A stretch of 61,193 nucleotides of DNA from IMG/VR virus record IMGVR_UViG_3300027419_000034, positions 1-61,193 of that record. One strand, given 5' to 3'. How positions within the stretch are numbered: position 1 is the stretch's first letter; each line of letters opens with the position of its first letter. Both the position numbers and the translations under genes were made by a program. This DNA comes from a virus (taxonomy: Duplodnaviria; Caudoviricetes). Below are positions 1-61,193 of the stretch, piece after piece. Below the pieces are notes generated by a model, which saw only the letters and a list, made by a program, of their open reading frames with translations, searched no databases and was not told the origin of the DNA.

Positions 1-200
1 TTAAAGAATCAGGAAGCCCACTAACTATATCCAATACCCAAACAAGAGGGTCAATAAGTAAAAGCATAGCAGGTAAGAACAATAATTCAAATATAGCTCC
101 AATTAACTCCATTATACCAGCAGCTTCCATAGCTGGTTGTAACATACCTTGAACTGCTCTCTGCGCTTGCATAGCTAAGAACATTACAGAAAGATTTTCT
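1..200. repeat. Terminal direct repeat (copy 1), circular overlap
   Basis: Identical to 60994-61193 except C128 vs T61121. Confidence 0.97.
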
Positions 201-523
201 CCTTTAAATCTACGAGCATCTTTAATATTTTCTCTTAAAGCAATATTACCTGACTTTAAATCCGCAATTCTAGCTCTCTCTAAAGTAATAGCATCAGACA
301 ACTCTTTTGCTAAACCTTTATCTCCTTTTTTACCACTACGTTGTAAATCTAGTCTTTCTGCTGACATATCTGCAATATTTCTAAACTTCTGTTGTATTAA
401 CTTATCTCTAGCAGCTAATTGTTTATATGTAGATTCGGTGGGTGTTCCTAATGGACTAGTCTTAGGAGTAGTTCCAGCAGCAATATTCATCTTTAAAATC
501 CATTCATCGTAATACGTTGCCAT
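1..523 (-). CDS. Tape measure protein, N-terminal part (continues across the junction into 60993..60197; ~439 aa total)
   Basis: ATG at 523 (MATYYDEWILK...) is open through the repeat and in frame with 60197..61177; follows the tail chaperone. Confidence 0.8.
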   Translation of the reverse strand, partial: MATYYDEWILKMNIAAGTTPKTSPLGTPTESTYKQLAARDKLIQQKFRNIADMSAERLDLQRSGKKGDKGLAKELSDAITLERARIADLKSGNIALRENIKDARRFKGENLSVMFLAMQAQRAVQGMLQPAMEAAGIMELIGAIFELLFLPAMLLLIDPLVWVLDIVSGLPDSL

Positions 524-528
524 TCTAA

Positions 529-795
529 CTACCTAAAAGTCATTTGTCTATTCTTATGAGCATACTGTTCTTCCATTTTCTTCTTTCTTTTATTACCTAT
601 TCTTTCAAGAGAATTAGTAATCTCCAAGAACTGCATATAATCCATAGCCAATATATCATTAATAGTATATTGTGGTAATTCCATACAAACACTAACTATA
701 GTGTCACAGAAATCCTCTATATAACTATCATTTTTATATTGTGCATTTGCTAATAAACGTAATTCTTCGAGCGTAATCTCTTTTTTTATAAAGGG
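529..795 (-). CDS. Tail assembly chaperone, -1 frameshift extension (gpT-like)
   Basis: Frame reached by -1 slip at C CCT TTA: IKKEITLEELRLL...YTINDILAMDYMQFLEI...TFR*. Confidence 0.8.
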   Translation of the reverse strand, partial: PFIKKEITLEELRLLANAQYKNDSYIEDFCDTIVSVCMELPQYTINDILAMDYMQFLEITNSLERIGNKRKKKMEEQYAHKNRQMTFR

Positions 796-1127
796 GTGTT
801 TCCACTCTCCTTCATTTGTTTATCCTTTAATCTTTTTTTCATATCGTCTAATTCTTTTCTACTAATAACCTTAACAGCAATAGGAACTTCTTCCATAAAT
901 TCTCCAATATTTCCAACTACAAAAGCCTCAACGTCTTCTCTTACTGCTTCTGGATATGCTCTCATAACCATTGATATATAAGATAAACCAAGTTTCTTCT
1001 TAGAATCTATATTATCAGCAACAAAAAAGGGTTCCATATCCCCAACACTAGGCTTAATAAATACTTCTTTACCCTCTATAGTTATAGAAAGTTTTTTACC
1101 TGCTAATCCATCAAAAGGTGTAGCCAT
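786..1127 (-). CDS. Tail assembly chaperone (gpG-like)
   Basis: 113 aa between tail tube and tape measure; ends in a slippery heptamer directly before TAA. Confidence 0.75.
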   Translation of the reverse strand: MATPFDGLAGKKLSITIEGKEVFIKPSVGDMEPFFVADNIDSKKKLGLSYISMVMRAYPEAVREDVEAFVVGNIGEFMEEVPIAVKVISRKELDDMKKRLKDKQMKESGNTPL

Positions 1128-1168
1128 TTCAAACCAACTCCAAACAATTAATACTATTTTATAGCTTC

Positions 1169-1486
1169 TTATTCATAAGTGTTTCCATCAATAGTTAAAG
1201 ATTGTTTACCAGCATTACTATCCTTACTTATAATATTAACTATTTCTACTATCTTTGCTTCTAAAACTTCTAACTTACTTTCTAATTCGTTAGTTTTTTT
1301 TAATAAAGCAACTAAATCATTAGAGGATTTTGCAGATAAATGGTCGTGCCAAACTTTCATCCAACGACAATTACCATAATTCTTCTTGCAATCTGCTTCC
1401 CATTCTTGAAATAAGTCATATGGAAAACCAGATGCTACTAATCCCCAAGTAACATTTTCTTTTATTATAGAACCCTCATTCGACAT
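1169..1486 (-). CDS. Hypothetical protein with coiled coil
   Basis: 105 aa ORF with GGTGG RBS. Confidence 0.7.
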   Translation of the reverse strand: MSNEGSIIKENVTWGLVASGFPYDLFQEWEADCKKNYGNCRWMKVWHDHLSAKSSNDLVALLKKTNELESKLEVLEAKIVEIVNIISKDSNAGKQSLTIDGNTYE

Positions 1487-1498
1487 TTCAAACCACCA

Positions 1499-1527
1499 AA
1501 ATAAAAAAAAGAAAAGAGAAGTAAAAA
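1499..1527 (-). terminator. Archaeal-type oligo-U terminator
   Basis: T-rich run on the minus strand after the tail tube/micropeptide; similar runs at ~7545-7577, ~9568-9580, ~10932-10962. Confidence 0.5.
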
Positions 1528-1566
1528 TTACTTCTTCTTTGCTTTTGCTTTCTTCTTTGCTACCAT
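1528..1566 (-). CDS. Putative 12-aa lysine-rich micropeptide MVAKKKAKAKKK
   Basis: Strong AGGAGG RBS upstream, followed by a U-tract. Confidence 0.5.
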   Translation of the reverse strand: MVAKKKAKAKKK

Positions 1567-1584
1567 TTTATTCATCCTCCTTTT

Positions 1585-2184
1585 TTAAGCAGTCATATAT
1601 TCTACATAGAAGTCTCTTGGTAAGCATTTTGCTTCGATATCAACTTCCCATCTTCCATCTGCACCGGGTAATTTATAATCTCCAACTTTAGTTATAAATG
1701 CATTATTTAAAGCAAAGTAAACTTTATAAGTTGTAGATTGTAATGCTCCAACTTGATTGAGTTTAACTGCTAATGCAGAGTTCTGTCTTTCTTTTCCAGA
1801 TGCAGTTTGACCAACTTGATATCTAACTCCAGTTTCAGTAGTAGATATTGCTGTTCCTGTTGAACCCATAAAGAAAGGTTCGGTCTTAGCAACATCAGTT
1901 ACAAGTAAAGTTCCAGTTAAAGTTGCAAGAGAATATGGTTTTTCTACTAATTCTGCGTTCTGGAATCCGGCAGAGTCTACTCCTAAAGTATCTTCTATTT
2001 CTACATCTCCAGATGGAGGAGTAATAGTTACATTCTTTAAGACATTTTCAAGTTGAACTTCTCCAGTTAAAGCTACTATTTGTGCATAAACAGAACTAGT
2101 TGTTGCTACTGTTGCTATTGCAGGGCCAAGAACTGCTGATGTTTCTTTTGCTTTCCAAGGTTTTACTCCTGTATATCCTGTCAT
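1585..2184 (-). CDS. Major tail tube protein
   Basis: 199 aa, beta-rich, canonical position upstream of chaperone and tape measure. Confidence 0.7.
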   Translation of the reverse strand: MTGYTGVKPWKAKETSAVLGPAIATVATTSSVYAQIVALTGEVQLENVLKNVTITPPSGDVEIEDTLGVDSAGFQNAELVEKPYSLATLTGTLLVTDVAKTEPFFMGSTGTAISTTETGVRYQVGQTASGKERQNSALAVKLNQVGALQSTTYKVYFALNNAFITKVGDYKLPGADGRWEVDIEAKCLPRDFYVEYMTA

Positions 2185-2217
2185 TTTATATTACACCTCA
2201 CTATATTTTCAATCAAT

Positions 2218-2892
2218 TCAACGTATCTTTCCAAGTTTACTTAAGTATAATCTATAATGTTCTTTTACTTTTCTATCTCTTAAATCTTTATTTTTATCTG
2301 TTTTTGCTTGCATTCCTGTAGCGTATATTGATACTCTTCCTTTTGATTTGTTGATAGAAGTTCTAGTTTTTGTTTTATAAGTATCATCTATTGCGTCTTG
2401 TAATGCTCTATGATATTCTGATGAAGTTAATTTAGCTTCTTGTATTACATTGTGTTCGTTGTCTGCTCCTTTGTTTCCAGAGAACATTATTCCTTTTGCA
2501 TTTGGGTCGTGATATCTTGTTCTTACCCATTCTTTTAAATCTGCTAATCTTTCTATATTTCCAGTATGACCCTTTGTTAATGGTATAAAGTGCTTATATT
2601 TTGAAGATGGAGAGAAATATCTTGCTACATATGGTATTGTCATTACATAACTATTCTTTGCTATCTTTTTTAATTTTACTCTTTTCATCATTGTTCCTTT
2701 GAAGAGTTTTGCTCTTTGTCTATAACTCATTGCAAATTTATGAGCGTATGTTGCTCCTACATATCCTATTGACCTTTCTGCTATTTCTTGCATAAGTGTT
2801 GTTGATATATTTTCTAATCTTTCTTTTATTGCATTATTGATACTGTCTGTGTCTAATGGAGTCATTACTGTGTTATCAAAAGTGTTAGCCAT
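2218..2892 (-). CDS. Putative neck/tail completion protein
   Basis: Basic 224 aa protein in the neck-tail block; positional inference. Confidence 0.5.
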   Translation of the reverse strand: MANTFDNTVMTPLDTDSINNAIKERLENISTTLMQEIAERSIGYVGATYAHKFAMSYRQRAKLFKGTMMKRVKLKKIAKNSYVMTIPYVARYFSPSSKYKHFIPLTKGHTGNIERLADLKEWVRTRYHDPNAKGIMFSGNKGADNEHNVIQEAKLTSSEYHRALQDAIDDTYKTKTRTSINKSKGRVSIYATGMQAKTDKNKDLRDRKVKEHYRLYLSKLGKIR

Positions 2893-3347
2893 TAGTATCT
2901 AATATCCTTTTCCATTGTTAATTGTATTGTTCTAGCGTGTATTCTTTTACCAGACTCGTTAGTAAACTGGTCATTATCTGTAGTAGTATATATATTGAAG
3001 TAAGCATTTTCTCCAAAGTATGTTTCATTAGAGTTAAGTGTATGAGTTATACTACCTGATATAGAATCTAATTCTGTAGATTTTCTTGAATATACTGTAA
3101 TCTCGTTATAAGTAGTGAATGTTTTTGTATTTCTATCAGTAGTATCAATATTAATATTATTTATCTTTGTATTACTTATAGTTATTATTGGATAATAAGA
3201 CATATCTTCTATGGCTTCGTCTGGAAAGTTTGCGTAAATCCACTTTGTTCTAGCTGGTGTTATTGGGTCTGTTACGTTGGCTAGAATTAAACTGTAGATT
3301 AGTTGCCACGATTCACTATAGATTACAGAATCATCTGTCTCTGTCAT
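2892..3347 (-). CDS. Putative tail terminator protein
   Basis: 151 aa, YPIITI motif, position. Confidence 0.55.
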   Translation of the reverse strand: MTETDDSVIYSESWQLIYSLILANVTDPITPARTKWIYANFPDEAIEDMSYYPIITISNTKINNINIDTTDRNTKTFTTYNEITVYSRKSTELDSISGSITHTLNSNETYFGENAYFNIYTTTDNDQFTNESGKRIHARTIQLTMEKDIRY

Positions 3348-3635
3348 ATAAGCAAGTCACTTGCGTAGTTTAACTAGAATCATTCCAGTCACTATAGTAG
3401 TGGTGACTTCTATTTAATAAAGGTAATCATATAAGTTTTATATATAAATCTTATATATATTCATAGAATTAGTTTAAAAGAAAAACAAAGGTTCAAAAGA
3501 TAGGTCTAAACGAAACGCTAGATATCACAGATTTGCATAGAAAAGTGTTAGAACTCAATCTGTGAAGGCTAGAACATACCAATTGAAGAGTATTTGATTT
3601 GATAACCACTTACTATCAAAAGGGTGATACTAAAA

Positions 3636-3980
3636 CTAATACCTTCTAGCAATTAACTCGTAATGACCCGGATTCTTTATATAAGAAACGATACGATACA
3701 CAAGACTATCCCAAGTAAGAGTATCATCCATCTCGATAAACGATGAATAAGTCTCCCTAGAAGAAACAAAAATCTGTAAATCCCCATCTTGCAAACGCCC
3801 TTCTGAACGGTCTACATCATTAAGAGCAACAACCTGAACACTACCAGACAAAACATAATCAACAGTAGTATCAGTAGTATCTCCCCTATCATCCATAACC
3901 GTTCCAGTAATATGATGAAGAGTAAAAGACTCCTTAATACCCGGATAACCCAAAACACCACTAACATCAAAATAAGACAT
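3636..3980 (-). CDS. Head closure protein (SPP1 gp16-like)
   Basis: 114 aa, DDRGD...GSVQ...EGRLQDGD...YRIV pattern, position. Confidence 0.65.
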   Translation of the reverse strand: MSYFDVSGVLGYPGIKESFTLHHITGTVMDDRGDTTDTTVDYVLSGSVQVVALNDVDRSEGRLQDGDLQIFVSSRETYSSFIEMDDTLTWDSLVYRIVSYIKNPGHYELIARRY

Positions 3981-4918
3981 TAATAAAACACCGGCACTCT
4001 AAAGTTAGGATTATTAGGAATAATATATTCACCCAAAACAACAGGGTCAGTAGGCATCCTAATGAAAGGTTTCTCCTTAATACCCTGCACATATTGTCTA
4101 AACTTATCCATATGCAAATCAAACTGAGTCTTACCACCACCAGAAACACTAATCTTACCAACTCTAAACGAAGTAGAATTAATTGGATTAATCTTCTGAC
4201 TACCCATAGCAGCAACTAACTCAGCAGTAGCTAATTTAATACGCATATCAGCAGGGTCTTCCAAAACAGGAACACTCATATACTCTACAAAAAGAGTATC
4301 AGAACCAATAGGAGCAGTAGAAACAACAAACTTACCAATCTTAGCATCAATACTAGATACAGTTAAAACCGTTCTAACTCCCTCAGTATCAATAGTAAAG
4401 ACATATAAATCATCAGAATCTACCAAACCATCACAATTCTTATCTCCTAAAATAGGATTACGAACATAGAAAGTAGTATTAGACCCATCAATCTTATTCT
4501 CCTTTTCAGGACTAATATAACTAACCTGCTCAGCATACTCCTTATCATAAAACTTACCAATATCTCCATTTAAAAGAGTAATAGCAAACTTTTGAAACTG
4601 TAATAACTCAGTATCAGTAAGTTCAGTAGAAGCAAAACCAGTAAGTAATCTCAAATCATCAACGGTGCAATAACCGTGAGCAGTTCCACCACGAATAGGT
4701 TTAGAATAACTAGAATACTCCGCTTTAGCAGAATCATAGAAACGAATCTTATACCAAAGATTATTAGTTCCATCAATATCAAAATAACTATTATCAGCAA
4801 TAGCTTGATTATTAAGAGAAACATAAGTTCCATCCTGTGCAGTAGAACGATAAATATAAGTAAGGTCATAACTAGCCTGTGTAGGGTCTGGTATCTGCCA
4901 TTTAAGTGTAACTCCCAT
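3980..4918 (-). CDS. Head-tail adaptor with N-terminal Fn3-like domain
   Basis: N-term LKW..P...YIYRS...WYKIR; YCTVDDLR adaptor-like motif. Confidence 0.55.
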   Translation of the reverse strand: MGVTLKWQIPDPTQASYDLTYIYRSTAQDGTYVSLNNQAIADNSYFDIDGTNNLWYKIRFYDSAKAEYSSYSKPIRGGTAHGYCTVDDLRLLTGFASTELTDTELLQFQKFAITLLNGDIGKFYDKEYAEQVSYISPEKENKIDGSNTTFYVRNPILGDKNCDGLVDSDDLYVFTIDTEGVRTVLTVSSIDAKIGKFVVSTAPIGSDTLFVEYMSVPVLEDPADMRIKLATAELVAAMGSQKINPINSTSFRVGKISVSGGGKTQFDLHMDKFRQYVQGIKEKPFIRMPTDPVVLGEYIIPNNPNFRVPVFY

Positions 4919-4932
4919 AATAAATCACCAAA

Positions 4933-5946
4933 TCAATATCTTCTAGCAACCAAAGCAATATCATCATCTAACAACGAACAAACTGAAATATCATTATAAA
5001 TCTCAGTTTCAAAAGCACCAGTATTAACAGTATCATAAGTAGTAACTAATTCAATCAATACCTTATATATATTCTTTATTATAGAATCAGAAGTAGAAAC
5101 ATTCTCATTCAAAGTTCTATTCATCAACTTCTTTACACTATCAGCAGAAGAAACTACCTCATCAAACGGAGTCTTAGTAATAAACTTATAAATATAATCT
5201 CCAACAGAACAATTCTGTAATAAATGAAAAGATATATCTTTAACTATATAATCACTAGAAGTAACATTTTCTAAAAGAACCTTAATAGGATATTTAGTAA
5301 TATAATCAGAAGTAGATACAGTCTCATTAAACCTAGCAAACTGACCCCTATACATATAATCAGAAGAAGTAACTCCATCATCTAACCAAATAGAAATATA
5401 CTTATTAACACTATCAGTTAAAGATATAGTTTCTTTTCTTATTATACTAATATCCTTACCAAAAGAATCACTAATAGTAATAGTCTCAGAAAGAACTTTA
5501 AGAGTATCTTTAGTAATATAATCAGATAAAGTAGAAGTCTCTAAAAATACTTTACTTGGTTTCTTATAAACATAATCACTAGAAGTAACTGTCTCTAATA
5601 ATTCTCTAACCACTACTTTAATAATTCTAACAGAATCAGTAGAAGTAACATCTTCAAACAAAACTACAGAAAGATACTTAGGTAAATAATCAGTAGTAGT
5701 AATAGATTCAGAAAGAAATATAGAAACATCTTTAATATTAGAATCAGTAATAGTAACTATTTCACTAAAATTAACTTTAGGATAAGACAATCTATAATCA
5801 TTACAAGTAACAGTTTCATCAATAACTATATCTATATCTTTAGAAAACGTATCAGTAGAAGTAACTAATTCACTATCCATATAAGCAGAGTTAAATCTCT
5901 CCACACCGAACTTGGCAACACCAAACGTAGGAATACTCTGAACCAT
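4933..5946 (-). CDS. Repeat-rich virion protein
   Basis: ~18-aa repeats (L/F-x-E-x-V-x-x-S-D-x-x-x-K). Confidence 0.65.
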   Translation of the reverse strand: MVQSIPTFGVAKFGVERFNSAYMDSELVTSTDTFSKDIDIVIDETVTCNDYRLSYPKVNFSEIVTITDSNIKDVSIFLSESITTTDYLPKYLSVVLFEDVTSTDSVRIIKVVVRELLETVTSSDYVYKKPSKVFLETSTLSDYITKDTLKVLSETITISDSFGKDISIIRKETISLTDSVNKYISIWLDDGVTSSDYMYRGQFARFNETVSTSDYITKYPIKVLLENVTSSDYIVKDISFHLLQNCSVGDYIYKFITKTPFDEVVSSADSVKKLMNRTLNENVSTSDSIIKNIYKVLIELVTTYDTVNTGAFETEIYNDISVCSLLDDDIALVARRY

Positions 5947-5951
5947 TTAAA

Positions 5952-6215
5952 CTACTTCACAGTTTTTAAACTATTAATAGCACTAGTTAAATCATTATCA
6001 GAAACAATACCCTTATCTTTAAGTGCTTTTATAAAAACTTCTATAGAATTTTTATCAGCTATCTCTAATGCACTATTCATACGTTCTGTTAAAATACGAC
6101 CTTCATCTTTATAAGAATTAGAAGGTTCTATAAGTAAACGAACAATAGTTCCATTTTCCTCACGATAAATTTCCCATTTGCCATCTTTGTCAGTTTCATA
6201 TTCCATAGAAATCAC
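5952..6215 (-). CDS. Hypothetical protein
   Basis: ORF coupled to the upstream fibre gene. Confidence 0.6.
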   Translation of the reverse strand: MISMEYETDKDGKWEIYREENGTIVRLLIEPSNSYKDEGRILTERMNSALEIADKNSIEVFIKALKDKGIVSDNDLTSAINSLKTVK

Positions 6216-7519
6216 TTATAACCAAAGAGTATATACTTAGTTCCAGTTCCAAAATTTTCACTATCATTCATAAAAACAGTAATACGACTAACTTCATCTG
6301 TAGCATTTGTCCAGTTTCCACCAACCTGAAAAGTTCCATCCGAAGAACCACCATTAATCATAACCGTTTTTATATATGCATCTGCACGATTATTTACAGT
6401 AAATTGAAGAAAAGTTCTAATAGAATTACCCATAGTAGTATTTCCACCAGTTCCAAATGCTGTATTATCTGGAGTATCTACACCACTAGAAGTAGTTGAA
6501 TAAGAACGAGCAATATGATAAGAATAATGACCTGCTGTGCTATCATTATTAAGTCTAAAATATGCAATCTTATTATTAGTCTGAGTTCCACCAGCTATAA
6601 ATAAATCAAGAACAGCATAACCAGCAGCAATAGAAGTAATATCTATAGTAGCAGCAGGAGAAGCAAGAGTTCCACTTGTAATCTTTGTAACTGCACCCGC
6701 AGGAGCAGCACTCGTCCAATTAGTTCCATCCGAAGTCATAACATTTCCAGAAGTCGAAGGAGCAGCATAAGTCTCAGTAGAAGCCAACCAATTAGTCCCA
6801 TCAGACTTAATTACCTTACCAGACGTAGCACTAGCATTAGGAAATGTAGGAGTAGAAGCAATATAATTAGTTCCATCTGAAACAATTATCTTACCAGAAG
6901 TTGCAGAAGCATTAGGATAAGTTGGAGTAGATAAAACAATATTAGTTCCATCACCAACTAAAATTTTACCACTAGTAGCAGAATTAGGATAAGTAGGAGT
7001 AGACCAAACCGGAGCAGCAGTAGTTCCAGCAGAACGTAATATCTGACCAGCATTACCATTAGCTAACATAGAAGTATTATCAGCAGAAGCCTGATATGGT
7101 ATAGTTCCACCAGACCCACCAGCCAAATTAGTAGACTTAGTAGCAGTAGCAGCATTACCTGTGCAAGAAGCACTAGAACCATCAATACTAGTAATACCAG
7201 TTAAAGACTGAGCAGCAGAACCACGATTCAAAGCAATAGAAGTAGTCCCAATATAATGAGTATCATCCTGACAAGCCAAAGTTCCGTTCTTAGCTTGCAT
7301 AGTTGCAGTATAATTAGAAGCACCAGTATTAGCAGTAGAAACAGTAGTAACTCCTGTGCTAGTTCCCTTCATCAAAATTTTATCCTTATCAAAAGTCTTA
7401 GCACCAGTAATAGACTCATCACCAGCCTTAGCAACCTTAGACTTCTGGTCAGTAACCATATCATTCCAATCAGTAGCAATAATTAAATCATCAGTTACCT
7501 TAGTAGTGTCCCAAGCCAT
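6212..7519 (-). CDS. Fibre-like virion protein
   Basis: G/T/S/A-rich; four ~25-aa repeats STPTYPNASATSGKxxxSDGTN. Confidence 0.7.
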   Translation of the reverse strand: MAWDTTKVTDDLIIATDWNDMVTDQKSKVAKAGDESITGAKTFDKDKILMKGTSTGVTTVSTANTGASNYTATMQAKNGTLACQDDTHYIGTTSIALNRGSAAQSLTGITSIDGSSASCTGNAATATKSTNLAGGSGGTIPYQASADNTSMLANGNAGQILRSAGTTAAPVWSTPTYPNSATSGKILVGDGTNIVLSTPTYPNASATSGKIIVSDGTNYIASTPTFPNASATSGKVIKSDGTNWLASTETYAAPSTSGNVMTSDGTNWTSAAPAGAVTKITSGTLASPAATIDITSIAAGYAVLDLFIAGGTQTNNKIAYFRLNNDSTAGHYSYHIARSYSTTSSGVDTPDNTAFGTGGNTTMGNSIRTFLQFTVNNRADAYIKTVMINGGSSDGTFQVGGNWTNATDEVSRITVFMNDSENFGTGTKYILFGYK

Positions 7520-7577
7520 AAACTATCAACTCTTAAAGAATTAGAAATAAAAAAAAAGAAAAAAGAAAAAAGAAAAG

Positions 7578-8054
7578 TTACGAATACTTTACTTTCCAAG
7601 TAATCTGCAACGAGTCTCCATCCCCTACGTTAATGTCACTCATACTCTGAGCGCAAGTCATAGTTCCAGTCGAAGCAGCATTAAACAAACCAGATTCTCT
7701 AACAACTTCTGCTCCAGTAAAAGTAACAGTAGCTACAGCCTGTGCAGTATCATTAGTATCAGTAATAGTAACAATAGAAGTTGTAGCACTCTCTCTATGA
7801 GTCTCAGTTCCAAGAGTAGTAGAGTTCTTAGTAAAAGTAGTAGCTACCGAACCAATCGCAATATGAGAAACGGGGTCAATAGTAGTTCCAATCAATCTAG
7901 CACTCATCTGATTCTTACCAAGAATAGTAACCACGTTCTTCTTAGTAAACTGTAACTTAACATTGCCTCTAGAATCACGCAAAACGTATTCTACCATACC
8001 CTTAACAGAAGGGTCGTCAGTAAAAGCATAACCCGAAATCATTTTATCCAACAC
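7578..8054 (-). CDS. Virion structural protein (fibre/baseplate-associated type)
   Basis: NVVT..G, IAIG, ESGLFNA, GDSLQITW motifs common in phage structural proteins. Confidence 0.6.
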   Translation of the reverse strand: MLDKMISGYAFTDDPSVKGMVEYVLRDSRGNVKLQFTKKNVVTILGKNQMSARLIGTTIDPVSHIAIGSVATTFTKNSTTLGTETHRESATTSIVTITDTNDTAQAVATVTFTGAEVVRESGLFNAASTGTMTCAQSMSDINVGDGDSLQITWKVKYS

Positions 8055-8056
8055 CT

Positions 8057-8221
8057 CTAATATAAAACTATTTTTTGAATATCATAAAAGTCAGAAGAAA
8101 CATCAAAGCTAATCTTAACTTCTCTCTGTTCTCCAGAACACTTTATATTACCATACTTATCTCTCAAAATATAACCAAGGATATCCGAAGTATTAACATT
8201 TTGAGTAATCCCACTATTCAT
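8057..8221 (-). CDS. Small protein resembling the N-terminus of 7578..8054
   Basis: 54 aa, GYILRDKYGNIK vs EYVLRDSRGNVK; GAGGT RBS. Confidence 0.55.
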   Translation of the reverse strand: MNSGITQNVNTSDILGYILRDKYGNIKCSGEQREVKISFDVSSDFYDIQKIVLY

Positions 8222-8250
8222 TTTGTAACCTCAACCTTATAAAACTATGG

Positions 8251-8598
8251 TTAAAGGACATTAACCTTATTAGCACATAGAGTATAACATTGTCTTTTAC
8301 CCTTATCAACGCACTTAGTAACACACTTAACCAAATTAATAGTTCCGTGATACTGCTCTTTTAAACTCCTACCCAAATAACCAACATTCTCATCACGAAT
8401 ATCAAAAGCAAACTTTAAAATAATAAGATTAGTAACTAAACCAATAAATTCGTGATAATCAGAATAAGTAATCTCACTAAGATAAGTAAGAATCATCATT
8501 ATAGCTAAAGCCCTAATATGATTAGAACCACGCATTATAAATAATGCAAATGCAAAAAACCAAATAACTATAATTAAAATAGGTATAGCCTCTATCAT
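8251..8598 (-). CDS. Membrane protein
   Basis: Three hydrophobic segments. Confidence 0.6.
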   Translation of the reverse strand: MIEAIPILIIVIWFFAFALFIMRGSNHIRALAIMMILTYLSEITYSDYHEFIGLVTNLIILKFAFDIRDENVGYLGRSLKEQYHGTINLVKCVTKCVDKGKRQCYTLCANKVNVL

Positions 8599-8885
8599 TT
8601 CTTTTCACCAACAACGATAAGTGCAACCTTCTTAGAAAGTTGTTCTATAATATATGCACCTGATATGGCCGAAAAGAAAGATACATAAGGGCTATGGTCT
8701 ACAACCAAAGCAGTAGAAACTCCAACAACGAAGTTACCCAAGAATCCAACATTCCAACCAATGACATCTCCATTCTCATTACGAATCTTATGAGGCATCA
8801 TAACATTACCATTAGATTCCAAAACAGATTTAACAGCACTTCCAGCAATACCACACAATACATACTGGACAATAGCATCCATCAC
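8595..8885 (-). CDS. Small membrane protein (holin-like)
   Basis: Gly-rich TM segments; GFLGNFVVG. Confidence 0.5.
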   Translation of the reverse strand: MMDAIVQYVLCGIAGSAVKSVLESNGNVMMPHKIRNENGDVIGWNVGFLGNFVVGVSTALVVDHSPYVSFFSAISGAYIIEQLSKKVALIVVGEKK

Positions 8886-8904
8886 AATGCAACCCCTAAG
8901 AAAA

Positions 8905-9066
8905 CTAAATCTTTACAACAGCATTAACTTTAGATGCTCCAACATCATAAAAGAAACCAACAATAGTATGGTCTGGAACATTCTCATTAGACAACTGCTG
9001 CACCACCTCTGCAAGAGTGCCAACATAAGTCTTATAATTTGTATAAACTGCAACAGTAACGGTCAT
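8905..9066 (-). CDS. Small hypothetical protein (53 aa)
   Basis: MTVTVAVYTNYKTY...; same strand as operon, fills gap. Confidence 0.55.
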   Translation of the reverse strand: MTVTVAVYTNYKTYVGTLAEVVQQLSNENVPDHTIVGFFYDVGASKVNAVVKI

Positions 9067-9072
9067 TTAAAT

Positions 9073-9216
9073 CTACTCCTTAACCTTATCTTCATTCTCA
9101 GTAGACTTCCAACCAGTAGCCTTAAAAGGAAGTTTAGCATCGCCAACCTTCTCTTTAATAAAACCAGCAAGGTCTCCCTTTTTAATAACAATTGGGCCTT
9201 TTATCTTAGTAACCAT
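9073..9216 (-). CDS. Small hypothetical protein (47 aa)
   Basis: MVTKIKGPIVIKKG...; AGGTG RBS, fills gap. Confidence 0.55.
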   Translation of the reverse strand: MVTKIKGPIVIKKGDLAGFIKEKVGDAKLPFKATGWKSTENEDKVKE

Positions 9217-9219
9217 ACT

Positions 9220-9546
9220 CTACACCTTTTTATCAGTTGGATTTAAAAACAATTCTATAGCAATAGCCCTATCATTGTTCATTCCCCAATTACCAACAAT
9301 CTCATCTTCAATTGTTTTCTTAAGGAACAAATAATCTCCATCTTCTAACTCCAAGAAATTATTTTTTTCTGAATTTTCAAAAGCCTTACCAAGTCTATTA
9401 AATAATCTAAACTTATCTATACCCCTTGGCATAAGTTCAGGTTTCTTTGAATTAATTAAAATCTTTAAAACCATTATTGTATTTTCTTTAGTAATATTAC
9501 CATTACCATCATTAATCTGCCATTCTTTCATTTCAACAATCTTCAT
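9220..9546 (-). CDS. Hypothetical protein
   Basis: 108 aa, GAGGAG RBS. Confidence 0.7.
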   Translation of the reverse strand: MKIVEMKEWQINDGNGNITKENTIMVLKILINSKKPELMPRGIDKFRLFNRLGKAFENSEKNNFLELEDGDYLFLKKTIEDEIVGNWGMNNDRAIAIELFLNPTDKKV

Positions 9547-9605
9547 TTAAATCTCCTCTTCAATAATCAATAAAAAAAATAATAGTGGGAAAACCCACTT
9601 CAAAT

Positions 9606-10868
9606 TTAAGCTGCTCTAGTAGCCTGTATGGTGTGTGCAACTCCACCAATACTTACAGTCAAGTAAGCGGAAGTTCCACCAGTAAGCTGACTTGCAGTTA
9701 CACAACCAGCAATAGCATCAAATGACATTGCATAAGTAACTCCTGTGCAGCCACCAAAGTTCATATAGCTATTAAGATTAGTCGCATTATTCTCAAATCT
9801 TATTGCATCAAACTTTCCAGTTGCTACTGAACCACTAGTTGCTCCAGTATCACCAGTTACAACGTAAAGCGAAGATACGTTTCCAGTTGCAGTCTTAGTA
9901 TCAGTTATTGCAGCCTTGAATGCTCCAGCAACCAAGTTAGCATTACCAGCCTGTGTTGCCATAGTTTCAGAAACTAAGAAGTTAGACTGAACTCCATATG
10001 CATCATAAACATTGTGACCAATGTTAGTTGATACTAATATACCCTGTATCTTGTTATTAGTTACAGCAGCAGTAGTCGCATTACTTATTCCAAGTGCCAT
10101 AGAACTTGAATCAGCAGAAGTCTTATTCACACCACTTCTATTAACAATAGTAACTAAGATATTATCAACTAAAGCAGTATCAGCAAGACCAGTTCCCCAA
10201 ATACCAACACCTATTACGGGTGCATCATATGAAGCGGATGAAGCTGTGCAAATTATACGTCCGGGTGTAGTAAGGTTAGCATCAAGAGTTACTGTTCCAG
10301 ATAAAGTTATATCATCTGCACCAGAACCATCTGCCGAAATAGTTAATTTACCATCTGCACCTGAATTAATGTATAATCCAGTATCTCTAAACTGAACTTT
10401 CTTATTAGTTGCGAGTAAAGCATCACCATTTATTGATACATTACCAGTTCCAGTTCCAAAAGTATGTGCGCCATCAATAGAAATATCTCCATCCAGAGTT
10501 AATGTTCCTTCAAGTTCTATTGCTGGAGAAGTAACTTTTGCAGTTGTATCAGCAATAATATCTAACTGACCATCAGCACTCGAATACACATAAAGTCCAG
10601 TATCACGGAATTGAACTTTCTTAGCTCCAGCGACAGTCGCAGTTTCCTTAATATTAAGAGTATCTCCTGAACCAGACCCTACGTTAATAGTGTCGTCTCC
10701 AGAACCTAAATCTACATTACCATTAGCATCTAACTTACCAGTTACAGTAAGAGTATCAGTAGTAGCATCACCAAAAGCAAGGTCTCCACCGATAGTCATA
10801 TCACCGGAAACAATTACCTCTTTGGCCTTAACTATACCAGAACGCCAACCAAATTTATTATTAGCCAT
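9606..10868 (-). CDS. Head decoration/fibre-like protein
   Basis: Directly after MCP; internal repeat KKVQFRDTGLY..S.ADG.L.I.AD; likely start MANNKF. Confidence 0.65.
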   Translation of the reverse strand: MANNKFGWRSGIVKAKEVIVSGDMTIGGDLAFGDATTDTLTVTGKLDANGNVDLGSGDDTINVGSGSGDTLNIKETATVAGAKKVQFRDTGLYVYSSADGQLDIIADTTAKVTSPAIELEGTLTLDGDISIDGAHTFGTGTGNVSINGDALLATNKKVQFRDTGLYINSGADGKLTISADGSGADDITLSGTVTLDANLTTPGRIICTASSASYDAPVIGVGIWGTGLADTALVDNILVTIVNRSGVNKTSADSSSMALGISNATTAAVTNNKIQGILVSTNIGHNVYDAYGVQSNFLVSETMATQAGNANLVAGAFKAAITDTKTATGNVSSLYVVTGDTGATSGSVATGKFDAIRFENNATNLNSYMNFGGCTGVTYAMSFDAIAGCVTASQLTGGTSAYLTVSIGGVAHTIQATRAA

Positions 10869-10963
10869 TTTTAATCTACCTCGGATTATGAACCAATGGT
10901 TCAACAGAATCCTATAGTGTTATTATCTCCTCAAATAAAAAAAGAGGAGAAAAGAAAAGAAAC

Positions 10964-12022
10964 TTAAACGTCAGTTACGTCTATGAAGACAATTGCATCA
11001 TTCTGCAAAGTCTTAGCCTGATATGCCATTTCCATTATGAGTCTCTGTTCAAGATAACTCTCGAATGGAACGATATGCAACTTAGGCTTCTGTCCCCAAG
11101 CGAGACCCATAGCCTTTCTTGCCTTTATCATCATACAACGATGTCCAGTTGCACCAGCAACTCCTCCACCATCAGGAGAAGTTCCACCAACTGTGAATGA
11201 AGGCACGTTAGGAGTTACCACGATTTTTACACCGAGATACTTTCCAATTTCTCCATTCATCAAGACTTCGCTGCTACCATACTCAGCAGCATTCACGAAC
11301 TGAGAATCCTTAAGCAATACGTTCTCCTGTTCAGGAGATACGAACAATACGAAAGGTTCACCAGCCTCATTCTTCCAAGGATTCTTAGTTGCAGAACTTA
11401 CCTGTTCAGCAGCAGGGCTTCCCGGAGTCCAATATCTGCATATAGTAGACTGTAACTTAGTCTTAGCATCTGCTACCATATCAGTAGTAAACTTATCTCC
11501 AGTTGTTAATGCAGAATCAGCCTGTGCATCTCCACCGTAAATAGTTTGCGCTCCAGCAGTTGATGCTCCAGCAGCAGTTGCACCCTTAAGAGCAGTTGCT
11601 ACAGCAATATCAACAACGTCTCCAGCCTGATAAGTTAATTCTTCCTTAGCAGCCTTTAACAAGTCGAGAGCATTTACACGCAATGCACGATTAGAGATTG
11701 CTATTGCATAATTTGCATCAGCAGGAGTGAATGTAACTCCATCTAAGTTTGCAAGGTCAGTAAAGTTTACCTCAGTAGATTCTCCTACCGAAGCCTCCCA
11801 AGAAAGACCATACTTGCTTCTTATAGGCACGATAGCATCTTTCTTTCCTTCACCAAGTTCAGTCTGGTATGCAAACTGAGCAAAATACCATTGCTTCTTA
11901 GCTGCATCAATAATATCCTTTTCCCATACTGCTGGTTCTAACTCGTAACCAGAGTATGCACTACCACGAACATCAGTTGTTGTGGTGTGACCCAATTCTT
12001 CTACAGTTTTCATTTCTGCCAT
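10964..12022 (-). CDS. Major capsid protein (HK97 fold)
   Basis: 352 aa; LFVSPEQ..LL.D..F, GEIGKYLGVKIV; follows protease/scaffold. Confidence 0.9.
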   Translation of the reverse strand: MAEMKTVEELGHTTTTDVRGSAYSGYELEPAVWEKDIIDAAKKQWYFAQFAYQTELGEGKKDAIVPIRSKYGLSWEASVGESTEVNFTDLANLDGVTFTPADANYAIAISNRALRVNALDLLKAAKEELTYQAGDVVDIAVATALKGATAAGASTAGAQTIYGGDAQADSALTTGDKFTTDMVADAKTKLQSTICRYWTPGSPAAEQVSSATKNPWKNEAGEPFVLFVSPEQENVLLKDSQFVNAAEYGSSEVLMNGEIGKYLGVKIVVTPNVPSFTVGGTSPDGGGVAGATGHRCMMIKARKAMGLAWGQKPKLHIVPFESYLEQRLIMEMAYQAKTLQNDAIVFIDVTDV

Positions 12023-12051
12023 TTATAGGACACCTCAAAAATATATTTTAT

Positions 12052-13152
12052 TTAACCTTTCATCTTAGCTGCTTGACTATTCAAGTAGTTATACATTGCA
12101 ACATCGTGGTCTACAACATCTGCCTTCTTAGCAGAGTTAGTAACAACAACCTTACTTTCTGGTTTTGTAAGTTCAGAAGTTAATTTATCAATCTTCTGAG
12201 ACATAGCCTGCATCTCCTTACTCTGAGCCTCAACCTTTGTCTGCATATCCTTTAATGCAGAATCATCAGCATTCTCAGTTGAACAAGCTGCTGGTTTCTT
12301 CTTAAAGATACCATTCTTCTCTAATATTTCAGCAATAGCTGAAAGTATTTCTACCTCAGACATCTTTGCAACTGCCTGTGCTTCCTGTGTAGGATTTGCA
12401 GCAGCAGGAGCAGTAGAAGCAGTTGTAGTTTGTTCATCTGCCATTTTACTTGACACCCCAAATATCTTATTTAAATTATCAGTTATTTCTTTATAATCGG
12501 AACAGAAAACTTTTATTTCTGGATTTCCATAAGATGAAATTTCAAAACCATTTTCAAGTTCATTTATAGAACAAGACTTATACTTAGGTTTTTCAGCTTT
12601 AACACATTCAGACATCTTACCATCTTCTAATATGATTGGTTTACTTCCCTGTGAATTATTGATATACGCTTTCTTAACAGCAGGATTTATAACAACAGAA
12701 TAATTCTTAAACGTATAATCATACATTTCTCTACCATTAGTAGTTCCTTCAACTTTTGGAGAAATACCCATCTTAGGTTTTCCAATACCAAGAGTTATAG
12801 CAGCAATAGGATTGTAAATATATAAGTCTCCAGTCTGAAAACCAGATTCTTCATCAGTCTTAATATTCTTTACTTCTCCAATCCACTCAGAAGCCTTTTC
12901 ATCTTCGTGGTCATAAAACAATTGAGAATTATATCTATCAGACCAATCAGTTATCTTGTGTGCAGATAAAATACTTTCCTTAGAATAGTATTTATCATTC
13001 CAAACACCGGGAGCCATAAGAACTTTATCCTTAATAACATAAGGAATAGTAACAGTAGAATCTCCTAAAGTTACAACTGAATCAGAAAGTTCCTTGATAA
13101 TAGGATTTTGCATAAGTTCGGCATAAGTTACGAACTCCTTTTTATCTGTCAT
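12052..13152 (-). CDS. Prohead protease/scaffold
   Basis: YDH, GISP, SVVINPA motifs; C-terminal coiled coil. Confidence 0.75.
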   Translation of the reverse strand: MTDKKEFVTYAELMQNPIIKELSDSVVTLGDSTVTIPYVIKDKVLMAPGVWNDKYYSKESILSAHKITDWSDRYNSQLFYDHEDEKASEWIGEVKNIKTDEESGFQTGDLYIYNPIAAITLGIGKPKMGISPKVEGTTNGREMYDYTFKNYSVVINPAVKKAYINNSQGSKPIILEDGKMSECVKAEKPKYKSCSINELENGFEISSYGNPEIKVFCSDYKEITDNLNKIFGVSSKMADEQTTTASTAPAAANPTQEAQAVAKMSEVEILSAIAEILEKNGIFKKKPAACSTENADDSALKDMQTKVEAQSKEMQAMSQKIDKLTSELTKPESKVVVTNSAKKADVVDHDVAMYNYLNSQAAKMKG

Positions 13153-13186
13153 ACATATCTATTGTAAAGTTCTAATTAATTAGGGT

Positions 13187-13348
13187 TTACAATAAACCCA
13201 ATTTCTTCTGATACTTGTAAACTGTGAATTTTGATACCTGAACTTCTCTAGCTATAGAAGGACGATTCATACCTTCTTTAGTAAGTTTAGCTATATGACT
13301 AATTCTCTTCTGAGAAATTGGAAACCCAACCATATCTTCATTACTCAT
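13187..13348 (-). CDS. Small HTH DNA-binding protein
   Basis: EGMNRPSIAREVQVSKFTVYKY; likely start MSNED. Confidence 0.75.
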   Translation of the reverse strand: MSNEDMVGFPISQKRISHIAKLTKEGMNRPSIAREVQVSKFTVYKYQKKLGLL

Positions 13349-14456
13349 TCTTAACAACCTTCTTTTCATCCTTCTTTTTAACAATACTTGCTGGTTCTAA
13401 AACGTGACCAGAATAAGGAGAACCACTAGAACCATCTGATAAGTATATATTCCAAGAACTATCTTTTCCAAAAGTATATACTGAATTTACATTTCTTATA
13501 GAACAACCAGAACTATTATATAATTTTGAATACATCTTTATAGCTTCTTGATACTGACTAGGTTTAACTATAATAATAGGAGATTCTTTAACATTATTAT
13601 CAAAAGCTAAACTAGATAATAATCTTCTTCTATCAATAAACTTTTCTTTAGTTAAATCCTTTCCAAGATAAAGAAGGTCATTAAGATAAATAATATTATT
13701 AGATAACAAACCCTCAACAATAATATTATCGCTAGTGAGAGAAGTTAAAGAACTTAAAATACTTTGTTCCAAATCTAACTTAGAATCATCTACCGATTCA
13801 CTCATAGACGGTTCTCTAATTTCTATATCCTTTCCAATCTTAGTAAAGATTATTCTCTGACCATTTAATACTCTCTCAAAGAATACAATATCCTCTTCTT
13901 TAGAAGATAACTTTTCTAAAACAACATTCAAATCAGTTAAAACTTCTCCAGCATAAGAAGGAATAAACTTTTTAGAATTAAAAGATAAATTTTCAAATTC
14001 AGCAATATCTTTCTTTAACAGATTCTCTATCTCAGAATCAACCTTATCATAATTATAAACTTCTTCACTATTCTCAACAGTAGCCTTTGCTTGCGTGTGA
14101 GCTATAGCAAATGCCTTACCTTCATCTCCATACTGTTTATAAACTGCATTCCAAGTCTTACGAAATACGGTTTGTTGTTTTGGAGTATAAATCTTTCTAA
14201 TATTTAAAGGAAGGTCTTTATTAGAATCATAAATAAGTTCCTCAGTAGAAATACTTGACATAGAATCTCTAAGAGTCTTTATAGCCTTAGTAGTTTCACT
14301 AACAATATCTTTAGCATTAGATATACAAAGATTAAGTTCTTCTAATTCTCTCTTAGAATCTTCTATTCTTTGCTTGTATTCACTTAATGTCTTAATTGGA
14401 TTTCCATTCTCATCCAATAACTTTACTGCTCCACTACCTCCAATAACTGTTGGCAT
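13341..14456 (-). CDS. ChaB domain fused to a degenerate ATP-dependent DNA ligase-like domain
   Basis: DLP..IR..QQTVFRKTWN...YGDEGKAFAIA (ChaB); ERVLNGQR, IVEG, DLLYLGKDL....IDRRRLL. Confidence 0.7.
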   Translation of the reverse strand: MPTVIGGSGAVKLLDENGNPIKTLSEYKQRIEDSKRELEELNLCISNAKDIVSETTKAIKTLRDSMSSISTEELIYDSNKDLPLNIRKIYTPKQQTVFRKTWNAVYKQYGDEGKAFAIAHTQAKATVENSEEVYNYDKVDSEIENLLKKDIAEFENLSFNSKKFIPSYAGEVLTDLNVVLEKLSSKEEDIVFFERVLNGQRIIFTKIGKDIEIREPSMSESVDDSKLDLEQSILSSLTSLTSDNIIVEGLLSNNIIYLNDLLYLGKDLTKEKFIDRRRLLSSLAFDNNVKESPIIIVKPSQYQEAIKMYSKLYNSSGCSIRNVNSVYTFGKDSSWNIYLSDGSSGSPYSGHVLEPASIVKKKDEKKVVKNE

Positions 14457-14466
14457 TTAAAATAAT

Positions 14467-15825
14467 CTACTCCTCTTTAATCTTTTTTTCTACGTCTGGT
14501 TTTTGAATCTTCTGAGCAATTGAATGACCCATCTTTGGCATTGCTTCTGCTCTACGGATATACTCTTCAAGTTCCTTGTCAGGAGTTAATATTCCTGCTC
14601 TTGCATACTTGTCAATTCTATCTGCTCTGCTATCAAGTTCTTCTAATGCAATCTCATTAGGAACTGCTCTTGGATAACCTTTTATTTCTTCTTGTTCACA
14701 GAGTGGTTTAAATAATTGTGTATTCCAAACATAATAAGTTCTTCTCATTATATTCTTTAATCCAATCTTTGCAAGATATTCTTGTCTAGCGAGTGTAGCG
14801 CGATTGGTTTCTTCTCCACCACCAGTAGAGAATGCCTTTGGCATTCCAAGTCCAGCAATAATTTCATCATTGAAATAATTTAATTGTTCTCTCATTCCTT
14901 CTGGTGCTTGCGGTTCTATGATTGTTGCTTTAGCCCAATATGGTAAAGCAAGAACATCTCTATTCTTAATCTTTCTTCCTTCCTCTAAAGCATTCTTTAA
15001 CTGGTTCTCTGATGGTTCGTGCTGGTCGTCTCCAACATACATTGCAAGAATTGGATAACCAAGTCTTACTAAGAATGAAGAGAATGAATCTTGGACATTT
15101 TTCTTCTGTTGAATACTTGGATAAACTGGTTCTATGATTCCATAATCGTTTATTCCATCTCCCATTGGATAAAGAGAGAAGTGAATCATTCTGTCTGCTG
15201 GAACGTATATTCCATTAGAAACGGGTTTTATGTCATTTGGAAATGGAATTATAACCTTCGGCATAGTAACACCGTAAGGAATATATTCAACATAACCCTT
15301 CGGGTCTCCATTTTCATCCAAGACAATATTTCCCATATAGTCTCTAGCGTAATCAATAACTTCGGGGTCTACCAAATCTAAGTCTACAATACGAGTGTGT
15401 TGTTTGTTATAAATCTTTTCTATGAATGCTCTTCCAAAAATAAGTTGATTCTTAAATGTTAATTCTTGAACAGTTTCCCAATCTGTGCTAGTTCCTTTCA
15501 ATGCGAGAGAATTAGTAAATCTATCTACGACTTCGATTTGTTTAGAATCTCCTTCTAAACGATATCCTGCTGATAAAATAAGTTGAGTGGTCTTATTAAG
15601 AGTGTTAAAACAGATGGGGTCTGTATAAGCTGCATACTTTAATTCTCTTGGAGAAATTCTATTGAATGGTCTTGCTACGTCTCTCTGTGTTATTCTACTA
15701 GGTTCATAGTTCTCTTCTTTATCCATCTTGTATTTTCCAGTCTTTGCAAGACGATAGAACTCTTCCTTAGTATGTTCTACTTTCTTTTGTTTTAAAATAT
15801 TTGTTATAGTATCAGTCAAGTTCAT
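14467..15825 (-). CDS. Portal protein
   Basis: 452 aa directly after terminase; YGIIEP, GYP, GMPK...ETNRATL. Confidence 0.85.
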   Translation of the reverse strand: MNLTDTITNILKQKKVEHTKEEFYRLAKTGKYKMDKEENYEPSRITQRDVARPFNRISPRELKYAAYTDPICFNTLNKTTQLILSAGYRLEGDSKQIEVVDRFTNSLALKGTSTDWETVQELTFKNQLIFGRAFIEKIYNKQHTRIVDLDLVDPEVIDYARDYMGNIVLDENGDPKGYVEYIPYGVTMPKVIIPFPNDIKPVSNGIYVPADRMIHFSLYPMGDGINDYGIIEPVYPSIQQKKNVQDSFSSFLVRLGYPILAMYVGDDQHEPSENQLKNALEEGRKIKNRDVLALPYWAKATIIEPQAPEGMREQLNYFNDEIIAGLGMPKAFSTGGGEETNRATLARQEYLAKIGLKNIMRRTYYVWNTQLFKPLCEQEEIKGYPRAVPNEIALEELDSRADRIDKYARAGILTPDKELEEYIRRAEAMPKMGHSIAQKIQKPDVEKKIKEE

Positions 15826-15873
15826 TATTTAACGCCTATTTTTTAAGGAAGTTCTTCCTTTTAAATCTTTCTA

Positions 15874-17517
15874 TCATCTTGTTATAATTCTAAATCTTCC
15901 ATCTACATTAGTCTTTTCTAATATTCCTGCATATCTTTCTACATCAGAATCTCTAGTATCGTCACCATCTAGAGTAGTAGAATAAATCACGTTAGTATTT
16001 CCACTCTTTGTAGAAGATATATCCCTTACTGCCAATGCGAGAGATATTACCATATCATCGTGGTCTATGTCTGATTGGAATGTTGCAAAACCAGTTCTAG
16101 TCTTTGTTTCTTTAAACGATTCCAATTCTCTTAACAATCTACTAGTAAGAGTATAAGTGTTTGGGTCGTCCTGACTAGTGGGTATAATCAATCTATGAGA
16201 ACTATCAGTTCTAGCTTCTATGAATCTAGTTAAGTTCAATAGTATTGCTGACCTAGCATTGGGTTGCATATTCTGTCCATCAACATTAACATACGAGTTC
16301 TTTAAATCTTGTAAGAAGTTAGCACCAATATTAGACTGGTCTATAATAGCCTTACTAGCACCATACTGCTTAATCATACCAATAACTCTTTCAGTCTGTA
16401 AAGTAGTTGGCATACCGTGATGTCTCTCAATCTTCAATATCCTAACTCCATCATTAATAATCTTATCATACTCTATTCCTTCAAAAGTTTTAGACTTAAC
16501 TAACAAAGGTCTCTTCAAATGCTGAACAGCAGTAAACACGGAGTAGTCCCCATAAACCGATGTAGAAGTTGCAAAGTCACAACCAATATATACAGGGCCA
16601 AAAGATAAATCAGCAGACTGCTGGAAAGTAAGTTCATTAAAACAACAATTACTTAAGTCTTTAGACAAGTATAACTGAGAACCTTCACCACTTGGCGAAC
16701 ACATATACTCTCTATTGAACGCGAAGGCTCCCATATCTTCACGGATTTGTTTCAACTCTTGTAGCGTGAACCTCTCAGGCCACAGGGGTGCTACCCAATG
16801 AGAAGGGTCTAAACCCAAACCATCAGTAATAACAGCACTCTTATGCATATATTTCCATTGAGTATCAGGCTTCAAAGAACGAGACTTAATCTGACCCAAA
16901 TACAAATCGTCCTCACTCTGTGGAGTTCCAATAACAACCAACTGACCCTTACGACTTTGAACTCTTCCATAAACAATAGTCCAAAACAAATTAATAATCT
17001 CACTCATCGGAGTATCAGTTTCCCTCAACAAGTCGTCACACAATAAAAGATTGGGGTGAACCCCACGAATAGTAGAATTAAACGGTTTCGTATAATACTT
17101 GTTACGATTAGTCGTAATGAACTCAGTCCTATTCCACAAAGAATCATTACCCTTAGGAACCAAGTGTTTTAAGAAAGGATTGGACTCGATGTTCTGTTCA
17201 ACAATATCAGTAGTCTTCTTTGACTGGTCAAGCGAGGATGATATAGAACAAATCTCGAAGTCCCTCTCCTTCCAAAGTTTCCAGATTGGATAACCGACCC
17301 CATAAACAGTAGTCTTTGAATGTCCAATCGGATTAACGATACAAATATAACGATTATACGAAGTCTCCTTAAACTGTTCAATCTGAAACTCAGCCATCTT
17401 AAAGCCAAGAACATTATCCATAAAAAAAGGAAAACTATTCTGACACTTCACAATAAAATCTAAGTCATTGACCTTACTTTCAAGTTCATCATAATCCAAA
17501 ACTAAACACAGCCACAA
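15874..17517 (-). CDS. terL: Terminase large subunit
   Basis: Walker A PIGHSKT, Walker B LLLCDD, IGTP, LWPE, CDFA, HDDMVISLALA. Confidence 0.95.
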   Translation of the reverse strand: MWLCLVLDYDELESKVNDLDFIVKCQNSFPFFMDNVLGFKMAEFQIEQFKETSYNRYICIVNPIGHSKTTVYGVGYPIWKLWKERDFEICSISSSLDQSKKTTDIVEQNIESNPFLKHLVPKGNDSLWNRTEFITTNRNKYYTKPFNSTIRGVHPNLLLCDDLLRETDTPMSEIINLFWTIVYGRVQSRKGQLVVIGTPQSEDDLYLGQIKSRSLKPDTQWKYMHKSAVITDGLGLDPSHWVAPLWPERFTLQELKQIREDMGAFAFNREYMCSPSGEGSQLYLSKDLSNCCFNELTFQQSADLSFGPVYIGCDFATSTSVYGDYSVFTAVQHLKRPLLVKSKTFEGIEYDKIINDGVRILKIERHHGMPTTLQTERVIGMIKQYGASKAIIDQSNIGANFLQDLKNSYVNVDGQNMQPNARSAILLNLTRFIEARTDSSHRLIIPTSQDDPNTYTLTSRLLRELESFKETKTRTGFATFQSDIDHDDMVISLALAVRDISSTKSGNTNVIYSTTLDGDDTRDSDVERYAGILEKTNVDGRFRIITR

Positions 17518-17669
17518 TCCTTCTTAAACTCTTTCTCAAACGCCTTCTTCTCAGAAAACTCTAACCTATCCTTAAACTCCATACGCTTACCAATATTCCA
17601 GTTAGTCACAGGACGATAATAACCCACAACCCTAGAATACACTTCACACTTCTGACCACATTCACTCAT
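17502..17669 (-). CDS. Stand-alone NrdD C-terminal glycyl-radical domain peptide (55 aa)
   Basis: MSECGQKCEVYSRVVGYYRPVTNWNIGKRMEFKDR...; not in the ORF track. Confidence 0.85.
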   Translation of the reverse strand: MSECGQKCEVYSRVVGYYRPVTNWNIGKRMEFKDRLEFSEKKAFEKEFKKDCGCV

Positions 17670-17680
17670 AAACAATCAAC

Positions 17681-18352
17681 TCAATTACTCTGAACCCTAA
17701 CAACACCACTACGAATAGCCTTACGCCTACGCAAAGCATCAACAAACTCAGGACTAGGTTTATTAAAAACAATCTTCCCATCAATAAGTTCTGCGTCAAA
17801 TAAATCAAACTGATTATCCTGCAACTTCCTAAACCCATCAACAACATCCTGCTGACCAAAAACATTAACCTGAGTATTATTCGTAACCTTACTAGCCGCC
17901 TTAATCTCACCCAACCTCTCCAAAGCCGTCTTCAACTGAGCGTGAACCTCCTTAATAATCACAAGCTGAGTAAAAACATTACGGTCATTCATACTCTCCC
18001 CAAAATTATCCTGATAACGCTTCAACAACAACTTAGTCGAAGAATACAAATCCTCAAACTCACCCTCAACACGACCAACCTCAGTCAAAACCAAACCACC
18101 AATAGCCTGACCCTCAGCCGAACTCGCCAATAGTTTCTCCCCACTCTTCCTCAAACCACGAACATCATCAACAGAAACAACATACCCACAACCATTCAAC
18201 TTCTCCGTAACCTCCTCAACCGACTTCCCCCTCACAAACAAGTCCACACAAGCCAACTTCTCCCAATCCCCAACAACAACATCAGAACCCATACAACAAT
18301 CTACCCAAAACAACCATATGACAAAACAACTATATAAACCTTTCCCCTCCAC
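17681..18352 (-). CDS. Putative terminase small subunit
   Basis: N-terminal HTH-like, helical core, upstream of terL; true start probably MGSDVV (18292). Confidence 0.55.
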   Translation of the reverse strand: MEGKGLYSCFVIWLFWVDCCMGSDVVVGDWEKLACVDLFVRGKSVEEVTEKLNGCGYVVSVDDVRGLRKSGEKLLASSAEGQAIGGLVLTEVGRVEGEFEDLYSSTKLLLKRYQDNFGESMNDRNVFTQLVIIKEVHAQLKTALERLGEIKAASKVTNNTQVNVFGQQDVVDGFRKLQDNQFDLFDAELIDGKIVFNKPSPEFVDALRRRKAIRSGVVRVQSN

Positions 18353-18931
18353 TAACCATACTAAGTATAATATAATAACATATATACTATATATACTATA
18401 TTACTAAAAAAAAATAATAAAAAAAAATAAGTATAAAGGTGTGTTACTTATATATGTATTTTTATTTTTTCGTGAATGGTATTTATATTTGTTTGTGTTG
18501 TTTTAGTATATTAATGTTTGTATTGTTTTTTTGTAGCATAAGTTTATATATAACAAATAGGTATATATACTTACTCGTATAATAGAAAAGAACACATAAC
18601 CAGTATATAAATAAACAATGTATTATAAACACATACACATATAATATAACGAACAAATAATCAACTTGGTAGGTAGTAGTTAATATCGTATTAACAAAAC
18701 ATAGGTTATTAATTGTTGGCTTCCTGTTATATTAGGAAGACCTGTTCTTTTTTTGTTTTGTTTGGAATGGGTGGTATATTCAGATAGAAGATTATCTACT
18801 ATCTTTTGGTAGATTGTCTTTATACTATCTTTGTATCATCTGTGGGTTTTCTTATTAGAATATTCGTCTAAATAAGATGGTATTCCTACTGTTAAGATGT
18901 CATTGTCTTATGGTGGGGGAAAGTGGTTTAG
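18353..18931. promoter_or_regulatory. Divergent control region between late (-) and early (+) arms
   Basis: Gene orientation switch, multiple TATA-like boxes, hairpins at 18788-18820. Confidence 0.6.
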
Positions 18932-19174
18932 ATGGATAAACTTAGCTTCTTGGAGGAGCTAGAAATACCAGAGAAGGAAGGACAGAAGACGAGTCGGGCT
19001 TACCTGATGGTTGCTGACTTGAACAATGCTGGCGATAAGAAGCTTGCAGATGCAGTCCGTAAGGTTGCTAATGCGAAGAACCTTAAGGATTCTCAAATCT
19101 GCAAACTGATTGTCGCTAACAGTTTGTTTGAGAAGAAGGAATACGATGAGTTGGTTAAGCAGATTCTTGCTTAA
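18932..19174 (+). CDS. Putative ribbon-helix-helix regulator, paralog of 21738..21923
   Basis: LEELEIPEKE...YLMV.D...AVRKVANAK. Confidence 0.55.
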   Translation: MDKLSFLEELEIPEKEGQKTSRAYLMVADLNNAGDKKLADAVRKVANAKNLKDSQICKLIVANSLFEKKEYDELVKQILA

Positions 19175-19372
19175 TCTTTCCTTTCTTTTTCATTAATTTT
19201 TTTGTAGGGTTTCAGCATTCATTTGTTGGCCTTGCGGAAGATGGTTTAGATGGACAATAAACGATTCTTCTTTACCAAGAAGAAGAACTACCAATTGTTT
19301 AGTGTTGGTGGTAAAAGTTTCGTTGAGGAAATAGGTTAATTTCCTCTATTCTTTTTCTTTAGATTCATATAG

Positions 19373-19744
19373 TTGATTCTTATGACAAAACCCTTAAAGT
19401 TTCTTGATTCGGCAAGCGGTATAATGGAACACCGCAGGCTGGTTAAACGCAACCACATAGAACACAAGTTGCGGCAGATTAGACGCAAGAAGGAAGAAGC
19501 TGGAAGCGCACCAGCGCACGTTAGGCCAATCGGGGTTTATGGCGATGCTAAGACCCAAGAGTTTCTTAACGATACACAGCTTAAGATTAGTATGCAAATC
19601 AAGGAAAGACTGGAACGCCAACGGGCTAAAGAGTTACACCTTGAAGAAGAACGGATAAAAGACGTTCAGGAAAGGCAGGCACACTATCAGAAACAGATAG
19701 ATGCCATTAGCAAGAGGGGTTTAGAGAAGTGGCTTAGAGTCTAA
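19373..19744 (+). CDS. Hypothetical protein
   Basis: 123 aa charged ORF. Confidence 0.6.
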   Translation: MILMTKPLKFLDSASGIMEHRRLVKRNHIEHKLRQIRRKKEEAGSAPAHVRPIGVYGDAKTQEFLNDTQLKISMQIKERLERQRAKELHLEEERIKDVQERQAHYQKQIDAISKRGLEKWLRV

Positions 19745-19772
19745 GCCCGTTCTCAATCTTCTATCTTCTATC

Positions 19773-20006
19773 TTGGAAGATAAGATATATATTACTTTAT
19801 TAAAGGCGTTTTTACTTATGGCTAGAACTATTGGTAAAGCTAAGATTAATAGGATTAAGGCTTTAGTTAAAGAGTTTAAAGCTAAAGGTTGTCCTAGTAT
19901 TAGGGAAGCTGTTAGAGCCGAATTACCATCTGAGTGGTGGGATATTTGGGAGATGGCAGACCAAGAGATTGATAGAGTAATCTGGGATGAGATTTTTAAT
20001 AACTAG
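19773..20006 (+). CDS. Hypothetical protein
   Basis: Likely start MARTIGK. Confidence 0.6.
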   Translation: MEDKIYITLLKAFLLMARTIGKAKINRIKALVKEFKAKGCPSIREAVRAELPSEWWDIWEMADQEIDRVIWDEIFNN

Positions 20007-20298
20007 ATTAAAGGCGAAAATACTATGTCTTTACAAAACTATGCTGACGCATATAATCATCTTGGTCATACAATAGTTTGTATTCTATATCCAAATGAAG
20101 TTTGTATAGAATGCGAAACTTGTTGCGAGGTTTTATCTTCGTATAAAAAGAAATAAGTTTTATACTGACTTTCTGGAAAGTGGTTAGATTGAAGAGGAGA
20201 ACTTTAATCGGTTAAATCTTCTAGGATAAGGATAGACTGAACTTTAAGTAACCGTAGGTCTATCTTCCTATTTATACTAAATCATAAGTGTTTATAAA

Positions 20299-20517
20299 AT
20301 GTCTAAGATTACATATATACGAGTATCAAGAGTTAAAGGATTAGCAACTGGTCTTAAGCACAGATTATATTATTTGTTTACAAATCCTCTTACTAGAAAG
20401 ATAATAGCAAGTCAAGAGGATTACTGTAAAGGTTATTCTGACGCTTTAGAAGATTTAGTTAATAAGATAAAAGAAATAGAAAAAGATAGTAAAAAGGTAG
20501 ATGAAGATGGAAGATAA
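20299..20517 (+). CDS. Hypothetical protein
   Basis: ORF in early cluster. Confidence 0.55.
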   Translation: MSKITYIRVSRVKGLATGLKHRLYYLFTNPLTRKIIASQEDYCKGYSDALEDLVNKIKEIEKDSKKVDEDGR

Positions 20518-20845
20518 GTCTAATGAGATTACTGTTATGAATCTACAAACTATGGAAATGTATAAGATAGATGCAGTAACTTATCTTAAGGCTCTTATTA
20601 AAGCTAATATGGATAAAGATAATCCATATAGTGATGATGAAGTTCAAGAGATGACAGAAACTAATATAGATATTTTAACACCCGAAGATGATATGTCTAT
20701 TTGGGGTATATCTGATGGTGGTTTTATTATTACTTCTGAATGGATAATAAAAGATATAGAAGAAATGCAAGAATCTTTTGAAGTAGATAAAGATTTACTT
20801 AAAACTATATCACAATTAAATTATTCTGAAAGAGTAATGATGTAA
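20501..20845 (+). CDS. Hypothetical acidic protein
   Basis: ORF in early cluster. Confidence 0.65.
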   Translation: MKMEDKSNEITVMNLQTMEMYKIDAVTYLKALIKANMDKDNPYSDDEVQEMTETNIDILTPEDDMSIWGISDGGFIITSEWIIKDIEEMQESFEVDKDLLKTISQLNYSERVMM

Positions 20846-20939
20846 GATGAAATATGGTAGTCCAGTATTAAAGATTTATATCTTTGATGCTACCTGTATG
20901 ACAATAGATAAAACAAATTACTTTATATGCTGATGTCTT

Positions 20940-21146
20940 ATGACAGATGAAACTATACAAGAACGTCCTGTCACTCTAATGGATGTTCAGAGGGCAGGAC
21001 AATTCTTGATAGATAATAAGATTACACTACCAGAGACTATAGCTAGTTGTCCACCAGAAGTAATATGGAAGTGGGCATTAGACTCTGGTTATATTCCTAA
21101 AGATACTATTCTTAAAGATGAGAAGAAGGAAGAGTTAAGATGTTAG
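20940..21146 (+). CDS. Hypothetical protein
   Basis: ORF in early cluster. Confidence 0.55.
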   Translation: MTDETIQERPVTLMDVQRAGQFLIDNKITLPETIASCPPEVIWKWALDSGYIPKDTILKDEKKEELRC

Positions 21147-21262
21147 ATGAAAACATTATCAAGGGAATCTTAATCTTGATTATGGGTATAATGTGGTATT
21201 TACTCTTCAAACATAATAAAAGATATAGTAATTCTATTAAATATAAACTAGGAGTGATTTAA

Positions 21263-21535
21263 ATGAAAAATATAACAGAGAGTAATATGCACGTTGATAG
21301 TGCAAACATAACTACCCAAAGAGAAGGTGGAAGCATAAAATACAATGTCATAACTGCAAATATCCGCGTATTTACATATTCGGATAAACAGACAATAAAG
21401 ACTATTGAAAAGATTAATAGTCTTATAAGTGAACTTGATGTTTACTATAATAAACAGAAACAAAAGACAAAGCGCAAATACACAAAGCACAAGAAGAACA
21501 AAGTTGGAAGACCTAAGAAGTCTAAGAAGAAGTAG
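21263..21535 (+). CDS. Hypothetical protein with basic AT-hook-like tail
   Basis: KVGRPKK; GGAGTGA RBS. Confidence 0.6.
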   Translation: MKNITESNMHVDSANITTQREGGSIKYNVITANIRVFTYSDKQTIKTIEKINSLISELDVYYNKQKQKTKRKYTKHKKNKVGRPKKSKKK

Positions 21536-21737
21536 TTCAACCTATCCGCAAGACCCCACAATAGGATAATCTTCGGTATCATAAGATAAGTAAGTTAATC
21601 TAAGCGTTCACGGACTTTGCTAAGATTAGAAGAAGCCTTACTTATTTTATACCAAAGAGGATTTGTCCATCTTTCCCCTGAACTGTTATAACCTTGATAT
21701 CAAGCAAGGTATAATAGCAGGACTGGAGGGATGCAGA

Positions 21738-21923
21738 ATGAATGACGACATACTCGGAGACCTGAATATTCCGGTCAAAGAGCAGAAGTCTGCCACAAAG
21801 CACTATCTCATCTTCACAGATGAGAATCCCGTCTGGAAGGCACTTGATAGTGTCGCTAAGCAGAAGGGAAGCACAGGGCAGGTAGTCGGAGAGGCAATCT
21901 TGAAAAAGGTTCTCTGCGACTAA
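21738..21923 (+). CDS. Putative ribbon-helix-helix regulator, paralog of 18932..19174
   Basis: ILGDLNIPVKE...YLIFTD...ALDSVAKQK; GGAGG RBS. Confidence 0.55.
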   Translation: MNDDILGDLNIPVKEQKSATKHYLIFTDENPVWKALDSVAKQKGSTGQVVGEAILKKVLCD

Positions 21924-21986
21924 GTAGAATATGGAAGATGCGAGTCTTCCTATTCTTTATTTTTATCTAGAATAGGGTAGATTTCG

Positions 21987-22256
21987 GTGGATTTTACTAA
22001 TATTACTAATCAAGACGTATCAGTAATATCACCTAATCCAGACGAATATAGAAAGATATTAAGTAAGATAGAGAGAGAAGAAAAAGAGACTAATATTCTA
22101 TCTTTAAAGATTTTAGAGCATCTTAAGACTATTAAATTGCCTTATAGTGCTAAGCGTAGATTGTTATTAAGTGCTATTTCATTGTGTAATAGTGCTTTAG
22201 TAGAAGAGGAGGATAAGTTATATTATGGTGATACAGTAGATAAAGAGATTATCTGA
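21987..22256 (+). CDS. Hypothetical protein
   Basis: 89 aa ORF. Confidence 0.55.
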   Translation: MDFTNITNQDVSVISPNPDEYRKILSKIEREEKETNILSLKILEHLKTIKLPYSAKRRLLLSAISLCNSALVEEEDKLYYGDTVDKEII

Positions 22257-23146
22257 TGGAGACTCTAGGCTCAAACATCTTTTGGTGGCATAGGATAAAT
22301 TCCTATGGATATTATGAGAGTGTAGGATATATATCGTATATCCGAAGAACGAGGCGTTTGTTTTTTCGGCACGCCTACAGGTCAGATAATCTTTATAATA
22401 AAAATCAACTCTAAACTATTATAGGAATGAACCATATCTTATCATCTCTAGGACGGAGTAATTAACCGCTAGCCGATAATTAAAGGTAAGATAAAATAGT
22501 CAAAGATTGGTTGTCTTTGAAGTTCCTATATAGAGAGAATTTGATAAGCATAAATAGTGCTGAAACCATCTTTCAGAAGGAGGGTTTAATATGGGTTTGC
22601 TGAGAGAGGATAAACTCTGCCCTGCGGGAATCGTAATCTCGTAAAGCAACGGTCTGGGATGGCAGCAATACTAAAATATATCATAGATTAATAGAATATA
22701 GTTCGATTGGGAAAGAAAGTAAAACCATTAGGTTGAGGATATGACCGATTTAAAGTAGGGTTTATCTTGAACGATACTAAAACAGATTCTAGACTCTGTA
22801 GTTAGGCGTTTAATTGTTAAGATATTCTACGGTTCTATATTCTAATCAAATATGATATATAGTCTAAATGTCTTTAGAGGGCAGATAAATTAATGTTGTG
22901 TGAAAAGTTCCAGACTGCTATAATCAAAGTAGCTCATATTAGGTTTGAATCTAATATGTTATGATAGTCTGTTACAAAGTGTCACAGTATAACTTAAAAT
23001 GTTATATTACCGTATAGTCGGAGATGCTCTAAAGTCAGGACACATATAAGATATAATCTAGGTTATATAGATGTGCAAGATATGAAGACCAACCTTCGCC
23101 AAGAATAATATGGGATTACTTGGACAAATATTAAAGATTATTCTTG
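22246..23146. ncRNA. Candidate large structured ncRNA
   Basis: ~900 nt without ORF; at least 11 nested inverted repeats. Confidence 0.6.
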
Positions 23147-23419
23147 CGTTCTAAACCATATAGATTATATTTAAAAGATGGAAGTGATTTAAATGAAAAA
23201 GTTAGGCAATTGGCACGACAAAATGAGAATACAAAAACACAGAGAAAATAGAGAAAGAAAACTTTATCTCAAATCAAGAAAGTGAATAAAATGTCTTTTC
23301 GTTTTTATCTTTCAGATGAACAGATTAAAAACTTGATAGACTTTGCTTTTGAAGAAAGACCATATAAAGTTCAAGAGTTACTTATCAAGATTCAAAAAGA
23401 ACAAAAGTTGTGATTAAAG

Positions 23420-23671
23420 ATGAGCATAGAAATAGATACTTACAAATCTACAACCGGAAAACTAACTTGCGATGGTTGTAGTAATCCTATAAAGATAGGA
23501 GAAGAAAGAAGACGTATTACAGTAACAAATAGATTTTATGACTGTGGAAACAGAGAATGCGAAGTCTCAAATCACGCTTTCTTCCATCCAAAATGCTATA
23601 ATAAAGTAATTAAAGACGCACAGAAAAAGTTTAAAGACAAAAGACGATATAGACCTATACGAAATACCTAA
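23420..23671 (+). CDS. Zn-finger protein
   Basis: CxxC...I..GE...HxxC. Confidence 0.65.
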   Translation: MSIEIDTYKSTTGKLTCDGCSNPIKIGEERRRITVTNRFYDCGNRECEVSNHAFFHPKCYNKVIKDAQKKFKDKRRYRPIRNT

Positions 23672-23733
23672 AGATTTTTTTATTTTTATTCGCTTATATA
23701 CTTTTTTAAGGGCAAAAAGAGGTTAGATTTTTT

Positions 23734-23952
23734 ATGAATAAACAATATTGGATAGATTTTGTAAGTGGATTAGGAATTTGTTTAGTAGAATTTCTAATTT
23801 ATCTAATATGGATTGCTTTTATAGCTCTTATTTTGTGGCTTGCGTTTAATGCTACAGATATAAGTAATTCTGTTGGTAAATTGTCTTTTCACGATGCAGG
23901 AATGTTTGCTTTAATGTGGCACTTCCTTTTCTATATACACATTAAGAAATAG
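23734..23952 (+). CDS. Small membrane protein
   Basis: Hydrophobic segments. Confidence 0.6.
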   Translation: MNKQYWIDFVSGLGICLVEFLIYLIWIAFIALILWLAFNATDISNSVGKLSFHDAGMFALMWHFLFYIHIKK

Positions 23953-24419
23953 GTGATTTATTATGGGACATAAACATATTTTTGATAAACCAGTAGGAGT
24001 TACTAGGTGGGGACACCGTGTAATGGGTTGCGTCTGTGGAAAGAAGGATATTCTCCTACAGGAAAAGAAATCACAACCTAAAGTTGAAGAAGATATAGAA
24101 ACTTTGATGTGATTAAATGAAGAAAGATAAAGTTGTAGAACTTCCAAAACCAAAACTACAATTTGTAATAGATATACTTTCCAATCCATTAGTTTTACTA
24201 ATACTAATGTATATTATTGGGGTTATGTCTGGTTCATATAGTTGTAGATTAAATTGAATAATTATTACTCAGTAATATAATTATAATTTTCATATAGATA
24301 TGCCTATTACTTTGCGCCACAAATAATAGACTAACTCTATAGCTATACTAAAATCGGTGGTTGGTATAGTTGTAATGCTTAGATTATAATTATATTGGGA
24401 ATTAATAATTATTTAAGAG

Positions 24420-24767
24420 TTGATTATTATGCAAGAAGAAGTTAGTGAAATACCTAATACTGATGAAGAAGACGAATCTTCATTTGATGATGGAAGATTA
24501 ATAGATGAGTCTGAACCATACGAACAATTAGTAGAAGAAGAAGAGAATAAGATAGATGAAAAACTAACAAAGTTTATTCAAGATATAGTTCTTGGTGACT
24601 CTCCAACCTTTAGTGGTTTAGAAAATACTGCTAGAACAATAAATTACTTAAAGACTGCTTTAGAATATATTAGTGTTCACGATGATGAAAACTTTTCTAA
24701 GATGAGAAAGCATTTCGAGGAACAGGATAAAAAGATTAAAGAGGAAGTGACTATAAATGAAAAATAA
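24420..24767 (+). CDS. Hypothetical acidic protein
   Basis: Coupled ORF. Confidence 0.65.
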   Translation: MIIMQEEVSEIPNTDEEDESSFDDGRLIDESEPYEQLVEEEENKIDEKLTKFIQDIVLGDSPTFSGLENTARTINYLKTALEYISVHDDENFSKMRKHFEEQDKKIKEEVTINEK

Positions 24768-24941
24768 GATTGTTATTTCTGATGATGAACATTTAAATTA
24801 TGCAAATGGTGTTGCACAGGCATTAGATAAAATGTCTGGTGAAATAATACTCAATTCTTTTATTTCAGATAAAAAGAAAATAAGAGAACGTAATAAAGAA
24901 ATTGCAAAGAGACTTAAAAACTGTGCTTATCTATTAGAAGG

Positions 24942-25139
24942 GTGATAGTTATGTCAATGACTAGAAAAGATTATAGAAAGATTGCAGAAGAAATAAGAAA
25001 TATGTATAAACTTCAAGATTATGCTGGTTCTTATATTATTAAAACTCTTGCTTCAAATATGGCAGTTATGTTAAAGAAAGATAATCCCCGTTTTGATAAA
25101 AATAAATTTATCGAAGCGTGTGAAATAGAGTATGATTAA
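24942..25139 (+). CDS. Small phage protein
   Basis: MTRKDY..IA...DNPRF...KF..AC, a pattern familiar from phage early proteins. Confidence 0.65.
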   Translation: MIVMSMTRKDYRKIAEEIRNMYKLQDYAGSYIIKTLASNMAVMLKKDNPRFDKNKFIEACEIEYD

Positions 25140-25383
25140 TATGTCAGAAGATGTAAAAACACCAAAGACACCAGAAGAAAAAGGATATACTTTCATTGTC
25201 ACTTTTAGAACTGGTAGTAATGCTTTAACAGAACCAGAAGCTAAAAAGAAAGTAGAAGACCTAATCAATCTTATAGGTAAAGAATTACCTATAGGAAGAT
25301 TGAAAGTTAGATTAGCAGAATCAGATTAATGTTTCTATCTCATTTGAGAGAGTTTTAAAAACAAAAGTAGGTGAATAAAAACT

Positions 25384-25653
25384 ATGGCAGACAATGCGTG
25401 GAACGTAACGTCTCCTGCACAAGGAAAGGTAGTAGTTGTCAGGAACGGTAGCGAATCTCCATATGAGTATCCATCAACTACAAAGTTGGTAGATGCAGTA
25501 AACGATGCCGCTAATGAGGAAGGACTCACTTCGGTAATCGTAAAGACCTCGCGCAATGCAGAGGACACTATCCCGCCAGCAAGGAGTGGAGATACACTCG
25601 CTTCTTTCGGTGGAGTGGTTTACGTCTTTGCAAAGGCACAGGGCGCACAGTAA
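25384..25653 (+). CDS. Putative ubiquitin-like (beta-grasp) protein
   Basis: 89 aa directly upstream of E1; final strand VVYVF followed by KAQG-AQ. Confidence 0.6.
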   Translation: MADNAWNVTSPAQGKVVVVRNGSESPYEYPSTTKLVDAVNDAANEEGLTSVIVKTSRNAEDTIPPARSGDTLASFGGVVYVFAKAQGAQ

Positions 25654-25725
25654 ATTGTTTTGAAGACTTTATTTTTGTCTTCTTTTTTATTTTTTTACGC
25701 TTATACTATATTAAAGGGTTTTATT

Positions 25726-26322
25726 ATGACTAGGAATCTTATAATAATTGGTTGTGGTGGAGTAGGTAGCAATATTGCTATGCTAGTCGCTAGGCACGAA
25801 AGTAATTGTGAATTTAATAAGATTGTGCTAGTAGACCACGATGTAGTCGAGAAGAAGAATCTTTCTAGACAGTTCTTTTTTGAGTGCGATATTGGTAAAC
25901 CAAAAGTCGTTTCTCTTAAAGAGAATCTTTTGAAGGTTTGTCCAGAACTTAGTATTGATATTTATCAACAGAAGATTGTATCTGTTGATGACCTTATGTT
26001 TCTTAAGGCTTATGATGATGGTTATAATACTGCTATTCTTGCTACAGATAATACTGTTAGTAAGAGATTGGTTTATGAGAATTATAATATGGCTGAGAAG
26101 ATTATAATTAATTGTGATAGAGATTATTATGAGATTAAGTTTGAGTTAGATAATGAGGAACTTAATGCTTGGAGTATTGGGACTGGTTATAATTCTACTC
26201 AGACTTGGCTTAGTAATTTAGCTGCATCTGCTTATGTTGTTGGTTTATTCTGTGAACTAACACCTTTAGAACTTTCACATACGAGGAGAAATATAATTGG
26301 TTCGGTGATTGAAGATGAGTGA
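25726..26322 (+). CDS. ThiF/E1-like adenylyltransferase
   Basis: IIGCGGVG, DHDVVEKKNLSRQ, GKPK, ATDN; start MTRN. Confidence 0.92.
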   Translation: MTRNLIIIGCGGVGSNIAMLVARHESNCEFNKIVLVDHDVVEKKNLSRQFFFECDIGKPKVVSLKENLLKVCPELSIDIYQQKIVSVDDLMFLKAYDDGYNTAILATDNTVSKRLVYENYNMAEKIIINCDRDYYEIKFELDNEELNAWSIGTGYNSTQTWLSNLAASAYVVGLFCELTPLELSHTRRNIIGSVIEDE

Positions 26323-27649
26323 TGAATCAGAAGCTATTGTTAGGAGTGCCGCTAGTAGATTAAATTCAGAGTATCTTAATGTTACTATTCCAGAAGGATA
26401 TACTATGACTATACCAGCTAATTCTAATGGAACTACTACTATTAGTGGAAATGTTACTATAGTAGATGGTAAAGATTCTGAATGGAAAGTAGATAAGGCA
26501 AAGAAGACTACTAAGACAAAACAGAAAACTCTTAATAAGTCTGTTGCAGAAATTAGAGATGAACTTGGTTTAGTTACTGCTAAAACTGAGGATGGTAAAA
26601 CTATAGTTACTGTTGCTAAAACTATACCAGTTAAAGGAGATTTTGTTATACATCAAGTTAATCCATCATCTATAAAATATATTGGTATGGTAGTTCAAGA
26701 ACCTAGAGAATATTCTCCATCCGGTTATCAACTACGCGATAATGAATATGGTATTATGATACTAGATGATAGTTTTGCTTCTGGTAATAATCTAAATTAT
26801 GCTCTTAAGAAAGATGGAAGAAATGGAGTATATTGTAATATTTCTTCTCTAGAATATATTAGTCACTCTAATACTTTTATTAGTGGTAATCTCGATACTA
26901 CATATTATCGTCCTAAAACACTAAATAGGATTACTGATAGTTTTTATAAACTAATTACTGATTTTGAAGCAAAGTTTAAAACTGATTTGTCTTTGCTAGA
27001 AAAAGATATCTCTGATGATATTTCTATCATTGTTAGAGATAAGTATAATCATCAGTATGACCAGATTATGATAAATCATAAGAATGAGAAAGCAGAAATG
27101 GAACGTAGATTTGCTGGTATGATAGCAATGCCTAACATATCTTATAGTGATTATCTTACTTTTATTGAACACGGTATGTTCTTTGTTAAAAAGGATAATG
27201 CTATTCTTATATTTAGAAAGGGAACTCATACTGTTAAGATGATTACTATTAGAGATAATGCTATGGGTCTTGAATTACCAGTTCCATTTACTGTTAAAGG
27301 ATATATTGCCATACAATTCTTTAATTCTGGTAATGGATATAAGTATAATGGAGCATACTTCTTTAATAGTAATTTTAGTCCAGTAAAAAGTTATCACATA
27401 TCTAGTAGTAGTGGTAATATTTGCACAGGAGATTTGAAATCAAATCTTAATACTCTTTCATTTAATGCAAGTGAAATAGATAAGGCTATGGATGATATAC
27501 TTTCTATGCTAGAAATAGTAAATCCAACTAGTCCATATAATAATAGAGTTGATGCTAAAGTAGATAAAGCATTAAATAAAGTATTTTGTTGGACTCACAA
27601 GAAATCTAAGGCTTCTTGTGGTTGTGACGAAGAAGACGAGGGATATTAA
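26309..27649 (+). CDS. Putative E2-like conjugating enzyme (C-terminal domain)
   Basis: YHISSSSGNICTGDL resembles the E2 H-x(n)-G-x-I-C site; lies between E1 and JAB. Confidence 0.6.
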   Translation: MKMSDESEAIVRSAASRLNSEYLNVTIPEGYTMTIPANSNGTTTISGNVTIVDGKDSEWKVDKAKKTTKTKQKTLNKSVAEIRDELGLVTAKTEDGKTIVTVAKTIPVKGDFVIHQVNPSSIKYIGMVVQEPREYSPSGYQLRDNEYGIMILDDSFASGNNLNYALKKDGRNGVYCNISSLEYISHSNTFISGNLDTTYYRPKTLNRITDSFYKLITDFEAKFKTDLSLLEKDISDDISIIVRDKYNHQYDQIMINHKNEKAEMERRFAGMIAMPNISYSDYLTFIEHGMFFVKKDNAILIFRKGTHTVKMITIRDNAMGLELPVPFTVKGYIAIQFFNSGNGYKYNGAYFFNSNFSPVKSYHISSSSGNICTGDLKSNLNTLSFNASEIDKAMDDILSMLEIVNPTSPYNNRVDAKVDKALNKVFCWTHKKSKASCGCDEEDEGY

Positions 27650-28582
27650 ATGACTACTGGAAATACTTGGACTATACAAAGTTCAACTAAAAAAGATAAA
27701 ATAGTATTTGATGAAAAGACACCAGTTCCTATAGTAATGTCTCTAGAAGCAGAACAGAAGATTGGTGGTTTGCTTGAAGAGTTTCCAGACCACGAATGGA
27801 TGGCTGGTCTTATAGGAGAAGTAAGAGATGGTTATTACTTTATTACTGATTTGTTTATTCCTGAACAGGAAGGTAGTAAGGCTCTTATAGAAGTTACTAA
27901 TCGTGGAGCAGCAGAGATGGCAGAAGTTAGTCTCTTGGGTTGGCTTCACTCTCATAATACTATGTCTGCTTTCCAGTCTGGAACTGATACTCATACTGCT
28001 CATATGTATGACTTGTCTATTACTGTAAATAATAAGTATGAATATTATGCTACTCTTAAAGTTAATATTCCTGTTGGTGGACAGATGCACTTGAAGTGTG
28101 ATGTTCAGAGGGAATCAATCTTTTTTGTTAATAAGTCTTTTGTAGAAGCTGTTAAAGCAAAGATTACTGTTCGTAACTATGGTTATGCTAACAATGGGAC
28201 TTGTCCTAGGTTTCCATATAAGGACGGTCAGGGAAATCCTATGTGGGAAGATGAAGGGACTTCTTCGCAACAAACTATTCTAGCTCATTCTGATATGGAG
28301 AAGAATACTAATGACTTTCCAGAGTTTAATGACTATCATCCAGATGGTAAGACGTTCTGTGGTCAATGTTCTACTAAGATAAAGGGTCAGAAAGCTGCTT
28401 GGTGTCCTGCGTGTGGTCAGGGTATTCATCTTGGTTGTAGGCAAGCACATAGACGCGGTTGCGAGAAACTCAAAGAGATTAAGAACGCTGAAAAAGATGT
28501 TCAGGAAGAAGTTTTTGATAAGGTTATTGAAAAGGCTATAGAAGAGCAGATTAATACTGATAATGGAGTTATAGCTTCTTAG
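27650..28582 (+). CDS. JAB/MPN+ metallo-isopeptidase with C-terminal Zn finger
   Basis: HEW...WLHSHNTMSAFQSGTD; CxxC...CxxC...HxxC. Confidence 0.9.
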   Translation: MTTGNTWTIQSSTKKDKIVFDEKTPVPIVMSLEAEQKIGGLLEEFPDHEWMAGLIGEVRDGYYFITDLFIPEQEGSKALIEVTNRGAAEMAEVSLLGWLHSHNTMSAFQSGTDTHTAHMYDLSITVNNKYEYYATLKVNIPVGGQMHLKCDVQRESIFFVNKSFVEAVKAKITVRNYGYANNGTCPRFPYKDGQGNPMWEDEGTSSQQTILAHSDMEKNTNDFPEFNDYHPDGKTFCGQCSTKIKGQKAAWCPACGQGIHLGCRQAHRRGCEKLKEIKNAEKDVQEEVFDKVIEKAIEEQINTDNGVIAS

Positions 28583-28583
28583 G

Positions 28584-28856
28584 GTGGTATTAATGACTAG
28601 AGTTTTTAAATGCAATAGTGTTAGTTCCACTCTTGGGGTAGTTATTCCTGTTAGTGTTAGGCACGACCTTAATATTATTGTTGGAGATGAGATAGAGTTT
28701 ATTAAGGATAATTCTAATGGAAAGTATTTTATACTACATAATAAGAATCCAAAGAATTTTAAAGGTTGCAAACTATGTGGTAAAGAGGGTAAAGAACCAG
28801 TTTGTGATAATTGTATTAGTAATCTTTCTAAAAAGAAGAAGGAAGCAAAGAGGTAG
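28584..28856 (+). CDS. AbrB/MazE-type DNA-binding protein with Zn ribbon
   Basis: LGVVIP..VR..LNI..GDEIEF; CxxC..CxxC. Confidence 0.8.
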   Translation: MVLMTRVFKCNSVSSTLGVVIPVSVRHDLNIIVGDEIEFIKDNSNGKYFILHNKNPKNFKGCKLCGKEGKEPVCDNCISNLSKKKKEAKR

Positions 28857-28862
28857 ATTTAA

Positions 28863-29222
28863 ATGGTATCGAAGGAAGTGTCTAGCTATATTCTTAAGCG
28901 TATTGAAGAGATGCGTGAAAAGCAACTTAGTAAAAAAGTAGCTAAATTTAAGAAAGATAATAATTTTAATATTTGTGAAGAAAGATATTTTCAGACTAGA
29001 TTTTTAATTTATAGAGAAAAACTTAGGAAAGCCGCAAAGAAAGTTGGCCTTGATTATCAATCAGATTATATTACTTATTCAGGTAGTAATTGGGAAAGAG
29101 ATATTACTTATTCAGGTAGTAATTGGGAAAGAGACAGAGCTAATCTTGCAAAGGTTATACTCTATATGGGTAAAGATGTATCTAATGAGTCTCTTGAGAA
29201 GGCACTCAAGAAGATTGGGTGA
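28863..29222 (+). CDS. Hypothetical protein with 11-aa duplication
   Basis: ITYSGSNWERD twice. Confidence 0.6.
   Translation: MVSKEVSSYILKRIEEMREKQLSKKVAKFKKDNNFNICEERYFQTRFLIYREKLRKAAKKVGLDYQSDYITYSGSNWERDITYSGSNWERDRANLAKVILYMGKDVSNESLEKALKKIG
29068..29133. repeat. Perfect 33-bp tandem duplication
   Basis: atattacttattcaggtagtaattgggaaagag x2. Confidence 0.95.
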
Positions 29223-29450
29223 TTTGAGTGTCCACTTTTAAGATTGTTAGGACTGGTATTATTAGGGTTGAGCAGACTCTTTCGGTAGAGGCAGAAAATC
29301 CTCTTACTGCTCTTGCTAATAGTCAGAATGCAGATGATTCTGATTGGGAGACCGTTCCTATTGATATGTCTAATATGAGAGAAGATAGTGAGAGAACCGT
29401 TTCTCTTATTCAATCTTCTGAGGATGAGGAAGTTAAAGAGGTAGATTCTT

Positions 29451-29942
29451 TTGAGCAAGTTTGATAAGACTATTGATATGATAAAGAAGTATGAAACTGC
29501 TCCTTTTGATTATAATGGTAGTATAAAAGGTCAGATAGACGTTATTAATCAGTTTATTAATGATGCTGGTAATAGTGGTTTCTCTGCTTCTTGTGTAGGT
29601 AGTGGAGTATTTAGAGAAACTCATAGTCTTAAAGGAAATTATATGGTTACTGATTTTGATAAATTTCTTTATCCACAATATAATCCTTTAGATGATTTGC
29701 ATAGGTTTATGACTGAGAGTAGTGAATGGTTTTTAAAAGAGGCTAAGAAGAAGATTGTAGAATCTCCTGATGCTCATCCTGATGTTATGAGACGTTGGGA
29801 ACTAGTAGTGAAACATAATGGTGATATTCATAAGGCTTTAGAAGAACATAATAAGATTGGAGAAGCAGATGAGACTGAGTATATTAGAAAGATTAAAGAG
29901 AAAGCTGGTTCTGTTTCTAATTGGGGTAAAAAGGTAGATTAG
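29451..29942 (+). CDS. Hypothetical protein
   Basis: 163 aa ORF. Confidence 0.7.
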   Translation: MSKFDKTIDMIKKYETAPFDYNGSIKGQIDVINQFINDAGNSGFSASCVGSGVFRETHSLKGNYMVTDFDKFLYPQYNPLDDLHRFMTESSEWFLKEAKKKIVESPDAHPDVMRRWELVVKHNGDIHKALEEHNKIGEADETEYIRKIKEKAGSVSNWGKKVD

Positions 29943-30644
29943 AATGTCAGATTGTGTTGGAGAGATTATTTCTGTTAATAGTGATGGTAATCAGAAGAGG
30001 GTTGTTCGTGTATCTAATTTTGATATGACTATTAATGCTAAGACTATGAAAACTGTTATTACTGGTTTTCTTAAGGCTGATGGTAGTGGAACTATGACTG
30101 TTTCTAGGAGTGGTAATATTTTGAATAGTTTTACTTTTGGTAGTGAGGAGATTAAAGATGCTTGATGATTCTAAGAAGTTTTGGATAGAAAGTGATAGTC
30201 ATAATATTATTAAGACTCCTATTAAGAAGTTAAGTAATAATAGTATAGAATTTATTATTCAGTCTTATCTTAATAAAATTGGAAATAAGAATGATGAGAT
30301 TAAAGAGAAGCAACTTGAATATAAGACTCTTATGACCGAACTAGATATATTTCTAGGAGAAGCCAATAGGCGTAGAAACATAAGATGGAATACTAATAAT
30401 AAAAAGGTGGCTAGTAAATGAAACGTGCAGTTACTTGGTATGAAGATTGGCTTAAGGATTTGCGTAATGAAATAGCAGTTAAACGTGGTAGGATTCTTAA
30501 GGCACAGGAAGAGATTGCTACTCTTGAAGATGATGCTAGGTTTTTGAGTTTGCAATTAGAGGAAGCTAAGAAGAGGGGTCTTAGTAGTTTTAATGATAAA
30601 AGATTTATGATTAAGTTAGATGATAATAAGGAGGAGATGTAGGT

Positions 30645-30992
30645 ATGTCAGAAGTAAAGGTATTTGATAAGCCGGTAGAGGATAATATTCTTTATCTTAA
30701 ACTTCATCAAATAGAAAATGATATGGTAGATATTGATGCTGTAGATAGTAAGGGTAATAAGATTGATTGGATTCTTACTTTTACTAAGGGTAAGGTTCTT
30801 TTTAATGATACTCTTAATTCTAGAGTTAAACTTCCTAGGAATAAGAAGGGTAATCCTGTAATTTGTCTTGGATATTATGGTGTTATTAGGGAGTTGATTC
30901 CTTCAAGAACTACTATTAAGTCTAAGGAAGTTAAGAAAGTTCCTGCGAAGGCTTCTAAGTCTAAGAAGAAGATTAAGAAGATTTGGGGATAA
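30645..30992 (+). CDS. Hypothetical protein
   Basis: 115 aa, GGAGGAG RBS. Confidence 0.65.
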   Translation: MSEVKVFDKPVEDNILYLKLHQIENDMVDIDAVDSKGNKIDWILTFTKGKVLFNDTLNSRVKLPRNKKGNPVICLGYYGVIRELIPSRTTIKSKEVKKVPAKASKSKKKIKKIWG

Positions 30993-32434
30993 GTAGTAGT
31001 TATCTATGATGAGAGGTTCTATTCTATGATTAATCCTATTCGTCTCAATAGTTTTGAGATTGATGAGATAGTGGATAGTTTTTTGAGATTAGAACTTATC
31101 GGAGATTATTTTTATGTTTATTATATTCAAAAGTTTTATACTGATGTTCATAATAGTGATGGTTCTATTATGAAGTTGGAGATAGGTAAAGATACTAGGA
31201 GTAAGTATATTTATCCTTGTGATGCTAGAATTATTGTTGCTTTGGTTGGGGAGAAGAGGTGTAAGAAGTATGACTGATTTGTGTCCTCGTTGTAAGAGTG
31301 ATGATATTATTGTTGAAGATTCTTCTTGTAAAGATGGTTTTGTTATTAGGGCTTGTAAGTGTTATGCTTGTGATTGTTTATTTAAGGAAGTTTATAGTTT
31401 GGATAGGGTTGAAATTGAATGAATAGTAAAATAGTTTGTAATATTAATAGACAAACTGGAAGTAAATTTGTAAGACAATTAGTTCAAGATTTTAGTAATA
31501 GAGAAAAACAAGATATTCAAACTGAGCGTTTACAGATAGCAAATAAACTTAAAGAAATTTTAAATCCACCGATGAAGTTTTGGGAGTATATGAAAGAGAA
31601 GCATAATTTTGAACCCGGAGAAATAGACGAATCTTGGTGTATTGAATATGATAGGTGGCTAATAGCATTTTATCAAGATAAATATAATAAAATACGTTCT
31701 TTAATTTTGGAGTTAGAGGGGAAGAAAGAATGAATTTTGATTGGAGTATAGCTCCTAATTGGTTGTGGCATTAATTATAGCTACTGTTTTTACTCTTATA
31801 GTTAAATGGATTTTGGGTTGGTAATTATGAATAAGGAGTGGGCGATTGTTACTGGTTTAATGTTTTGTGCTACTATTTACTCTGCTTTTAATGGACACCC
31901 AACTTTAGCGTTGGGTTTGGGTATAGTGGCTGTTTGTTTCTCTTTTGGTATGTAAGGTGTTAGTATGAATGTAACTTTGAATATAGAATCTTGTCCTAGT
32001 AATAGGACTTTGTGTAGTTGTTGTAATACTACTATTGCTTTGAATACTCCTAGGGTTAGTATTCGTGGTGTTGGAAGGCGTGAGAGTGCTAATAAGTATT
32101 ATCATCCTGATTGTATTATTGTGTATATTGATAGCGAAGTTAAAAGGATATTTGGAACTGTTCCTCAATCAAATACTACAAATATAACACCACAATAACT
32201 TTTATATATATATTTAATATATATTGATAGTTTATCTACTAAAATAAGCGTTTAGTCCATATCAGACAAACAAAAACCATAACCATTAGAATATGCTTCA
32301 ATTGGTGCATTGTGGGCTTCACGGTTTGAAAAGGAACTTGGTTTTAATCCAATCCGTGATACTTGGCTGTTCATTTAGCCCTATGTTTTAGTTGGTTTAA
32401 ACCGAACAGATGAATATATATAAAGATTATATAG

Positions 32435-32902
32435 ATGATTAATATGAATATAATGAATACTGGAATAAATATAACCAATACAAAAGTAGAAATAGATAGA
32501 CCACTCAAACCTTGTAAAGATTCAAGATTCTATGACTCAGACCCAGAACAAACAAAGAAGAATAATCAAAGATATTCTTTTGAAACTGGTTCAAAAACAT
32601 TTGAAGATATGATAGAATGGAGAACTAGGTCTGGTGATAAACCACTTATACTAAAGAATAACGAAGTCTTAGTAGTAGTAGATAATTCTACTTTTAATGA
32701 TGAAAGAATAGTAAGTATCTATACTAAGAATCCTCTTAAAGTATATAGAGAAGGAGTAATACCAGACGTTAAAACAGATAAGATTACTATAGATATGTTA
32801 GAAAAAGAAATAGATAAACTAGAAAAGAGATTAGAAGAAAAAGATAAGATAATAAATCAAGCACAAGAATTACTATATAACTATCAAAGAAGTGAAGTAT
32901 AA
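32435..32902 (+). CDS. Hypothetical protein with C-terminal coiled coil
   Basis: 155 aa ORF. Confidence 0.65.
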   Translation: MINMNIMNTGINITNTKVEIDRPLKPCKDSRFYDSDPEQTKKNNQRYSFETGSKTFEDMIEWRTRSGDKPLILKNNEVLVVVDNSTFNDERIVSIYTKNPLKVYREGVIPDVKTDKITIDMLEKEIDKLEKRLEEKDKIINQAQELLYNYQRSEV

Positions 32903-33171
32903 TGATTAAAGCAAAATCTGGAGATAAAATATACATTCCGTCTTCATACTATATAGACCATCCACAAGACGATGTTGATGGAGGAATAGCAACAATAAAT
33001 ACAATAACAGTAAACAACTATCTACCAGAAGACCATTATAATAGAGTCTTCGTATCTGTAGATGAAATACCAAATGTTAGTTATAATCTAACTAGCCTAT
33101 TAGAAAAGCAAGACAAACTAAAAAAAGAATTTAAAGATAAAGTAGCAAGATTATGCGATAGTAAATGGTGA
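32902..33171 (+). CDS. Hypothetical protein
   Basis: Coupled ORF. Confidence 0.65.
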   Translation: MIKAKSGDKIYIPSSYYIDHPQDDVDGGIATINTITVNNYLPEDHYNRVFVSVDEIPNVSYNLTSLLEKQDKLKKEFKDKVARLCDSKW

Positions 33172-33362
33172 TAAGATGGTAAGAAACGCAGAACAAAAAC
33201 TAGAAGAAGCATTCCAAAACCTACTCAACGTAGCAGACGAAATAGAAGAACACAACAAAGCAATCAAAGTTGGAATGAAAGTATTTATACACATACCAGA
33301 TATGTTACACTATAAAGAAAAAGAATCAATAGTAGTAGACTACCAAAGAGAGGGAATGAAGT

Positions 33363-33668
33363 ATGGACTCAGAAATAGAGAGAGCGATAACGGAAGCAAT
33401 ACAAAAACAGAAATTGGAAGAGAAGTATTCAGGAAGCCTGAGTCTACTAGAACTCAGAGTCCAGTCGAAAACACACCCAAATGAAATACAATATTACCCA
33501 AGATTCGATGGCTCAGAATATAGTTGCACTTGTCCCGGATTCGAGTTTAGAAAAACCTGCAAGCATATAGATTTAGTAAAAATAGTAAAAGAAACTCTTA
33601 ACACTAATCTATTTGAAGAAGTTGAGAGTGGGGAAGTAGGAGAACCCACCCCAACTACAGACTACTAA
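33363..33668 (+). CDS. SWIM zinc-finger protein
   Basis: CTCPGFEFRKTCKH. Confidence 0.8.
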   Translation: MDSEIERAITEAIQKQKLEEKYSGSLSLLELRVQSKTHPNEIQYYPRFDGSEYSCTCPGFEFRKTCKHIDLVKIVKETLNTNLFEEVESGEVGEPTPTTDY

Positions 33669-33738
33669 TACTAGCGTGGGAACACTAGAACAATAGTCTA
33701 ACTATAACTATATATACTTCTAACTATTTAACTATACG

Positions 33739-34842
33739 ATGGAGATGTTACTAATGCAAAGAAATGAAGTTTTTAATTCTATCACACAAACATTTGAAGA
33801 TAAGTATCTCGGACTCGGAAGAGAAGTCGGAGAAGAATTTATGTATTCAGTAGCATCATATAACATACAACAATTCCAGCAACCAGAATTTAGAATACGT
33901 AGACACTTGTGCTTATACTATCCAGCAGGATGGCTTAAGTCTAGCATCCTAATGAAGTTTAACGATATACTAGGAAAACAAAACTGTTCATTTACTAGCG
34001 ACCTTACTCTAGCCGCAATGCGTGGTTCAGTAGAATGTGGACAGTTTGTAGTCCCATCAACACTAAAATCTCCCTTTGCAGTAGCAACAGAGTTTGGACA
34101 AATGGTAAATCCAGACTCACAAGACCTAGTTCAAAAACTACTCAACGTATTGGAAGAAGGAGTTGTATCTGTATCACTCGTAAAGATAGGACAACTTGAT
34201 AAGATAGCAAGATTAGATGCAGAAGCTAAATATCCCGGACTAAAGTTCATAGACCAGAATACATTTACCTATAAGACTAACTGGATATTGTTTGCAGGAA
34301 CATACGCAAAGAAGTATCTCGTAGATAATGCTCTCGAATCTAGGTTTATAGTATGTAGTCCTATGGAACATCTTACTCCTGAACTAGTAAAGCACGTTAA
34401 TAATAGCAGACCATTTAATGAATTGATAGATGTAGATGCAGTCATAACTCTTCAATCTATGTTAAAAGAAAACTCTAACATAGATATGAAAGTAATACTT
34501 CCTGATGAAGTATATCATAGGAAAGAACCTATTACTGTAAGAGAATCTGCTCAACTTATATCTTATGTATTAGCTCGTAGGTGGTATGGTATTGATACTA
34601 CTACGGAAGATATTATTGCTACAGCAGAGAAGTATCATAAGAACTCTATGGCAGTATGGAGTTCATCAGAAGATATGATATTTAATGTTCTTATGAAAGA
34701 ACCCGGTAAAGAATATACTCTAGAAGATATAGCAAATACTACTAGATTGTCTAGACTACAGACATATAACTCTCTACGCAAGCTAGGAGTCAGTCCGTAT
34801 ATACATCCTGAGTCTGCAAAAAAAGTTTATAAGCTATCTTAG
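33739..34842 (+). CDS. Divergent MCM-like AAA+ helicase with C-terminal wHTH
   Basis: PAGWLKS (Walker A-like), ATEFGQM (Walker B-like), LLNVLEEGVVSV, ALESRF, ITVRE. Confidence 0.7.
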   Translation: MEMLLMQRNEVFNSITQTFEDKYLGLGREVGEEFMYSVASYNIQQFQQPEFRIRRHLCLYYPAGWLKSSILMKFNDILGKQNCSFTSDLTLAAMRGSVECGQFVVPSTLKSPFAVATEFGQMVNPDSQDLVQKLLNVLEEGVVSVSLVKIGQLDKIARLDAEAKYPGLKFIDQNTFTYKTNWILFAGTYAKKYLVDNALESRFIVCSPMEHLTPELVKHVNNSRPFNELIDVDAVITLQSMLKENSNIDMKVILPDEVYHRKEPITVRESAQLISYVLARRWYGIDTTTEDIIATAEKYHKNSMAVWSSSEDMIFNVLMKEPGKEYTLEDIANTTRLSRLQTYNSLRKLGVSPYIHPESAKKVYKLS

Positions 34843-35160
34843 GATAGTTATAATATCTAAATGTCTAGATATCTAAACATCATAACTTTGTTTAAATGTC
34901 TAGATATTACAATATCTATACAAAAGATATATATATCTTTAGGTTCATTATATTATTACATTCAATATGTTGTAATATTATAACTGAATGTAATCATATA
35001 AGATAAATATATAATATACAAATATATAATATATAATAACATATAATATATTAAAGATTTAAATTCAATAAGTCGTTACTTCGTAACGACTATAATATGT
35101 TAATATATAAACATATATTATATATTAATATAATATCCTATATAAGTAGGAGTTGAAGTA
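34843..35160. other. Putative replication origin
   Basis: Very AT-rich; direct repeat taaatgtctagatat (34858, 34893); inverted repeats 34955-34994 and 35071-35091; next to helicase. Confidence 0.55.
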
Positions 35161-35163
35161 GTA

Positions 35164-35424
35164 ATGGGATATATTGATATTGATAATATCAACATAGATA
35201 CACTAGTTAGTGTAAGAAAAGTAAACAAGTCTCAAGTATCTGGACAGAGACTATTATCCATACCATCAATGCATTGTAAACTATTCGGAGATGCAGACGA
35301 TTATACTTTCATTAGTGGAAAATATATTGTCCTAGTTCCATCTAATAAATTAAAGATATCTAAAGAAGAATATCTTAAGATACAAGATGCACTAGATAAA
35401 ATATTAGAAGACAAAATAGTATAA
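35164..35424 (+). CDS. AbrB-like protein
   Basis: VRKV.....SGQRLLSIP. Confidence 0.5.
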   Translation: MGYIDIDNINIDTLVSVRKVNKSQVSGQRLLSIPSMHCKLFGDADDYTFISGKYIVLVPSNKLKISKEEYLKIQDALDKILEDKIV

Positions 35425-35425
35425 G

Positions 35426-35890
35426 GTGGTAACAATGGCTAATGTTTCAGACATATTCGGACAAGACTTTGCATCTAAACTCAGTTCAGCAAAAAGACCT
35501 TGGACTGAAATATCAGAAGAAGAAATACCTGCTATAGTAGAACAGATAAAGAAATTATCACCAGACTCAGCAGCAACATTCTATTTTAAGAAGTATAAGA
35601 ATGAAGAAAAAAGAATGGAGATACTCTTAGTTACATCTCTTAAAGATGGAACAGTTAAGATTAGACCGACAAAGAATCCATCATTTGTATTTGTAACAGG
35701 AATAAAGTGGTTAGATAAATTCGTATCATTGTTTATGTCCATAGACGATTCTATGAAGATACAACCAGAAACAACTTATGTTATAGTAGGTAACTTACAA
35801 ACTAAACCATATAATGGAAGTGAGTCTTACTCTATGTTTGTAAAGAAAATATTTACTCTTGAAGATATACAAAAATATATGAAGGTGTGA
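35426..35890 (+). CDS. Putative OB-fold ssDNA-binding protein
   Basis: YVIVGNLQTKPYNG..SYSMFVKKI; replication block. Confidence 0.5.
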   Translation: MVTMANVSDIFGQDFASKLSSAKRPWTEISEEEIPAIVEQIKKLSPDSAATFYFKKYKNEEKRMEILLVTSLKDGTVKIRPTKNPSFVFVTGIKWLDKFVSLFMSIDDSMKIQPETTYVIVGNLQTKPYNGSESYSMFVKKIFTLEDIQKYMKV

Positions 35891-36372
35891 ATAGAATGAA
35901 GAGTGAGTGTAAAGTATTTGTTAATGGTGTTCAAGAATCTAGACTCTATAGAGATGATGATTTTGAATATTCAAAGACACCAGTAGAACTTGGAATGTCA
36001 CACCTTGGTTCTGTAGTAATGATAGAAGTTACTAGAGAAGACAAAGTTATAGAGAGATTCAAGTTTAATGCTAACGACTTTATATACTTACTCAATTCTA
36101 TGAATAACACGGAGTTCAAAGTAACTGCTACATTTAGAGCATTCCTTAAGGATATCTCGAAGAAGAAGAGAGAGGAACTCGAAGCAGACTTTGCAGACCA
36201 AGATGCTATGATAGTAAATCCAAGAGATGAATATCAGAGACTTAAAGAGATGGAAGATGAAATAGCTAAAGATGCTGATATGTATATTGGCGTTGATTAC
36301 GCAACAGAAGTTATACAAGAAGGTGAAAATATAAATGGCAGAAATACAGACAGCATTAGCACAACCAGATAA
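35887..36372 (+). CDS. Hypothetical protein
   Basis: 161 aa ORF. Confidence 0.65.
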   Translation: MNRMKSECKVFVNGVQESRLYRDDDFEYSKTPVELGMSHLGSVVMIEVTREDKVIERFKFNANDFIYLLNSMNNTEFKVTATFRAFLKDISKKKREELEADFADQDAMIVNPRDEYQRLKEMEDEIAKDADMYIGVDYATEVIQEGENINGRNTDSISTTR

Positions 36373-36553
36373 TAAACTCGTTAATGTCGGATTTATTAGA
36401 ATGAGTAAGAGTGGAAAGAGTCTTACTATTAGTATCAAGCAACCAGTAACAGAAGGACAGTATATGATTATTAGTCTTAAAGATATCAAGGCCATACTTG
36501 AAGATACTTCTGGACAGGCATTTGGAAAGGTTGGAACTTTCGTAAAACAATAA
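36335..36553 (+). CDS. Hypothetical protein
   Basis: VGFIRMSKSGKSLTISI. Confidence 0.6.
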   Translation: MAEIQTALAQPDNKLVNVGFIRMSKSGKSLTISIKQPVTEGQYMIISLKDIKAILEDTSGQAFGKVGTFVKQ

Positions 36554-36680
36554 GTTGATAGAATGGAACATACTCATATGGAGTGTAAGTGCAATCACGT
36601 TGGTGTGCATATAGTATGCGCTTGTGGAAAGATTGATGCTTGCATTACTTGTGTTAGTGCTTGTGAGAGGAGAGAACAAA

Positions 36681-37361
36681 ATGGTAGAAAAGACAGAAGC
36701 ACAAAAGGTAGCAGAACTATTTAATAAGAAACCAGTAACATCTGGACAACTTGAAGTAGTTAATAAAGTAGATTATGCTACAATGGATATAAAGGATATA
36801 GAGACTTGGGAACGCCAACTCGCTTTAGTAAAGTCTATAGTAGCAAAGGATTGTAGTGATGATGAGTTTTTATATCTTATTCATCAGGCTAAGTCTTATG
36901 GATTGAATCCTCTTAGGAAAGAAATTTGGGCTGTAAAGTTTGCAGGAAGACCAGCACTTGTTTTTGCAGGAAGAGATGGTTATCTTTCGATAGCACACAA
37001 GTCTGGAAAGTTTGGTAGTATGAAAACTACATTCGAGTTTCCAAAAGAAAATAATATTGGAATACCAATCTCAGCAACTTGCTTAGTCTTTAGAAAAGAT
37101 TATAATTTACCATTTGAATGCACAGTATTCTTTAACGAGTATAACTCAAGTAGTAATCCATTGTGGAAGAAGATGCCTTGTGTAATGCTTGGTAAGGTTG
37201 CAGAATCATCTTGTCTTAGGAGAGCATTTAATATAAGTGGATTATATGACCCGTCAGAAATGGATAACTCTGGTCTAATTCACGCATCAAATAATAGTTC
37301 TAATAAAGAAATAGTAATAGAAAAGGTAGATGTTATTAATGAACACAACTCTGGAGAATGA
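36681..37361 (+). CDS. bet: RecT/Bet-family ssDNA annealing protein
   Basis: GLNPLRKEIW, GRDGY..IA, WKKMP.VML.KVAES..LRRAF.ISGLY..SEM. Confidence 0.9.
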   Translation: MVEKTEAQKVAELFNKKPVTSGQLEVVNKVDYATMDIKDIETWERQLALVKSIVAKDCSDDEFLYLIHQAKSYGLNPLRKEIWAVKFAGRPALVFAGRDGYLSIAHKSGKFGSMKTTFEFPKENNIGIPISATCLVFRKDYNLPFECTVFFNEYNSSSNPLWKKMPCVMLGKVAESSCLRRAFNISGLYDPSEMDNSGLIHASNNSSNKEIVIEKVDVINEHNSGE

Positions 37362-38059
37362 AATCTGTGTAGTCTGTAATAAGGATAAAGCAGTAATCTT
37401 TTGTTCTTGTTGTGGAAGAGGTTGTTGTATAAAGTGTTTTAATAAAGATGAGAATGAAGTTTGGAAGAAGTTAGAAGAAGTTCATAAAGAAGGTGTGAAG
37501 AATGAGTGAATTATTTTTAGGATTTGTTGGTGGTTTAGTAGCATCTGGAATTACTTATACTATCTATAAGGGTAGTCACCAAGATTTAAAAGAAGAAGGA
37601 TATAAGAAAGGATATTTAGAATCAGAAGAAAAGAGTAAGTTTGAATATAATAAAGGATTTCAAGATGGAGTAAGAAGATATAAAGATTCAGAATTTGAAG
37701 AATATAGTAGAATGGTATATCGTAAAAATAATGAAATAAAGAATCTTTCTGAAACTATAGAAAGACTTGAAAAAGAATTACTTACATCTAATACTTCTAT
37801 GAATGTAGTTTGTATTTGTAATTGCAAAGATTGTAAAAAGAAAAAGAGGAAGTGAATAATATGTGTCCAAGTAATTGTTTTGCAGATGGAATAGTAGGAG
37901 CAATAATAGTAGCCGTATTTATAGGTGTAGAATATTGTGTATATCAACTCGGTAAATCAGACGGAAGATATAACGGTTTTAAAGATGGTTATGAAGATGC
38001 AGAAAAATTCTATAAAGAATATATAAAAAAGTATTATAAATCAAAGTAATAATTATAGT

Positions 38060-38170
38060 GGGGGCTTTGTAGAAATAACTGATGGCCGTGTGCCGCAAAC
38101 TAGCTACAGTAATTGATTGTATGTTTGAATACAGGATATGTTGCCGGTGCAACTCCGGCAGCCTCCACCA
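38060..38170 (+). ncRNA. tRNA-Ala-mimic / tmRNA-like RNA
   Basis: Acceptor GGGGGCT/AGCCTCC with G3-U70, A73, CCA; T-arm GCCGG-TGCAACT-CCGGC; no standard D/anticodon arms. Confidence 0.7.
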
Positions 38171-38448
38171 ATATATTTATTAAAAGTGAATAGAATGGAA
38201 ACTGTAGAACAAGAATTGTTGAGTATAGCAGATAGAACTTTAAAAGCAGAGTTTCCAAAAGTAGGAAAATTAAAAAAGACCAATAAATCTATTATAATAT
38301 TTTTAAATAAAAATTTAGATAAAAGAACAATAATATCAATAAGTAAAGATGAAATAGATTCAGCACCACTCTTACCACTTTTACAAAATAAACTTCCATT
38401 TGATATGAGAGAAATAGATGTTCATATGATTAATAAATTTTATATGGA

Positions 38449-38949
38449 GTGATTCTTATGGTATCAAGAATAATATGGGGTAATAGTCCACCAATAACAT
38501 TATCAGATGGAGACGAACTAAGAATAGATAATAATCTATTAACATATGGTAATGGAATTGTTAATAGTGGAAGAAGAACAATATCACTAATAAAGTCACT
38601 TAGAGATTCAGGATTAGCATTAGATTATAATAATAAAGAGGAGGAGATACAAATGGCAGACGCAGGAAGTCGTTACAGCATCATTGAGAACTTGGCGAAA
38701 GACAAGTTACTTGCTGAAATGGCAATCAAGAATGAAAAGAATAGGATTAGTGGACTCGAAGCAAAACTTCGCAACTGGAAACAGGATATAGCTCGTAGTC
38801 AGCAACAACTTGAAAACGAACTTGAAGATGCTAAAGCAGTAGCAGTAGTAGAAACAGAGTTCAACAACAAGAAGATTGTTCAACTCGATGCTGCAATAGC
38901 ACAGATTCAGAAGATTTCTGAGACTGTCGAAAAAGGAAACAAGGAGTAA
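38449..38949 (+). CDS. Coiled-coil protein
   Basis: Internal strong RBS suggests start MADAGS at 38653. Confidence 0.6.
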   Translation: MILMVSRIIWGNSPPITLSDGDELRIDNNLLTYGNGIVNSGRRTISLIKSLRDSGLALDYNNKEEEIQMADAGSRYSIIENLAKDKLLAEMAIKNEKNRISGLEAKLRNWKQDIARSQQQLENELEDAKAVAVVETEFNNKKIVQLDAAIAQIQKISETVEKGNKE

Positions 38950-39586
38950 ATACTCCTTTCTTTTGGGTAAATTGGATTAGTAATTAAAGGGGATAAGGTA
39001 GTAATACTGTTCCGTGATTATACTGTTTCGTTCCAGTATAAATAAGATTAGTAGTCCTAGCCTTCTAAAAGTCTTTTTTGGGCTATAACCAGCAAGCTAT
39101 GAAAAGCAATGGTAGTGAATTTAAGCGGCTACATATCTTTAGGAGTGTGTAGTTTAGACATTCACATACTAGTTCATTATATAAGATTCGTCTTGTAACT
39201 GGACGCTGGTAGCTTAACAATTGAGATGATTGATATGGATGGATATAAATTTATTGGTAATATATTAATTGGTTCTGGAATACTATTTTGGTTAATAGTA
39301 ATAGTTATTTTTGCTATAATATTAGTAACTTATATTTCCTCAATTGTTTTTGTTGGAATGATATTTTTTGCACTCTGTATAATTTTTGTAGCATATGCTC
39401 TTGGTTATATATATAGTGTCTAGTGATTAAGATGGATTTTAAAACAATAAGAAAACAAATAATAGAATTCTTTAAACATAAAGAACCAGAAAAACAAGCA
39501 GAAGGATATAACATAGAAGGAGTATTCTATACAAAAGAAGAACTTAAAAAGAAACAAAACGAATGGATTGAACGTGGGATAATACA

Positions 39587-40420
39587 ATGAACCAACATTT
39601 TTCATTCTTACTAAAACACTATCCAGAAACTAAAGTGTTCGCAAGATTCAAACACGATGGAGAAATATTAACAACACATTGGGTAGCAGCAAAAGACTGG
39701 TATTCATTACACAAAACAGACCCAACAGACTATGTAATACTCGCCAACGAAATAGTATTAGAAACAGACTTCTCTACAAAAGAAGAGAACGAAAAGTATT
39801 TCTATGATACCGTTAAACCAAAGTTGGATAAAGAAAAGATATCGTATATTGCTGGAGATTCTGGAAACAAGTCATTCCACGTTCATATACAATATGACCA
39901 AGAACTAACTGGATATCAGAAAGTTAGAATAGTAGAAGACTTATTTCCCGGACACCCATTTGATAAGAATCTCTTATCTAATACACACGGTGTAAGATTA
40001 TTTAGTGCAAAGCATCCAGAGACAGGTAAACCAAAAGTTAGAGTTGTTAAGGTTGATGGTCTTAATAGTATAGACTTGTCTAGATACCCAAAGGTTAAAG
40101 AAGATAAAGGAATATTTATTAATGTTGATAAGAATACTAGGCTTAAAGATTGTCCAGTATTATCATTGGCATTGAAGATGAAGTTTCCACAGGGAGCTAG
40201 GCATACGGTATTGATTCCTAACTTCTTGGCTTTACATCCAACGGATGAAGAGATGAATCAGTTTTGTAAGACTCAGGGTATGAATGTTAGTGAGTTGAAG
40301 GGTTGGCTTGATTCTAATAAGTTTCAAGCTAGGTTCTCTTGTAAGCAGATTAAGTATCATTATGCTGAGTATCACGACCAATGTATTAATAGAACTTGCT
40401 TGCAAGGACAAAAAAGATGA
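39587..40420 (+). CDS. Archaeo-eukaryotic primase (AEP) family protein
   Basis: IVLETD (motif I variant), SGNKSFHVH (motif II), C-terminal Cys-containing domain. Confidence 0.75.
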   Translation: MNQHFSFLLKHYPETKVFARFKHDGEILTTHWVAAKDWYSLHKTDPTDYVILANEIVLETDFSTKEENEKYFYDTVKPKLDKEKISYIAGDSGNKSFHVHIQYDQELTGYQKVRIVEDLFPGHPFDKNLLSNTHGVRLFSAKHPETGKPKVRVVKVDGLNSIDLSRYPKVKEDKGIFINVDKNTRLKDCPVLSLALKMKFPQGARHTVLIPNFLALHPTDEEMNQFCKTQGMNVSELKGWLDSNKFQARFSCKQIKYHYAEYHDQCINRTCLQGQKR

Positions 40421-40608
40421 TTAATATGGGAATGATTAAAAAGAAAATGTGTATATGTGGTCACTCTGAAAATATGCATAATTTAGAAATATGTTTTATA
40501 CAACAAAATAAAGAAGGAAAAATAATTTCCAAGCATTGTCAATCTGATTGCGATTATGAAACTAAAACTAAGATATGTAATTGTAAAAGATTTAGAGAAA
40601 AGAAGTAG
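40396..40608 (+). CDS. Cys/His-rich protein, paralog A
   Basis: CICGHSENMH...CNCKRF. Confidence 0.7.
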   Translation: MLARTKKMINMGMIKKKMCICGHSENMHNLEICFIQQNKEGKIISKHCQSDCDYETKTKICNCKRFREKK

Positions 40609-40614
40609 ATTATT

Positions 40615-41124
40615 ATGGATAAACTAATCAAATTACACGATAAAGTAAAGAATCATTCCTTTCGTTTAAATCATAAAAAAGGAAAACAAAAAGAATATAG
40701 AGAACTTTTATACCAACTAGTAAGAGAATTTGATAAAAAAACAAATGAACTTTTACCAGATAGAAATTTGGATTTGGGATATCTATTTCACGAACAGTTC
40801 TCACTAGTAATGGCACTAGACTATTATGAGTTTGATAAAAATTTAGATGAACTTCATTATAAAGAATCTCTTAATCCATTTAAAGTTGGAGAAATAATGG
40901 CTGCAATAGAAACAACTATAATTCAACAGATACACCAGTTTATAAATACAAAAAAGATAGATAAGTTTACTACTTTCTATCACGGTTGTAATGATGCACC
41001 TTGGGGAAGATGGAATACTTATGTATGGAATCCAAAGAAAAAAGAATATGAAAACATAAGTTATAAAGAAAGTGGATATAAGTTTAATAAAGAAACTTGG
41101 AAATGGGAAAAGAAAAAGAAGTGA
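40615..41124 (+). CDS. Hypothetical protein
   Basis: 169 aa between the two paralogs. Confidence 0.65.
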   Translation: MDKLIKLHDKVKNHSFRLNHKKGKQKEYRELLYQLVREFDKKTNELLPDRNLDLGYLFHEQFSLVMALDYYEFDKNLDELHYKESLNPFKVGEIMAAIETTIIQQIHQFINTKKIDKFTTFYHGCNDAPWGRWNTYVWNPKKKEYENISYKESGYKFNKETWKWEKKKK

Positions 41125-41315
41125 TTATTATGACTATGATTAATAAGAGAATGTGTAAATGTGGTCATTCTGAAAATAATCACGGTCAAGAAGTATGTTT
41201 TAAAAATTGTAATAGAGAAGGAAAAGTAATTTCTAAACAATGTTATTCTGAATGTGAATATGAAACTAAAACTAAAAAATGTAATTGCCAAAGATTTAGA
41301 TTAAAAGTGAAGTAG
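41097..41315 (+). CDS. Cys/His-rich protein, paralog B
   Basis: CKCGHSENNH...CNCQRF. Confidence 0.7.
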   Translation: MEMGKEKEVIIMTMINKRMCKCGHSENNHGQEVCFKNCNREGKVISKQCYSECEYETKTKKCNCQRFRLKVK

Positions 41316-41316
41316 A

Positions 41317-41949
41317 ATGAATACAGGTAGAGTATGGCTGACAGCAGATACACACTTTAGCCACGAAGTAATGATAGACAAATATGGAAGACCATTTAAG
41401 AATGCGACTGAGATGGATTCCAAACTCATTAAAGCGTGGAATAACTGTGTAGCACCAAATGATACTATACTCCATCTAGGAGACCTATCAATAGTATGCG
41501 GAGACAAAATAGGGTTTATCAACGCAACCAAAATGCAACAAATACTCAATGGACTTAATGGACATAAAGTATTAATTAAAGGTAATCACGATAAGAAATC
41601 AAACGCTTGGTATATGAAAGTAGGATTTGATAATGTCTGTGATGCAATGGTAATAAGTAATAATATATTTACTCATACACCAGTAAAGAGAGAACTAATG
41701 CAATACTTTAAGTATAACTTTCACGGACACCATCACGCTAATGTATCAGAGAGATATAGAAAGAGTGATGGTTATGTTTGTGTTTCTGTAGAAAGAACTA
41801 AGTATCAACCAGTATTATTGAATGGTTTATTGAAAGATTTAAATAACGTGGTTAAACCAAATCATAAAAAATATATTTCTAATCCTGCTTTATATGAAAA
41901 TGATATAGAGGATTGGACAGAGTTTTATAAAGAAAAAACGGAAGGATAA
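41317..41949 (+). CDS. Calcineurin-like metallophosphoesterase
   Basis: DTH, LGD, GNHD, THTP, HGHHH. Confidence 0.92.
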   Translation: MNTGRVWLTADTHFSHEVMIDKYGRPFKNATEMDSKLIKAWNNCVAPNDTILHLGDLSIVCGDKIGFINATKMQQILNGLNGHKVLIKGNHDKKSNAWYMKVGFDNVCDAMVISNNIFTHTPVKRELMQYFKYNFHGHHHANVSERYRKSDGYVCVSVERTKYQPVLLNGLLKDLNNVVKPNHKKYISNPALYENDIEDWTEFYKEKTEG

Positions 41950-42307
41950 TTTATGGCTAGAAAATTTAATCAAACGAAAAGAAAAACTATTCTAGCAAGA
42001 TATGTAGATTATCCAGATGGTTTTACTTTAATATTTGATAAACCATTAAAAATTAATTCTGATAGAATATATTTTCTATATAATAAATATGATTCAGAAA
42101 CGCATATGGCGTTATTGGATATATATCAAAGGAGAGTGAATAAAAAATGACTAGAAAAAGTTGTATCTTCTGCAAGAAGGTAAAGAATAAGAGTTGTCCT
42201 TATCATAAGGAAAAAGAATCATATATGAATGATAAAGAATTCTATGCATATATTGATAAGAAATCAACAAAAGGAAAGAAAAAGAACAAGAAGAAGAAGT
42301 GAGTTAA

Positions 42308-43265
42308 ATGAGTTGGAAGTTTTGCGATATCGAATCAATGGAGCATCCAGAACAAGACACTCCTAGACTATGACGAAGATGAAATAGTCGTAGAAGAAAA
42401 AGTTGATGGTGGAAATGGTTGCTTCTTTGCAGATGAAGATGGTCTAATTCATATCTGTAGTCGTAATCGTGACTTGATAAGTGATAAGGACACCAAGACT
42501 TTTGCTTTACAACAGAAGTGGCTTTCAACTCAACTCTATAAAGACAAAGTAATAGTTCCAAAAGAATATTACTTCTACTTTGAGCATATGCAGAAGCACA
42601 CTATTCCTTATGGTGATAGTATTCCACCAGTAATAGGATTAGATATTAGACCAAAGGAAGGTGCATTTGGAAAGACACCAATGTTTATTAGTAGAGATAC
42701 AAAGGTTAAGATGTTTACTGAACTTGGTATTCCAACAGTATCTCTTAAGTGGCAAGGTAAAGTTAAGGATTTCAAGAAGTTGAATCTTGAAGATACTGCT
42801 GGTGTTAATTATCACCAGTTACTTGGAACTAGTGCTTACTATCAAGGAGAACCCGAAGGTATTGTAATCAAGAACTATGGTCGTTGTAATGTTTATGGTA
42901 GGCAGATGTTTGGTAAGATAGTTCGTAAAGATTTCAAGGAACTTAACAAGGCTGTCTTCGGTGGAGTTAAGAAGGATAGAAGCGAAACTCTTAAGTTGGT
43001 AGAGTATGCTTGCACTCCTGCTAGAGTTAAGAAGGCTATTCATTCTCTTACTATTGAGGGTGGGAATAAGTTAGAACGTGGTTTGATGAAGCATCTTCCT
43101 ATGACTGTGGTTAAGGATATTTTTAAGGAAGAGTATGAGTATATTCTTAAGAATTGTAAGGAAGTTGATATTCAGACTATGAAGCAGGTTGTTGCTAAAG
43201 AGTGTTTGAGACAACTTGATATAGCAATATATGAGAAAGATAATGGTGAGAAGAATGAAATCTAA
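42308..43265 (+). CDS. RNA ligase (Rnl2-like), frameshifted near the 5' end
   Basis: EEKVDGGN, CSRNR, EGIVIK in one frame; ATG 42308 is in another frame ending at TGA 42371. Confidence 0.75.
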
Positions 43266-44124
43266 AGAATATTCTATACAACTAGAATCTGTGAAAGGAA
43301 CTAGGTATAGGACAGAAATAATGTTTATCAATAAAAATGATGATATTGCTGGTTATGGAGAAAGCATAACCACAAGTAGAATATTTAATAATAAAACTAC
43401 AATAAGAAAGATTATATTATATAATAAGAATAGAGAAGTTGGAACTAGAATATTACCAAAAAGAATAAAGGTTAATAAAGGAGATAATGTAATAGTTGAT
43501 TGGGGAACTATAATTGTTAAATCTTTACGCTGAGTGGTATATCCAAGTGACGGCTTGGTTCAGACAATAGAAATATGGTAGCAGACTCGCCCCTCTAAAT
43601 AAACGTGCTGGTGGCAAGATAAGGTATGTGATTACGCAGGTCAAGACTGTTCTTGAGATACACTTATCCCCCGATGCCTTTCCCATTGAACACCTGATGG
43701 GAATTTCGAGTTGTCTAAATGGAGTTGATTTAAATGTTGTATAAGATTGAATATCAAGAATGGAATACAGGAACTAAAAGCTATAAGGATTATGGTTCTA
43801 AATATGTATCTTCAAATAGTATAGATAATGCACTATATAAGATTAGTCATACTTTACACAATAAATGGGAAGCAGATTGTAGTTATAGATTTGAGATAAC
43901 TAATATTCAAAAAGTTGCAAATGGTGTTATAAGATGAAATTATTTGAAGTAAATACAAACTTTAAAATGCTTGGATTCTATGGAATATCAAGACGTTACT
44001 ATGTAATAGCAGAAAACGAAGATGAAGTTCTCAATAAAGTTATTGTTAATATTAGAAATAAGAAGTTAAAGAAGTTAGTATCATATAGTATAGAAGAAGT
44101 TAAAACTGATGGGTTGGTTTTCTA

Positions 44125-44430
44125 ATGAATAAAGAAGAAAAGTTTAAACTTATAAGAGAAGAGTTTGATAAGATTAAAGAACTTGGATTCGAGCAAATGC
44201 ATAAACATATCTTACAAATAGAAGATGATGAAATAAGATATGCAGTAGGAATTAAGATGGTTCAAATCATAGCACTAAATTCTAGCAAGTTCCATCCACT
44301 CATAGGAATAGGAATCATAGAACACGCTAAGTTGGGATTTGAAGAATACTTTGCCGCTATTATGCCTAGAATAGAAGAACAGGCTAAAAAGAAAAGTGAT
44401 GCAAATGTCGAGAAAAAGATTCAAGAATGA
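44125..44430 (+). CDS. Hypothetical protein
   Basis: 101 aa ORF. Confidence 0.6.
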   Translation: MNKEEKFKLIREEFDKIKELGFEQMHKHILQIEDDEIRYAVGIKMVQIIALNSSKFHPLIGIGIIEHAKLGFEEYFAAIMPRIEEQAKKKSDANVEKKIQE

Positions 44431-44492
44431 AGACTACGAGAAATGCAAGAAGTGTGTTTATGAAGAAGGTTGCGATTTAGAACCTTCTACTT

Positions 44493-44900
44493 GTGGTTAC
44501 TATAAAAAGAAGAAGAGGAATGATTATGTCTGAATTTTCTACAGCAGTAAAACATATTAAATTCTCATATGACTATGATAAACTTCCTGAGAAGTGGGAA
44601 AATACAAAAGCAGTTCTAAAATATATTGAACCTATTAGGTTGGAATCACAAAATTCAACTCTAATAGAATTTGATACTCGTTTTAGAGCATTTGATTATG
44701 TTGAGATGTTTAGGCATCCGGGAATATATAAGAATTGTCATTATTCTTTGCCTAAGTCGGGTAAGTATTTGTTCTTGCTTTTTAAGCACGAATCTGGTGC
44801 ATTGTTCTTTACTCAGCGTAGATGGACTATTGATAAAGAAAAATGGTATATGGGTTCTATTGGAGAAGAATTTGTTATGCTTAAGACTGAGGCGAAGTAA
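44493..44900 (+). CDS. Hypothetical protein
   Basis: IKFS..Y.KL...FT.RR.T..K..WY pattern. Confidence 0.65.
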   Translation: MVTIKRRRGMIMSEFSTAVKHIKFSYDYDKLPEKWENTKAVLKYIEPIRLESQNSTLIEFDTRFRAFDYVEMFRHPGIYKNCHYSLPKSGKYLFLLFKHESGALFFTQRRWTIDKEKWYMGSIGEEFVMLKTEAK

Positions 44901-45362
44901 TGTGGAAGAGTCTAAGGAGTTTGAAAATAGCACAGACTTTGGTAATAATGTTGTTATTACTTTTAGTAGTGGTGATGATTTAGAAATTCGTTCTAAACAA
45001 ATAAATAGTGAAATGATGAAAGACTTTACTACTAGATTTCATAAAGGTATAGAATTTATAATAATTGAAGATGATGAACTTAAACTTGTTCATCACATTC
45101 GTGTAGATAAAATAAATTATATTACTTGTTATTTGAATGAAAAGAAGTGATTTTTATGGAAAGAGCTATAACAAAGAAACAGTTAAAGAAAATAGTTAAA
45201 ATTTTTAATAGAGAGTTTAGTAAACCATTTTTAGAGAATGGTATTGTTAAAGCAAAGTATTATAAAGAAGAGAATATAATAAATATACAGATTGGAGCAA
45301 GGGATATAGACATAGATAACAGACTTAAGGTTGTCGGTTCTGGAACTTGCTTATTTTAAGTT

Positions 45363-45436
45363 GGGGATTTAGCTCAGTTCGGTAGAGCATCTGTTTTGCA
45401 AATAGAAGGCCGCGAGTTCAAATCTCGCTTTCTCCA
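45363..45436 (+). tRNA. tRNA-Ala(TGC)
   Basis: TCTGT-TTTGCAA-ATAGA; G3-U70; two acceptor mismatches. Confidence 0.85.
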
Positions 45437-45451
45437 CTAATATTTATTGAA

Positions 45452-45976
45452 GTGTTTATTATGAATTTACTGGTTGTTACAAATTTACAGGAAGCCAATA
45501 TTGCTCTTGAATATCCAATAACATTACGAGAATTAATGTTCTTACAAGAATCTAATATGATTGAAAATGTATATTCATCTAGTGCTTTAATTGATGCTGC
45601 TATAGCTTGGACTTACTTAAAATCAAAGAAGGACTTAACTGAAAAAGATATTCTTAAAGCACATAGTGCATTAATGCGTTCTTATCTTCCTGATAATGAG
45701 GCTGGACATTATAGGACTGTTCAAGTTTATGTTACTGGTTGTAAAGACCTTCCTCCAAAGGCAGAAGAAGTTCCTGCTTTAATGGAAGAGTGGATGGGTA
45801 GAGAGTTTGATAATGAGGAACAGCAGCACGTTGCTTTTGAGAAGATTCATCCTTTTGTGGATGGTAATGGTCGTATTGGTCGTATGTTGTATAATAGGCA
45901 AAGGATTATAAACAAGAAACCAGTTAATGTTATACGCGCTTCTAATAGACAAGAATATTATAAGTGGTTTGAATGA
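45452..45976 (+). CDS. Fic-domain protein
   Basis: HPFVDGNGRIGR. Confidence 0.95.
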   Translation: MFIMNLLVVTNLQEANIALEYPITLRELMFLQESNMIENVYSSSALIDAAIAWTYLKSKKDLTEKDILKAHSALMRSYLPDNEAGHYRTVQVYVTGCKDLPPKAEEVPALMEEWMGREFDNEEQQHVAFEKIHPFVDGNGRIGRMLYNRQRIINKKPVNVIRASNRQEYYKWFE

Positions 45977-46096
45977 CACATAATATAGATAATATGTCAT
46001 TATGTAAGAATGGTTGTTACTGCTTTACATATACAGTTAGAGAAACTAATTGTTGTGGAAAGTGTGGTGTGTATAAAGGAGATTGGAAAGATTAAC

Positions 46097-46172
46097 GGGG
46101 AATAAGTGCTATCTGGTTGCATTAGGCGTTTGGAACGCTTCGGTATCGGTTCAAATCCGGTATTCCTCACCA
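46097..46172 (+). tRNA. tRNA-Pro(TGG)
   Basis: AGGCG-TTTGGAA-CGCTT; CCA encoded. Confidence 0.85.
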
Positions 46173-46176
46173 TTGT

Positions 46177-46250
46177 GGCTCATTCGTATATGAGTATTAT
46201 AGTTGCTTGTCAGGCAATTGAAACGAGTGCGAGTCTCGTATGGGTCGCCA
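46177..46250 (+). tRNA. tRNA-Asp(GTC)
   Basis: GTTGC-TTGTCAG-GCAAT; G73, CCA. Confidence 0.8.
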
Positions 46251-46434
46251 TTAATATATAGAGGGTGTTAAACACGAAAGAACAAGAACTCTAACATTAG
46301 TCCTTCGGGACTTGTTAGAGGAATATAAATGACATCTAAAAACTATAGAAGACTTCCAAAAAATAGGTTAAGAACAAAGTGGTGGAAGATATATAGTAGT
46401 AATGGTGGAAAGAAATAACTTTCTACTATAATAT

Positions 46435-46507
46435 GGGTTTATGGTCTAACTAGGTAGGACAGAAGGTTTACATCCTTCTAGTGAAGATTCAAATTCTTCT
46501 AAGCCCA
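46435..46507 (+). tRNA. tRNA-Val(TAC)
   Basis: GAAGG-TTTACAT-CCTTC. Confidence 0.85.
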
Positions 46508-46529
46508 CTCCGCTAGGTCACACCAAATA

Positions 46530-46600
46530 GGTCTTATAGTTTAGTGGAAAAACACTATGCTGATAACGTAGTGTCCCAAGTTCGATTCTTGGTAAGACCA
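46530..46600 (+). tRNA. tRNA-Ile(GAT)
   Basis: CTATG-CTGATAA-CGTAG. Confidence 0.9.
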
Positions 46601-46605
46601 TTTAT

Positions 46606-46680
46606 GGACGTATAGCTCAATGGCAGAGCTACAGTCTTATACGCTGTTGGTTGGCAGTTCGAGTCTGCCTATGTCCACCA
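46606..46680 (+). tRNA. tRNA-Ile(TAT)
   Basis: ACAGT-CTTATAC-GCTGT; CCA. Confidence 0.88.
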
Positions 46681-46866
46681 TTGTGATTAGTATGAGAAAT
46701 CTAAGAAAAGTGAAGAAAGTAGAGAATTGGATAGCAAAGATTAAACGTGAATCTCCTAAAGGAGTAAGTGTATATGCTTTATCTCACGAAGAGATAGAAG
46801 TTGGTTATCCTGCTATGTCTGGTTTGATTGCTCATAGATATAATATAGCTATTACGTTTATTGAAT

Positions 46867-46938
46867 AGAGATATGGTATAACGGCTATTACAGAGGGCTC
46901 ATAACCCTTTAACGAAAGTTCGACTCTTTCTATCTCTA
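46867..46938 (+). tRNA. Initiator tRNA-Met(CAT)
   Basis: GAGGG-CTCATAA-CCCTT (three G-C pairs); A1-U72. Confidence 0.88.
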
Positions 46939-46941
46939 TAT

Positions 46942-47013
46942 GCCGTAATAACATAATGGTGGTGTGCCTGCCCTGTAAGCAGGAATGTGTAGGTTCGATT
47001 CCTACTTACGGCA
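46942..47013 (+). tRNA. tRNA-Thr(TGT)
   Basis: CCTGC-CCTGTAA-GCAGG; C33. Confidence 0.8.
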
Positions 47014-47016
47014 CTT

Positions 47017-47091
47017 GGATTCGTAGCATAGTTCGGATAATGCGCTTGGCTCTTAACCAAGATATCAAGGGTTCAAATCCCTTCGAGTCCG
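47017..47091 (+). tRNA. tRNA-Lys(CTT)
   Basis: CTTGG-CTCTTAA-CCAAG. Confidence 0.92.
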
Positions 47092-47096
47092 CTTAA

Positions 47097-47169
47097 GCCG
47101 TAATAGCATAATGGTTATTGCACTTGTCTAGTAAACAAGAGATTATAGGTTCGAGTCCTATTTACGGCA
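47097..47169 (+). tRNA. tRNA-Thr(AGT)
   Basis: CTTGT-CTAGTAA-ACAAG. Confidence 0.9.
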
Positions 47170-47414
47170 TACAAAAGTTGGTGATTGATATGGGTAAGAA
47201 GTTTAATGAAGCACAGTTAAAGATAAAACAGATAGAGACGGATATGAAGACTTGTGATATAATGTCTGATAAGTATAGAAATCAGAAAGAAATATTAAAT
47301 GAGCAAAGAAAAATGCTTATTAAAGAATGGTATGGAGTTAATGAAGGAGAGATTATAACTGCTAATACTATTATTAATATTGTTAGATGTATTGATAAGC
47401 AAAAGAAGTAATAA

Positions 47415-47485
47415 GACTATATAGTATAACGGGAGTATATTGGGCTGAAGACCTGAAGGCAAGAGTTCGACTCTCTTTATAGTCA
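47415..47485 (+). tRNA. tRNA-Phe(GAA)
   Basis: TTGGG-CTGAAGA-CCTGA. Confidence 0.85.
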
Positions 47486-47491
47486 TATAAA

Positions 47492-47821
47492 GTGATTACT
47501 ATGGTTAAAGAAGAAGGAACTATAGCTCAACAGACAGAGCAACACTCTACGAAAGTGCAGGCTGTGGGTGCAACTCCCTCTAGTTCCGCTTACGAGTTAA
47601 GTGATAAAGAAAAGTTTGCAGTAGAAATAGTTATTAAGAATCACGAATGTGAAGTTACTAAAGCATTAAAGAATACACATTGTCTTATTAGAAAGATAGA
47701 TAAGATTATAGAGGATGCTTTTACATATAAATATACTCAGACTGGTATTGGAACTGTAACAGAAATTACTTGTGACTTCTGTGATAAAACTTATAATATT
47801 ACTGACTATTCTACTTGGTGA
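47492..47821 (+). CDS. Hypothetical protein overlapping tRNA-Arg
   Basis: C-term YTQTGIGT...CxxC...ITDYSTW looks like a real phage protein. Confidence 0.5.
   Translation: MITMVKEEGTIAQQTEQHSTKVQAVGATPSSSAYELSDKEKFAVEIVIKNHECEVTKALKNTHCLIRKIDKIIEDAFTYKYTQTGIGTVTEITCDFCDKTYNITDYSTW
47516..47588 (+). tRNA. tRNA-Arg(ACG)
   Basis: ACACT-CTACGAA-AGTGC; acceptor GGAACTA/TAGTTCC. Confidence 0.75.
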
Positions 47822-47948
47822 TTATTATGCACGAACATAAATATAAGTTAGTAGATTTTAGTTTTACTAATAATGGTATATGTATGTTAGTAAGATGTGA
47901 ACATCCTAATTGTGGTAAAGAAGTTCATAGTATAGAACACGATTAGAT

Positions 47949-48020
47949 GGGTTTATAGCTCAACGGCAGAGTGTTCGGCTTTTAACCGGAAAGATTAGGG
48001 TTCGATTCCCTATAGACCCA
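47949..48020 (+). tRNA. tRNA-Lys(TTT)
   Basis: TTCGG-CTTTTAA-CCGGA. Confidence 0.92.
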
Positions 48021-48024
48021 CTAT

Positions 48025-48099
48025 GATTATGTTGATGTATTGGTAGCATCCGAGTCTGTGGAACTTGTTGAAAGGGTTCGATTCCCTTACATAATCCCA
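48025..48099 (+). tRNA. tRNA-His(GTG)
   Basis: CGAGT-CTGTGGA-ACTTG; G-1/C73, CCA. Confidence 0.88.
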
Positions 48100-48568
48100 T
48101 TATATTGGGGTGTATTATATGGAAACTATATGGAAAGGTAGAATTGCAATAAATGAATTACAAAAATATCCTACTTGTTTTACAGAACATTTTTATACTA
48201 CTGGAAATACTATAGATGATGCAATTGCTAAAATAAAGAGTTATCTTGAAAAAGAAAAGATTAAGAACTTTGAAATTTTAGAATTAACTTCTTGTTATGG
48301 AACTTTTATTTGAGGTGTATTTGAATGAGTGATAATATTTGGAATATAATTAGTAATGCTAAGAATACTGGTTCTACTATAACTATTGATACTATATATC
48401 ATATTAGAGATGATTATTGTGATTGTGATGAAAGGTGTCATAAGTGTGGTAAGAAGAAGAAAAAGTCTTATCCTTATATAGAACCATTTTCTCCAGCACC
48501 AGACTATCCATATTGGAGTGAACCATATAAGGATGGAATGATTTCCGTAGTTTATTGTAGGTGCTAAG

Positions 48569-48757
48569 ATGAGTGACTGGACTTGGAAACAATATGCCAT
48601 CTACTTGTTTAGGTGGCAATTATCCACTCCAATATTAGCATTAGTATTAATGTTAATGGTTGGATATGATACTTGGGTATCAACTATAGTTGCTAATCTT
48701 ATTGGTGGTTTGATGTTCTTTTGGATTGATATGAGAATATTCAATAAAAAGAAGTGA
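48569..48757 (+). CDS. Small two-TM membrane protein
   Basis: YLFRWQLSTPILA...VANLIGG.MFFWID. Confidence 0.7.
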   Translation: MSDWTWKQYAIYLFRWQLSTPILALVLMLMVGYDTWVSTIVANLIGGLMFFWIDMRIFNKKK

Positions 48758-49232
48758 TTTTATGAATAAACAAATTGGTTGGCAAGAAGCGTTAAGATTG
48801 TTTTATTGTATTCTATTACTTGTAATGTTTTATTTTGGAATGCTTTTTGAACAGTCTAGAGCTTTAGATGTTACAATATCTAACTGTTCATATATTACAA
48901 TACCAAACATTAATAAAACTCAGGATATAATTATTACTGTGACCCCATTACCGACTCCAAGTATTTCGACTGGAAGTAATCCTATTCTGAATAAGATTTT
49001 ACAGGGTAATTATACTGTAAATTATCTTAAGGCTCATTCAGATGGTATTATGGATTATCCTGCCGCTTATAAGATTTGTGATGAGTATATCTGTGTAAGA
49101 TTAACAGTAAATGAGTTTAAAGATTTGAACATAACTGGTGATTGATGTGGGATATTTTAATGAGATGGCAATACCAATTATGCAGAAGTTAGCAGAGAAG
49201 AAAGGTAAGAAGAAAAAGAAGGAAGTTATAGT

Positions 49233-49985
49233 ATGACTGAATTTGAAGATAAGTTTTATAGTGGTATTAGGAAGTATATGATTCAGGAAGAACGTAATCT
49301 TCCTAATGTATATAGAATATCATCTTGTGTATATTGTAAGAGAAAGTCTTATTATTCTAAGGTTTTGAAGAAGCAGTCTGAACCTAATGGTAAGATGCTT
49401 TCTGGAACTTTGTTTCATAGTATTGTTCCTAAAGTTGTTGGAGAACTCATAGAGTTTAAAGACGTTGAGTATGAGAAAGAGTTAGAGTTAGTTTTTGATG
49501 GTTATAAGGTTTTAGGTCATTGTGATGGTTATAGTAAAGATACTTTGTTTGAGTTTAAGTTTACTGCTAAGATAGATTATGAAGAAGTTCCATTACAGTA
49601 TATACTACAGTCTAATTACTATGCTGGTATTGCTAATAAACCTAAGATTAAGATTATACTAATACATAGTGATACACTAAAGGTTAGATGCTATGATATT
49701 AGTTTCTCTCAAGAACTATTTGATAGTATGAATAGAGATATACTAGAAGTTCATAAGTGTATTAGTGAAGGTAAACCACCTCTTGAAGGGCCAAAGTATT
49801 CTTGGGAGTGTAGATTTTGTCCATTCTCTAAGGAGTGTTTTGAAGAGCGTGGTAAGATAGATGAGTATAATGCTCTTATGAAGGTTGGAGAGATTATTAA
49901 GAAAAGGATTGTTAAGAGTAATAGGGCTAAGGCTATTGATGCTAGTAAGATTGTTAATGAGATTATGGAGAGGACTAAGAAATGA
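49233..49985 (+). CDS. Cas4-like PD-(D/E)XK exonuclease
   Basis: C.RK..Y, GT.FH, GHCD, FEFK, Q..YY, ECRFCPF...C. Confidence 0.88.
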   Translation: MTEFEDKFYSGIRKYMIQEERNLPNVYRISSCVYCKRKSYYSKVLKKQSEPNGKMLSGTLFHSIVPKVVGELIEFKDVEYEKELELVFDGYKVLGHCDGYSKDTLFEFKFTAKIDYEEVPLQYILQSNYYAGIANKPKIKIILIHSDTLKVRCYDISFSQELFDSMNRDILEVHKCISEGKPPLEGPKYSWECRFCPFSKECFEERGKIDEYNALMKVGEIIKKRIVKSNRAKAIDASKIVNEIMERTKK

Positions 49986-51047
49986 ATACTGTTATTAATG
50001 GTCTTAAGACTGGAGTATATAAGAAAGAAATTATACAGCATATGAAGAACTCTGGTTTCAAAGTTCTTAAATGGAGAAACAACATACCAGCTTATGCCGA
50101 AAAGGATAACAATGTTTATTCTATTAGAGTTGTAGTAGATACACCGACTACCAGTAAACCATTGATTATGATTGATGGTTTGTTTGCTATGACTAAAAAA
50201 GCCTATAATGTCCTCCAGAAGGTTAAGCCCAAGTTCGCTTGGTATCACCCCAACGAACCAAAAGAACCCAAGAAACAAAGGATAGCTGTGGTTGAGCGTC
50301 CAGATATCGTAAAACACGCCATAGACCCTGCTATACGCTAATCTGTGAGGTCTAGCGTTCAATTTAAGGGCATCTTTTGAAGGTTTTAATTGATTTAATG
50401 ACACTATAATAGTTTTTATATATAAGGTTGATATATATGGTTGTTTCTAATGATGAGTTTTCCAAATACATAAACGCAAAAATAGTATCAATAAACATAT
50501 GCAATGATATAATACATATATATATAAGAAAAGGAAACAATAAAAAAGTATTAAGTATAATAGCACCACTAGGTAAAATAGAAGAATATAAGATAATAAG
50601 ACAAGAAGGAAGTAATACAGTAATACAACCATTAAGAGTAATAGAGGAATTATAATGTGTAACCACGATACCCTACAAGCAGTAATAACATCTAATCCAC
50701 ACGGATGGGCTTCATCATCAGAAAACAGTTTTTTCATCTTCGACTCAAACAGAATGCAAACCCTAATAGGAAAAATATACCAATGCACAATATGCAAAGA
50801 AGAAATAATAATACCAACAGCATTTATATTAAAAAGGTGATACCAATGCCACTAGAAACAATAATAACAAAAAAATGGAGACTCAAAGACATAAACATAC
50901 CAACCAAAGCAAAACTCATAGAAATGGAAGAAGACTGCAATAGAGTAATAGCAGGAAACGAAGGAGACACAAAACTATTCTCACCAGCATTCGTAAACGT
51001 ATGCAAAAGCATACTAGTAGATATAAAGAAAGCAAAAGGTGTAACTA

Positions 51048-51407
51048 ATGAAACTAGCAGTAGTGGGTAGTAGAAGTCTATATAACACACAAGCACAAAC
51101 ACTATTAAGTAATACAATAGACGATATACGCGAATATGCTAAAGTAGAAGAAATAATAACTGGAGGAGCTAGTGGAATAGACGTATTAGCAATAAGATAC
51201 GCTACAATACACAGCATACCATACAAAGTAATAACACCAGACTACAACAAACACGGAAAATACGCACCACTAATAAGAAACAAACAAATAGTAGACGAAT
51301 GCGATAAACTAGTAGCAATATGGGATGGACACTCAACAGGAACATCACACACAGTAAAACTAGCAATGAAACAAAAAAAACTAATAAAAGTCCAACAAGT
51401 AGTTTAA
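51048..51407 (+). CDS. SLOG/YspA-like protein
   Basis: VVGSR, ITGGASGID, A.LIRN..IV, WDG.S.GT. Confidence 0.85.
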   Translation: MKLAVVGSRSLYNTQAQTLLSNTIDDIREYAKVEEIITGGASGIDVLAIRYATIHSIPYKVITPDYNKHGKYAPLIRNKQIVDECDKLVAIWDGHSTGTSHTVKLAMKQKKLIKVQQVV

Positions 51408-51559
51408 CTCTATCTAAGCGAATGTCGTATGGAGAAATAAACAAACGTAGTTTATTGTGACGGCAGAACTGACCCCTGTTCTAAGATTGTGCGTAAGCAC
51501 CCTAGCACTTGAAAAAGTGTTTTAGCATAGAAACTGGTCTGCCTACGATTGCTAAATAA

Positions 51560-51988
51560 ATGGAGATAAACAAAATGACAAACTACACAAGAGGAAGACA
51601 AACAGAATACGAAATAAGAGACTCATTGCGCGAATGCGGGTATGAAGCTATAAGAACTGCCGGGTCTCACAGTCCAATTGATATACTTGGCTGGAACGAC
51701 TTCGAGATTCTTTTTAATCAAATAAAGAGGGTCAAATTTGGAAATAAGTTCTATCCTTCTCCAACCGAAATCAATCGTTTTAAAAACCTCAGTATTCCTA
51801 GTAACGGAAGCAAGTGGATTATAACGAGGATAGATAGTGGAAAGGGCAAAAAAGTAGAATGGACTTTTCAATGCATACAACCTCAAATAGAAAAACAGTT
51901 ATTTATAGGACAGACAATATACGACCATCCACTAATGAAATATTATGAAAGCAAAGGTATAAAATATAGTATGATAACAAATAAATAG
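51560..51988 (+). CDS. hjc: Archaeal-type Holliday junction resolvase
   Basis: NY.RGR..E...R..L...GY...R.AGS...IDI...QIK. Confidence 0.8.
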   Translation: MEINKMTNYTRGRQTEYEIRDSLRECGYEAIRTAGSHSPIDILGWNDFEILFNQIKRVKFGNKFYPSPTEINRFKNLSIPSNGSKWIITRIDSGKGKKVEWTFQCIQPQIEKQLFIGQTIYDHPLMKYYESKGIKYSMITNK

Positions 51989-52342
51989 GTGAGAACAATG
52001 GAAAAAGTAGTAGACACAGAAGGAAAAGAATGTCGGGTATTCTACATACACCACAGAAAGAAAGACTCAAACGGAGTCCCAAAAGCTAACGGTGGAATAA
52101 CCTACGCATACACAACAGTAAACGATGAAGCAAAAGTAGCAACAATAGAAGAAATAAGCTACTGTGCTAAAGCACGTTGCTCAAAGAAAGATGGTTATAG
52201 TAAAAAGACTGGAAGAACAATAGCAACACAAAGACTCCAAAATGCAATGGATATAGAAGTAGAAAGAAACGATATGAATGAAAAGGTGTTTAGCGAGTTC
52301 GTAAAACTCGCACCCACCGAATCAAAAAGAGTATGGGGATAA
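51989..52342 (+). CDS. Small phage protein
   Basis: GGIT...A.CS.KD.Y.KK.GR.IA..RL pattern. Confidence 0.7.
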   Translation: MRTMEKVVDTEGKECRVFYIHHRKKDSNGVPKANGGITYAYTTVNDEAKVATIEEISYCAKARCSKKDGYSKKTGRTIATQRLQNAMDIEVERNDMNEKVFSEFVKLAPTESKRVWG

Positions 52343-52475
52343 ACTATGAATACCTTTGATTTCATAAATAAATACTTCTGGATAATATGGCTTGCATTAG
52401 CAATAATAGGAGTCATATTTGTAGGAGCATTAATATTCATACTAGGCAAATTTCTTAATGCTTGGTAAGAAACAC

Positions 52476-52546
52476 AGTCCTATCGTATAACGGAAGTATA
52501 TTCGGCTCTGAACCGAATGGAATGGGTTCGATTCCTGTTAGGACTA
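52476..52546 (+). tRNA. tRNA-Gln(CTG)
   Basis: TTCGG-CTCTGAA-CCGAA; A1-U72. Confidence 0.88.
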
Positions 52547-52551
52547 TAAAC

Positions 52552-52635
52552 GCTAGTATGGCAGATTGGAGAATGCGGAGGACTTAAAATCCTCTAACCG
52601 CAGGGTTGCTGTCGGTTCGATTCCGACTACTAGCA
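52552..52635 (+). tRNA. tRNA-Leu(TAA)
   Basis: GAGGA-CTTAAAA-TCCTC; long variable arm. Confidence 0.9.
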
Positions 52636-52642
52636 CTATAGA

Positions 52643-52724
52643 ACGCGATGAGCAAGTCGGATAATGCGGGAGACTCAAAATCTCTTGATTTAGTTCTTAG
52701 CAGGTTCAACTCCTGCATCGCGTA
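52643..52724 (+). tRNA. tRNA-Leu(CAA)
   Basis: GGAGA-CTCAAAA-TCTCT. Confidence 0.88.
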
Positions 52725-53038
52725 TAAATAAAAAGAGGAGATTACAATGAAAAACACACAAGATAAAAATACTGTTCTTATAAAACAAATAAGATTAGAA
52801 CAAATAGATGATAAAATACATAGTAAACATAAAAGAGTAGATGATATATATAATGATATAGGAATTAAAAATTCAATAAGAATACCATTTACAAGAATAA
52901 GTATAGTAAAAGATATAAAAGAACTTAGACAACAATTAATTGATTATAATTATTTACAACAAGATATAATAGACCTCTATGAAGAAAGAAGAAAAATAGA
53001 AAAAATAACTACAAAAAATATATTTAAATAAAATAAAA

Positions 53039-53110
53039 GCAGATAAAGTGTTAATGACTGCACGATTGCCTTCCAAGCAATAAGATTGGGTTTAATTCCC
53101 TGTATCTGCA
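53039..53110 (+). tRNA. tRNA-Gly(TCC)
   Basis: ATTGC-CTTCCAA-GCAAT; imperfect T-arm. Confidence 0.78.
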
Positions 53111-53197
53111 TATACAATGTCCGTCAGGTTGCAAGATATCTCAAAGGTATCAACGGAGTGGGGTTTGGAAATACCTGAACTTACTTACCCCAATAAT

Positions 53198-53271
53198 GGT
53201 AGTATGGCTGATTGGTTAGGCATCGGATTGCAGACCCGACTAAAGGAGTTCGATTCTCTTTACTATCTCCA
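53198..53271 (+). tRNA. tRNA-Cys(GCA)
   Basis: TCGGA-TTGCAGA-CCCGA; U73, CCA. Confidence 0.85.
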
Positions 53272-53292
53272 AAAAAGTAGGTGAAATAAATA

Positions 53293-53691
53293 ATGAGAGG
53301 ACAAGGAGAAATAGCATACACACTACTAATAGCAGGAATACTGTTATTTGCAGTAGCAGGATGGATGGTAGTAGCACCACTATATGGAGTATGGCAACAA
53401 GAATAAGAAGGAAAAGCAGAATACGCAAAAGCAGAATATAGTAGACAAATAGCAGTAGTAGAAGCACAAGCAAAACTAGACTCAGCAAGCAAACTAGCAG
53501 AAGCAGAAGTTGCTAGAGCAAGAGGAGTAGCACAAGCAAACGAAATAATTGGTGCATCACTAGAAAACAACGAAGCATATCTACACTATCTATGGGTAAA
53601 CAATCTTGAAAAGATAGGTAATGCACAAGTAATATATGTGCCAACAGAAAATGGTATGCCAATAATGGAAGCAGGAAGAACAATAAAATAA
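53293..53691 (+). pseudogene. Phage membrane protein with in-frame TAA at codon 38
   Basis: MRGQGE..TM..PLYGVWQQE*EGKAEYAKAEYSRQIAVVEAQA...YLHYLW...VIYVPTENGMPIMEAGR. Confidence 0.75.
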
Positions 53692-53718
53692 ACAGATTGG
53701 GATAAAACCCAATCCAAT

Positions 53719-53789
53719 GTTCGTTTGGTATAGAGGAAACACATTAGGCTTTCGACCTAAAATCACGGGTTCGAGTCCCGTAACGAACA
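53719..53789 (+). tRNA. tRNA-Glu(TTC)
   Basis: TTAGG-CTTTCGA-CCTAA. Confidence 0.88.
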
Positions 53790-53814
53790 CTAAAACAAAA
53801 AGAGGTAATAAACA

Positions 53815-54039
53815 ATGAACATTATGAAAGCACTAGAAAATCTAGGAATAGTAGTAGCAGTAATAGCAGTAGTAGCAATAGTAATCTTCCTCGTAGGATG
53901 GATATTCTCCCTATTCTGGAACTTTGTAATGCCATACTTGTTCGGACTTAAAGAAATAGATTGGGCGCAAGCACTCGCAGTATTAGTAGTGTTCCAAGCA
54001 CTCTTTGGAAAAAGCGTTCCAGTAAACGTAAAAGTCTAA
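53815..54039 (+). CDS. Small membrane protein
   Basis: WNFVMPYLFGLKEIDWAQAL. Confidence 0.7.
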   Translation: MNIMKALENLGIVVAVIAVVAIVIFLVGWIFSLFWNFVMPYLFGLKEIDWAQALAVLVVFQALFGKSVPVNVKV

Positions 54040-54047
54040 ACAAATAA

Positions 54048-54119
54048 GTTCGTATAGTTTAAGAGCAAAATACTTGGTTCTCAACCAAGAGACTTTGGGT
54101 GCGAGTCCCAATACGAACA
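54048..54119 (+). tRNA. tRNA-Glu(CTC)
   Basis: CTTGG-TTCTCAA-CCAAG. Confidence 0.85.
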
Positions 54120-54149
54120 TTTTTATATTAAAACAAACAATATAATATG

Positions 54150-54220
54150 CTTGTCTTAGCTCAATGGCAGAGCAATCGGCTGTAGACCGAAAGATGCGAG
54201 TTCGACTCTAGCAGATAAGA
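54150..54220 (+). tRNA. tRNA-Tyr(GTA), archaeal type
   Basis: TCGG-CTGTAGA-CCGA; C1-G72, short variable loop. Confidence 0.8.
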
Positions 54221-54227
54221 CTCTAAA

Positions 54228-54299
54228 GGGATTATAGTGTAATTGGCAACACAACAGTCTCCAGAACTGTTATTAAAGATTCGACTTCTTTTAATCCCA
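54228..54299 (+). tRNA. tRNA-Trp(CCA)
   Basis: ACAGT-CTCCAGA-ACTGT. Confidence 0.85.
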
Positions 54300-54306
54300 C
54301 TCAAAT

Positions 54307-54382
54307 GGTAATGAAGTGTAACTGGTTGCATTTTCGACTGTTAATCGAAAGGTAGATAGTTCGAGCCTATCCTTTACCGCCA
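54307..54382 (+). tRNA. tRNA-Asn(GTT)
   Basis: TTCGA-CTGTTAA-TCGAA; G73, CCA. Confidence 0.85.
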
Positions 54383-54384
54383 AT

Positions 54385-54460
54385 GGACTTATAGCATAAC
54401 TTGGACAATGCACCGGACTTCTAAGCCGTGATTATTCGGGTTCAAATCCTGATAAGTCCG
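54385..54460 (+). tRNA. tRNA-Arg(TCT)
   Basis: Loop CTTCTAA; imperfect anticodon stem. Confidence 0.8.
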
Positions 54461-54464
54461 TAGA

Positions 54465-54551
54465 ACCAGTATAAGACGAAATGGTTAAACGTCACCCGCT
54501 AAGAACGGGATGCCCGTAGGGGCTTTGTGGGTTCAAATCCTACTACTGGTA
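54465..54551 (+). tRNA. tRNA-Leu(AAG)
   Basis: CCCG-CTAAGAA-CGGG; long variable arm. Confidence 0.82.
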
Positions 54552-54556
54552 TGAAT

Positions 54557-54639
54557 GTTGGGATAACCTAATCTGGTAAGGTAACGGTTTGCTAAACCGT
54601 GATGTAAAAGTCTTATGGGTTCAAATCCCATTCCTAACG
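54557..54639 (+). tRNA. tRNA-Ser(GCT)
   Basis: ACGGT-TTGCTAA-ACCGT; G73. Confidence 0.88.
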
Positions 54640-54646
54640 CTCAAAA

Positions 54647-54733
54647 GGCAGTCTTCTCCTAAACGGTAAAGGTCTCGTCTAGAAAACGAGGGCTGTAACA
54701 GGCATACAGGTTCGACTCCTGTGGCTGTCGCCA
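54647..54733 (+). tRNA. tRNA-Ser(AGA)
   Basis: CTCGT-CTAGAAA-ACGAG; long arm, G73, CCA. Confidence 0.82.
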
Positions 54734-54745
54734 TAATATATTAGA

Positions 54746-55267
54746 GTGATAACTATGATACTATATAACTATTCAAATTTTAACAATAATCTAATAGAAA
54801 AAATGTATAATTTTTCAAACCCAATAAAAGATGAACATATACCACTAATAATAAAAGACTTTAACAAAATAGAATATAAATGGCATAATCCAGAAGTTGT
54901 AGTATCTTTAGGATATTTTAATTGGACAAGAACTAACTATAATTCTAAAAGAAAACCAAATATAAAAATATTAGTAAATAGTAACTTTAATAAATTTCCA
55001 TTTATATGTAAAGGATTTAAAAATTATTATGGAGAAGAATACTTAGAAAAAGAATTTAAAAATAATGAAGAAGTATTACTAACAACAATAGCACACGAAC
55101 TTTATCATTATAAACAATTTAAAGATAAAACTGCATATAAAGAAAAAGATGCAGATACTTATGCAATAAAAAAACTAGACGAATGGAGAACTATAATGGC
55201 TTCGAGTCATATACAACCTTTTCAAGAGAAGTTATACGAGCAAGAATCCTACTCTCCAAATCATTAA
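54746..55267 (+). CDS. HExxH zincin-like metallopeptidase
   Basis: TIAHELYH.KQ...EKDAD.YA. Confidence 0.75.
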   Translation: MITMILYNYSNFNNNLIEKMYNFSNPIKDEHIPLIIKDFNKIEYKWHNPEVVVSLGYFNWTRTNYNSKRKPNIKILVNSNFNKFPFICKGFKNYYGEEYLEKEFKNNEEVLLTTIAHELYHYKQFKDKTAYKEKDADTYAIKKLDEWRTIMASSHIQPFQEKLYEQESYSPNH

Positions 55268-55460
55268 TCCTATCCTTATTAGCATCATCAGTAAACTGCT
55301 GCAATCTAGAAACAAGAAGAGTTCTCTTAATGAGTTCAGTTAAATCATTAACGTCCTCATCACTAACAACCCAAACACGCTTACCAATAAGCGCACCCGG
55401 AACTACAACAGCACCATTCTTAGTAGCTCCCCACTCACGAACAATACAATCCTTAATCAT
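55191..55460 (-). CDS. DUF2080/AbrB-like protein
   Basis: VREWG...GAVVVP..LIGKRVWV. Confidence 0.55.
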   Translation of the reverse strand: MIKDCIVREWGATKNGAVVVPGALIGKRVWVVSDEDVNDLTELIKRTLLVSRLQQFTDDANKDRINDLESRILARITSLEKVVYDSKPL

Positions 55461-55501
55461 ACAATACCCACTTCATTAAAATAAAAAAAAAGAAATAAAA
55501 T

Positions 55502-55572
55502 AGCAGATTGGTTTAATGGAAACACACAGGGTTTTGACCCCTGAGTTATCGGTTCGATTCCGGTATCTGCTA
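55502..55572 (+). tRNA. tRNA-Gln(TTG)
   Basis: CAGGG-TTTTGAC-CCCTG; A1-U72. Confidence 0.85.
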
Positions 55573-55581
55573 TACTACTTC

Positions 55582-55797
55582 TCAAAGATAACTATACCAA
55601 GATTTAACTCTTGCTGATGGATAATTATCCTTAACATAAGTCAAGAAACCAATTATTCCACCAATAATAGCTCCAATAACCGATGCTTCTGTTAATACAC
55701 TACCAGTAGCCACAAAAGTTGCTACACCAGTAGAAACACCAGCACTAACAGCTTTACCCAAAACTACTTTCCATTTTTCAGATATTTCAAAACTCAT
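55582..55797 (-). CDS. Holin-like membrane protein
   Basis: 71 aa, two Gly/Ala-rich TM segments at the end of the tail operon. Confidence 0.5.
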   Translation of the reverse strand: MSFEISEKWKVVLGKAVSAGVSTGVATFVATGSVLTEASVIGAIIGGIIGFLTYVKDNYPSARVKSWYSYL

Positions 55798-55809
55798 TCT
55801 AAAACCTCT

Positions 55810-56811
55810 TTAAAGACTATGGTTCTGACCCCAATAGTCTAAAATCTTTTTTCTCTTTTCCTTACTATTCTCAATCTTATCCAATTCTATAGCACCACAC
55901 ACTCTACTTGAAGCAGCAACACCATTAAACAAACTAAGATTCTCTCTCTTTATAGTTCCATAGTGTTCCCAATTCTGAACTCCTGCATCTATCCAGTATG
56001 AAGAACCTATTAAAGGTTTCGGTTTCTCTGGAAGAATATCAAGAGTAGCTTCAAAGATAAACCATTGAGCCATAGGAATCTGAACTGGTTTATTAGGCCA
56101 TAAAGAATTATCATACTTATATAATTCCTTTAACTCTTCATAACTTAAATACATTATAGGATAAGCGTGATAACCAAAAGTAGTTGGCCCAACAGCTAAG
56201 AATACTTCATTAGAAGGAACTCCTAAAGCCTTTGCAGTAGTAACTACATCATTAGCTTCATCTTCACAATCTCCTTCTCCTCTAGCTTCCGTCTCAGATT
56301 GAGTCTGCCAATTCTCTCCATTATCATAAACATACTTAGAACCCAAGATACCCTTCTCCCAAGCCAACATCTTCTTATCTAATTTTGGATATTTACGTCT
56401 CTCCCTAGCCCATACTATAGTCTTAGCAGAAGGAACATACATATCTCTTGGGTCTTTAAGAGAATAAATCGTATTATTAATAGTTTTTTTAGGGTAATAG
56501 AAATTACCACCAAGACTAACACTCTCTATAAAAGTTGGTCTAGCAGTAGTTAAAGCACCATTAATAGATAATTCAGTCTTTAAACTCTCTATAGTTCCAT
56601 CATCTTCATTAACCTGATTCTCTAACATAGCAATCTTAGAAGCTAACTCTACCTTATCCTTATTCTCAAACTGATAAATAATAGAATTAAGATTAGATAC
56701 TTTAGCAACACTATCACTATAATCTATAGACAAGTCTAAGTATCTATTATTAAGGTCGTCAATTAAATCTTGCTGTCTAAGAGTTCTATAAACTTTTTCA
56801 AAAACATTCAT
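55810..56811 (-). CDS. Transglutaminase-like cysteine peptidase (candidate lysin)
   Basis: WQT.SET...GEGDCEDEA, GYHAY, FEAT; N-terminal coiled coil. Confidence 0.75.
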   Translation of the reverse strand: MNVFEKVYRTLRQQDLIDDLNNRYLDLSIDYSDSVAKVSNLNSIIYQFENKDKVELASKIAMLENQVNEDDGTIESLKTELSINGALTTARPTFIESVSLGGNFYYPKKTINNTIYSLKDPRDMYVPSAKTIVWARERRKYPKLDKKMLAWEKGILGSKYVYDNGENWQTQSETEARGEGDCEDEANDVVTTAKALGVPSNEVFLAVGPTTFGYHAYPIMYLSYEELKELYKYDNSLWPNKPVQIPMAQWFIFEATLDILPEKPKPLIGSSYWIDAGVQNWEHYGTIKRENLSLFNGVAASSRVCGAIELDKIENSKEKRKKILDYWGQNHSL

Positions 56812-57135
56812 TTAAACAACCTCTTTCTTTTCAATTAAGGTCTTATTATTCTTTTCAATCTGACTCTTAAGCAAACCAATCATATCTTGTGGTTTAGACT
56901 TAAATACTATACCCTTCTTCTTAAGAAATTCTTCACTCTTATTAAAGTGAACTAATTCTTTTTCAATAATACTACTATTTTTAAGAATCTGATTTTGTTG
57001 AATATCTAACTGGTGTGCTTCAACCTGTAATGTATTCTCTAATTCTTCACTACTATTAAACTCCTGAATATAAGTAATAACTCTAACGGGTTTACTATTA
57101 ACTTCTTTTATTTCAACGGTTTTAGATTCAATCAT
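56812..57135 (-). CDS. Hypothetical protein
   Basis: 107 aa ORF. Confidence 0.6.
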   Translation of the reverse strand: MIESKTVEIKEVNSKPVRVITYIQEFNSSEELENTLQVEAHQLDIQQNQILKNSSIIEKELVHFNKSEEFLKKKGIVFKSKPQDMIGLLKSQIEKNNKTLIEKKEVV

Positions 57136-57145
57136 TTAAAACACC

Positions 57146-59686
57146 TTACTTACTTTGCAAGAACATCTGTATAAACATATCGGTCATAATCCTACAATTA
57201 CCATTAGGTATAATCTCAAGAGTATGCCAAGCACCAGCAATAGGACTACTCAAATAAGCTAGAATATCCTTATCATTAACATCATATGGTGGTATAGTGC
57301 TAATACCAAGAGCAGCCTTAATATCAGAACCACCATCAACTTTAATAGAAGATATAGCATTAGCAGTTATACCCGGTTCAGCAATACCATAAGTAACTCC
57401 GTGAGTATGAGCAGACTCAGTATTAGTAGTATTAGTAGCAGTAGTAGCACCAGATACTTCGTGCGTGTGTGTAGAAACAGTATGATAAGTAATAAAGTGA
57501 CCAAAATCTGTTACTGTTCCACCAGAAACATAAGCAGCTTCAACCCTCAAACTATGATTCTTAAGATTACCCGGAACAAAAATAGAAATAGTAGTAGGAA
57601 CTGCAAGTTCAATAGTAGCAACACTACCAGAAGTTGCTGTATGAGTATGTGCTCCATTAGAAGTTGTTGTTAAAGAATTACTCCAATAATCAGGAGTTCC
57701 ACTAGAATCAGTAGAAAAATGAATATAATAAGAAGAACTAGCAGCAGTATGAGTATGCGCCCCATCAGAAGAAGTAGTAGCACCACTATGAGTATGATTA
57801 GAACGAAATACAGAAGAAGTTAAACCATTACTACCCGGATAAGAAGTTCCAGAAGTAGTATCAGTAACTCTTACTTTAACAATAGTATCAGATAAATCAT
57901 AATCATATTTAAATAACATAATCTCTACATAAGTTCCAAAAATATCAGTAGAACCAAGACTATAAGTAGAACTTGCTAAAGCAGTAAATCCACCACCAGT
58001 TCCAATATCAGTATGATTAAGAGTAAGAACATCAGTATCAGTAGTAGACGAAGAAGTATTAGCCTGAGAAGACACAGTATTTAAAGCCAAAGAAGGAATA
58101 CCGTGACTATGAATAGAACCAGCAGAAGTAGTAGTGCTAAATTCTCTATAACTCTGAATACGATAATTAAACTTAACCTTATTAACAGCAACAGCCTCAG
58201 TAGGAATATAAAAATCAACAACAATACCGTGAGTAGAATCACAATTATCAGTCTCACCAGTCATATAACAATTAGTAGCACCCTGCATATAACTAGCAAG
58301 AGAAATAGTCTGCTTAGAATTATCAGCAAGTTCCTGCAATAAAGTAAGAGAAGCATTAGACAACTCAATCTCTAAAGACTCCTCACCACTACTATAAGTA
58401 TATCTCATACCATAAATTCTATAACTACCAGACAAACTAGTATCAGAATCAGTAACAGTAACCCAATCACCAGTCATACAACTCTGAACAATAGTAGAAG
58501 GTTCAATAGCAGTAACAACAATTCTCTCAGGAGCAGTATAAGTATGACTACCATCAAAAATACCCTTCCTCTCAATAAGAATCTTCTCAGCAAGAATATC
58601 AAGAGTAGACTGGTCAATAACCGTCTTAGCATTATCACTATACTCCTTAATACCATTAGTATTAATAGAAGAACCATTACCAGTAGACTGAGGACTAGAA
58701 GTAGTATATTGAGCATCAACAACAGGAGAATAAACTTTATGAGTATAAGGCTTAACTAAAACATTACCACGATAAGCAGTTCCCCTACTAACAATAGTAA
58801 AAGTATTACCACTACGAGTAACAGTAAGTTTCTCACAACCAACCCAAATAGTATGAGACGCAGTAGGAAAACCAGTTCCATTATTAACAGTAAAAGTATC
58901 ACTAGTAGTATCAGTAGCATCAATCTCAGAAGTTAAATAAGTTCTAAAAGAAGTGCAATGGTCAGCATAAGACTCAATCTGATTAATACCATCCCCATAA
59001 CCACGCAAATTAATAACATTCTTCAAAGAATCATAATCAGCAAGTCTCGAAGACTGCTCACAATTCTGAGTAGCACCAGAAATATCAAGAGAAACAGTAG
59101 CACTCTTATCAGTTCCTCTAGTCCCAATAGAAATGTAATTAGTAGCAAAATCTACTGAATAAGCACCAAAGCAATCAGTATCAGCAGTAGTAGCACAACC
59201 AAACATAAACGAAATAGTATAATCATTATCAGAACGAGTAGAAATAACCCTAGTAGACTGACCAGAAGTATAAGGAGATACTCCAACATTAGCATAAGTA
59301 AGTTGCTCAGAAACAATAGTATTAACAGCAACATTATTATAAATAGGTCTTCCAGATTGAGAAGTAGAATCAGCAGAAGCAGTCACAGCAACCTTCCTTT
59401 CATTTAAAGAAGCCTCACTCCAACCATAACCATCAGCACCACCATATGTATTACTCTCATCCCCAAGACCAGTAATCTTTAACTTACCAAAAGGATATAC
59501 AGAATCAAACTTCAAATAAACAGGAGCAGCATACTTAATATTAGCAGCAGAAGTAGTATCGGCATCATTAAAAGTAATATGAAATTCTATAGGTTGATTC
59601 AACTTATCATAAACTTCAAGAGTATCAATCCTATCAGTATAGTCATAACTAGACGTTAAACCATTGATAAACAAATTAACAGTCAT
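57146..59686 (-). CDS. Baseplate hub/central tail fibre protein
   Basis: 846 aa after Dit; GYGDG; repeated HxH motifs (HSH, HTH). Confidence 0.7.
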   Translation of the reverse strand: MTVNLFINGLTSSYDYTDRIDTLEVYDKLNQPIEFHITFNDADTTSAANIKYAAPVYLKFDSVYPFGKLKITGLGDESNTYGGADGYGWSEASLNERKVAVTASADSTSQSGRPIYNNVAVNTIVSEQLTYANVGVSPYTSGQSTRVISTRSDNDYTISFMFGCATTADTDCFGAYSVDFATNYISIGTRGTDKSATVSLDISGATQNCEQSSRLADYDSLKNVINLRGYGDGINQIESYADHCTSFRTYLTSEIDATDTTSDTFTVNNGTGFPTASHTIWVGCEKLTVTRSGNTFTIVSRGTAYRGNVLVKPYTHKVYSPVVDAQYTTSSPQSTGNGSSINTNGIKEYSDNAKTVIDQSTLDILAEKILIERKGIFDGSHTYTAPERIVVTAIEPSTIVQSCMTGDWVTVTDSDTSLSGSYRIYGMRYTYSSGEESLEIELSNASLTLLQELADNSKQTISLASYMQGATNCYMTGETDNCDSTHGIVVDFYIPTEAVAVNKVKFNYRIQSYREFSTTTSAGSIHSHGIPSLALNTVSSQANTSSSTTDTDVLTLNHTDIGTGGGFTALASSTYSLGSTDIFGTYVEIMLFKYDYDLSDTIVKVRVTDTTSGTSYPGSNGLTSSVFRSNHTHSGATTSSDGAHTHTAASSSYYIHFSTDSSGTPDYWSNSLTTTSNGAHTHTATSGSVATIELAVPTTISIFVPGNLKNHSLRVEAAYVSGGTVTDFGHFITYHTVSTHTHEVSGATTATNTTNTESAHTHGVTYGIAEPGITANAISSIKVDGGSDIKAALGISTIPPYDVNDKDILAYLSSPIAGAWHTLEIIPNGNCRIMTDMFIQMFLQSK

Positions 59687-59687
59687 A

Positions 59688-60197
59688 TTAAGCCCTTTTA
59701 GTAACAGTAAAGTTCATAGTAAATGGAATCTCTCTAGAAGCCATATTACCAGCAGCAGCCAAACCACTAATCAAAACATTCTGTAATATAGAAGCATTAT
59801 CATTAAACTTAAACTTAGTAACAATACCATAATAAGTTGTTCCTCTTACTACCAATTGATGATTTCCACCCTGACCAGTAGTATCAGTTCCAGATACACT
59901 ACCAGAATAAGATTCTATCTGTTGAGCAATAGCAATAGCAATAGCATAAGCAGTAGAACTCTGTGTTGGTGGAATACGACCAGTAATAGAAAAAGTTCTA
60001 GAAACCTTCTTTAAATCAACAATCTTAGAAACTGGTTGATAACCAGAACCTTGTCCAGCCGGAGATTTAGCAATATCAACTTGAAGAATCTTATTACTAT
60101 ACTCATAATCTATACTTAAGATTCTAAGATTATACGAAGTAGCACCAGTCTGACCAGTTCTAGGAACTGTTAATGCCACTACAAAATTCTCACTCAT
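59688..60197 (-). CDS. Distal tail (Dit-like) protein
   Basis: Directly after tape measure; RTFSITG. Confidence 0.6.
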   Translation of the reverse strand: MSENFVVALTVPRTGQTGATSYNLRILSIDYEYSNKILQVDIAKSPAGQGSGYQPVSKIVDLKKVSRTFSITGRIPPTQSSTAYAIAIAIAQQIESYSGSVSGTDTTGQGGNHQLVVRGTTYYGIVTKFKFNDNASILQNVLISGLAAAGNMASREIPFTMNFTVTKRA

Positions 60198-61193
60198 TAC
60201 ATAGTCGCCCTCTTATAATCATCAACCAAGTAACTATTAACTTCTCTAGCCACTTCTCTAACATCAAGACTAGAACTCATATTAGCATTAATAATAATAG
60301 TATTATTACCAACACTACCAATCTGATTAAGAGGAATAATAGCTTCCGGCCCTGCTTCTCCAACCATACCTAGAGTAGGCTTATTAACTATTCCACCATC
60401 AGCAAATAAGTGAAATCCGGGAATCCAGTCACTACCACCAGTAGAATTAGAAGATTTTATTCCAAGCATAGTTAAAACATTATTAATAGCTCCAGCAACC
60501 ATACTAAAAGCATCAACAAATAAGTCTATTACTGGTTTAATAGTAAGATAATAAACTCCTTCTATAGCTTTAGCTATTCCAGATACTATCTTATCAATAG
60601 CTTTTGCTATATCATCAAAATTTCCAGTAAGAATACCCTTAATAATTGCAACTGCTAGTTGAATTACTCCTGTTATAATATCCCAAAAACCCTGAAATAA
60701 TTTAGTTATACCAGTAAAGAAATTATCTATTAGATGAGTTATTAATGTTACAAAACCATTAAAATTAAGTAATATAGAAGCAATTAATAATACTATTAAA
60801 GCTATAACTGCTATAGATGCTCCACCAAGAGTAGTAATAATACCCGGAATAAACGTAGAAGTAATCCAAGTAATTATATTAGCAAGAATAATAGCAAGTT
60901 TACCAGTTCCAAAAAATATTTCTAATTGAGCAGCAAAAGATATCAAACCCAAAATAATACCAGATATTAAAGTAAACAATCCAATAACAATCTTTAAAGA
61001 ATCAGGAAGCCCACTAACTATATCCAATACCCAAACAAGAGGGTCAATAAGTAAAAGCATAGCAGGTAAGAACAATAATTCAAATATAGCTCCAATTAAC
61101 TCCATTATACCAGCAGCTTCTATAGCTGGTTGTAACATACCTTGAACTGCTCTCTGCGCTTGCATAGCTAAGAACATTACAGAAAGATTTTCT
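60197..61193 (-). CDS. Tape measure protein, C-terminal part
   Basis: Hydrophobic helical repeats; FADGGIVNKPT.G.VGEAGPEAIIPL. Confidence 0.85.
   Translation of the reverse strand, partial: ENLSVMFLAMQAQRAVQGMLQPAIEAAGIMELIGAIFELLFLPAMLLLIDPLVWVLDIVSGLPDSLKIVIGLFTLISGIILGLISFAAQLEIFFGTGKLAIILANIITWITSTFIPGIITTLGGASIAVIALIVLLIASILLNFNGFVTLITHLIDNFFTGITKLFQGFWDIITGVIQLAVAIIKGILTGNFDDIAKAIDKIVSGIAKAIEGVYYLTIKPVIDLFVDAFSMVAGAINNVLTMLGIKSSNSTGGSDWIPGFHLFADGGIVNKPTLGMVGEAGPEAIIPLNQIGSVGNNTIIINANMSSSLDVREVAREVNSYLVDDYKRATM
60994..61193. repeat. Terminal direct repeat (copy 2)
   Basis: Matches 1-200. Confidence 0.97.

What the first reader, a model, noticed from the sequence alone, without database searches (positions are those of the whole stretch)
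22246..23146. ~900-nt ORF-free, multi-domain base-paired region: candidate new large ncRNA
Seen: nested helices 22246-56/22382-92 (11 bp, enclosing hairpins 22289-307, 22325-343, 22352-376); 22420-27/22523-30 (enclosing 22500-520); 22676-85/22851-60 plus 22692-701/22835-44; 22872-79/23027-34 (enclosing 22935-958); 23100-09/23137-46. Known: tRNA-rich phages carry large ncRNAs such as GOLLD and ROOL. I cannot match this one to any family, or to group I/II intron cores. Inference: an undescribed large RNA or a chain of RNAs; strand unknown.
Basis: partly seen in the sequence, partly recalled or inferred. Interest (0 to 1): 0.8.

Follow-up and report, generated by a model that had tools for sequence, protein, structure and literature searches.

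The report
Long non-coding gap in phage early region
A roughly 0.9-kb stretch of a groundwater phage genome really does lack genes and contains the reported hairpins, but it folds no better than the genes beside it and has no relatives, so a new large RNA is unproven.

Summary
The window is one complete 61,193-nt virus record. The gene-free stretch is real. From 22257 to 23192 (936 nt) no frame has coding signal under table 11, table 4, TAG=Q or TAA=Q. It is the longest non-tRNA non-coding stretch of the genome.

The folding is above shuffles but not above the genome's own background. The 901-nt z is -3.7 to -4.7. Three of 22 control windows, all coding neighbours, score -5.4 to -6.7. The 1-kb running mean of local z ranks 76 of 290. 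Both strands fold equally well. G+C (0.332) equals the genome's (0.331), against 0.451 for the tRNAs.

No Rfam family matches, and six-frame Pfam and PHROGs searches find no protein relic. I found no homologue anywhere I could search. Covariation and transcription are therefore untestable here.

Best reading: a lineage-specific, co-transcribed spacer with cis-acting hairpins. A novel large RNA remains possible, at about 0.15-0.2. Interest is low.

The parts
22257..23192 (.). Non-coding stretch of 936 nt between the stop of ORF 21987-22256 and the next credible start (ATG at 23193).
   Evidence: No frame has a positive codon-usage score. The stops-ignored score equals shuffles. Stop codons number 27 of 312, 31 of 311 and 23 of 311 in the three + frames. 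Alternative genetic codes do not open it. Six-frame Pfam and PHROGs searches give nothing below E = 0.1. It contains the largest gap without an ORF of 45 aa or more in the genome.
22241..22397 (+). Domain 1: a 14-bp closing helix around four hairpins. Its 5' arm is the last five codons and stop of the upstream ORF.
   Evidence: MFE -52.0 kcal/mol, z -5.05 on + and -4.91 on - with 200 shuffles each. Inverted repeat I5. The boundaries were chosen at the helix ends, which inflates z. The fixed 200-nt window 22201-22400 has z -3.34 and ranks 16 of 298.
22256..22414 (+). 52-aa ORF whose ATG overlaps the upstream TGA. Probably not a gene.
   Evidence: Listed. Codon score -18 to -36 per 40 codons. 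No PHROGs match.
22420..22530 (+). 8-bp helix TATAGGAA/TTCCTATA enclosing hairpin 22500-22520.
   Evidence: Read from the sequence. Present in the MFE. The hairpin has a perfect 7-bp stem. The enclosing piece 22398-22669 has z of only -1.87.
22591..22644 (+). 17-aa ORF preceded by AAGGAGG and a 7-nt spacer. Possible micro-ORF, unproven.
   Evidence: GGAGG is not this phage's usual ribosome-binding site.
22676..22860 (.). Inverted repeat with 26-nt arms (two perfect 10-bp halves around an internal loop), 133 nt apart.
   Evidence: I2, 85% complementary. Score 14 against 9.73 +/- 1.11 in shuffles. Among the few best inverted repeats in the genome. The fold of 22670-22866 gives z -2.43 on + and -3.14 on -. 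None of the four mismatches is a G-U wobble (read).
22869..23037 (+). 11-nt helix (I16) enclosing hairpin 22935-22958 (I17).
   Evidence: The piece 22867-23192 has z -2.75.
23100..23146 (+). Perfect 10-bp stem with a 27-nt loop and no following T-run.
   Evidence: I18. No terminator-like site is called in the region.
21933..21950 (+). Terminator-like hairpin with a T-rich tail, upstream of the region, after the ORF ending at 21923.
23193..23285 (+). First credible downstream ORF (30 aa), with the phage's usual GGAAGTGAT ribosome-binding site.

Best explanation
This is a lineage-specific, truly non-coding spacer of about 0.94 kb inside the rightward block of small early genes of an orphan 61-kb groundwater phage. 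It is most likely transcribed together with the flanking + strand genes. If its A-T-rich hairpins and inverted repeats do anything, they act in cis, as RNA processing or stability sites or as protein-binding sites, like the hairpins found all over this early region. It is probably not a discrete, ornate large RNA.

Shown: it is non-coding, the helices exist, the folding is at the background level of the early region, and it has no known family and no homologue.

Inferred: co-transcription, from the gene orientation on both sides and from a G>C skew like that of the neighbouring genes. The cis role is also inferred.
For: - Non-coding.
- All flanking ORFs are on the + strand. GC skew stays at +0.18 to +0.32 across the region, as in the neighbouring genes.
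- No promoter-like enrichment: 16 sites found against 11.4 +/- 3.2 expected. No terminator-like site lies inside the region.
- Folding is no stronger than in coding neighbours. The 901-nt z is -3.74 or -4.66. Windows at 18900, 19900 and 20900 give -6.44, -6.69 and -5.36, and 25400 gives -4.64.
- The local 200-nt mean z is -1.41, against -2.28 for 18701-21901.
- Control pieces fold as well as domain 1: 21801-22000 has z -4.61 and 18690-18930 has z -4.68.
- G+C is 0.332, the genome 0.331 and the tRNAs 0.451.
- The z-scores are equal on the two strands.
- The two related whole records examined have no comparable gap. G001 (51.6 kb) has none of 300 nt or more. G004 (43.5 kb) has one of 367 nt.
Against: - 936 nt with no coding signal at all is five times longer than any other intergenic gap in this early block. 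It is the longest non-tRNA gap in a compact genome. A cis spacer would not obviously need that length.
- Domain 1 is a well-defined five-way junction: z -5.05, and the centroid is nearly identical to the MFE.
- The 26-nt inverted repeat is among the best in the genome.
- Co-transcription is inferred, not observed.
- The shuffle sets in my calibrations were small (10-15), so those z-scores are rough.
Confidence: 0.45

Rival explanations
1. It is a discrete, undescribed large structured RNA, or a chain of two to five smaller RNAs, made from the + strand and acting in trans.
For: - It is a long non-coding stretch retained in a compact phage, with no residual coding signal.
- The 901-nt fold is below every shuffle (0 of 20 on each strand).
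- Domain 1 has z -5.05.
- The phage carries 27 tRNA genes. Large RNAs such as ROOL and GOLLD are associated with tRNAs and prophages (PMC5737381, passages).
Against: - Folding is not above that of coding neighbours.
- G+C is not raised, unlike the tRNAs.
- The two strands are equally structured.
- The helices are almost all perfect A-T-rich Watson-Crick repeats, and no hairpin loop read is a GNRA or UNCG tetraloop.
- No promoter or terminator brackets it.
- No Rfam family matches at E <= 10 beyond three chance-level hits.
- The nearest tRNA is 22 kb away.
Confidence: 0.2
2. It is a DNA-level element: a secondary replication origin, a cluster of protein-binding inverted repeats, a recombination site, or one or two small inverted-repeat (MITE-like) insertions at 22241-22397 and 22676-22860.
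For: - The helices are symmetric Watson-Crick inverted repeats that score equally on both strands.
- Two units are bounded by terminal inverted repeats of 16 and 26 nt.
- GAGGATA occurs three times in 22200-23192 (one of them, at 22209, lies inside the upstream ORF) against twice in the rest of the genome (Bonferroni p about 0.01).
Against: - There are no tandem repeats or iterons in the region, and no other k-mer is enriched.
- A better origin candidate exists at 34843-35163, with A-T-rich tandem repeats and the densest inverted repeats.
- No second copy of either inverted-repeat unit occurs in the genome.
- I saw no target-site duplication when reading the flanks.
- No DNA-binding family was found for the neighbouring small proteins.
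Confidence: 0.2
3. It is a functionless remnant: old, fully decayed early genes, or DNA picked up by illegitimate recombination and not yet deleted.
For: - The early block consists of fast-evolving orphan ORFs. None of its 25 ORFs has a tblastn match in 1.1 Mb of related loci (TerL control positive).
- Composition equals the genome mean.
- No known family matches.
Against: - There is no residual codon signal, so any decay would be old, yet compact phage genomes tend to lose useless DNA.
- The identical sequence occurs in a second sample from a different study (piece 22225-22755, 0 differences).
Confidence: 0.15

Closest known systems
ROOL and GOLLD large ornate RNAs (Rfam families; Weinberg et al. 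2017, PMC5737381, passages read)
   Same: Size class of several hundred nucleotides, occurrence in a phage that carries many tRNA genes, and no coding capacity.
   Different: No match to any Rfam model, including these, at E <= 10. It is not adjacent to tRNA genes: the nearest is at 45363, 22 kb away. No conserved junctions or pseudoknots can be shown. G+C is not raised.
Non-coding, hairpin-rich spacers and leaders of phage early operons (general knowledge, recalled)
   Same: It lies between co-oriented small early genes. It has A-T-rich hairpins of the same kind and strength as the neighbouring early region.
   Different: It is much longer (936 nt) than the other gaps of this block, which are 62-198 nt by the ORF list. 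It has no recognisable promoter or terminator.
Non-coding phage replication origins with repeats (general knowledge, recalled)
   Same: A non-coding stretch in the early region with several inverted repeats.
   Different: There are no iterons or tandem repeats. It is not more A-T-rich than the genome. A better candidate lies at 34843-35163.
Candidate structured RNAs of viruses predicted by comparative genomics (Fremin et al. 2023, PMC10690425, abstract and outline read)
   Same: That screen covers millions of viral sequences and yields cis-regulatory and terminator-like motifs.
   Different: By its abstract those candidates showed nucleotide covariation, which needs several homologous copies. 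This region has no homologue, so it is unlikely to be among them. Their lists are in supplements that I could not open.

Membership tests
GOLLD / ROOL (and any other Rfam family) | A match to the family covariance model at or near its gathering score. | tested here: not met
   The gathering-threshold scan of the whole window gives 27 matches, all tRNA. A scan at E <= 10 over 21900-23400 gives three hits only: HrrF 20.2 bits against a gathering score of 77, RybB 17 against 40, and cow-rumen-3 12.6 against 86.7.
GOLLD / ROOL | Often located near tRNA genes and in prophages (PMC5737381). | tested here: not met
   All 27 tRNA genes lie at 45363-55573. The region is 22 kb upstream of the first one.
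Large structured ncRNA in general | Helices supported by compensatory base changes among homologues. | not testable with these tools
   No homologue was found. Searches: phage records, IMG/VR, metagenome contigs, GTDB genomes, five related records by blastn, and a covariance model of domain 1 over 1.15 Mb. The two runs that hold the DNA show 0 differences.
Large structured ncRNA in general | Folding energy clearly beyond that of the surrounding genome. | tested here: not met
   Three of 22 control windows are more negative, and the 1-kb running mean ranks 76 of 290.
Group I / group II introns | A match to the intron core models. | tested here: not met
   No such hit at E <= 10. No interrupted host gene was found by six-frame search.
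Intrinsic terminator | A G+C-rich hairpin followed by a T-run. | tested here: not met
   The only site in 21500-24000 is at 21933-21950, upstream of the region.
Replication origin with iterons | Clustered direct repeats and an A-T-rich unwinding stretch. | tested here: not met
   There is no tandem repeat between 21995 and 24965. Only short two-copy direct repeats occur. G+C equals the genome's.
MITE-like insertion | Terminal inverted repeats, a target-site duplication, and several copies. | tested here: inconclusive
   Terminal inverted repeats are present (I5, I2). There is no second copy in the phage. I saw no duplication when reading the flanks. The host genome is unknown, so copies there could not be sought.

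The most novel reading that the evidence does not exclude
The stretch encodes an undescribed large structured RNA of 0.8-0.9 kb, or a tandem set of RNA domains headed by the five-way-junction domain at 22241-22397. It would be specific to an orphan lineage of tRNA-rich groundwater phages and unrelated to GOLLD, ROOL or any Rfam family.
Probability: 0.15. Interest if true: 0.6.

Novelty: new member of a known kind. Interest (0 to 1): 0.25.

Why it matters
If it were a real large RNA, it would add a new class of phage-borne ornate RNA from an unexplored groundwater lineage. As the evidence stands, it is an unusually long non-coding spacer. The useful result is the calibration. In this genome an MFE z of -4 to -5 and a set of nested A-T-rich helices are also found in ordinary coding sequence of the early region. 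Such observations alone should not be read as evidence for an RNA gene.

Tried and rejected
Known RNA family. Rejected: the Rfam gathering scan and the E <= 10 scan gave nothing credible.

Hidden protein gene.
- Alternative codes (table 4, TAG=Q, TAA=Q) open nothing long.
- Six frames read with X at stops give 0 Pfam families and one PHROGs hit at E = 0.13.
- The codon scores are negative.
- Small ORFs with Shine-Dalgarno-like motifs: only the 17-aa ORF 22591-22644 has a strong motif. GGAGG is not this phage's usual site.

Homologue hunt. All of these were blank for the region:
- blastn against phage records.
- Flanking 83-aa and 89-aa proteins in IMG/VR, in the 5.8-billion-protein index (itself only) and in the 1.84-billion representative library (itself only).
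- TerL alone in IMG/VR. TerL homologues: 67, the best non-self at 81% on a 3,195-nt contig, then 52%, 45% and 44% or less.
- TerL alignment in IMG/VR: 162 relatives, 80 kept, the best at 40-41%.
- Metagenome contigs: 2 loci at 42-44%.
- GTDB genomes: 2 loci at 41% and 22%.
- blastn of the region against 5 related records: two chance-level matches of 21-28 nt.
- Covariance model R1 of domain 1 over 87 sources and 1,147,396 bases: itself only.
- Two exact-word scans of IMG/VR: one hit in an unrelated G+C-rich contig with no similarity in the flanks, and none.
- tblastn of 25 early ORFs against all loci: none. The TerL control was positive.
- This scan's earlier notes on look-alike stretches: none.

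Sequencing runs. Two DNA runs hold the stretch, and no RNA holder is listed. Laying them showed 0 differences, so there is no variation to use.

Repeats within the genome. There is no second copy. K-mer enrichment is weak. No motif is shared with the other intergenic regions.

The small protein upstream. By eye (recalled pattern) the 61-aa ORF 21738-21923 might be a ribbon-helix-helix regulator. Pfam gives no family. The single-sequence AlphaFold model has mean pLDDT 60.5 and two helices. This is unresolved and I did not use it.

The 200-nt z-score scan covered 298 of 610 windows (positions 1-29,900). I did not scan the rest, to save run time.

They may list motifs that I could not compare.

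Full report
**What the window is.** The 61,193-nt window is one whole IMG/VR virus record, rated 100% complete by CheckV. Two DNA runs labelled groundwater metagenome hold it.
- Structural genes lie on the minus strand at 1-18352 and 55810-61193: TerL at 15874-17517, with portal and major head protein nearby.
- A long + strand block at 18.9-55.5 kb starts with about 25 small ORFs. It holds RecT at 36624-37361 and 27 tRNA genes at 45363-55573.
- The finding lies about 4 kb into the + strand early block.

**Is it gene-free?** Largely yes.
- ORFs of 30 aa or more inside or overlapping it are 22256-22414 (+, 52 aa), four short ones in 22271-22684 and 23144-23251.
- A codon-usage log-odds model trained on 23 long ORFs is negative in all six frames from 22240 to 23080. 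Neighbouring small ORFs reach +10 to +28 per 40 codons.
- With stop codons ignored, the best-frame score of 22257-23192 equals dinucleotide shuffles (z -0.93 on +, -0.21 on -). By contrast, 12 of 14 neighbouring small ORFs have z >= 2. So there is not even a residual coding signal.
- Table 4, TAG=Q and TAA=Q open nothing long.
- Six-frame reads with X at stops give no Pfam family and one PHROGs hit at E = 0.13.
- The stretch ends at ATG 23193, which follows GGAAGTGAT, the ribosome-binding motif typical of this phage.
- It contains the largest gap without an ORF of 45 aa or more in the genome (22650-23419). The other gaps of 300 nt or more are two tRNA arrays and an A-T-rich repeat region at 34843-35163.
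- The DNA is not an assembly artefact. A 21,585-nt contig of run X1 (possibly the source) spans 19000-27000 with 0 differences. A contig from a second study covers 22225-22755 with 0 differences.

**Are the helices there?** Yes, all of them. The strongest unit is 22241-22397: a 14-bp closing helix around four hairpins, MFE -52.0 kcal/mol, z -5.05. Its 5' arm is the last five codons and the stop of the upstream ORF. The second notable unit is a 26-nt inverted repeat at 22676-701/22835-60.

**Is that more than chance?** Against shuffles of the same sequence, yes.
- The 901-nt fold has z -3.74 on + and -2.90 on -.
- The best inverted repeat scores 14, against 9.73 +/- 1.11 in shuffles.

Against this genome's own background, no.
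- I folded 22 other 901-nt windows on their sense strand with 10-12 shuffles each. The region gave z -4.66. Windows starting at 18900, 19900 and 20900, all coding, gave -6.44, -6.69 and -5.36, and 25400 gave -4.64. The remaining 18 ranged from -0.30 to -3.63.
- In a scan of 200-nt windows (298 of 610 done, 15 shuffles each), the nine windows of the region average z -1.41 on +. The 33 windows of the early block at 18701-21901 average -2.28. The 1-kb running mean of the region ranks 76 of 290.
- Control pieces fold as well as domain 1. The end of a gene plus its terminator (21801-22000) has z -4.61. The leader at 18690-18930 has z -4.68.
- Perfect local hairpins: 4 in the region, against 2.04 per kb genome-wide. 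Of 603 windows of 950 nt, 90 hold 4 or more.
- Only the 26-nt inverted repeat stands out. Nine of 201 windows reach a top score of 13 or more, and two of them are this repeat.

**Other signs expected of a structured RNA are missing.**
- G+C is 0.332, the genome is 0.331, and the phage's tRNAs average 0.451.
- The two strands give the same z-scores.
- The helices are almost entirely perfect Watson-Crick A-T-rich repeats. The four mismatches of the 26-nt repeat include no G-U, and I5 has one G-U (read).
- No promoter-like excess is seen (16 sites against 11.4 +/- 3.2), and no terminator-like site lies inside the region.
- No Rfam family matches.

**Relatives.** The phage is an orphan.
- The flanking 83-aa and 89-aa proteins match only themselves in the two large protein libraries.
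- The best accessible TerL relatives are 40-44% identical.
- None of 25 early ORFs has a tblastn match in 1.1 Mb of related loci (control).
- blastn, a covariance model of domain 1, and two exact-word scans found no copy of the region.
- The two whole related records examined have no comparable gap.
- Covariation therefore cannot be tested, and no RNA data were available.

**What it most likely is.** I read it as a non-coding, lineage-specific spacer inside the early operon, probably co-transcribed. The flanking genes are all on the + strand, and the G>C skew matches theirs. Its hairpins would act in cis, if at all (confidence 0.45). The rivals are:
- a genuine new large RNA or chain of RNAs (0.2);
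- a DNA-level element such as protein-binding repeats, a secondary origin or MITE-like insertions (0.2);
- a functionless remnant (0.15).

The length of the gap and its complete lack of coding signal keep the RNA and DNA-element readings alive. The calibration removes the structural argument that motivated the finding.

**Comparison with known systems.** By the passages I read, ROOL and GOLLD are large, often lie near tRNAs and occur in prophages (PMC5737381). This region shares only its size and its phage setting. It fails the model match and the tRNA adjacency. A large comparative screen of viral sequences reports covariation for its candidate structured RNAs, which needs several homologous copies (PMC10690425, abstract), and this region has no homologue. 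I could not check that screen's supplementary lists.

**Verdict.** The interpretation cannot be decided and currently lacks positive support. Interest is low (0.25).

Noticed in passing
window 18700-22000: The coding part of the early block is predicted to fold more strongly than the flagged region. The 901-nt windows at 18900, 19900 and 20900 have z -6.44, -6.69 and -5.36. Ten of 33 200-nt windows have z <= -3. Terminator-like hairpins lie at 18720, 19153, 19325 and 21933. The cause is unknown.
   Followed up: partly
window 34843-35163 (to about 35425): An A-T-rich non-coding region with tandem repeats of 7-25 nt periods. It has the densest inverted repeats and hairpins in the genome and lies upstream of the RecT module. 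It is a better replication-origin candidate than the flagged region.
   Followed up: partly
window 23135-23413: One + frame is open across this span except for a single TAG. It joins ORF 23144-23251 to ORF 23282-23413 and is the best-scoring frame throughout. It competes with the 30-aa ORF at 23193, which has a good ribosome-binding site. This may be an interrupted or read-through small gene.
   Followed up: no
window 21738-21923: A 61-aa ORF with a GGAGG motif 8 nt upstream, followed by a terminator-like hairpin. By eye it resembles a ribbon-helix-helix regulator (recalled pattern). Pfam finds nothing, and the AlphaFold model is of low confidence (pLDDT 60.5).
   Followed up: partly
whole window, gene starts: The usual ribosome-binding motif is GGTGAT, AGTGAT or GAGGTG, 4-6 nt before the start, rather than GGAGG. 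The host is unknown.
   Followed up: partly
window 23700-24900: The best ungapped inverted repeat outside the A-T repeat region (score 16) lies in the windows starting at 23701 and 24001. I did not locate it exactly.
   Followed up: no
window 45363-55573: ARAGORN and Rfam each find 27 tRNA genes.
   Followed up: partly
window 19373-19744 and 21663-21923: Two early ORFs lie in G+C-rich stretches (windows of 0.41-0.47 and about 0.41-0.44, against 0.33 for the genome). They have weak codon signal (z 1.51 and 0.59) and strong predicted folding. They may be recently acquired genes or something else.
   Followed up: no

Follow-up and report, generated by a model that had tools for sequence, protein, structure and literature searches.

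Ubiquitin-like tagging machinery has so far been studied in bacteria only as antiviral defense; at the locus described here, a virus carries what looks like machinery of this kind. The window, meaning the whole stretch of DNA analyzed, is a record of 61,193 bp that represents the complete genome of a tailed virus (CheckV 100%); ORF scans identified genes for a terminase, a Mu-like portal, an HK97-type capsid, a tape measure protein, and RecT. At positions 25384–28582, four plus-strand ORFs abut or overlap in the order Ubl-E1-E2-JAB. The ORF list thereby bears out the four co-oriented, adjacent genes described in an earlier sequence-only reading of this DNA, and all of the motifs quoted in that reading are present in the ORF translations. 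In the collections searched, neither the virus nor any one of its four cassette genes had a close relative. The evidence set out below suggests that the four genes probably form a virus-encoded cassette for conjugation of a ubiquitin-like protein (Ubl).

The second gene (25726..26322, plus strand) is firmly assigned by sequence to the ThiF family, as a minimal E1-like adenylating enzyme (Pfam ThiF, PF00899; 81 bits vs. a cut-off of 28.1; E 9.8e-23). Its ORF (25660–26322) is open from a TTG at 25660 and would specify 220 aa from there; the ATG at 25726, which gives 198 aa, is the likelier start. The best PDB match is MccB (E 5e-11), followed by UBA6 (3e-9) and UBA5 (1e-7). In an alignment of 25 viral E1s that includes the window protein, G9, G11, G14, D37, D39, E42, N45, K60, and D108 are invariant, and the window E1 also has Arg48 in the motif NLSRQ. 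All of the ATP-site columns are present, in agreement with the claim of an E1 with intact ATP motifs. A column following this core is occupied by Cys in 24 of the 25 sequences and by Trp149 in the window protein, where the loop is shortened. The alignment is divergent in this segment, but the absence of a Cys between residues 131 and 175 of the window E1 is independent of it. With no catalytic Cys in the crossover loop, the window enzyme does not fit a canonical thioester-forming E1; loss of the loop Cys could equally fit a decayed or a repurposed protein.

The fourth gene (27650..28582, plus strand) encodes a 310-aa protein containing HSHNTMSAFQSGTD, which corresponds to HxH-x7-S-xx-D at residues 100–113. 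The motif lies in a JAMM domain (residues ~27–140) and supplies His100, His102, Ser110, and Asp113; Glu49 is the probable catalytic Glu, judged from its neighborhood in the alignment with AMSH. In the PDB, the AMSH-like sst2 matches at E 6.1e-7, and the HxH...S..D motifs of the two proteins align. Because the Pfam scores fall just under threshold (PF01398, 21.0 bits vs. 22.5; PF14464 [Prok-JAB], 19.0 vs. 25), family membership was drawn from the PDB match and the motif, which together give good sequence-based grounds for a JAB/JAMM metallopeptidase. A PADLOC model also matches it (E 0.036). A Cys/His cluster occupies residues 231–265, and C1-domain chains match residues 226–277 at E 0.003–0.3, pointing to a C1-type two-zinc finger at residues ~226–272 (28325..28465). 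The JAB peptidase with an intact motif and a Zn finger, as originally described, was thus recovered.

The third gene (26309..27649, plus strand) encodes a long protein of 446 aa that contains ...SYHISSSSGNICTGDL..., an H-x5-GNIC motif. Its start codon is uncertain because the Atlas record of the protein begins at residue 3 (ATG at 26315). Its first ~200 aa have no assignment. Residues ~203–271 are predicted to form a long helix and residues ~253–446 a C-terminal UBC-like domain (27065..27649), which contains His363 and, as the putative catalytic residue, Cys372 (codon 27422–27424). The protein has no family match in the libraries used (Pfam, including the full-length search, PADLOC, and NCBIfam). 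Seven relatives were found, five of them in JAB–E1 neighborhoods on viral or metagenome contigs; distant relatives include P0003 (E 6.5e-7) and P0004 (E 4e-5), and others are located in the viral cassettes L017, L061, L048, and L082. In an alignment of eight sequences (A6), the N, C, and G of the motif are invariant (the Cys in 8/8), with the consensus HP..H..S.GNIC.GN ... LESVN..D. None of the eight matched the UQ_con, Prok-E2_A-E, or E2-CBASS models at E ≤ 10. When the A6 profile was compared to the PDB, all 45 matches at E ≤ 10 were E2 enzymes, the best having an E of 0.073 and none being individually significant, and Cys372 aligned with their catalytic Cys. Structural comparisons were less informative. 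The AF2 model is poor (pLDDT 38.7) and yielded nothing usable in either fold search, but its residues 279–429 show the element order of a UBC domain; structure neighbors in the Atlas are Prok-E2_D clusters (TM 0.47–0.50, most rows below 0.5). Alignment of the family to eight viral Prok-E2_D proteins with hhalign gave weak links, with P values of 0.0097 and 0.025 at a probability of 2–4%. The E2-like assignment draws its support from a family profile that matches only E2 enzymes in the PDB.

The first gene (25384..25653, plus strand) encodes an 89-aa candidate for the precursor of the modifier. Its C terminus, ...VVYVFAKAQGAQ, presents a single Gly (Gly87, the predicted reactive residue) followed by Ala88-Gln89, and not Gly-Gly. 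The ORF is not simply a chance frame: a Shine-Dalgarno-like AGGTGA precedes its ATG, its composition is of the coding type (GC1>GC2>GC3, 0.58/0.48/0.42), two predictors fold its product, and that product aligns with small proteins from three other cassettes. The protein belongs to no Pfam, PADLOC, or NCBIfam family, and a search of 5.8 billion proteins recovered only itself. Its ESM Atlas model (pLDDT 0.70) is nearest to UBX, SUMO, and ubiquitin folds (TM 0.60–0.68), and its AF2 model (pLDDT 63) has the order strand-strand-helix-strand-short helix-strand. In a Foldseek search of the PDB, the best E was 3e-3 (TM 0.5–0.6) with no match at E ≤ 0.001, and 47 of the 48 listed rows were ubiquitin-like proteins or tags; VIA gave Z scores of 5.6–6.2 and an rmsd of 2.3–3.3 Å over 65–79 residues. 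Among solved structures, those of ubiquitin, SUMO, ISG15, and UBX come closest. The two independent models, both of middling confidence, thus predict the β-grasp fold for which structure prediction and Foldseek had been proposed as the check.

Gene context was surveyed in 80 viral contigs carrying a relative of the E1. A JAMM-motif ORF is located on the E1 strand in 75 of these, and a JAB match was detected by phmmer (E ≤ 0.01) in 45, abutting the E1 gene in 41. The window JAB is homologous to the JAB genes of these 45 loci and to those abutting E1 genes in FpV4 and a crAss-like phage; JAB–E1 pairs are near-universal in crAss-like phages, where they reside within replication modules. Eight of the 80 loci contain a relative of Prok-E2_D, and Pfam searches of 116 neighboring proteins from 27 loci identified modules of Prok-E2_D, JAB, and ThiF, encoded on one strand, in four (L007, L011, L021, and L029). 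The survey of synteny suggested by the sequence-only reading also located the same four parts on further viral contigs, at least three in number. L017 carries a 406-aa E2-like protein, JAB, E1, and a 73-aa protein ending in KG-N; L061 has a 76-aa protein ending in KG-AR, a 392-aa E2-like protein, JAB, and E1; and L028 has a 458-aa protein with GGTNICQG, JAB, E1, and a 125-aa protein ending in RG-A. Gly87 is invariant (4/4) in an alignment of the window protein with these three small proteins, each of which continues for one or two residues. Among the small proteins, L017 is linked to L061 (1e-8) and to L028 (1e-4); the window tag has a weak link to L028 (E about 3e-3) and no BLASTP similarity to the tag of L017. 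Among the E2-like proteins, L017 is linked to L061 (1e-10), and the window protein to L017 (5e-4 in a four-sequence set; BLASTP E 0.004; hhalign P 0.0025).

The closest relative of the window E1 is archaeal, a cellular short ThiF encoded in a Thermoplasmata bin, to which it is 50% identical across 78 aa (E 8e-22); the gene for this ThiF precedes a 66-aa, GG-ending ORF of the ThiS/MoaD type. The nearest NCBIfam model is the short ThiF/ThiS adenylyltransferase PRK08644, the model for the SAMP-activating E1 (SAMPActivE1UbaA) also scores (E 1e-10), and one of the four cassette small proteins matches SAMP2 (E 0.016) and ThiS (E 0.099). E2-free archaeal SAMP systems comprise SAMP, UbaA, and a JAMM peptidase; together with ThiS-ThiF systems, they resemble the window in their small β-grasp protein, short ThiF-type E1, and JAMM peptidase; an E1 with no loop Cys is also reminiscent of adenylate-only enzymes. 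The cassette might accordingly be a SAMP/ThiS-like system with no true E2, in which the small protein carries sulfur or acts as a modifier independently of any E2, the ThiF-type E1 activates it, the JAMM peptidase matures or removes it, and the 446-aa protein is a target, an adaptor, or unrelated. This reading is considered unlikely. The NCBIfam scores are far under their cut-offs (83 vs. 159 bits for PRK08644 and 41 vs. 450 for the UbaA-type model), and Pfam scans of the 102 window ORFs identified no sulfur-transfer, thiamine, or molybdopterin genes, consistent with the earlier statement that sulfur-transfer genes are absent nearby. The window tag has a lone Gly followed by two residues at its C terminus, whereas the carriers of the SAMP and ThiS-ThiF systems end in Gly-Gly. 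In the 446-aa family, the Cys of the UBC-like loop is invariant, and family members accompany JAB–E1 pairs in other viral contigs. Membership among archaeal SAMP systems was rejected on the UbaA-type score and the presence of the E2-like gene. E1-like genes have been reported from archaeal viruses: three ThiF/E1-like proteins are described for the tailed Nidhogg viruses of Helarchaeota, with the proposal that they exploit ubiquitin systems of the host (10.1101/2021.07.29.454249), and MoeB/ThiF is said to be one of the auxiliary genes found most often in archaeal viruses (PMC8276007). As far as these reports describe them, E1 occurs there alone, whereas the window virus adds a tag, an E2, and a peptidase. 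No similar virus-borne Ubl cassette was found in print.

The complement of parts also resembles bacterial Bil (BilABCD, types I and II), which corresponds, in the scheme of Iyer, Burroughs and Aravind 2006 (PMC1779556), to operon classes 6d/6c. Both comprise a Ubl, a catalytic-Cys E2 (the Cys being putative in the window), a JAB/JAMM peptidase that is nearest to AMSH-type enzymes (in Bil, as described), and an E1, and neither has an E3 gene. A short overhang follows the reactive Gly in each: BilC is reported to cut BilA between Gly97 and Ala98, the counterpart of Gly87-Ala88, and the Bil E1 and E2 to conjugate the Ubl to lysines (PMC10557695). The differences are substantial. Bil resides in a bacterial defense island and the window cassette on a virus; the BilD E1 is described as a three-part IAD-AAD-CYS protein (PMC11601596), whereas the window E1 is a single 198-aa domain with no Cys domain; the reported Bil gene order is consistently bilA-B-C-D (PMC10557695), vs. 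Ubl-E1-E2-JAB; and the window E2 has 446 aa, a His before the Cys (HPN-like), and no library model. In Bub (6E/DUF6527), as described, the crossover loop of the E1 likewise carries no catalytic Cys, which sets a precedent, and the JAB matures the Ubl (PMC11601596). The same account gives Bub oxyester intermediates, Ubl-E2 and JAB-E1 (also E2-E1) fusions, a DUF6527 serine protease, and no catalytic cysteines, whereas the window genes are separate, its E2 family has an invariant Cys, and Pfam scans of the window ORFs found no DUF6527. CBASS Cap2/Cap3 (an E2-E1 fusion with a CD-NTase) was rejected: PADLOC E1-E2 models align to the window protein by their E1 portion only (e.g., positions 360–463 of 605), and no nucleotidyltransferase appeared in the Pfam scans. 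Cassettes of Prok-E2_D, Prok-JAB, and ThiF from phages, plasmids, and ICEs, which we take to be those termed 'PRTRC', likewise place E2, JAB, and E1 side by side on one strand of a mobile element, and share with the window the loop pattern N...G-x-(I/V)-C-x-G. They constitute class 6b of Iyer et al. 2006 (PMC1779556). The window E2 is twice as long and has HP.H/H...C vs. LPN...C; it gave no match to PF14460 at E ≤ 1, nor did any of the eight family members at E ≤ 10, and its profile instead matches E2s of the canonical eukaryote type in the PDB. Membership in Bil, Bub, Cap2/3, and Prok-E2_D was rejected in each case. Of the earlier description as a Bil-type Ubl-E1-E2-like-JAB set, the core stands for all four parts, which recur together in other viral contigs; the Bil-type label was lost to the single-domain, loop-Cys-free E1 and the gene order. 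The roles put forward there (tagging of host proteins, engagement of the archaeal SAMP/proteasome system, or counter-defense) and the early-region timing are conjectural.

Phages and mobile elements often carry defense genes. The same chemistry might serve another role, in which a virus-carried defense system tags and disables rival viruses that share its host cell (superinfection exclusion). The prokaryotic Ubl-E1-E2 systems studied are all read as antiviral (PMC11601596), and Bil is reported to conjugate its Ubl onto the central tail fiber of the phage (10.1101/2023.09.04.556158). We regard this role as improbable. PADLOC defense models for the tag or E2 had no sequence match in the window, the E1 was detected by its adenylation domain only and the JAB at the E value given above, and the Pfam scans turned up neither a CapH/CapP- nor a WYL-type regulator such as those described for Bub operons. 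Furthermore, the JAB–E1 pairs in crAss-like replication modules look like core viral genes and not an accessory defense island.

In GC content, the small gene deviates more strongly than any other gene of the virus (GC 0.49 vs. 0.33; GC3 0.42 vs. 0.15–0.25 in its neighbors). Directly 3′ of it, a hairpin read from the sequence (25662..25697, plus strand; GAAGAC, a 9-nt loop, and GUCUUC, then a U-run) folds at −6.9 kcal/mol (z −3.0), a stability reached by 1 of 200 shuffles. A consensus scan did not list it, apparently because its loop exceeds the 8-nt limit of that scan. The hairpin and U-run possibly act as a partial terminator that keeps the tag in excess over the enzymes. This composition, the hairpin separating the gene from E1, the MccB match of the E1, and the crAss-like and FpV4 modules that have JAB and E1 with no recognizable small tag gene would also fit an 89-aa gene that is an unrelated recent import, with the three enzymes acting on another protein or peptide C terminus (e.g., by MccB-like peptide adenylation), but this is very unlikely given a predicted β-grasp protein with Gly in the right position two residues from its end, three other viral cassettes with a small Gly-plus-1–2 protein beside the same enzymes, and a capsid gene whose GC3 is also raised (0.30), so that high expression can explain the composition.

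For a conjugation cassette, the following sequence of events is proposed. The 89-aa β-grasp protein would be made as a precursor, probably in excess, given its unusual codon composition and the hairpin and U-run after its stop codon. The JAMM peptidase would remove Ala88-Gln89 to expose Gly87, which the 198-aa E1, with its nucleotide and Mg site residues intact, would adenylate with ATP. Since this E1 has no loop Cys, Cys372 would attack the acyl-adenylate directly; the long E2 to which this Cys belongs may then use its large N-terminal half to select a target and pass the tag to a lysine. The JAMM peptidase may also strip the tag from conjugates. The cassette lies in a non-structural, rightward-transcribed block of the genome, and we therefore think that its use in infection is the modification of proteins of the host or the virus and not the building of virions.

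A more specific proposal is offered tentatively, and we consider it possible but doubtful: that the virus runs its own two-enzyme Ubl cascade offensively, with a Cys-less E1 that only adenylates and a long, target-selecting E2 that takes the tag, so that host (possibly archaeal) proteins are tagged during takeover. The E2 signature, HP-H/N ... G-N-I-C ... L-x-x-V-N-P-x-D, would on this proposal be nearer to that of eukaryote-type UBC enzymes than to that of any catalogued prokaryotic E2 family. If this is true, the E2 family of uncultured viruses and small-genome archaeal bins would represent a missing link in how E2 enzymes originated.

The virus record (61,193 bp) has a completeness rating of 100% and averages 33% G+C, and no close relative of the virus was found in the collections searched. 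Its − strand encodes the large terminase, a Mu-like portal, an HK97-type capsid protein, a minor head protein, and the tape measure (1–18.4 kb and 55.8–61.2 kb). A + strand block (about 18.9–55.6 kb) consists mostly of small orphan genes, together with genes for RecT, a Cas4/RecB-like nuclease, an RNA ligase-like protein, a phosphoesterase, a Fic/DOC protein, and an Hjc-type resolvase. The cassette sits within this nonstructural + strand block. The sequence-only reading had described four abutting, co-oriented genes with diagnostic motifs, and all of these are present as + strand ORFs (25384–28582): an 89-aa ORF with the C terminus ...AKAQG-AQ, an E1, a 446-aa ORF containing H-x5-GNIC, and a 310-aa ORF containing HSH-x7-S-xx-D and a Cys/His cluster. 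Directly 3′ of the JAB peptidase gene, a SpoVT-AbrB (AbrB/MazE-like) domain is fused to a zinc ribbon (28584–28856); this protein matches a PHROG annotated as "antitoxin" (E = 1e-6) and may regulate the cassette. Shine-Dalgarno-like words lie 5′ of 33 of the 83 window genes, vs. 12% of random 15-mers, and a AAAGAGGTAGATT-like motif recurs a few bases 5′ of the starts at 23734, 28863, 29451, 29944, and others. The + strand also carries 27 tRNA genes (45363–55573), including one for tRNA-Ile(UAU); a tRNA-Met has three G-C pairs in its anticodon stem, yet its first pair is U1:A72. Amid the tRNA genes lies the Fic/DOC family gene (45452–45976; Pfam E = 4e-15).

The E1 ORF is open from a TTG at 25660 (220 aa), with an alternative ATG at 25726 (198 aa). 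The 198-aa product is more likely, because the first 22 residues of the longer ORF are hydrophobic and the later start has the arrangement AAGGG-N7-ATG. The protein scored 81 bits against Pfam ThiF (cutoff 28.1); of the proteins with solved structures, MccB, UBA6, and UBA5 match it best. Curated short ThiF-type enzymes provided the nearest models; scores fell well below the equivalog cutoffs, so the E1 was not assigned to any of them. When 25 viral E1s were aligned, the ATP/Mg-site columns were all invariant and are kept in the window E1, which is the only one to lack the Cys after the core: Trp149 occupies the Cys column, the loop is shortened, and residues 131–175 contain no Cys. A Thermoplasmata bin provides the closest match among named genomes (50% over 78 residues, E = 8e-22), a short E1 that stands before a 66-aa ORF with a Gly-Gly end, a cellular carrier-type context.

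The 89-aa tag matched no family in the searched libraries and had no relative among 5.8 billion proteins. The β-grasp fold suspected for it was supported by structure prediction. A single-sequence AlphaFold model (pLDDT 63) has the β-grasp element order, and a Foldseek comparison with the PDB named a ubiquitin-like protein or tag in 47 of the 48 listed rows, with a best E-value of only 3e-3. Among these rows are two chains of bacterial BilA (8tyz_B and 8tyx_A) as well as Caldiarchaeum ubiquitin. A VIA search gave Z scores of 5.6–6.2 (e.g., ubiquitin 1sif, rmsd 2.3 Å, 65 of 71 residues), and an ESM Atlas model (pLDDT 0.70) had its nearest neighbors among ubiquitin, UBX, and SUMO-type domains (TM 0.60–0.68). 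No other 270-bp stretch of the genome is as G+C-rich as the tag gene (25384–25653; 0.49 vs. 0.33); its GC3 is 0.42, compared with 0.15–0.25 for its neighbors and 0.30 for the capsid gene. A hairpin with a U-run follows it (ΔG −6.9, z −3.0). Either strong expression or a recent import could account for the high G+C; the composition and the hairpin would both suit a product needed in bulk.

The 446-aa protein matched nothing in the searched family libraries, and a word-index search returned 0 matches among 6,095 candidates. An exhaustive HMMER search identified two stand-alone proteins related to its last 190 residues, P0003 (E = 6.5e-7) and P0004 (E = 4e-5). The match P0002 (3,664 aa, E = 1.3e-27) was rejected, as a single local similarity of ~32 bits had been counted 26 times in this Rib-repeat protein. 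A profile search with a three-sequence alignment (A1) recovered only the two members of A1 itself, nothing was confirmed when viral contigs were scanned with the 446-aa protein, the JAB, A1, P0003, or the E1 alone, and a metagenome contig scan with P0003 gave no match. Genomic context was decisive: viral loci recovered with an E1 alignment yielded additional relatives. A 406-aa gene at locus L017 is related to the window protein (BLASTP E = 0.004; hhalign P = 0.0025), and a 392-aa gene at L061 is homologous to that of L017 (1e-10). An iterative HMM search seeded with A1 and L017 did not grow, unlike one from a second seed set. HMM searches placed further relatives at L048 and L082; L028 narrowly missed the threshold (E = 0.016). 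Two binned contigs also carry family members: L114, from a Woesearchaeota bin (E = 1.3e-8, hhalign P = 3e-4), and L161, from an Obscuribacterales bin (E = 6.7e-12). At L017, L061, L028, and L114, the E2-like genes adjoin JAB and E1 genes.

The AlphaFold model of the 446-aa protein is poor (pLDDT 38.7), with only residues 280–400 reaching 50–75; these form a helix, four strands, a loop with His363 and Cys372, and then helices. With this model, whose quality keeps a fold search from counting either for or against a UBC fold, a VIA search of the PDB was swamped by coiled-coil matches to a predicted helix (residues 203–271), and Foldseek returned unrelated folds (best E = 0.09). The structures nearest to the Atlas model were viral Prok-E2_D clusters, at TM values (0.47–0.50) that provide a lead only. 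In an alignment of eight family members (A6), an Asn, the Cys, and a Gly are invariant, within the consensus HP..H..S.GNIC.GN ... LESVN..D. When the A6 profile was compared with 177,635 PDB sequences (E ≤ 10), all 45 hits were ubiquitin-conjugating enzymes (best E = 0.073), and the alignments span the HPN motif, the catalytic Cys, and the LL..PNP.D helix. The earlier three-sequence profile had given one PDB match, likewise an E2. Speaking against an E2, none of the eight family members matched UQ_con or any Prok-E2 Pfam model, and hhalign comparison with eight viral Prok-E2_D proteins was weak (P = 0.01–0.025). On balance, the 446-aa protein is probably an E2, an assignment based on the exclusiveness and register of the hits because no single E-value is significant.

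The JAB scored 21.0 bits with Pfam, just below the threshold of 22.5, and a phmmer search of PDB sequences identified AMSH-like peptidases (E = 6e-7) with the metal motif aligned. Its residues 226–277 weakly match C1-type zinc fingers (E = 0.003–0.3). The Cys/His spacing, C-x2-C-x11-C-x2-C-x4-H-x2-C-x7-C, fits the consensus of a C1-type two-zinc finger, here annotated at residues 226–272 (28325–28465). Zinc modules recur on differing cassette parts, namely the JAB C terminus and the Cys-rich zinc-ribbon tails of the E2-like relatives P0003 and L061:2741–3919, and may have an E3-like or targeting role.

Viral contigs were scanned with an E1 alignment, yielding 80 loci. A JAMM-motif ORF lies on the E1 strand in 75 of them; phmmer detected a JAB match in 45, which abuts the E1 in 41 cases. 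JAB–E1 pairing is the rule in viral contigs carrying an E1, crAss-like gut phages included. In Flavobacterium phage FpV4 (L002), Kehishuvirus (L003), and about 40 crAss-like loci, an unassigned gene (~420–444 aa), a JAB (~410 aa), and a ThiF protein, commonly with an N-terminal extension of ~150 aa, form a conserved triad in this order. It lies next to primase and UDG genes within the replication module, and the only annotations are "thiamine biosynthesis protein" and "metalloprotease." Neither the 446-aa protein nor the tag showed similarity to the genes flanking JAB–E1 in FpV4 and a crAss-like phage, and the ~420-aa genes there are therefore not claimed as E2s. Pfam analysis of 116 neighbors at 27 loci revealed Prok-E2_D, JAB, and ThiF modules at L007, L011, L021, and L029. 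The survey of synteny proposed alongside the sequence-only reading recovered all four parts of the window set at L017, L028, and L061, where the small proteins end in KG-N, RG-A, and KG-AR, respectively (QG-AQ in the window). Viral JAB–E1 loci thus recur, three with all four parts, which makes the window cassette a divergent representative of a class of viral cassettes rather than a one-off.

Several of these loci have additional features. L114 (24% G+C) carries two E2-like genes (HHPHINGNEGNDICFG, HPHIHQSGSPCFG), a JAB, and an E1 on one strand, along with a close homolog of the window phosphoesterase (41317–41949; E = 8.6e-21). The contig probably comes from a related virus or mobile element that was assigned to the bin of a DPANN archaeon. 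At L004, L010, L012, and L081, the JAB–E1 pair has a gene for a reverse transcriptase within about 300 bp downstream (RVT_1, E = 1e-18 to 1e-20). L063 and L068 each contain two ThiF genes and a JAB, and at L024 the ThiF gene adjoins one for an 888-aa Rpb1-like RNA polymerase subunit.

The residues expected for adenylation and JAMM catalysis are in place, and Cys372 falls on the catalytic Cys of E2 enzymes in the alignment; the mechanism beyond these residues is inferred by analogy with Bil, the known system most like the cassette in its working. In Bil, the peptidase cleaves the Gly97–Ala98 bond, and the E1 and E2 build lysine conjugates that the peptidase reverses (PMC10557695). Because the window E1 lacks the Cys, its adenylate may be attacked directly by the E2 Cys. 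Bub offers a documented E1 without a catalytic Cys, though it uses oxyesters (PMC11601596). As no E3 is present, the obvious candidate for target choice would be the N-terminal half of the E2 (250 residues), in which no assignable fold was found. Judged by membership tests, the cassette does not belong to Bil, Bub, Cap2/3, PRTRC-like Prok-E2_D, or SAMP.

One of the cassette small proteins weakly matches SAMP2 and ThiS, and the set might be a SAMP/ThiS-like system that is E2-independent or supplies a sulfur carrier; set beside the exclusively E2 matches of the A6 profile, this is unlikely. Use of the same chemistry as a virus-borne defense against other viruses appears quite unlikely. That the small ORF is unrelated to the enzymes is very improbable: its models resemble ubiquitin, and a small protein accompanies the enzymes at three other loci. 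For the preferred reading, a virus-borne conjugation pathway, the openly accessible literature that was searched yielded no complete virus-borne Ubl–E1–E2–JAB set; it describes bacterial systems and, for archaeal viruses, E1 genes alone. The cassette stands apart through its viral ownership, its Cys-less minimal E1, and an uncatalogued family of long E2-like proteins whose active-site signature resembles that of eukaryotic E2s.

The hints to the host conflict. The nearest E1 comes from a Thermoplasmata bin, a Woesearchaeota-bin contig carries E2-like, JAB, E1, and phosphoesterase homologs, and the Hjc resolvase matches Nanoarchaeota, all pointing to archaea. RecT, the hairpin-type terminator, and Bacteroidota phage homologs of the E1/JAB pair point to bacteria. 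The terminase matches Bacteroides phages at 25% identity only, and no relative of it was found in named genomes. Among the fetched loci, the best matches to the Hjc-type resolvase (51560–51988) lie ~1 kb from Nanoarchaeota E1 genes (L131, L144, L125, and L163; E = 6e-7 to 8e-5).

In the prokaryotic systems characterized so far (Bil, Bub, and CBASS Cap2/3), ubiquitin-like conjugation serves the host in fighting viruses. A virus-owned set of tag, E1, E2, and peptidase reverses this picture and gives a concrete four-gene system for testing. It raises the questions of what a virus tags, in its host or in itself, and whether a Cys-less E1 can feed an E2 directly. Because JAB–E1 recurs in 75 of the 80 viral E1 loci and the uncatalogued E2-like family accompanies some of these pairs, a function found for this cassette would probably apply to many other viruses that are abundant.

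What the first reader, a model, noticed from the sequence alone, without database searches (positions are those of the whole stretch)
38060..38170. 111-nt alanine-tRNA mimic resembling a miniature tmRNA
Seen: 7-bp acceptor with G3-U70, A73 and encoded CCA, plus a 5-bp T-arm, but ~80 nt between them with no canonical D/anticodon arms. This interior has AAATAACT followed by a short frame GAT..TGA (38081-38116, DGRVPQTSYSN*). Known: an Ala acceptor plus T-arm is the tmRNA tRNA-like domain, and ATAACTG resembles the tmRNA resume context; archaea lack tmRNA/SmpB, and no smpB is visible here. It lies away from the tRNA clusters. Inference: ribosome-rescue RNA, nuclease decoy, or tRNA with a non-canonical intron.
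Basis: partly seen in the sequence, partly recalled or inferred. Interest (0 to 1): 0.8.

Follow-up and report, generated by a model that had tools for sequence, protein, structure and literature searches.

The report
Orphan alanine-type tRNA look-alike, archaeal virus
A 111-base gene in an uncultured groundwater virus keeps a perfect alanine-type tRNA "handling end" but has a rebuilt body that cannot read codons, so it is most likely a tRNA mimic of unknown use, not a miniature tmRNA.

Summary
Positions 38060-38170 hold a perfect 7-bp acceptor stem (G3:U70, A73, encoded CCA) and a 5-bp T arm. The T loop, UGCAACU, also occurs in this virus's own tRNA-Arg. The geometry alone is common by chance (319 of 1000 shuffles). 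With a T-loop consensus it is rare (1 of 1000), and with the alanine marks as well it never occurred (0 of 1000).

The window is a complete 61-kb tailed virus with 29 tRNAs. Those tRNAs carry archaeal identity marks.

The 76 bases between the acceptor strand and the T arm fold into a D-like stem carrying an 18-nt GC hairpin, then a 9-nt linker, then a hairpin with a 6-nt loop. There is no alanine anticodon. ARAGORN and the Rfam tRNA and tmRNA models do not call it. Neither a BHB scan nor 2751 single and 33754 double deletions turn it into an ordinary tRNA-Ala.

Genuine miniature tmRNAs exist in viral contigs, found here in passing. Three of the four that Rfam's tmRNA model matched reach its threshold. 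This element does not match at all, and the virus has no SmpB.

No homologue, covariation or RNA data could be obtained.

Best reading (about 0.5): a tRNA-derived, non-decoding mimic processed like a tRNA. Earlier notes of this scan report similar phage tRNA look-alikes on other DNA; those notes are unchecked.

The parts
38060..38170 (+). whole tRNA-like element, 111 nt, 49% G+C in a roughly 32% G+C genome
38060..38066 (+). acceptor 5' strand GGGGGCU
   Evidence: pair probabilities 0.98-0.99 for six pairs and 0.51 for the seventh
38069..38072 (+). D-like stem 5' strand GUAG, preceded by U8 and followed by A14. A12-G13 also sits where tRNA-like-domain-only mini-tmRNAs have an invariant AG.
38080..38097 (+). 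GC-rich hairpin UGAUGGC-CGUGU-GCCGCA inserted in the D-loop region; unique in the genome
38104..38107 (+). D-like stem 3' strand CUAC, followed by A (position 26 analogue) and a 9-nt linker
   Evidence: the model aligns ordinary tRNA D arms here
38117..38134 (+). anticodon-arm analogue: 6-bp stem UUGUAU/AUACAG with 6-nt loop GUUUGA; no Ala anticodon and no 7-nt loop
38143..38159 (+). T arm GCCGG-UGCAACU-CCGGC with G at position 55. The same loop occurs in the viral tRNA-Arg(ACG).
38160..38170 (+). acceptor 3' strand AGCCUCC (U70), discriminator A73, encoded CCA
37852..38049 (+). upstream 65-aa ORF whose stop lies 10 nt before the element
38185..38452 (+). Shine-Dalgarno-like AGUGA (38185-89) and ATG (38195) of the next ORF, 24 nt after the CCA. 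This is the same tRNA-then-RBS-then-ORF layout seen after 9 of the 14 tRNA 3' ends printed.
38032..38039 (+). TATA-like TATTATAA, 21-28 nt upstream of G1. A possible archaeal promoter; this is inference only, because the genome is AT-rich and the other tRNAs show no shared box.

Best explanation
The element is a tRNA-derived gene for a non-decoding tRNA look-alike.

The top half is perfect. It consists of the acceptor stem with G3:U70 and A73, the encoded CCA, and a T arm with a T loop of the type this virus's own tRNAs use. By established knowledge, that half is the part recognised by RNase P, by 3'-end processing and CCA enzymes, and by alanyl-tRNA synthetase.

The bottom half is rebuilt. 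It has an 18-nt GC hairpin in the D-loop region, a 9-nt linker, an arm with a 6-nt loop and an 8-nt variable region. It therefore cannot act as an ordinary adaptor.

Proposed mechanism, all inferred:
1. It is transcribed with its neighbours on the + strand.
2. The host's tRNA-end-processing enzymes cut it out. This also trims the mRNA just upstream of the next gene's ribosome-binding site.
3. It persists as a stable CCA-ended RNA that the host AlaRS can probably charge.
4. It then either occupies a tRNA-binding host factor (synthetase, elongation factor, or a tRNA-directed defence enzyme) or serves mainly as a processing signal.

Shown: the anatomy, its non-random nature, its genomic layout, and its failure to match tRNA or tmRNA models.
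Inferred: transcription, processing, charging and function.
For: - Perfect top half with T-loop consensus: 1 of 1000 shuffles. With the alanine marks as well: 0 of 1000.
- A T-loop-based scan of both strands finds only known tRNAs plus this element.
- T loop UGCAACU is identical to that of the viral tRNA-Arg(ACG). Two more viral tRNAs (Asp, Glu-CUC) have UGCGAGU, so a G at position 55 is native to this virus.
- All four helices are predicted with probability 0.64-0.99, apart from the seventh acceptor pair at 0.51.
- A model built from the element aligns ordinary tRNAs arm for arm: D arm, anticodon arm, T arm.
- The element fills a 145-nt gap in a tightly packed + strand operon.
- It has the same layout as real tRNAs here: the 3' end is followed within about 30 nt by an SD-like motif and an ATG, as for 9 of 14 tRNA 3' ends printed.
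- G+C is 49% against about 32% for the genome. The inserted hairpin is GC-rich and unique, which is unlike random decay.
- G3:U70 is the conserved alanine determinant, and minihelices suffice as substrates (PMC9976931, passages).
- The virus invests heavily in tRNA biology: 29 tRNAs, and a phosphoesterase plus RNA ligase pair 3-5 kb downstream.
- Two other expanded CCA-ended tRNA-like genes that ARAGORN does not call sit in viral contigs: L270 (108 nt), whose locus holds 13 tRNAs, and L305 (95 nt, G3:U70), whose locus holds one.
Against: - No homologue was found anywhere, so there is no conservation or covariation evidence:
  - 0 exact matches of the 3' 28-mer in viral contigs.
  - 0 matches of a 22-mer in genome contigs.
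  - No model hit beyond ordinary tRNAs in 160 RecT-linked loci.
  - No hit beyond a weak E 0.26 match in 5 whole records of TerL relatives.
  - Among 80 loci sharing the T loop, the best score was 34 bits, driven by the top half alone.
- The three runs that hold the DNA carry it identically, so they give no variation.
- The folding z-score is not significant.
- The bare geometry is frequent by chance.
- The 4-bp D-like stem could itself be a chance pairing.
- The Rfam tRNA model gives no match even at E <= 10.
- The 9-nt linker and 6-nt loop are also what a decaying gene might show.
- Nothing here shows transcription, processing or charging.
Confidence: 0.5

Rival explanations
1. A decaying tRNA gene. 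An old tRNA, perhaps tRNA-Ala, picked up insertions in the D loop and between the arms and lost a base in the anticodon loop. It is now a functionless relic.
For: - Orphan, with no homologue found.
- Non-canonical linker and 6-nt loop.
- After removing 24 nt from the D loop and the 9-nt linker, ARAGORN calls a tRNA with a two-base 'anticodon'. The element therefore reads as a tRNA plus insertions.
- Folding z-score is not significant.
- tRNA-rich viruses often carry odd tRNA genes.
Against: - All helices are intact, and the acceptor and T arms have no mismatch at all. The virus's working tRNA-Ala, by contrast, has two U-U mismatches in its acceptor stem (my reading).
- The largest insertion is itself a stable GC hairpin in an AT-rich genome.
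- CCA is encoded, although only 7 of 29 viral tRNAs encode it.
- The compact genome keeps 145 nt for it.
Confidence: 0.22
2. A real tRNA carrying one or more non-canonical introns. These would be removed by the archaeal splicing endonuclease or by virus-encoded RNA repair enzymes.
For: - The host is probably archaeal.
- The virus encodes a phosphoesterase and an RNA ligase nearby. A review suggests that Rnl2-type ligases of the archaeal virus HGTV-1 may be involved in tRNA intron removal (PMC8651126, passage).
- The element is 35 nt longer than a 76-nt tRNA.
Against: - ARAGORN with introns finds nothing at its default threshold.
- Only 3 of 2751 single deletions give any tRNA call. All three are marginal class II shapes with His or Tyr anticodons and no U33.
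- Only 16 of 33754 double deletions give a call, and none has an Ala anticodon.
- In the BHB scan (4-bp central helix, two 3-nt bulges), the only motif with both outer and inner helices of at least 2 bp that spares the T arm (intron 27-62) leaves no cloverleaf on removal.
- All 29 other tRNAs are intron-less.
Confidence: 0.07
3. A miniature tmRNA or tRNA-like-domain mimic. It would act in ribosome rescue, or inhibit it by titrating SmpB, as proposed for the tRNA-like-domain-only RNA of mycobacteriophage DS6A.
For: - G3:U70, A73, CCA and a T loop UGCAACU. That T loop also occurs in many permuted tmRNAs and in tRNA-like-domain-only RNAs of viral contigs.
- A12-G13 and the start of a hairpin at position 21 match the layout of the tRNA-like-domain-only family.
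- The model of that family scores the element at 36.3 bits, above every tRNA in the window. That family was retrieved with a pattern taken from this element, so the 3' half of the score is circular.
- Precedent: PMC4131195 (passages).
Against: - Rfam tmRNA RF00023 matches 4 of 5 tRNA-like-domain-only loci at 36-51 bits. It gives no match to this element at E <= 10.
- ARAGORN's tmRNA search finds nothing.
- The GGAUUCGAC and GGACG motifs are absent, and 45 extra nt lie between the hairpin and the T arm.
- No P2 helix closes the interior.
- The frame is largely base-paired and ends ...SYSN.
- No SmpB in the virus.
- tRNA-Tyr is class I with C1:G72 and the initiator has A1:U72, both archaeal marks. 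All candidate ssrA hits in archaeal genomes were rejected (PMC4131195, passage).
Confidence: 0.05
4. Not an RNA gene at all. It would be a chance inverted repeat, or a DNA or mRNA-level signal such as a terminator or attachment site copied from a host tRNA gene.
For: - The bare geometry occurs in 319 of 1000 shuffles.
- Archaeal proviruses often integrate in tRNA genes (PMC8651126, passage).
Against: - T-loop consensus plus alanine marks: 0 of 1000 shuffles.
- No tyrosine integrase in the virus.
- No genome in the 185,579-species collection holds the 22-mer. Only 5 unrelated bacteria hold a loosened 25-mer.
- An attachment site would need only the 3' half, not a matching 5' strand.
Confidence: 0.04

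Closest known systems
tRNA-like-domain-only 'mini-tmRNA' of phages: mycobacteriophage DS6A (PMC4131195) and a 73-83-nt family found here in IMG/VR contigs (L286, L299, L248, L259, L318, L288, L258, L320)
   Same: Virus-encoded. Acceptor stem with G3:U70, A73 and encoded CCA. T arm with loop UGCAACU. No anticodon. AG at positions 12-13, and a hairpin starting at position 21.
   Different: - Those RNAs have the conserved tmRNA motifs (..AUUCGAC....GGACG) and a single P2 hairpin. Four of five are matched by Rfam tmRNA.
- This element lacks the motifs, has 45 extra nt with a second hairpin and a D-like stem, and is not recognised.
- It sits in a virus whose tRNAs are archaeal-type, where no SmpB partner is expected.
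Canonical tRNA-Ala (Rfam RF00005), including the virus's own tRNA-Ala(UGC) at 45363-45436
   Same: G3:U70, A73, 7-bp acceptor stem, 5-bp T stem with 7-nt T loop. U8, G10:C25-like and A14/A26-like positions.
   Different: 111 nt instead of about 76. There is no 7-nt anticodon loop and no Ala anticodon. It has a hairpin in the D loop, a 9-nt linker and an 8-nt variable region. It gets no Rfam tRNA match at E <= 10 and no ARAGORN call.
Other expanded, non-decoding tRNA look-alikes in tRNA-rich phage contigs
   Same: An intact top half with CCA, a rebuilt bottom half, a location in viral contigs that also carry tRNA genes, and no call from tRNA finders.
   Different: The interiors are unrelated (R1 scores 31 and 21 bits, from the top half). 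The hosts appear bacterial, since class II tRNA-Tyr occurs in such contigs. L270 has C3:G70.
tRNA-like processing signals in polycistronic transcripts (plant mitochondrial t-elements, PMC1920247; search listing and start of abstract only)
   Same: A tRNA-like structure between coding regions that could set mRNA ends through RNase P and RNase Z.
   Different: Whether those elements keep aminoacylation marks or an encoded CCA was not seen in any call. No cleavage data exist for this element.

Membership tests
tmRNA (Rfam RF00023 and the permuted models) | tRNA-like domain: acceptor stem with G3:U70, T arm, 3' CCA | tested here: met
tmRNA (Rfam RF00023 and the permuted models) | Recognition by tmRNA models and finders (conserved D-loop analogue GGAUUCGAC, GGACG before the T arm) | tested here: not met
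   No RF00023 match at E <= 10; only 12.1 bits to tmRNA_permuted, over the T arm to the CCA. ARAGORN -m finds nothing at a lowered threshold. Positive control: tRNA-like-domain-only RNAs score 36-51 bits.
tmRNA (Rfam RF00023 and the permuted models) | P2 helix closing the interior, pseudoknots, and a single-stranded resume codon with a tag ending in a hydrophobic degron | tested here: not met
   The fold gives independent hairpins and no P2. The frame starts inside a helix, and the peptide is DGRVPQTSYSN. Tags in real viral-contig tmRNAs end ..LAA or ..IAA.
tmRNA (Rfam RF00023 and the permuted models) | SmpB partner available | tested here: not met
   No SmpB in the virus. The host genome is not available. 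The tRNA marks indicate an archaeon.
Canonical tRNA (RF00005) | Cloverleaf with 7-nt anticodon loop (U33, purine 37), a single nucleotide between the D and anticodon stems, and a model score above threshold | tested here: not met
Intron-containing archaeal tRNA | Bulge-helix-bulge motif whose excision leaves a canonical tRNA | tested here: not met
Alanine-accepting RNA (AlaRS substrate) | G3:U70 in a regular acceptor helix, A73, free CCA end | tested here: met
   Sequence features are present; identity rules from PMC9976931. Actual charging is not testable with these tools.
YrlA / Y RNA-like tRNA mimics | Ro-binding stem formed by the RNA ends, with a neighbouring Ro60/TROVE gene | tested here: not met
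   No YrlA match in the Rfam E-value scan. No TROVE domain in the virus.
tRNA-like mRNA processing signal (t-element type) | Intact acceptor/T minihelix placed between coding regions of one transcript, cleaved by RNase P or RNase Z | tested here: inconclusive
   The placement criterion is met. Cleavage is not testable here.

The most novel reading that the evidence does not exclude
An archaeal virus makes an alanine-chargeable tRNA mimic that acts in trans on the host. For example, it might soak up AlaRS, the elongation factor, or a tRNA-directed defence enzyme. It would be an archaeal-virus counterpart of the tRNA-like-domain-only RNAs of bacteriophages, working without SmpB.
Probability: 0.12. 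Interest if true: 0.75.

Novelty: new variant of a known kind. Interest (0 to 1): 0.42.

Why it matters
Viruses that carry many tRNAs are thought to be fighting over the host's translation system. Non-decoding tRNA look-alikes may be part of that fight, but none has an established function.

This one is unusual in two ways. It has a flawless alanine-type acceptor end, and it sits in a virus whose tRNAs are archaeal-type. In that setting the only well-known alanine-type tRNA mimic, tmRNA, does not exist.

If it is made and charged, it would give a simple handle on how an archaeal virus uses tRNA mimicry. An in vitro RNase P and AlaRS assay on a 111-nt RNA would test that.

The control family found in passing is of interest in its own right. 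It consists of 73-83-nt tRNA-like-domain-only tmRNA genes in viral contigs, with covarying stems.

Tried and rejected
Homologue searches that found nothing useful:
- Exact 28-mer in viral contigs.
- 22-mer, then a loosened 25-mer, in genome contigs. The second gave 5 unrelated bacterial hits.
- blastn of 1.5 kb against phage records.
- Close relatives of the downstream ORF, RecT and TerL in viral contigs.
- Model R1 over 80 viral and 80 metagenome RecT loci.
- R1 over 5 whole records of TerL relatives.
- R1 over 80 loci sharing the T loop.
- Earlier-findings look-ups by sequence and by relatives.

TerL relatives in IMG/VR reach only 37% identity. These are TerL 81% (P0122, a 3.2-kb contig), TerL about 40% on 51-59-kb contigs, and RecT 56% on a 61.7-kb contig.

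Sequencing runs: no RNA holder was listed. The three DNA runs, all groundwater metagenomes, carry the stretch without a single difference where covered. They therefore give no covariation and no information on expression or RNA ends.

Rejected readings:
- tmRNA.
- BHB-intron tRNA.
- Sec, Pyl or suppressor tRNA. My reading: no UCA anywhere, and no CUA preceded by U.
- C/D-box sRNA. My reading: CUGA and UGAUGG overlap each other and have no partner box.
- Y RNA.
- Attachment site.
- Repeated hairpin element.

Cluster look-up gave no organism names for relatives.

The claim that T4 encodes stable tRNA-like 'species 1' RNA is recalled only. Search one search found no paper holding that phrase.

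Supplementary files were not consulted.

Full report
**What the window is.** The 61,193-nt window is a whole IMG/VR virus record, rated 100% complete. It is a tailed virus: large terminase and portal match PHROG families, and a RecT recombinase lies at 36624-37361. It carries 29 tRNA genes. ARAGORN finds 27 and Rfam adds two more. None lies at 38060-38170.

The host is probably an archaeon.
- The viral tRNA-Tyr is a 72-nt class I tRNA with C1:G72.
- The initiator-type tRNA-Met has A1:U72 and three G:C pairs at the bottom of its anticodon stem (my reading).
- C1:G72 is the archaeal and eukaryal tyrosine identity pair, whereas bacteria use G1:C72 (PMC9976931, passage).
- Bacteriophage contigs fetched later carry class II tRNA-Tyr of 85-87 nt starting with G1.

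The DNA occurs, letter for letter, in three groundwater metagenome runs.

**The observation.** The acceptor stem GGGGGCU/AGCCUCC is perfect, with G3:U70, A73 and CCA. The T arm GCCGG-UGCAACU-CCGGC is perfect too.

I tested chance with dinucleotide shuffles of the whole window.

| Requirement | Shuffles with at least one hit |
|---|---|
| Bare geometry | 319 of 1000 |
| Plus T-loop consensus | 1 of 1000 |
| Plus G3:U70 and A73 | 8 of 1000 |
| Plus both | 0 of 1000 |

A scan for T-loop consensus plus both stems, on both strands and without requiring CCA, returned 23 of the 29 tRNAs and this element and no other locus. The T loop UGCAACU, with G at position 55, is the same as in the viral tRNA-Arg(ACG). 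tRNA-Asp and tRNA-Glu(CUC) have UGCGAGU. In those three tRNAs the D loop reads AG where others read GG (my reading). The element is therefore tRNA-derived and uses this virus's own style of T loop.

**Anatomy of the interior.** The MFE and centroid folds give a four-way junction.
- Acceptor stem.
- A D-like stem GUAG/CUAC, flanked by U8, A14 and an A at the position-26 analogue.
- Inside that loop, an 18-nt GC hairpin (38080-38097), unique in the genome.
- A 9-nt linker.
- An arm with a 6-bp stem and a 6-nt loop GUUUGA.
- An 8-nt variable region.
- The T arm.

Pair probabilities are 0.64-0.99 for all but the seventh acceptor pair, which is 0.51. A covariance model built from the element aligns ordinary tRNAs to it arm for arm. 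The folding z-score is unremarkable (-1.1; -1.6), but 12 of the virus's real tRNAs range from -3.9 to +0.3. The 4-bp D-like stem could be a chance pairing, so I do not lean on it.

**Is it an ordinary tRNA after splicing?** No.
- ARAGORN with introns finds nothing at its default threshold. At 80% threshold it forces a poor tRNA-Ile(AAU) model.
- Of 2751 single deletions, 3 are called tRNAs. All three are 90-nt class II shapes with His or Tyr anticodons and no U33.
- Of 33754 double deletions, 16 are called, and none has an Ala anticodon. One pair, removing 24 nt of the D loop and the 9-nt linker, yields a tRNA with a two-base 'anticodon'. That restates the anatomy.
- The bulge-helix-bulge scan found only one motif with both flanking helices of at least 2 bp that spares the T arm (intron 27-62), and its removal does not leave a cloverleaf.

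**Is it a miniature tmRNA?** No, and there is now a positive control.

Evidence from the element and the virus:
- The Rfam E-value scan of 37900-38350 gives only 12.1 bits to the permuted-tmRNA model, over the T arm, acceptor 3' strand and CCA. It gives nothing to RF00023 or to the tRNA model.
- ARAGORN's tmRNA search is empty.
- The virus has no SmpB.
- All candidate ssrA hits in archaeal genomes were rejected in a survey of 137 archaeal genomes (PMC4131195, passage).

The positive control came from a pattern taken from the element's T loop and 3' end, which matched at least 120 viral contigs. Of the 80 loci returned:
- 33 are permuted tmRNAs by ARAGORN, with tags ending ..LAA or ..IAA.
- Eight are 73-83-nt RNAs made of little more than a tRNA-like domain: acceptor with invariant G3:U70, an AG plus ..UUCGAC D-loop analogue, one hairpin, GGACG, T arm, ACCA. 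Their stems covary; 12 of 18 pairs have double changes across 7 sequences.
- Rfam's tmRNA model matches four of the five such loci scanned, at 36-51 bits, three of them above its threshold.

These RNAs are the kind reported for mycobacteriophage DS6A (PMC4131195).

My element shares with them the top half, AG at positions 12-13 and a hairpin starting at position 21. A model of the family gives it 36.3 bits. However, the family was retrieved with the element's own 3' pattern, so most of that score is circular. The element lacks both conserved tmRNA motifs. It has 45 extra nt before the T arm and is invisible to RF00023. I keep a tmRNA-domain relationship at about 5%.

**Context.** The element fills the 145-nt gap between a 65-aa ORF (stop at 38049) and an 85-aa ORF (ATG at 38195, preceded by AGUGA) in a long + strand operon. 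Of the 14 tRNA 3' ends I printed, 9 are followed within about 30 nt by an SD-like motif and an ATG. The spacer after tRNA-Ala (..AUAUUUAUUGAAGUG..) closely resembles the one after the element (..AUAUUUAUUAAAAGUG..). The virus thus treats this element as it treats its tRNA genes.

A phosphoesterase (41317-41949) and an RNA ligase (42474-43265) lie 3-5 kb downstream. Immediate neighbours have no informative family match. No integrase, TROVE or AlaRS/AlaX second additional domain is found.

**Homologues.** None was found. The virus's relatives in reachable collections are distant: RecT at most 60% identity, and TerL at most 37% in IMG/VR. There is therefore no covariation test and no expression evidence.

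**Verdict.** The element is real and tRNA-derived, and it is neither an ordinary tRNA nor a tmRNA.
- About 0.5: a selected, non-decoding tRNA look-alike whose intact alanine-type top half lets host enzymes process it and probably charge it.
- About 0.22: a decaying tRNA gene.
- About 0.07: an intron-bearing tRNA.
- About 0.05: a tmRNA-domain mimic.
- About 0.04: chance or a DNA-level signal.

Which job the mimic does, factor decoy or mRNA-processing signal, is open.

Similar expanded tRNA-like genes occur in other viral contigs. L270 is 108 nt, in a locus with 13 tRNAs, and L305 is 95 nt with G3:U70. Earlier notes of this scan also describe them (unchecked). I therefore rate this a new variant of a known kind, notable for its archaeal-type setting.

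Noticed in passing
L286:5883-5955, L299:4382-4454, L248:585-666, L259:12183-12260, L318:1389-1466, L288:4545-4624, L258:2080-2162, L320:2510-2592: A family of 73-83-nt tRNA-like-domain-only 'mini-tmRNA' genes in IMG/VR viral contigs. G3:U70 is invariant, and the acceptor, P2 and T stems covary (12 of 18 pairs with double changes). The T loop is UGCAACU and CCA is encoded. Rfam tmRNA matches 4 of the 5 scanned. Only mycobacteriophage DS6A was named for this kind in the paper I read.
   Followed up: partly
33 of the 80 loci returned are permuted tmRNAs with tags such as ANDNFALAA and GNSNFALAA. Several others are class II tRNA-Tyr. G55 T loops go with AG instead of GG in the D loop or its analogue.
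   Followed up: partly
L270:12080-12187 (-) and L305:9431-9525 (-): Two more expanded, CCA-ended tRNA-like genes (108 and 95 nt; L305 has G3:U70) that ARAGORN does not call, even with introns. L270 sits in a locus with 13 tRNAs.
   Followed up: partly
window 45363-45976: The virus's tRNA-Ala(UGC) has two U-U mismatches at the base of its acceptor stem (6:67, 7:66). It is followed directly by a Fic/DOC-family protein gene (45452-45976, Pfam E 4e-15).
   Followed up: no
window 41317-43265: A phosphoesterase (phrog_547, E 1e-35; Pfam Metallophos) and an RNA ligase (phrog_548, E 8e-17): an RNA repair pair, in a virus with 29 tRNAs.
   Followed up: partly
window 45363-55573: tRNA genes are interleaved with small ORFs. 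9 of the 14 tRNA 3' ends printed are followed within about 30 nt by an SD-like GGUGA/AGUGA/GAGG motif and an ATG. This suggests that tRNA processing sets mRNA 5' ends throughout this region.
   Followed up: partly
window 54150-54220, 46867-46938: tRNA-Tyr is class I with C1:G72, and the initiator-type tRNA-Met has A1:U72. These are archaeal-type identity marks in a 61-kb tailed virus from groundwater that carries 29 tRNAs.
   Followed up: partly
proteins P0152, P0158 (TerL relatives): Two TerL relatives of 843-845 aa carry intein or homing-endonuclease Pfam domains (PF14528, PF13403, PF14890). They are intein-containing terminases in this virus group.
   Followed up: no
window 38013-38024 and 38171-38182: A 12-nt, 83% complementary inverted repeat brackets the element and could form a leader-trailer pairing. 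It may be chance in AT-rich DNA.
   Followed up: no
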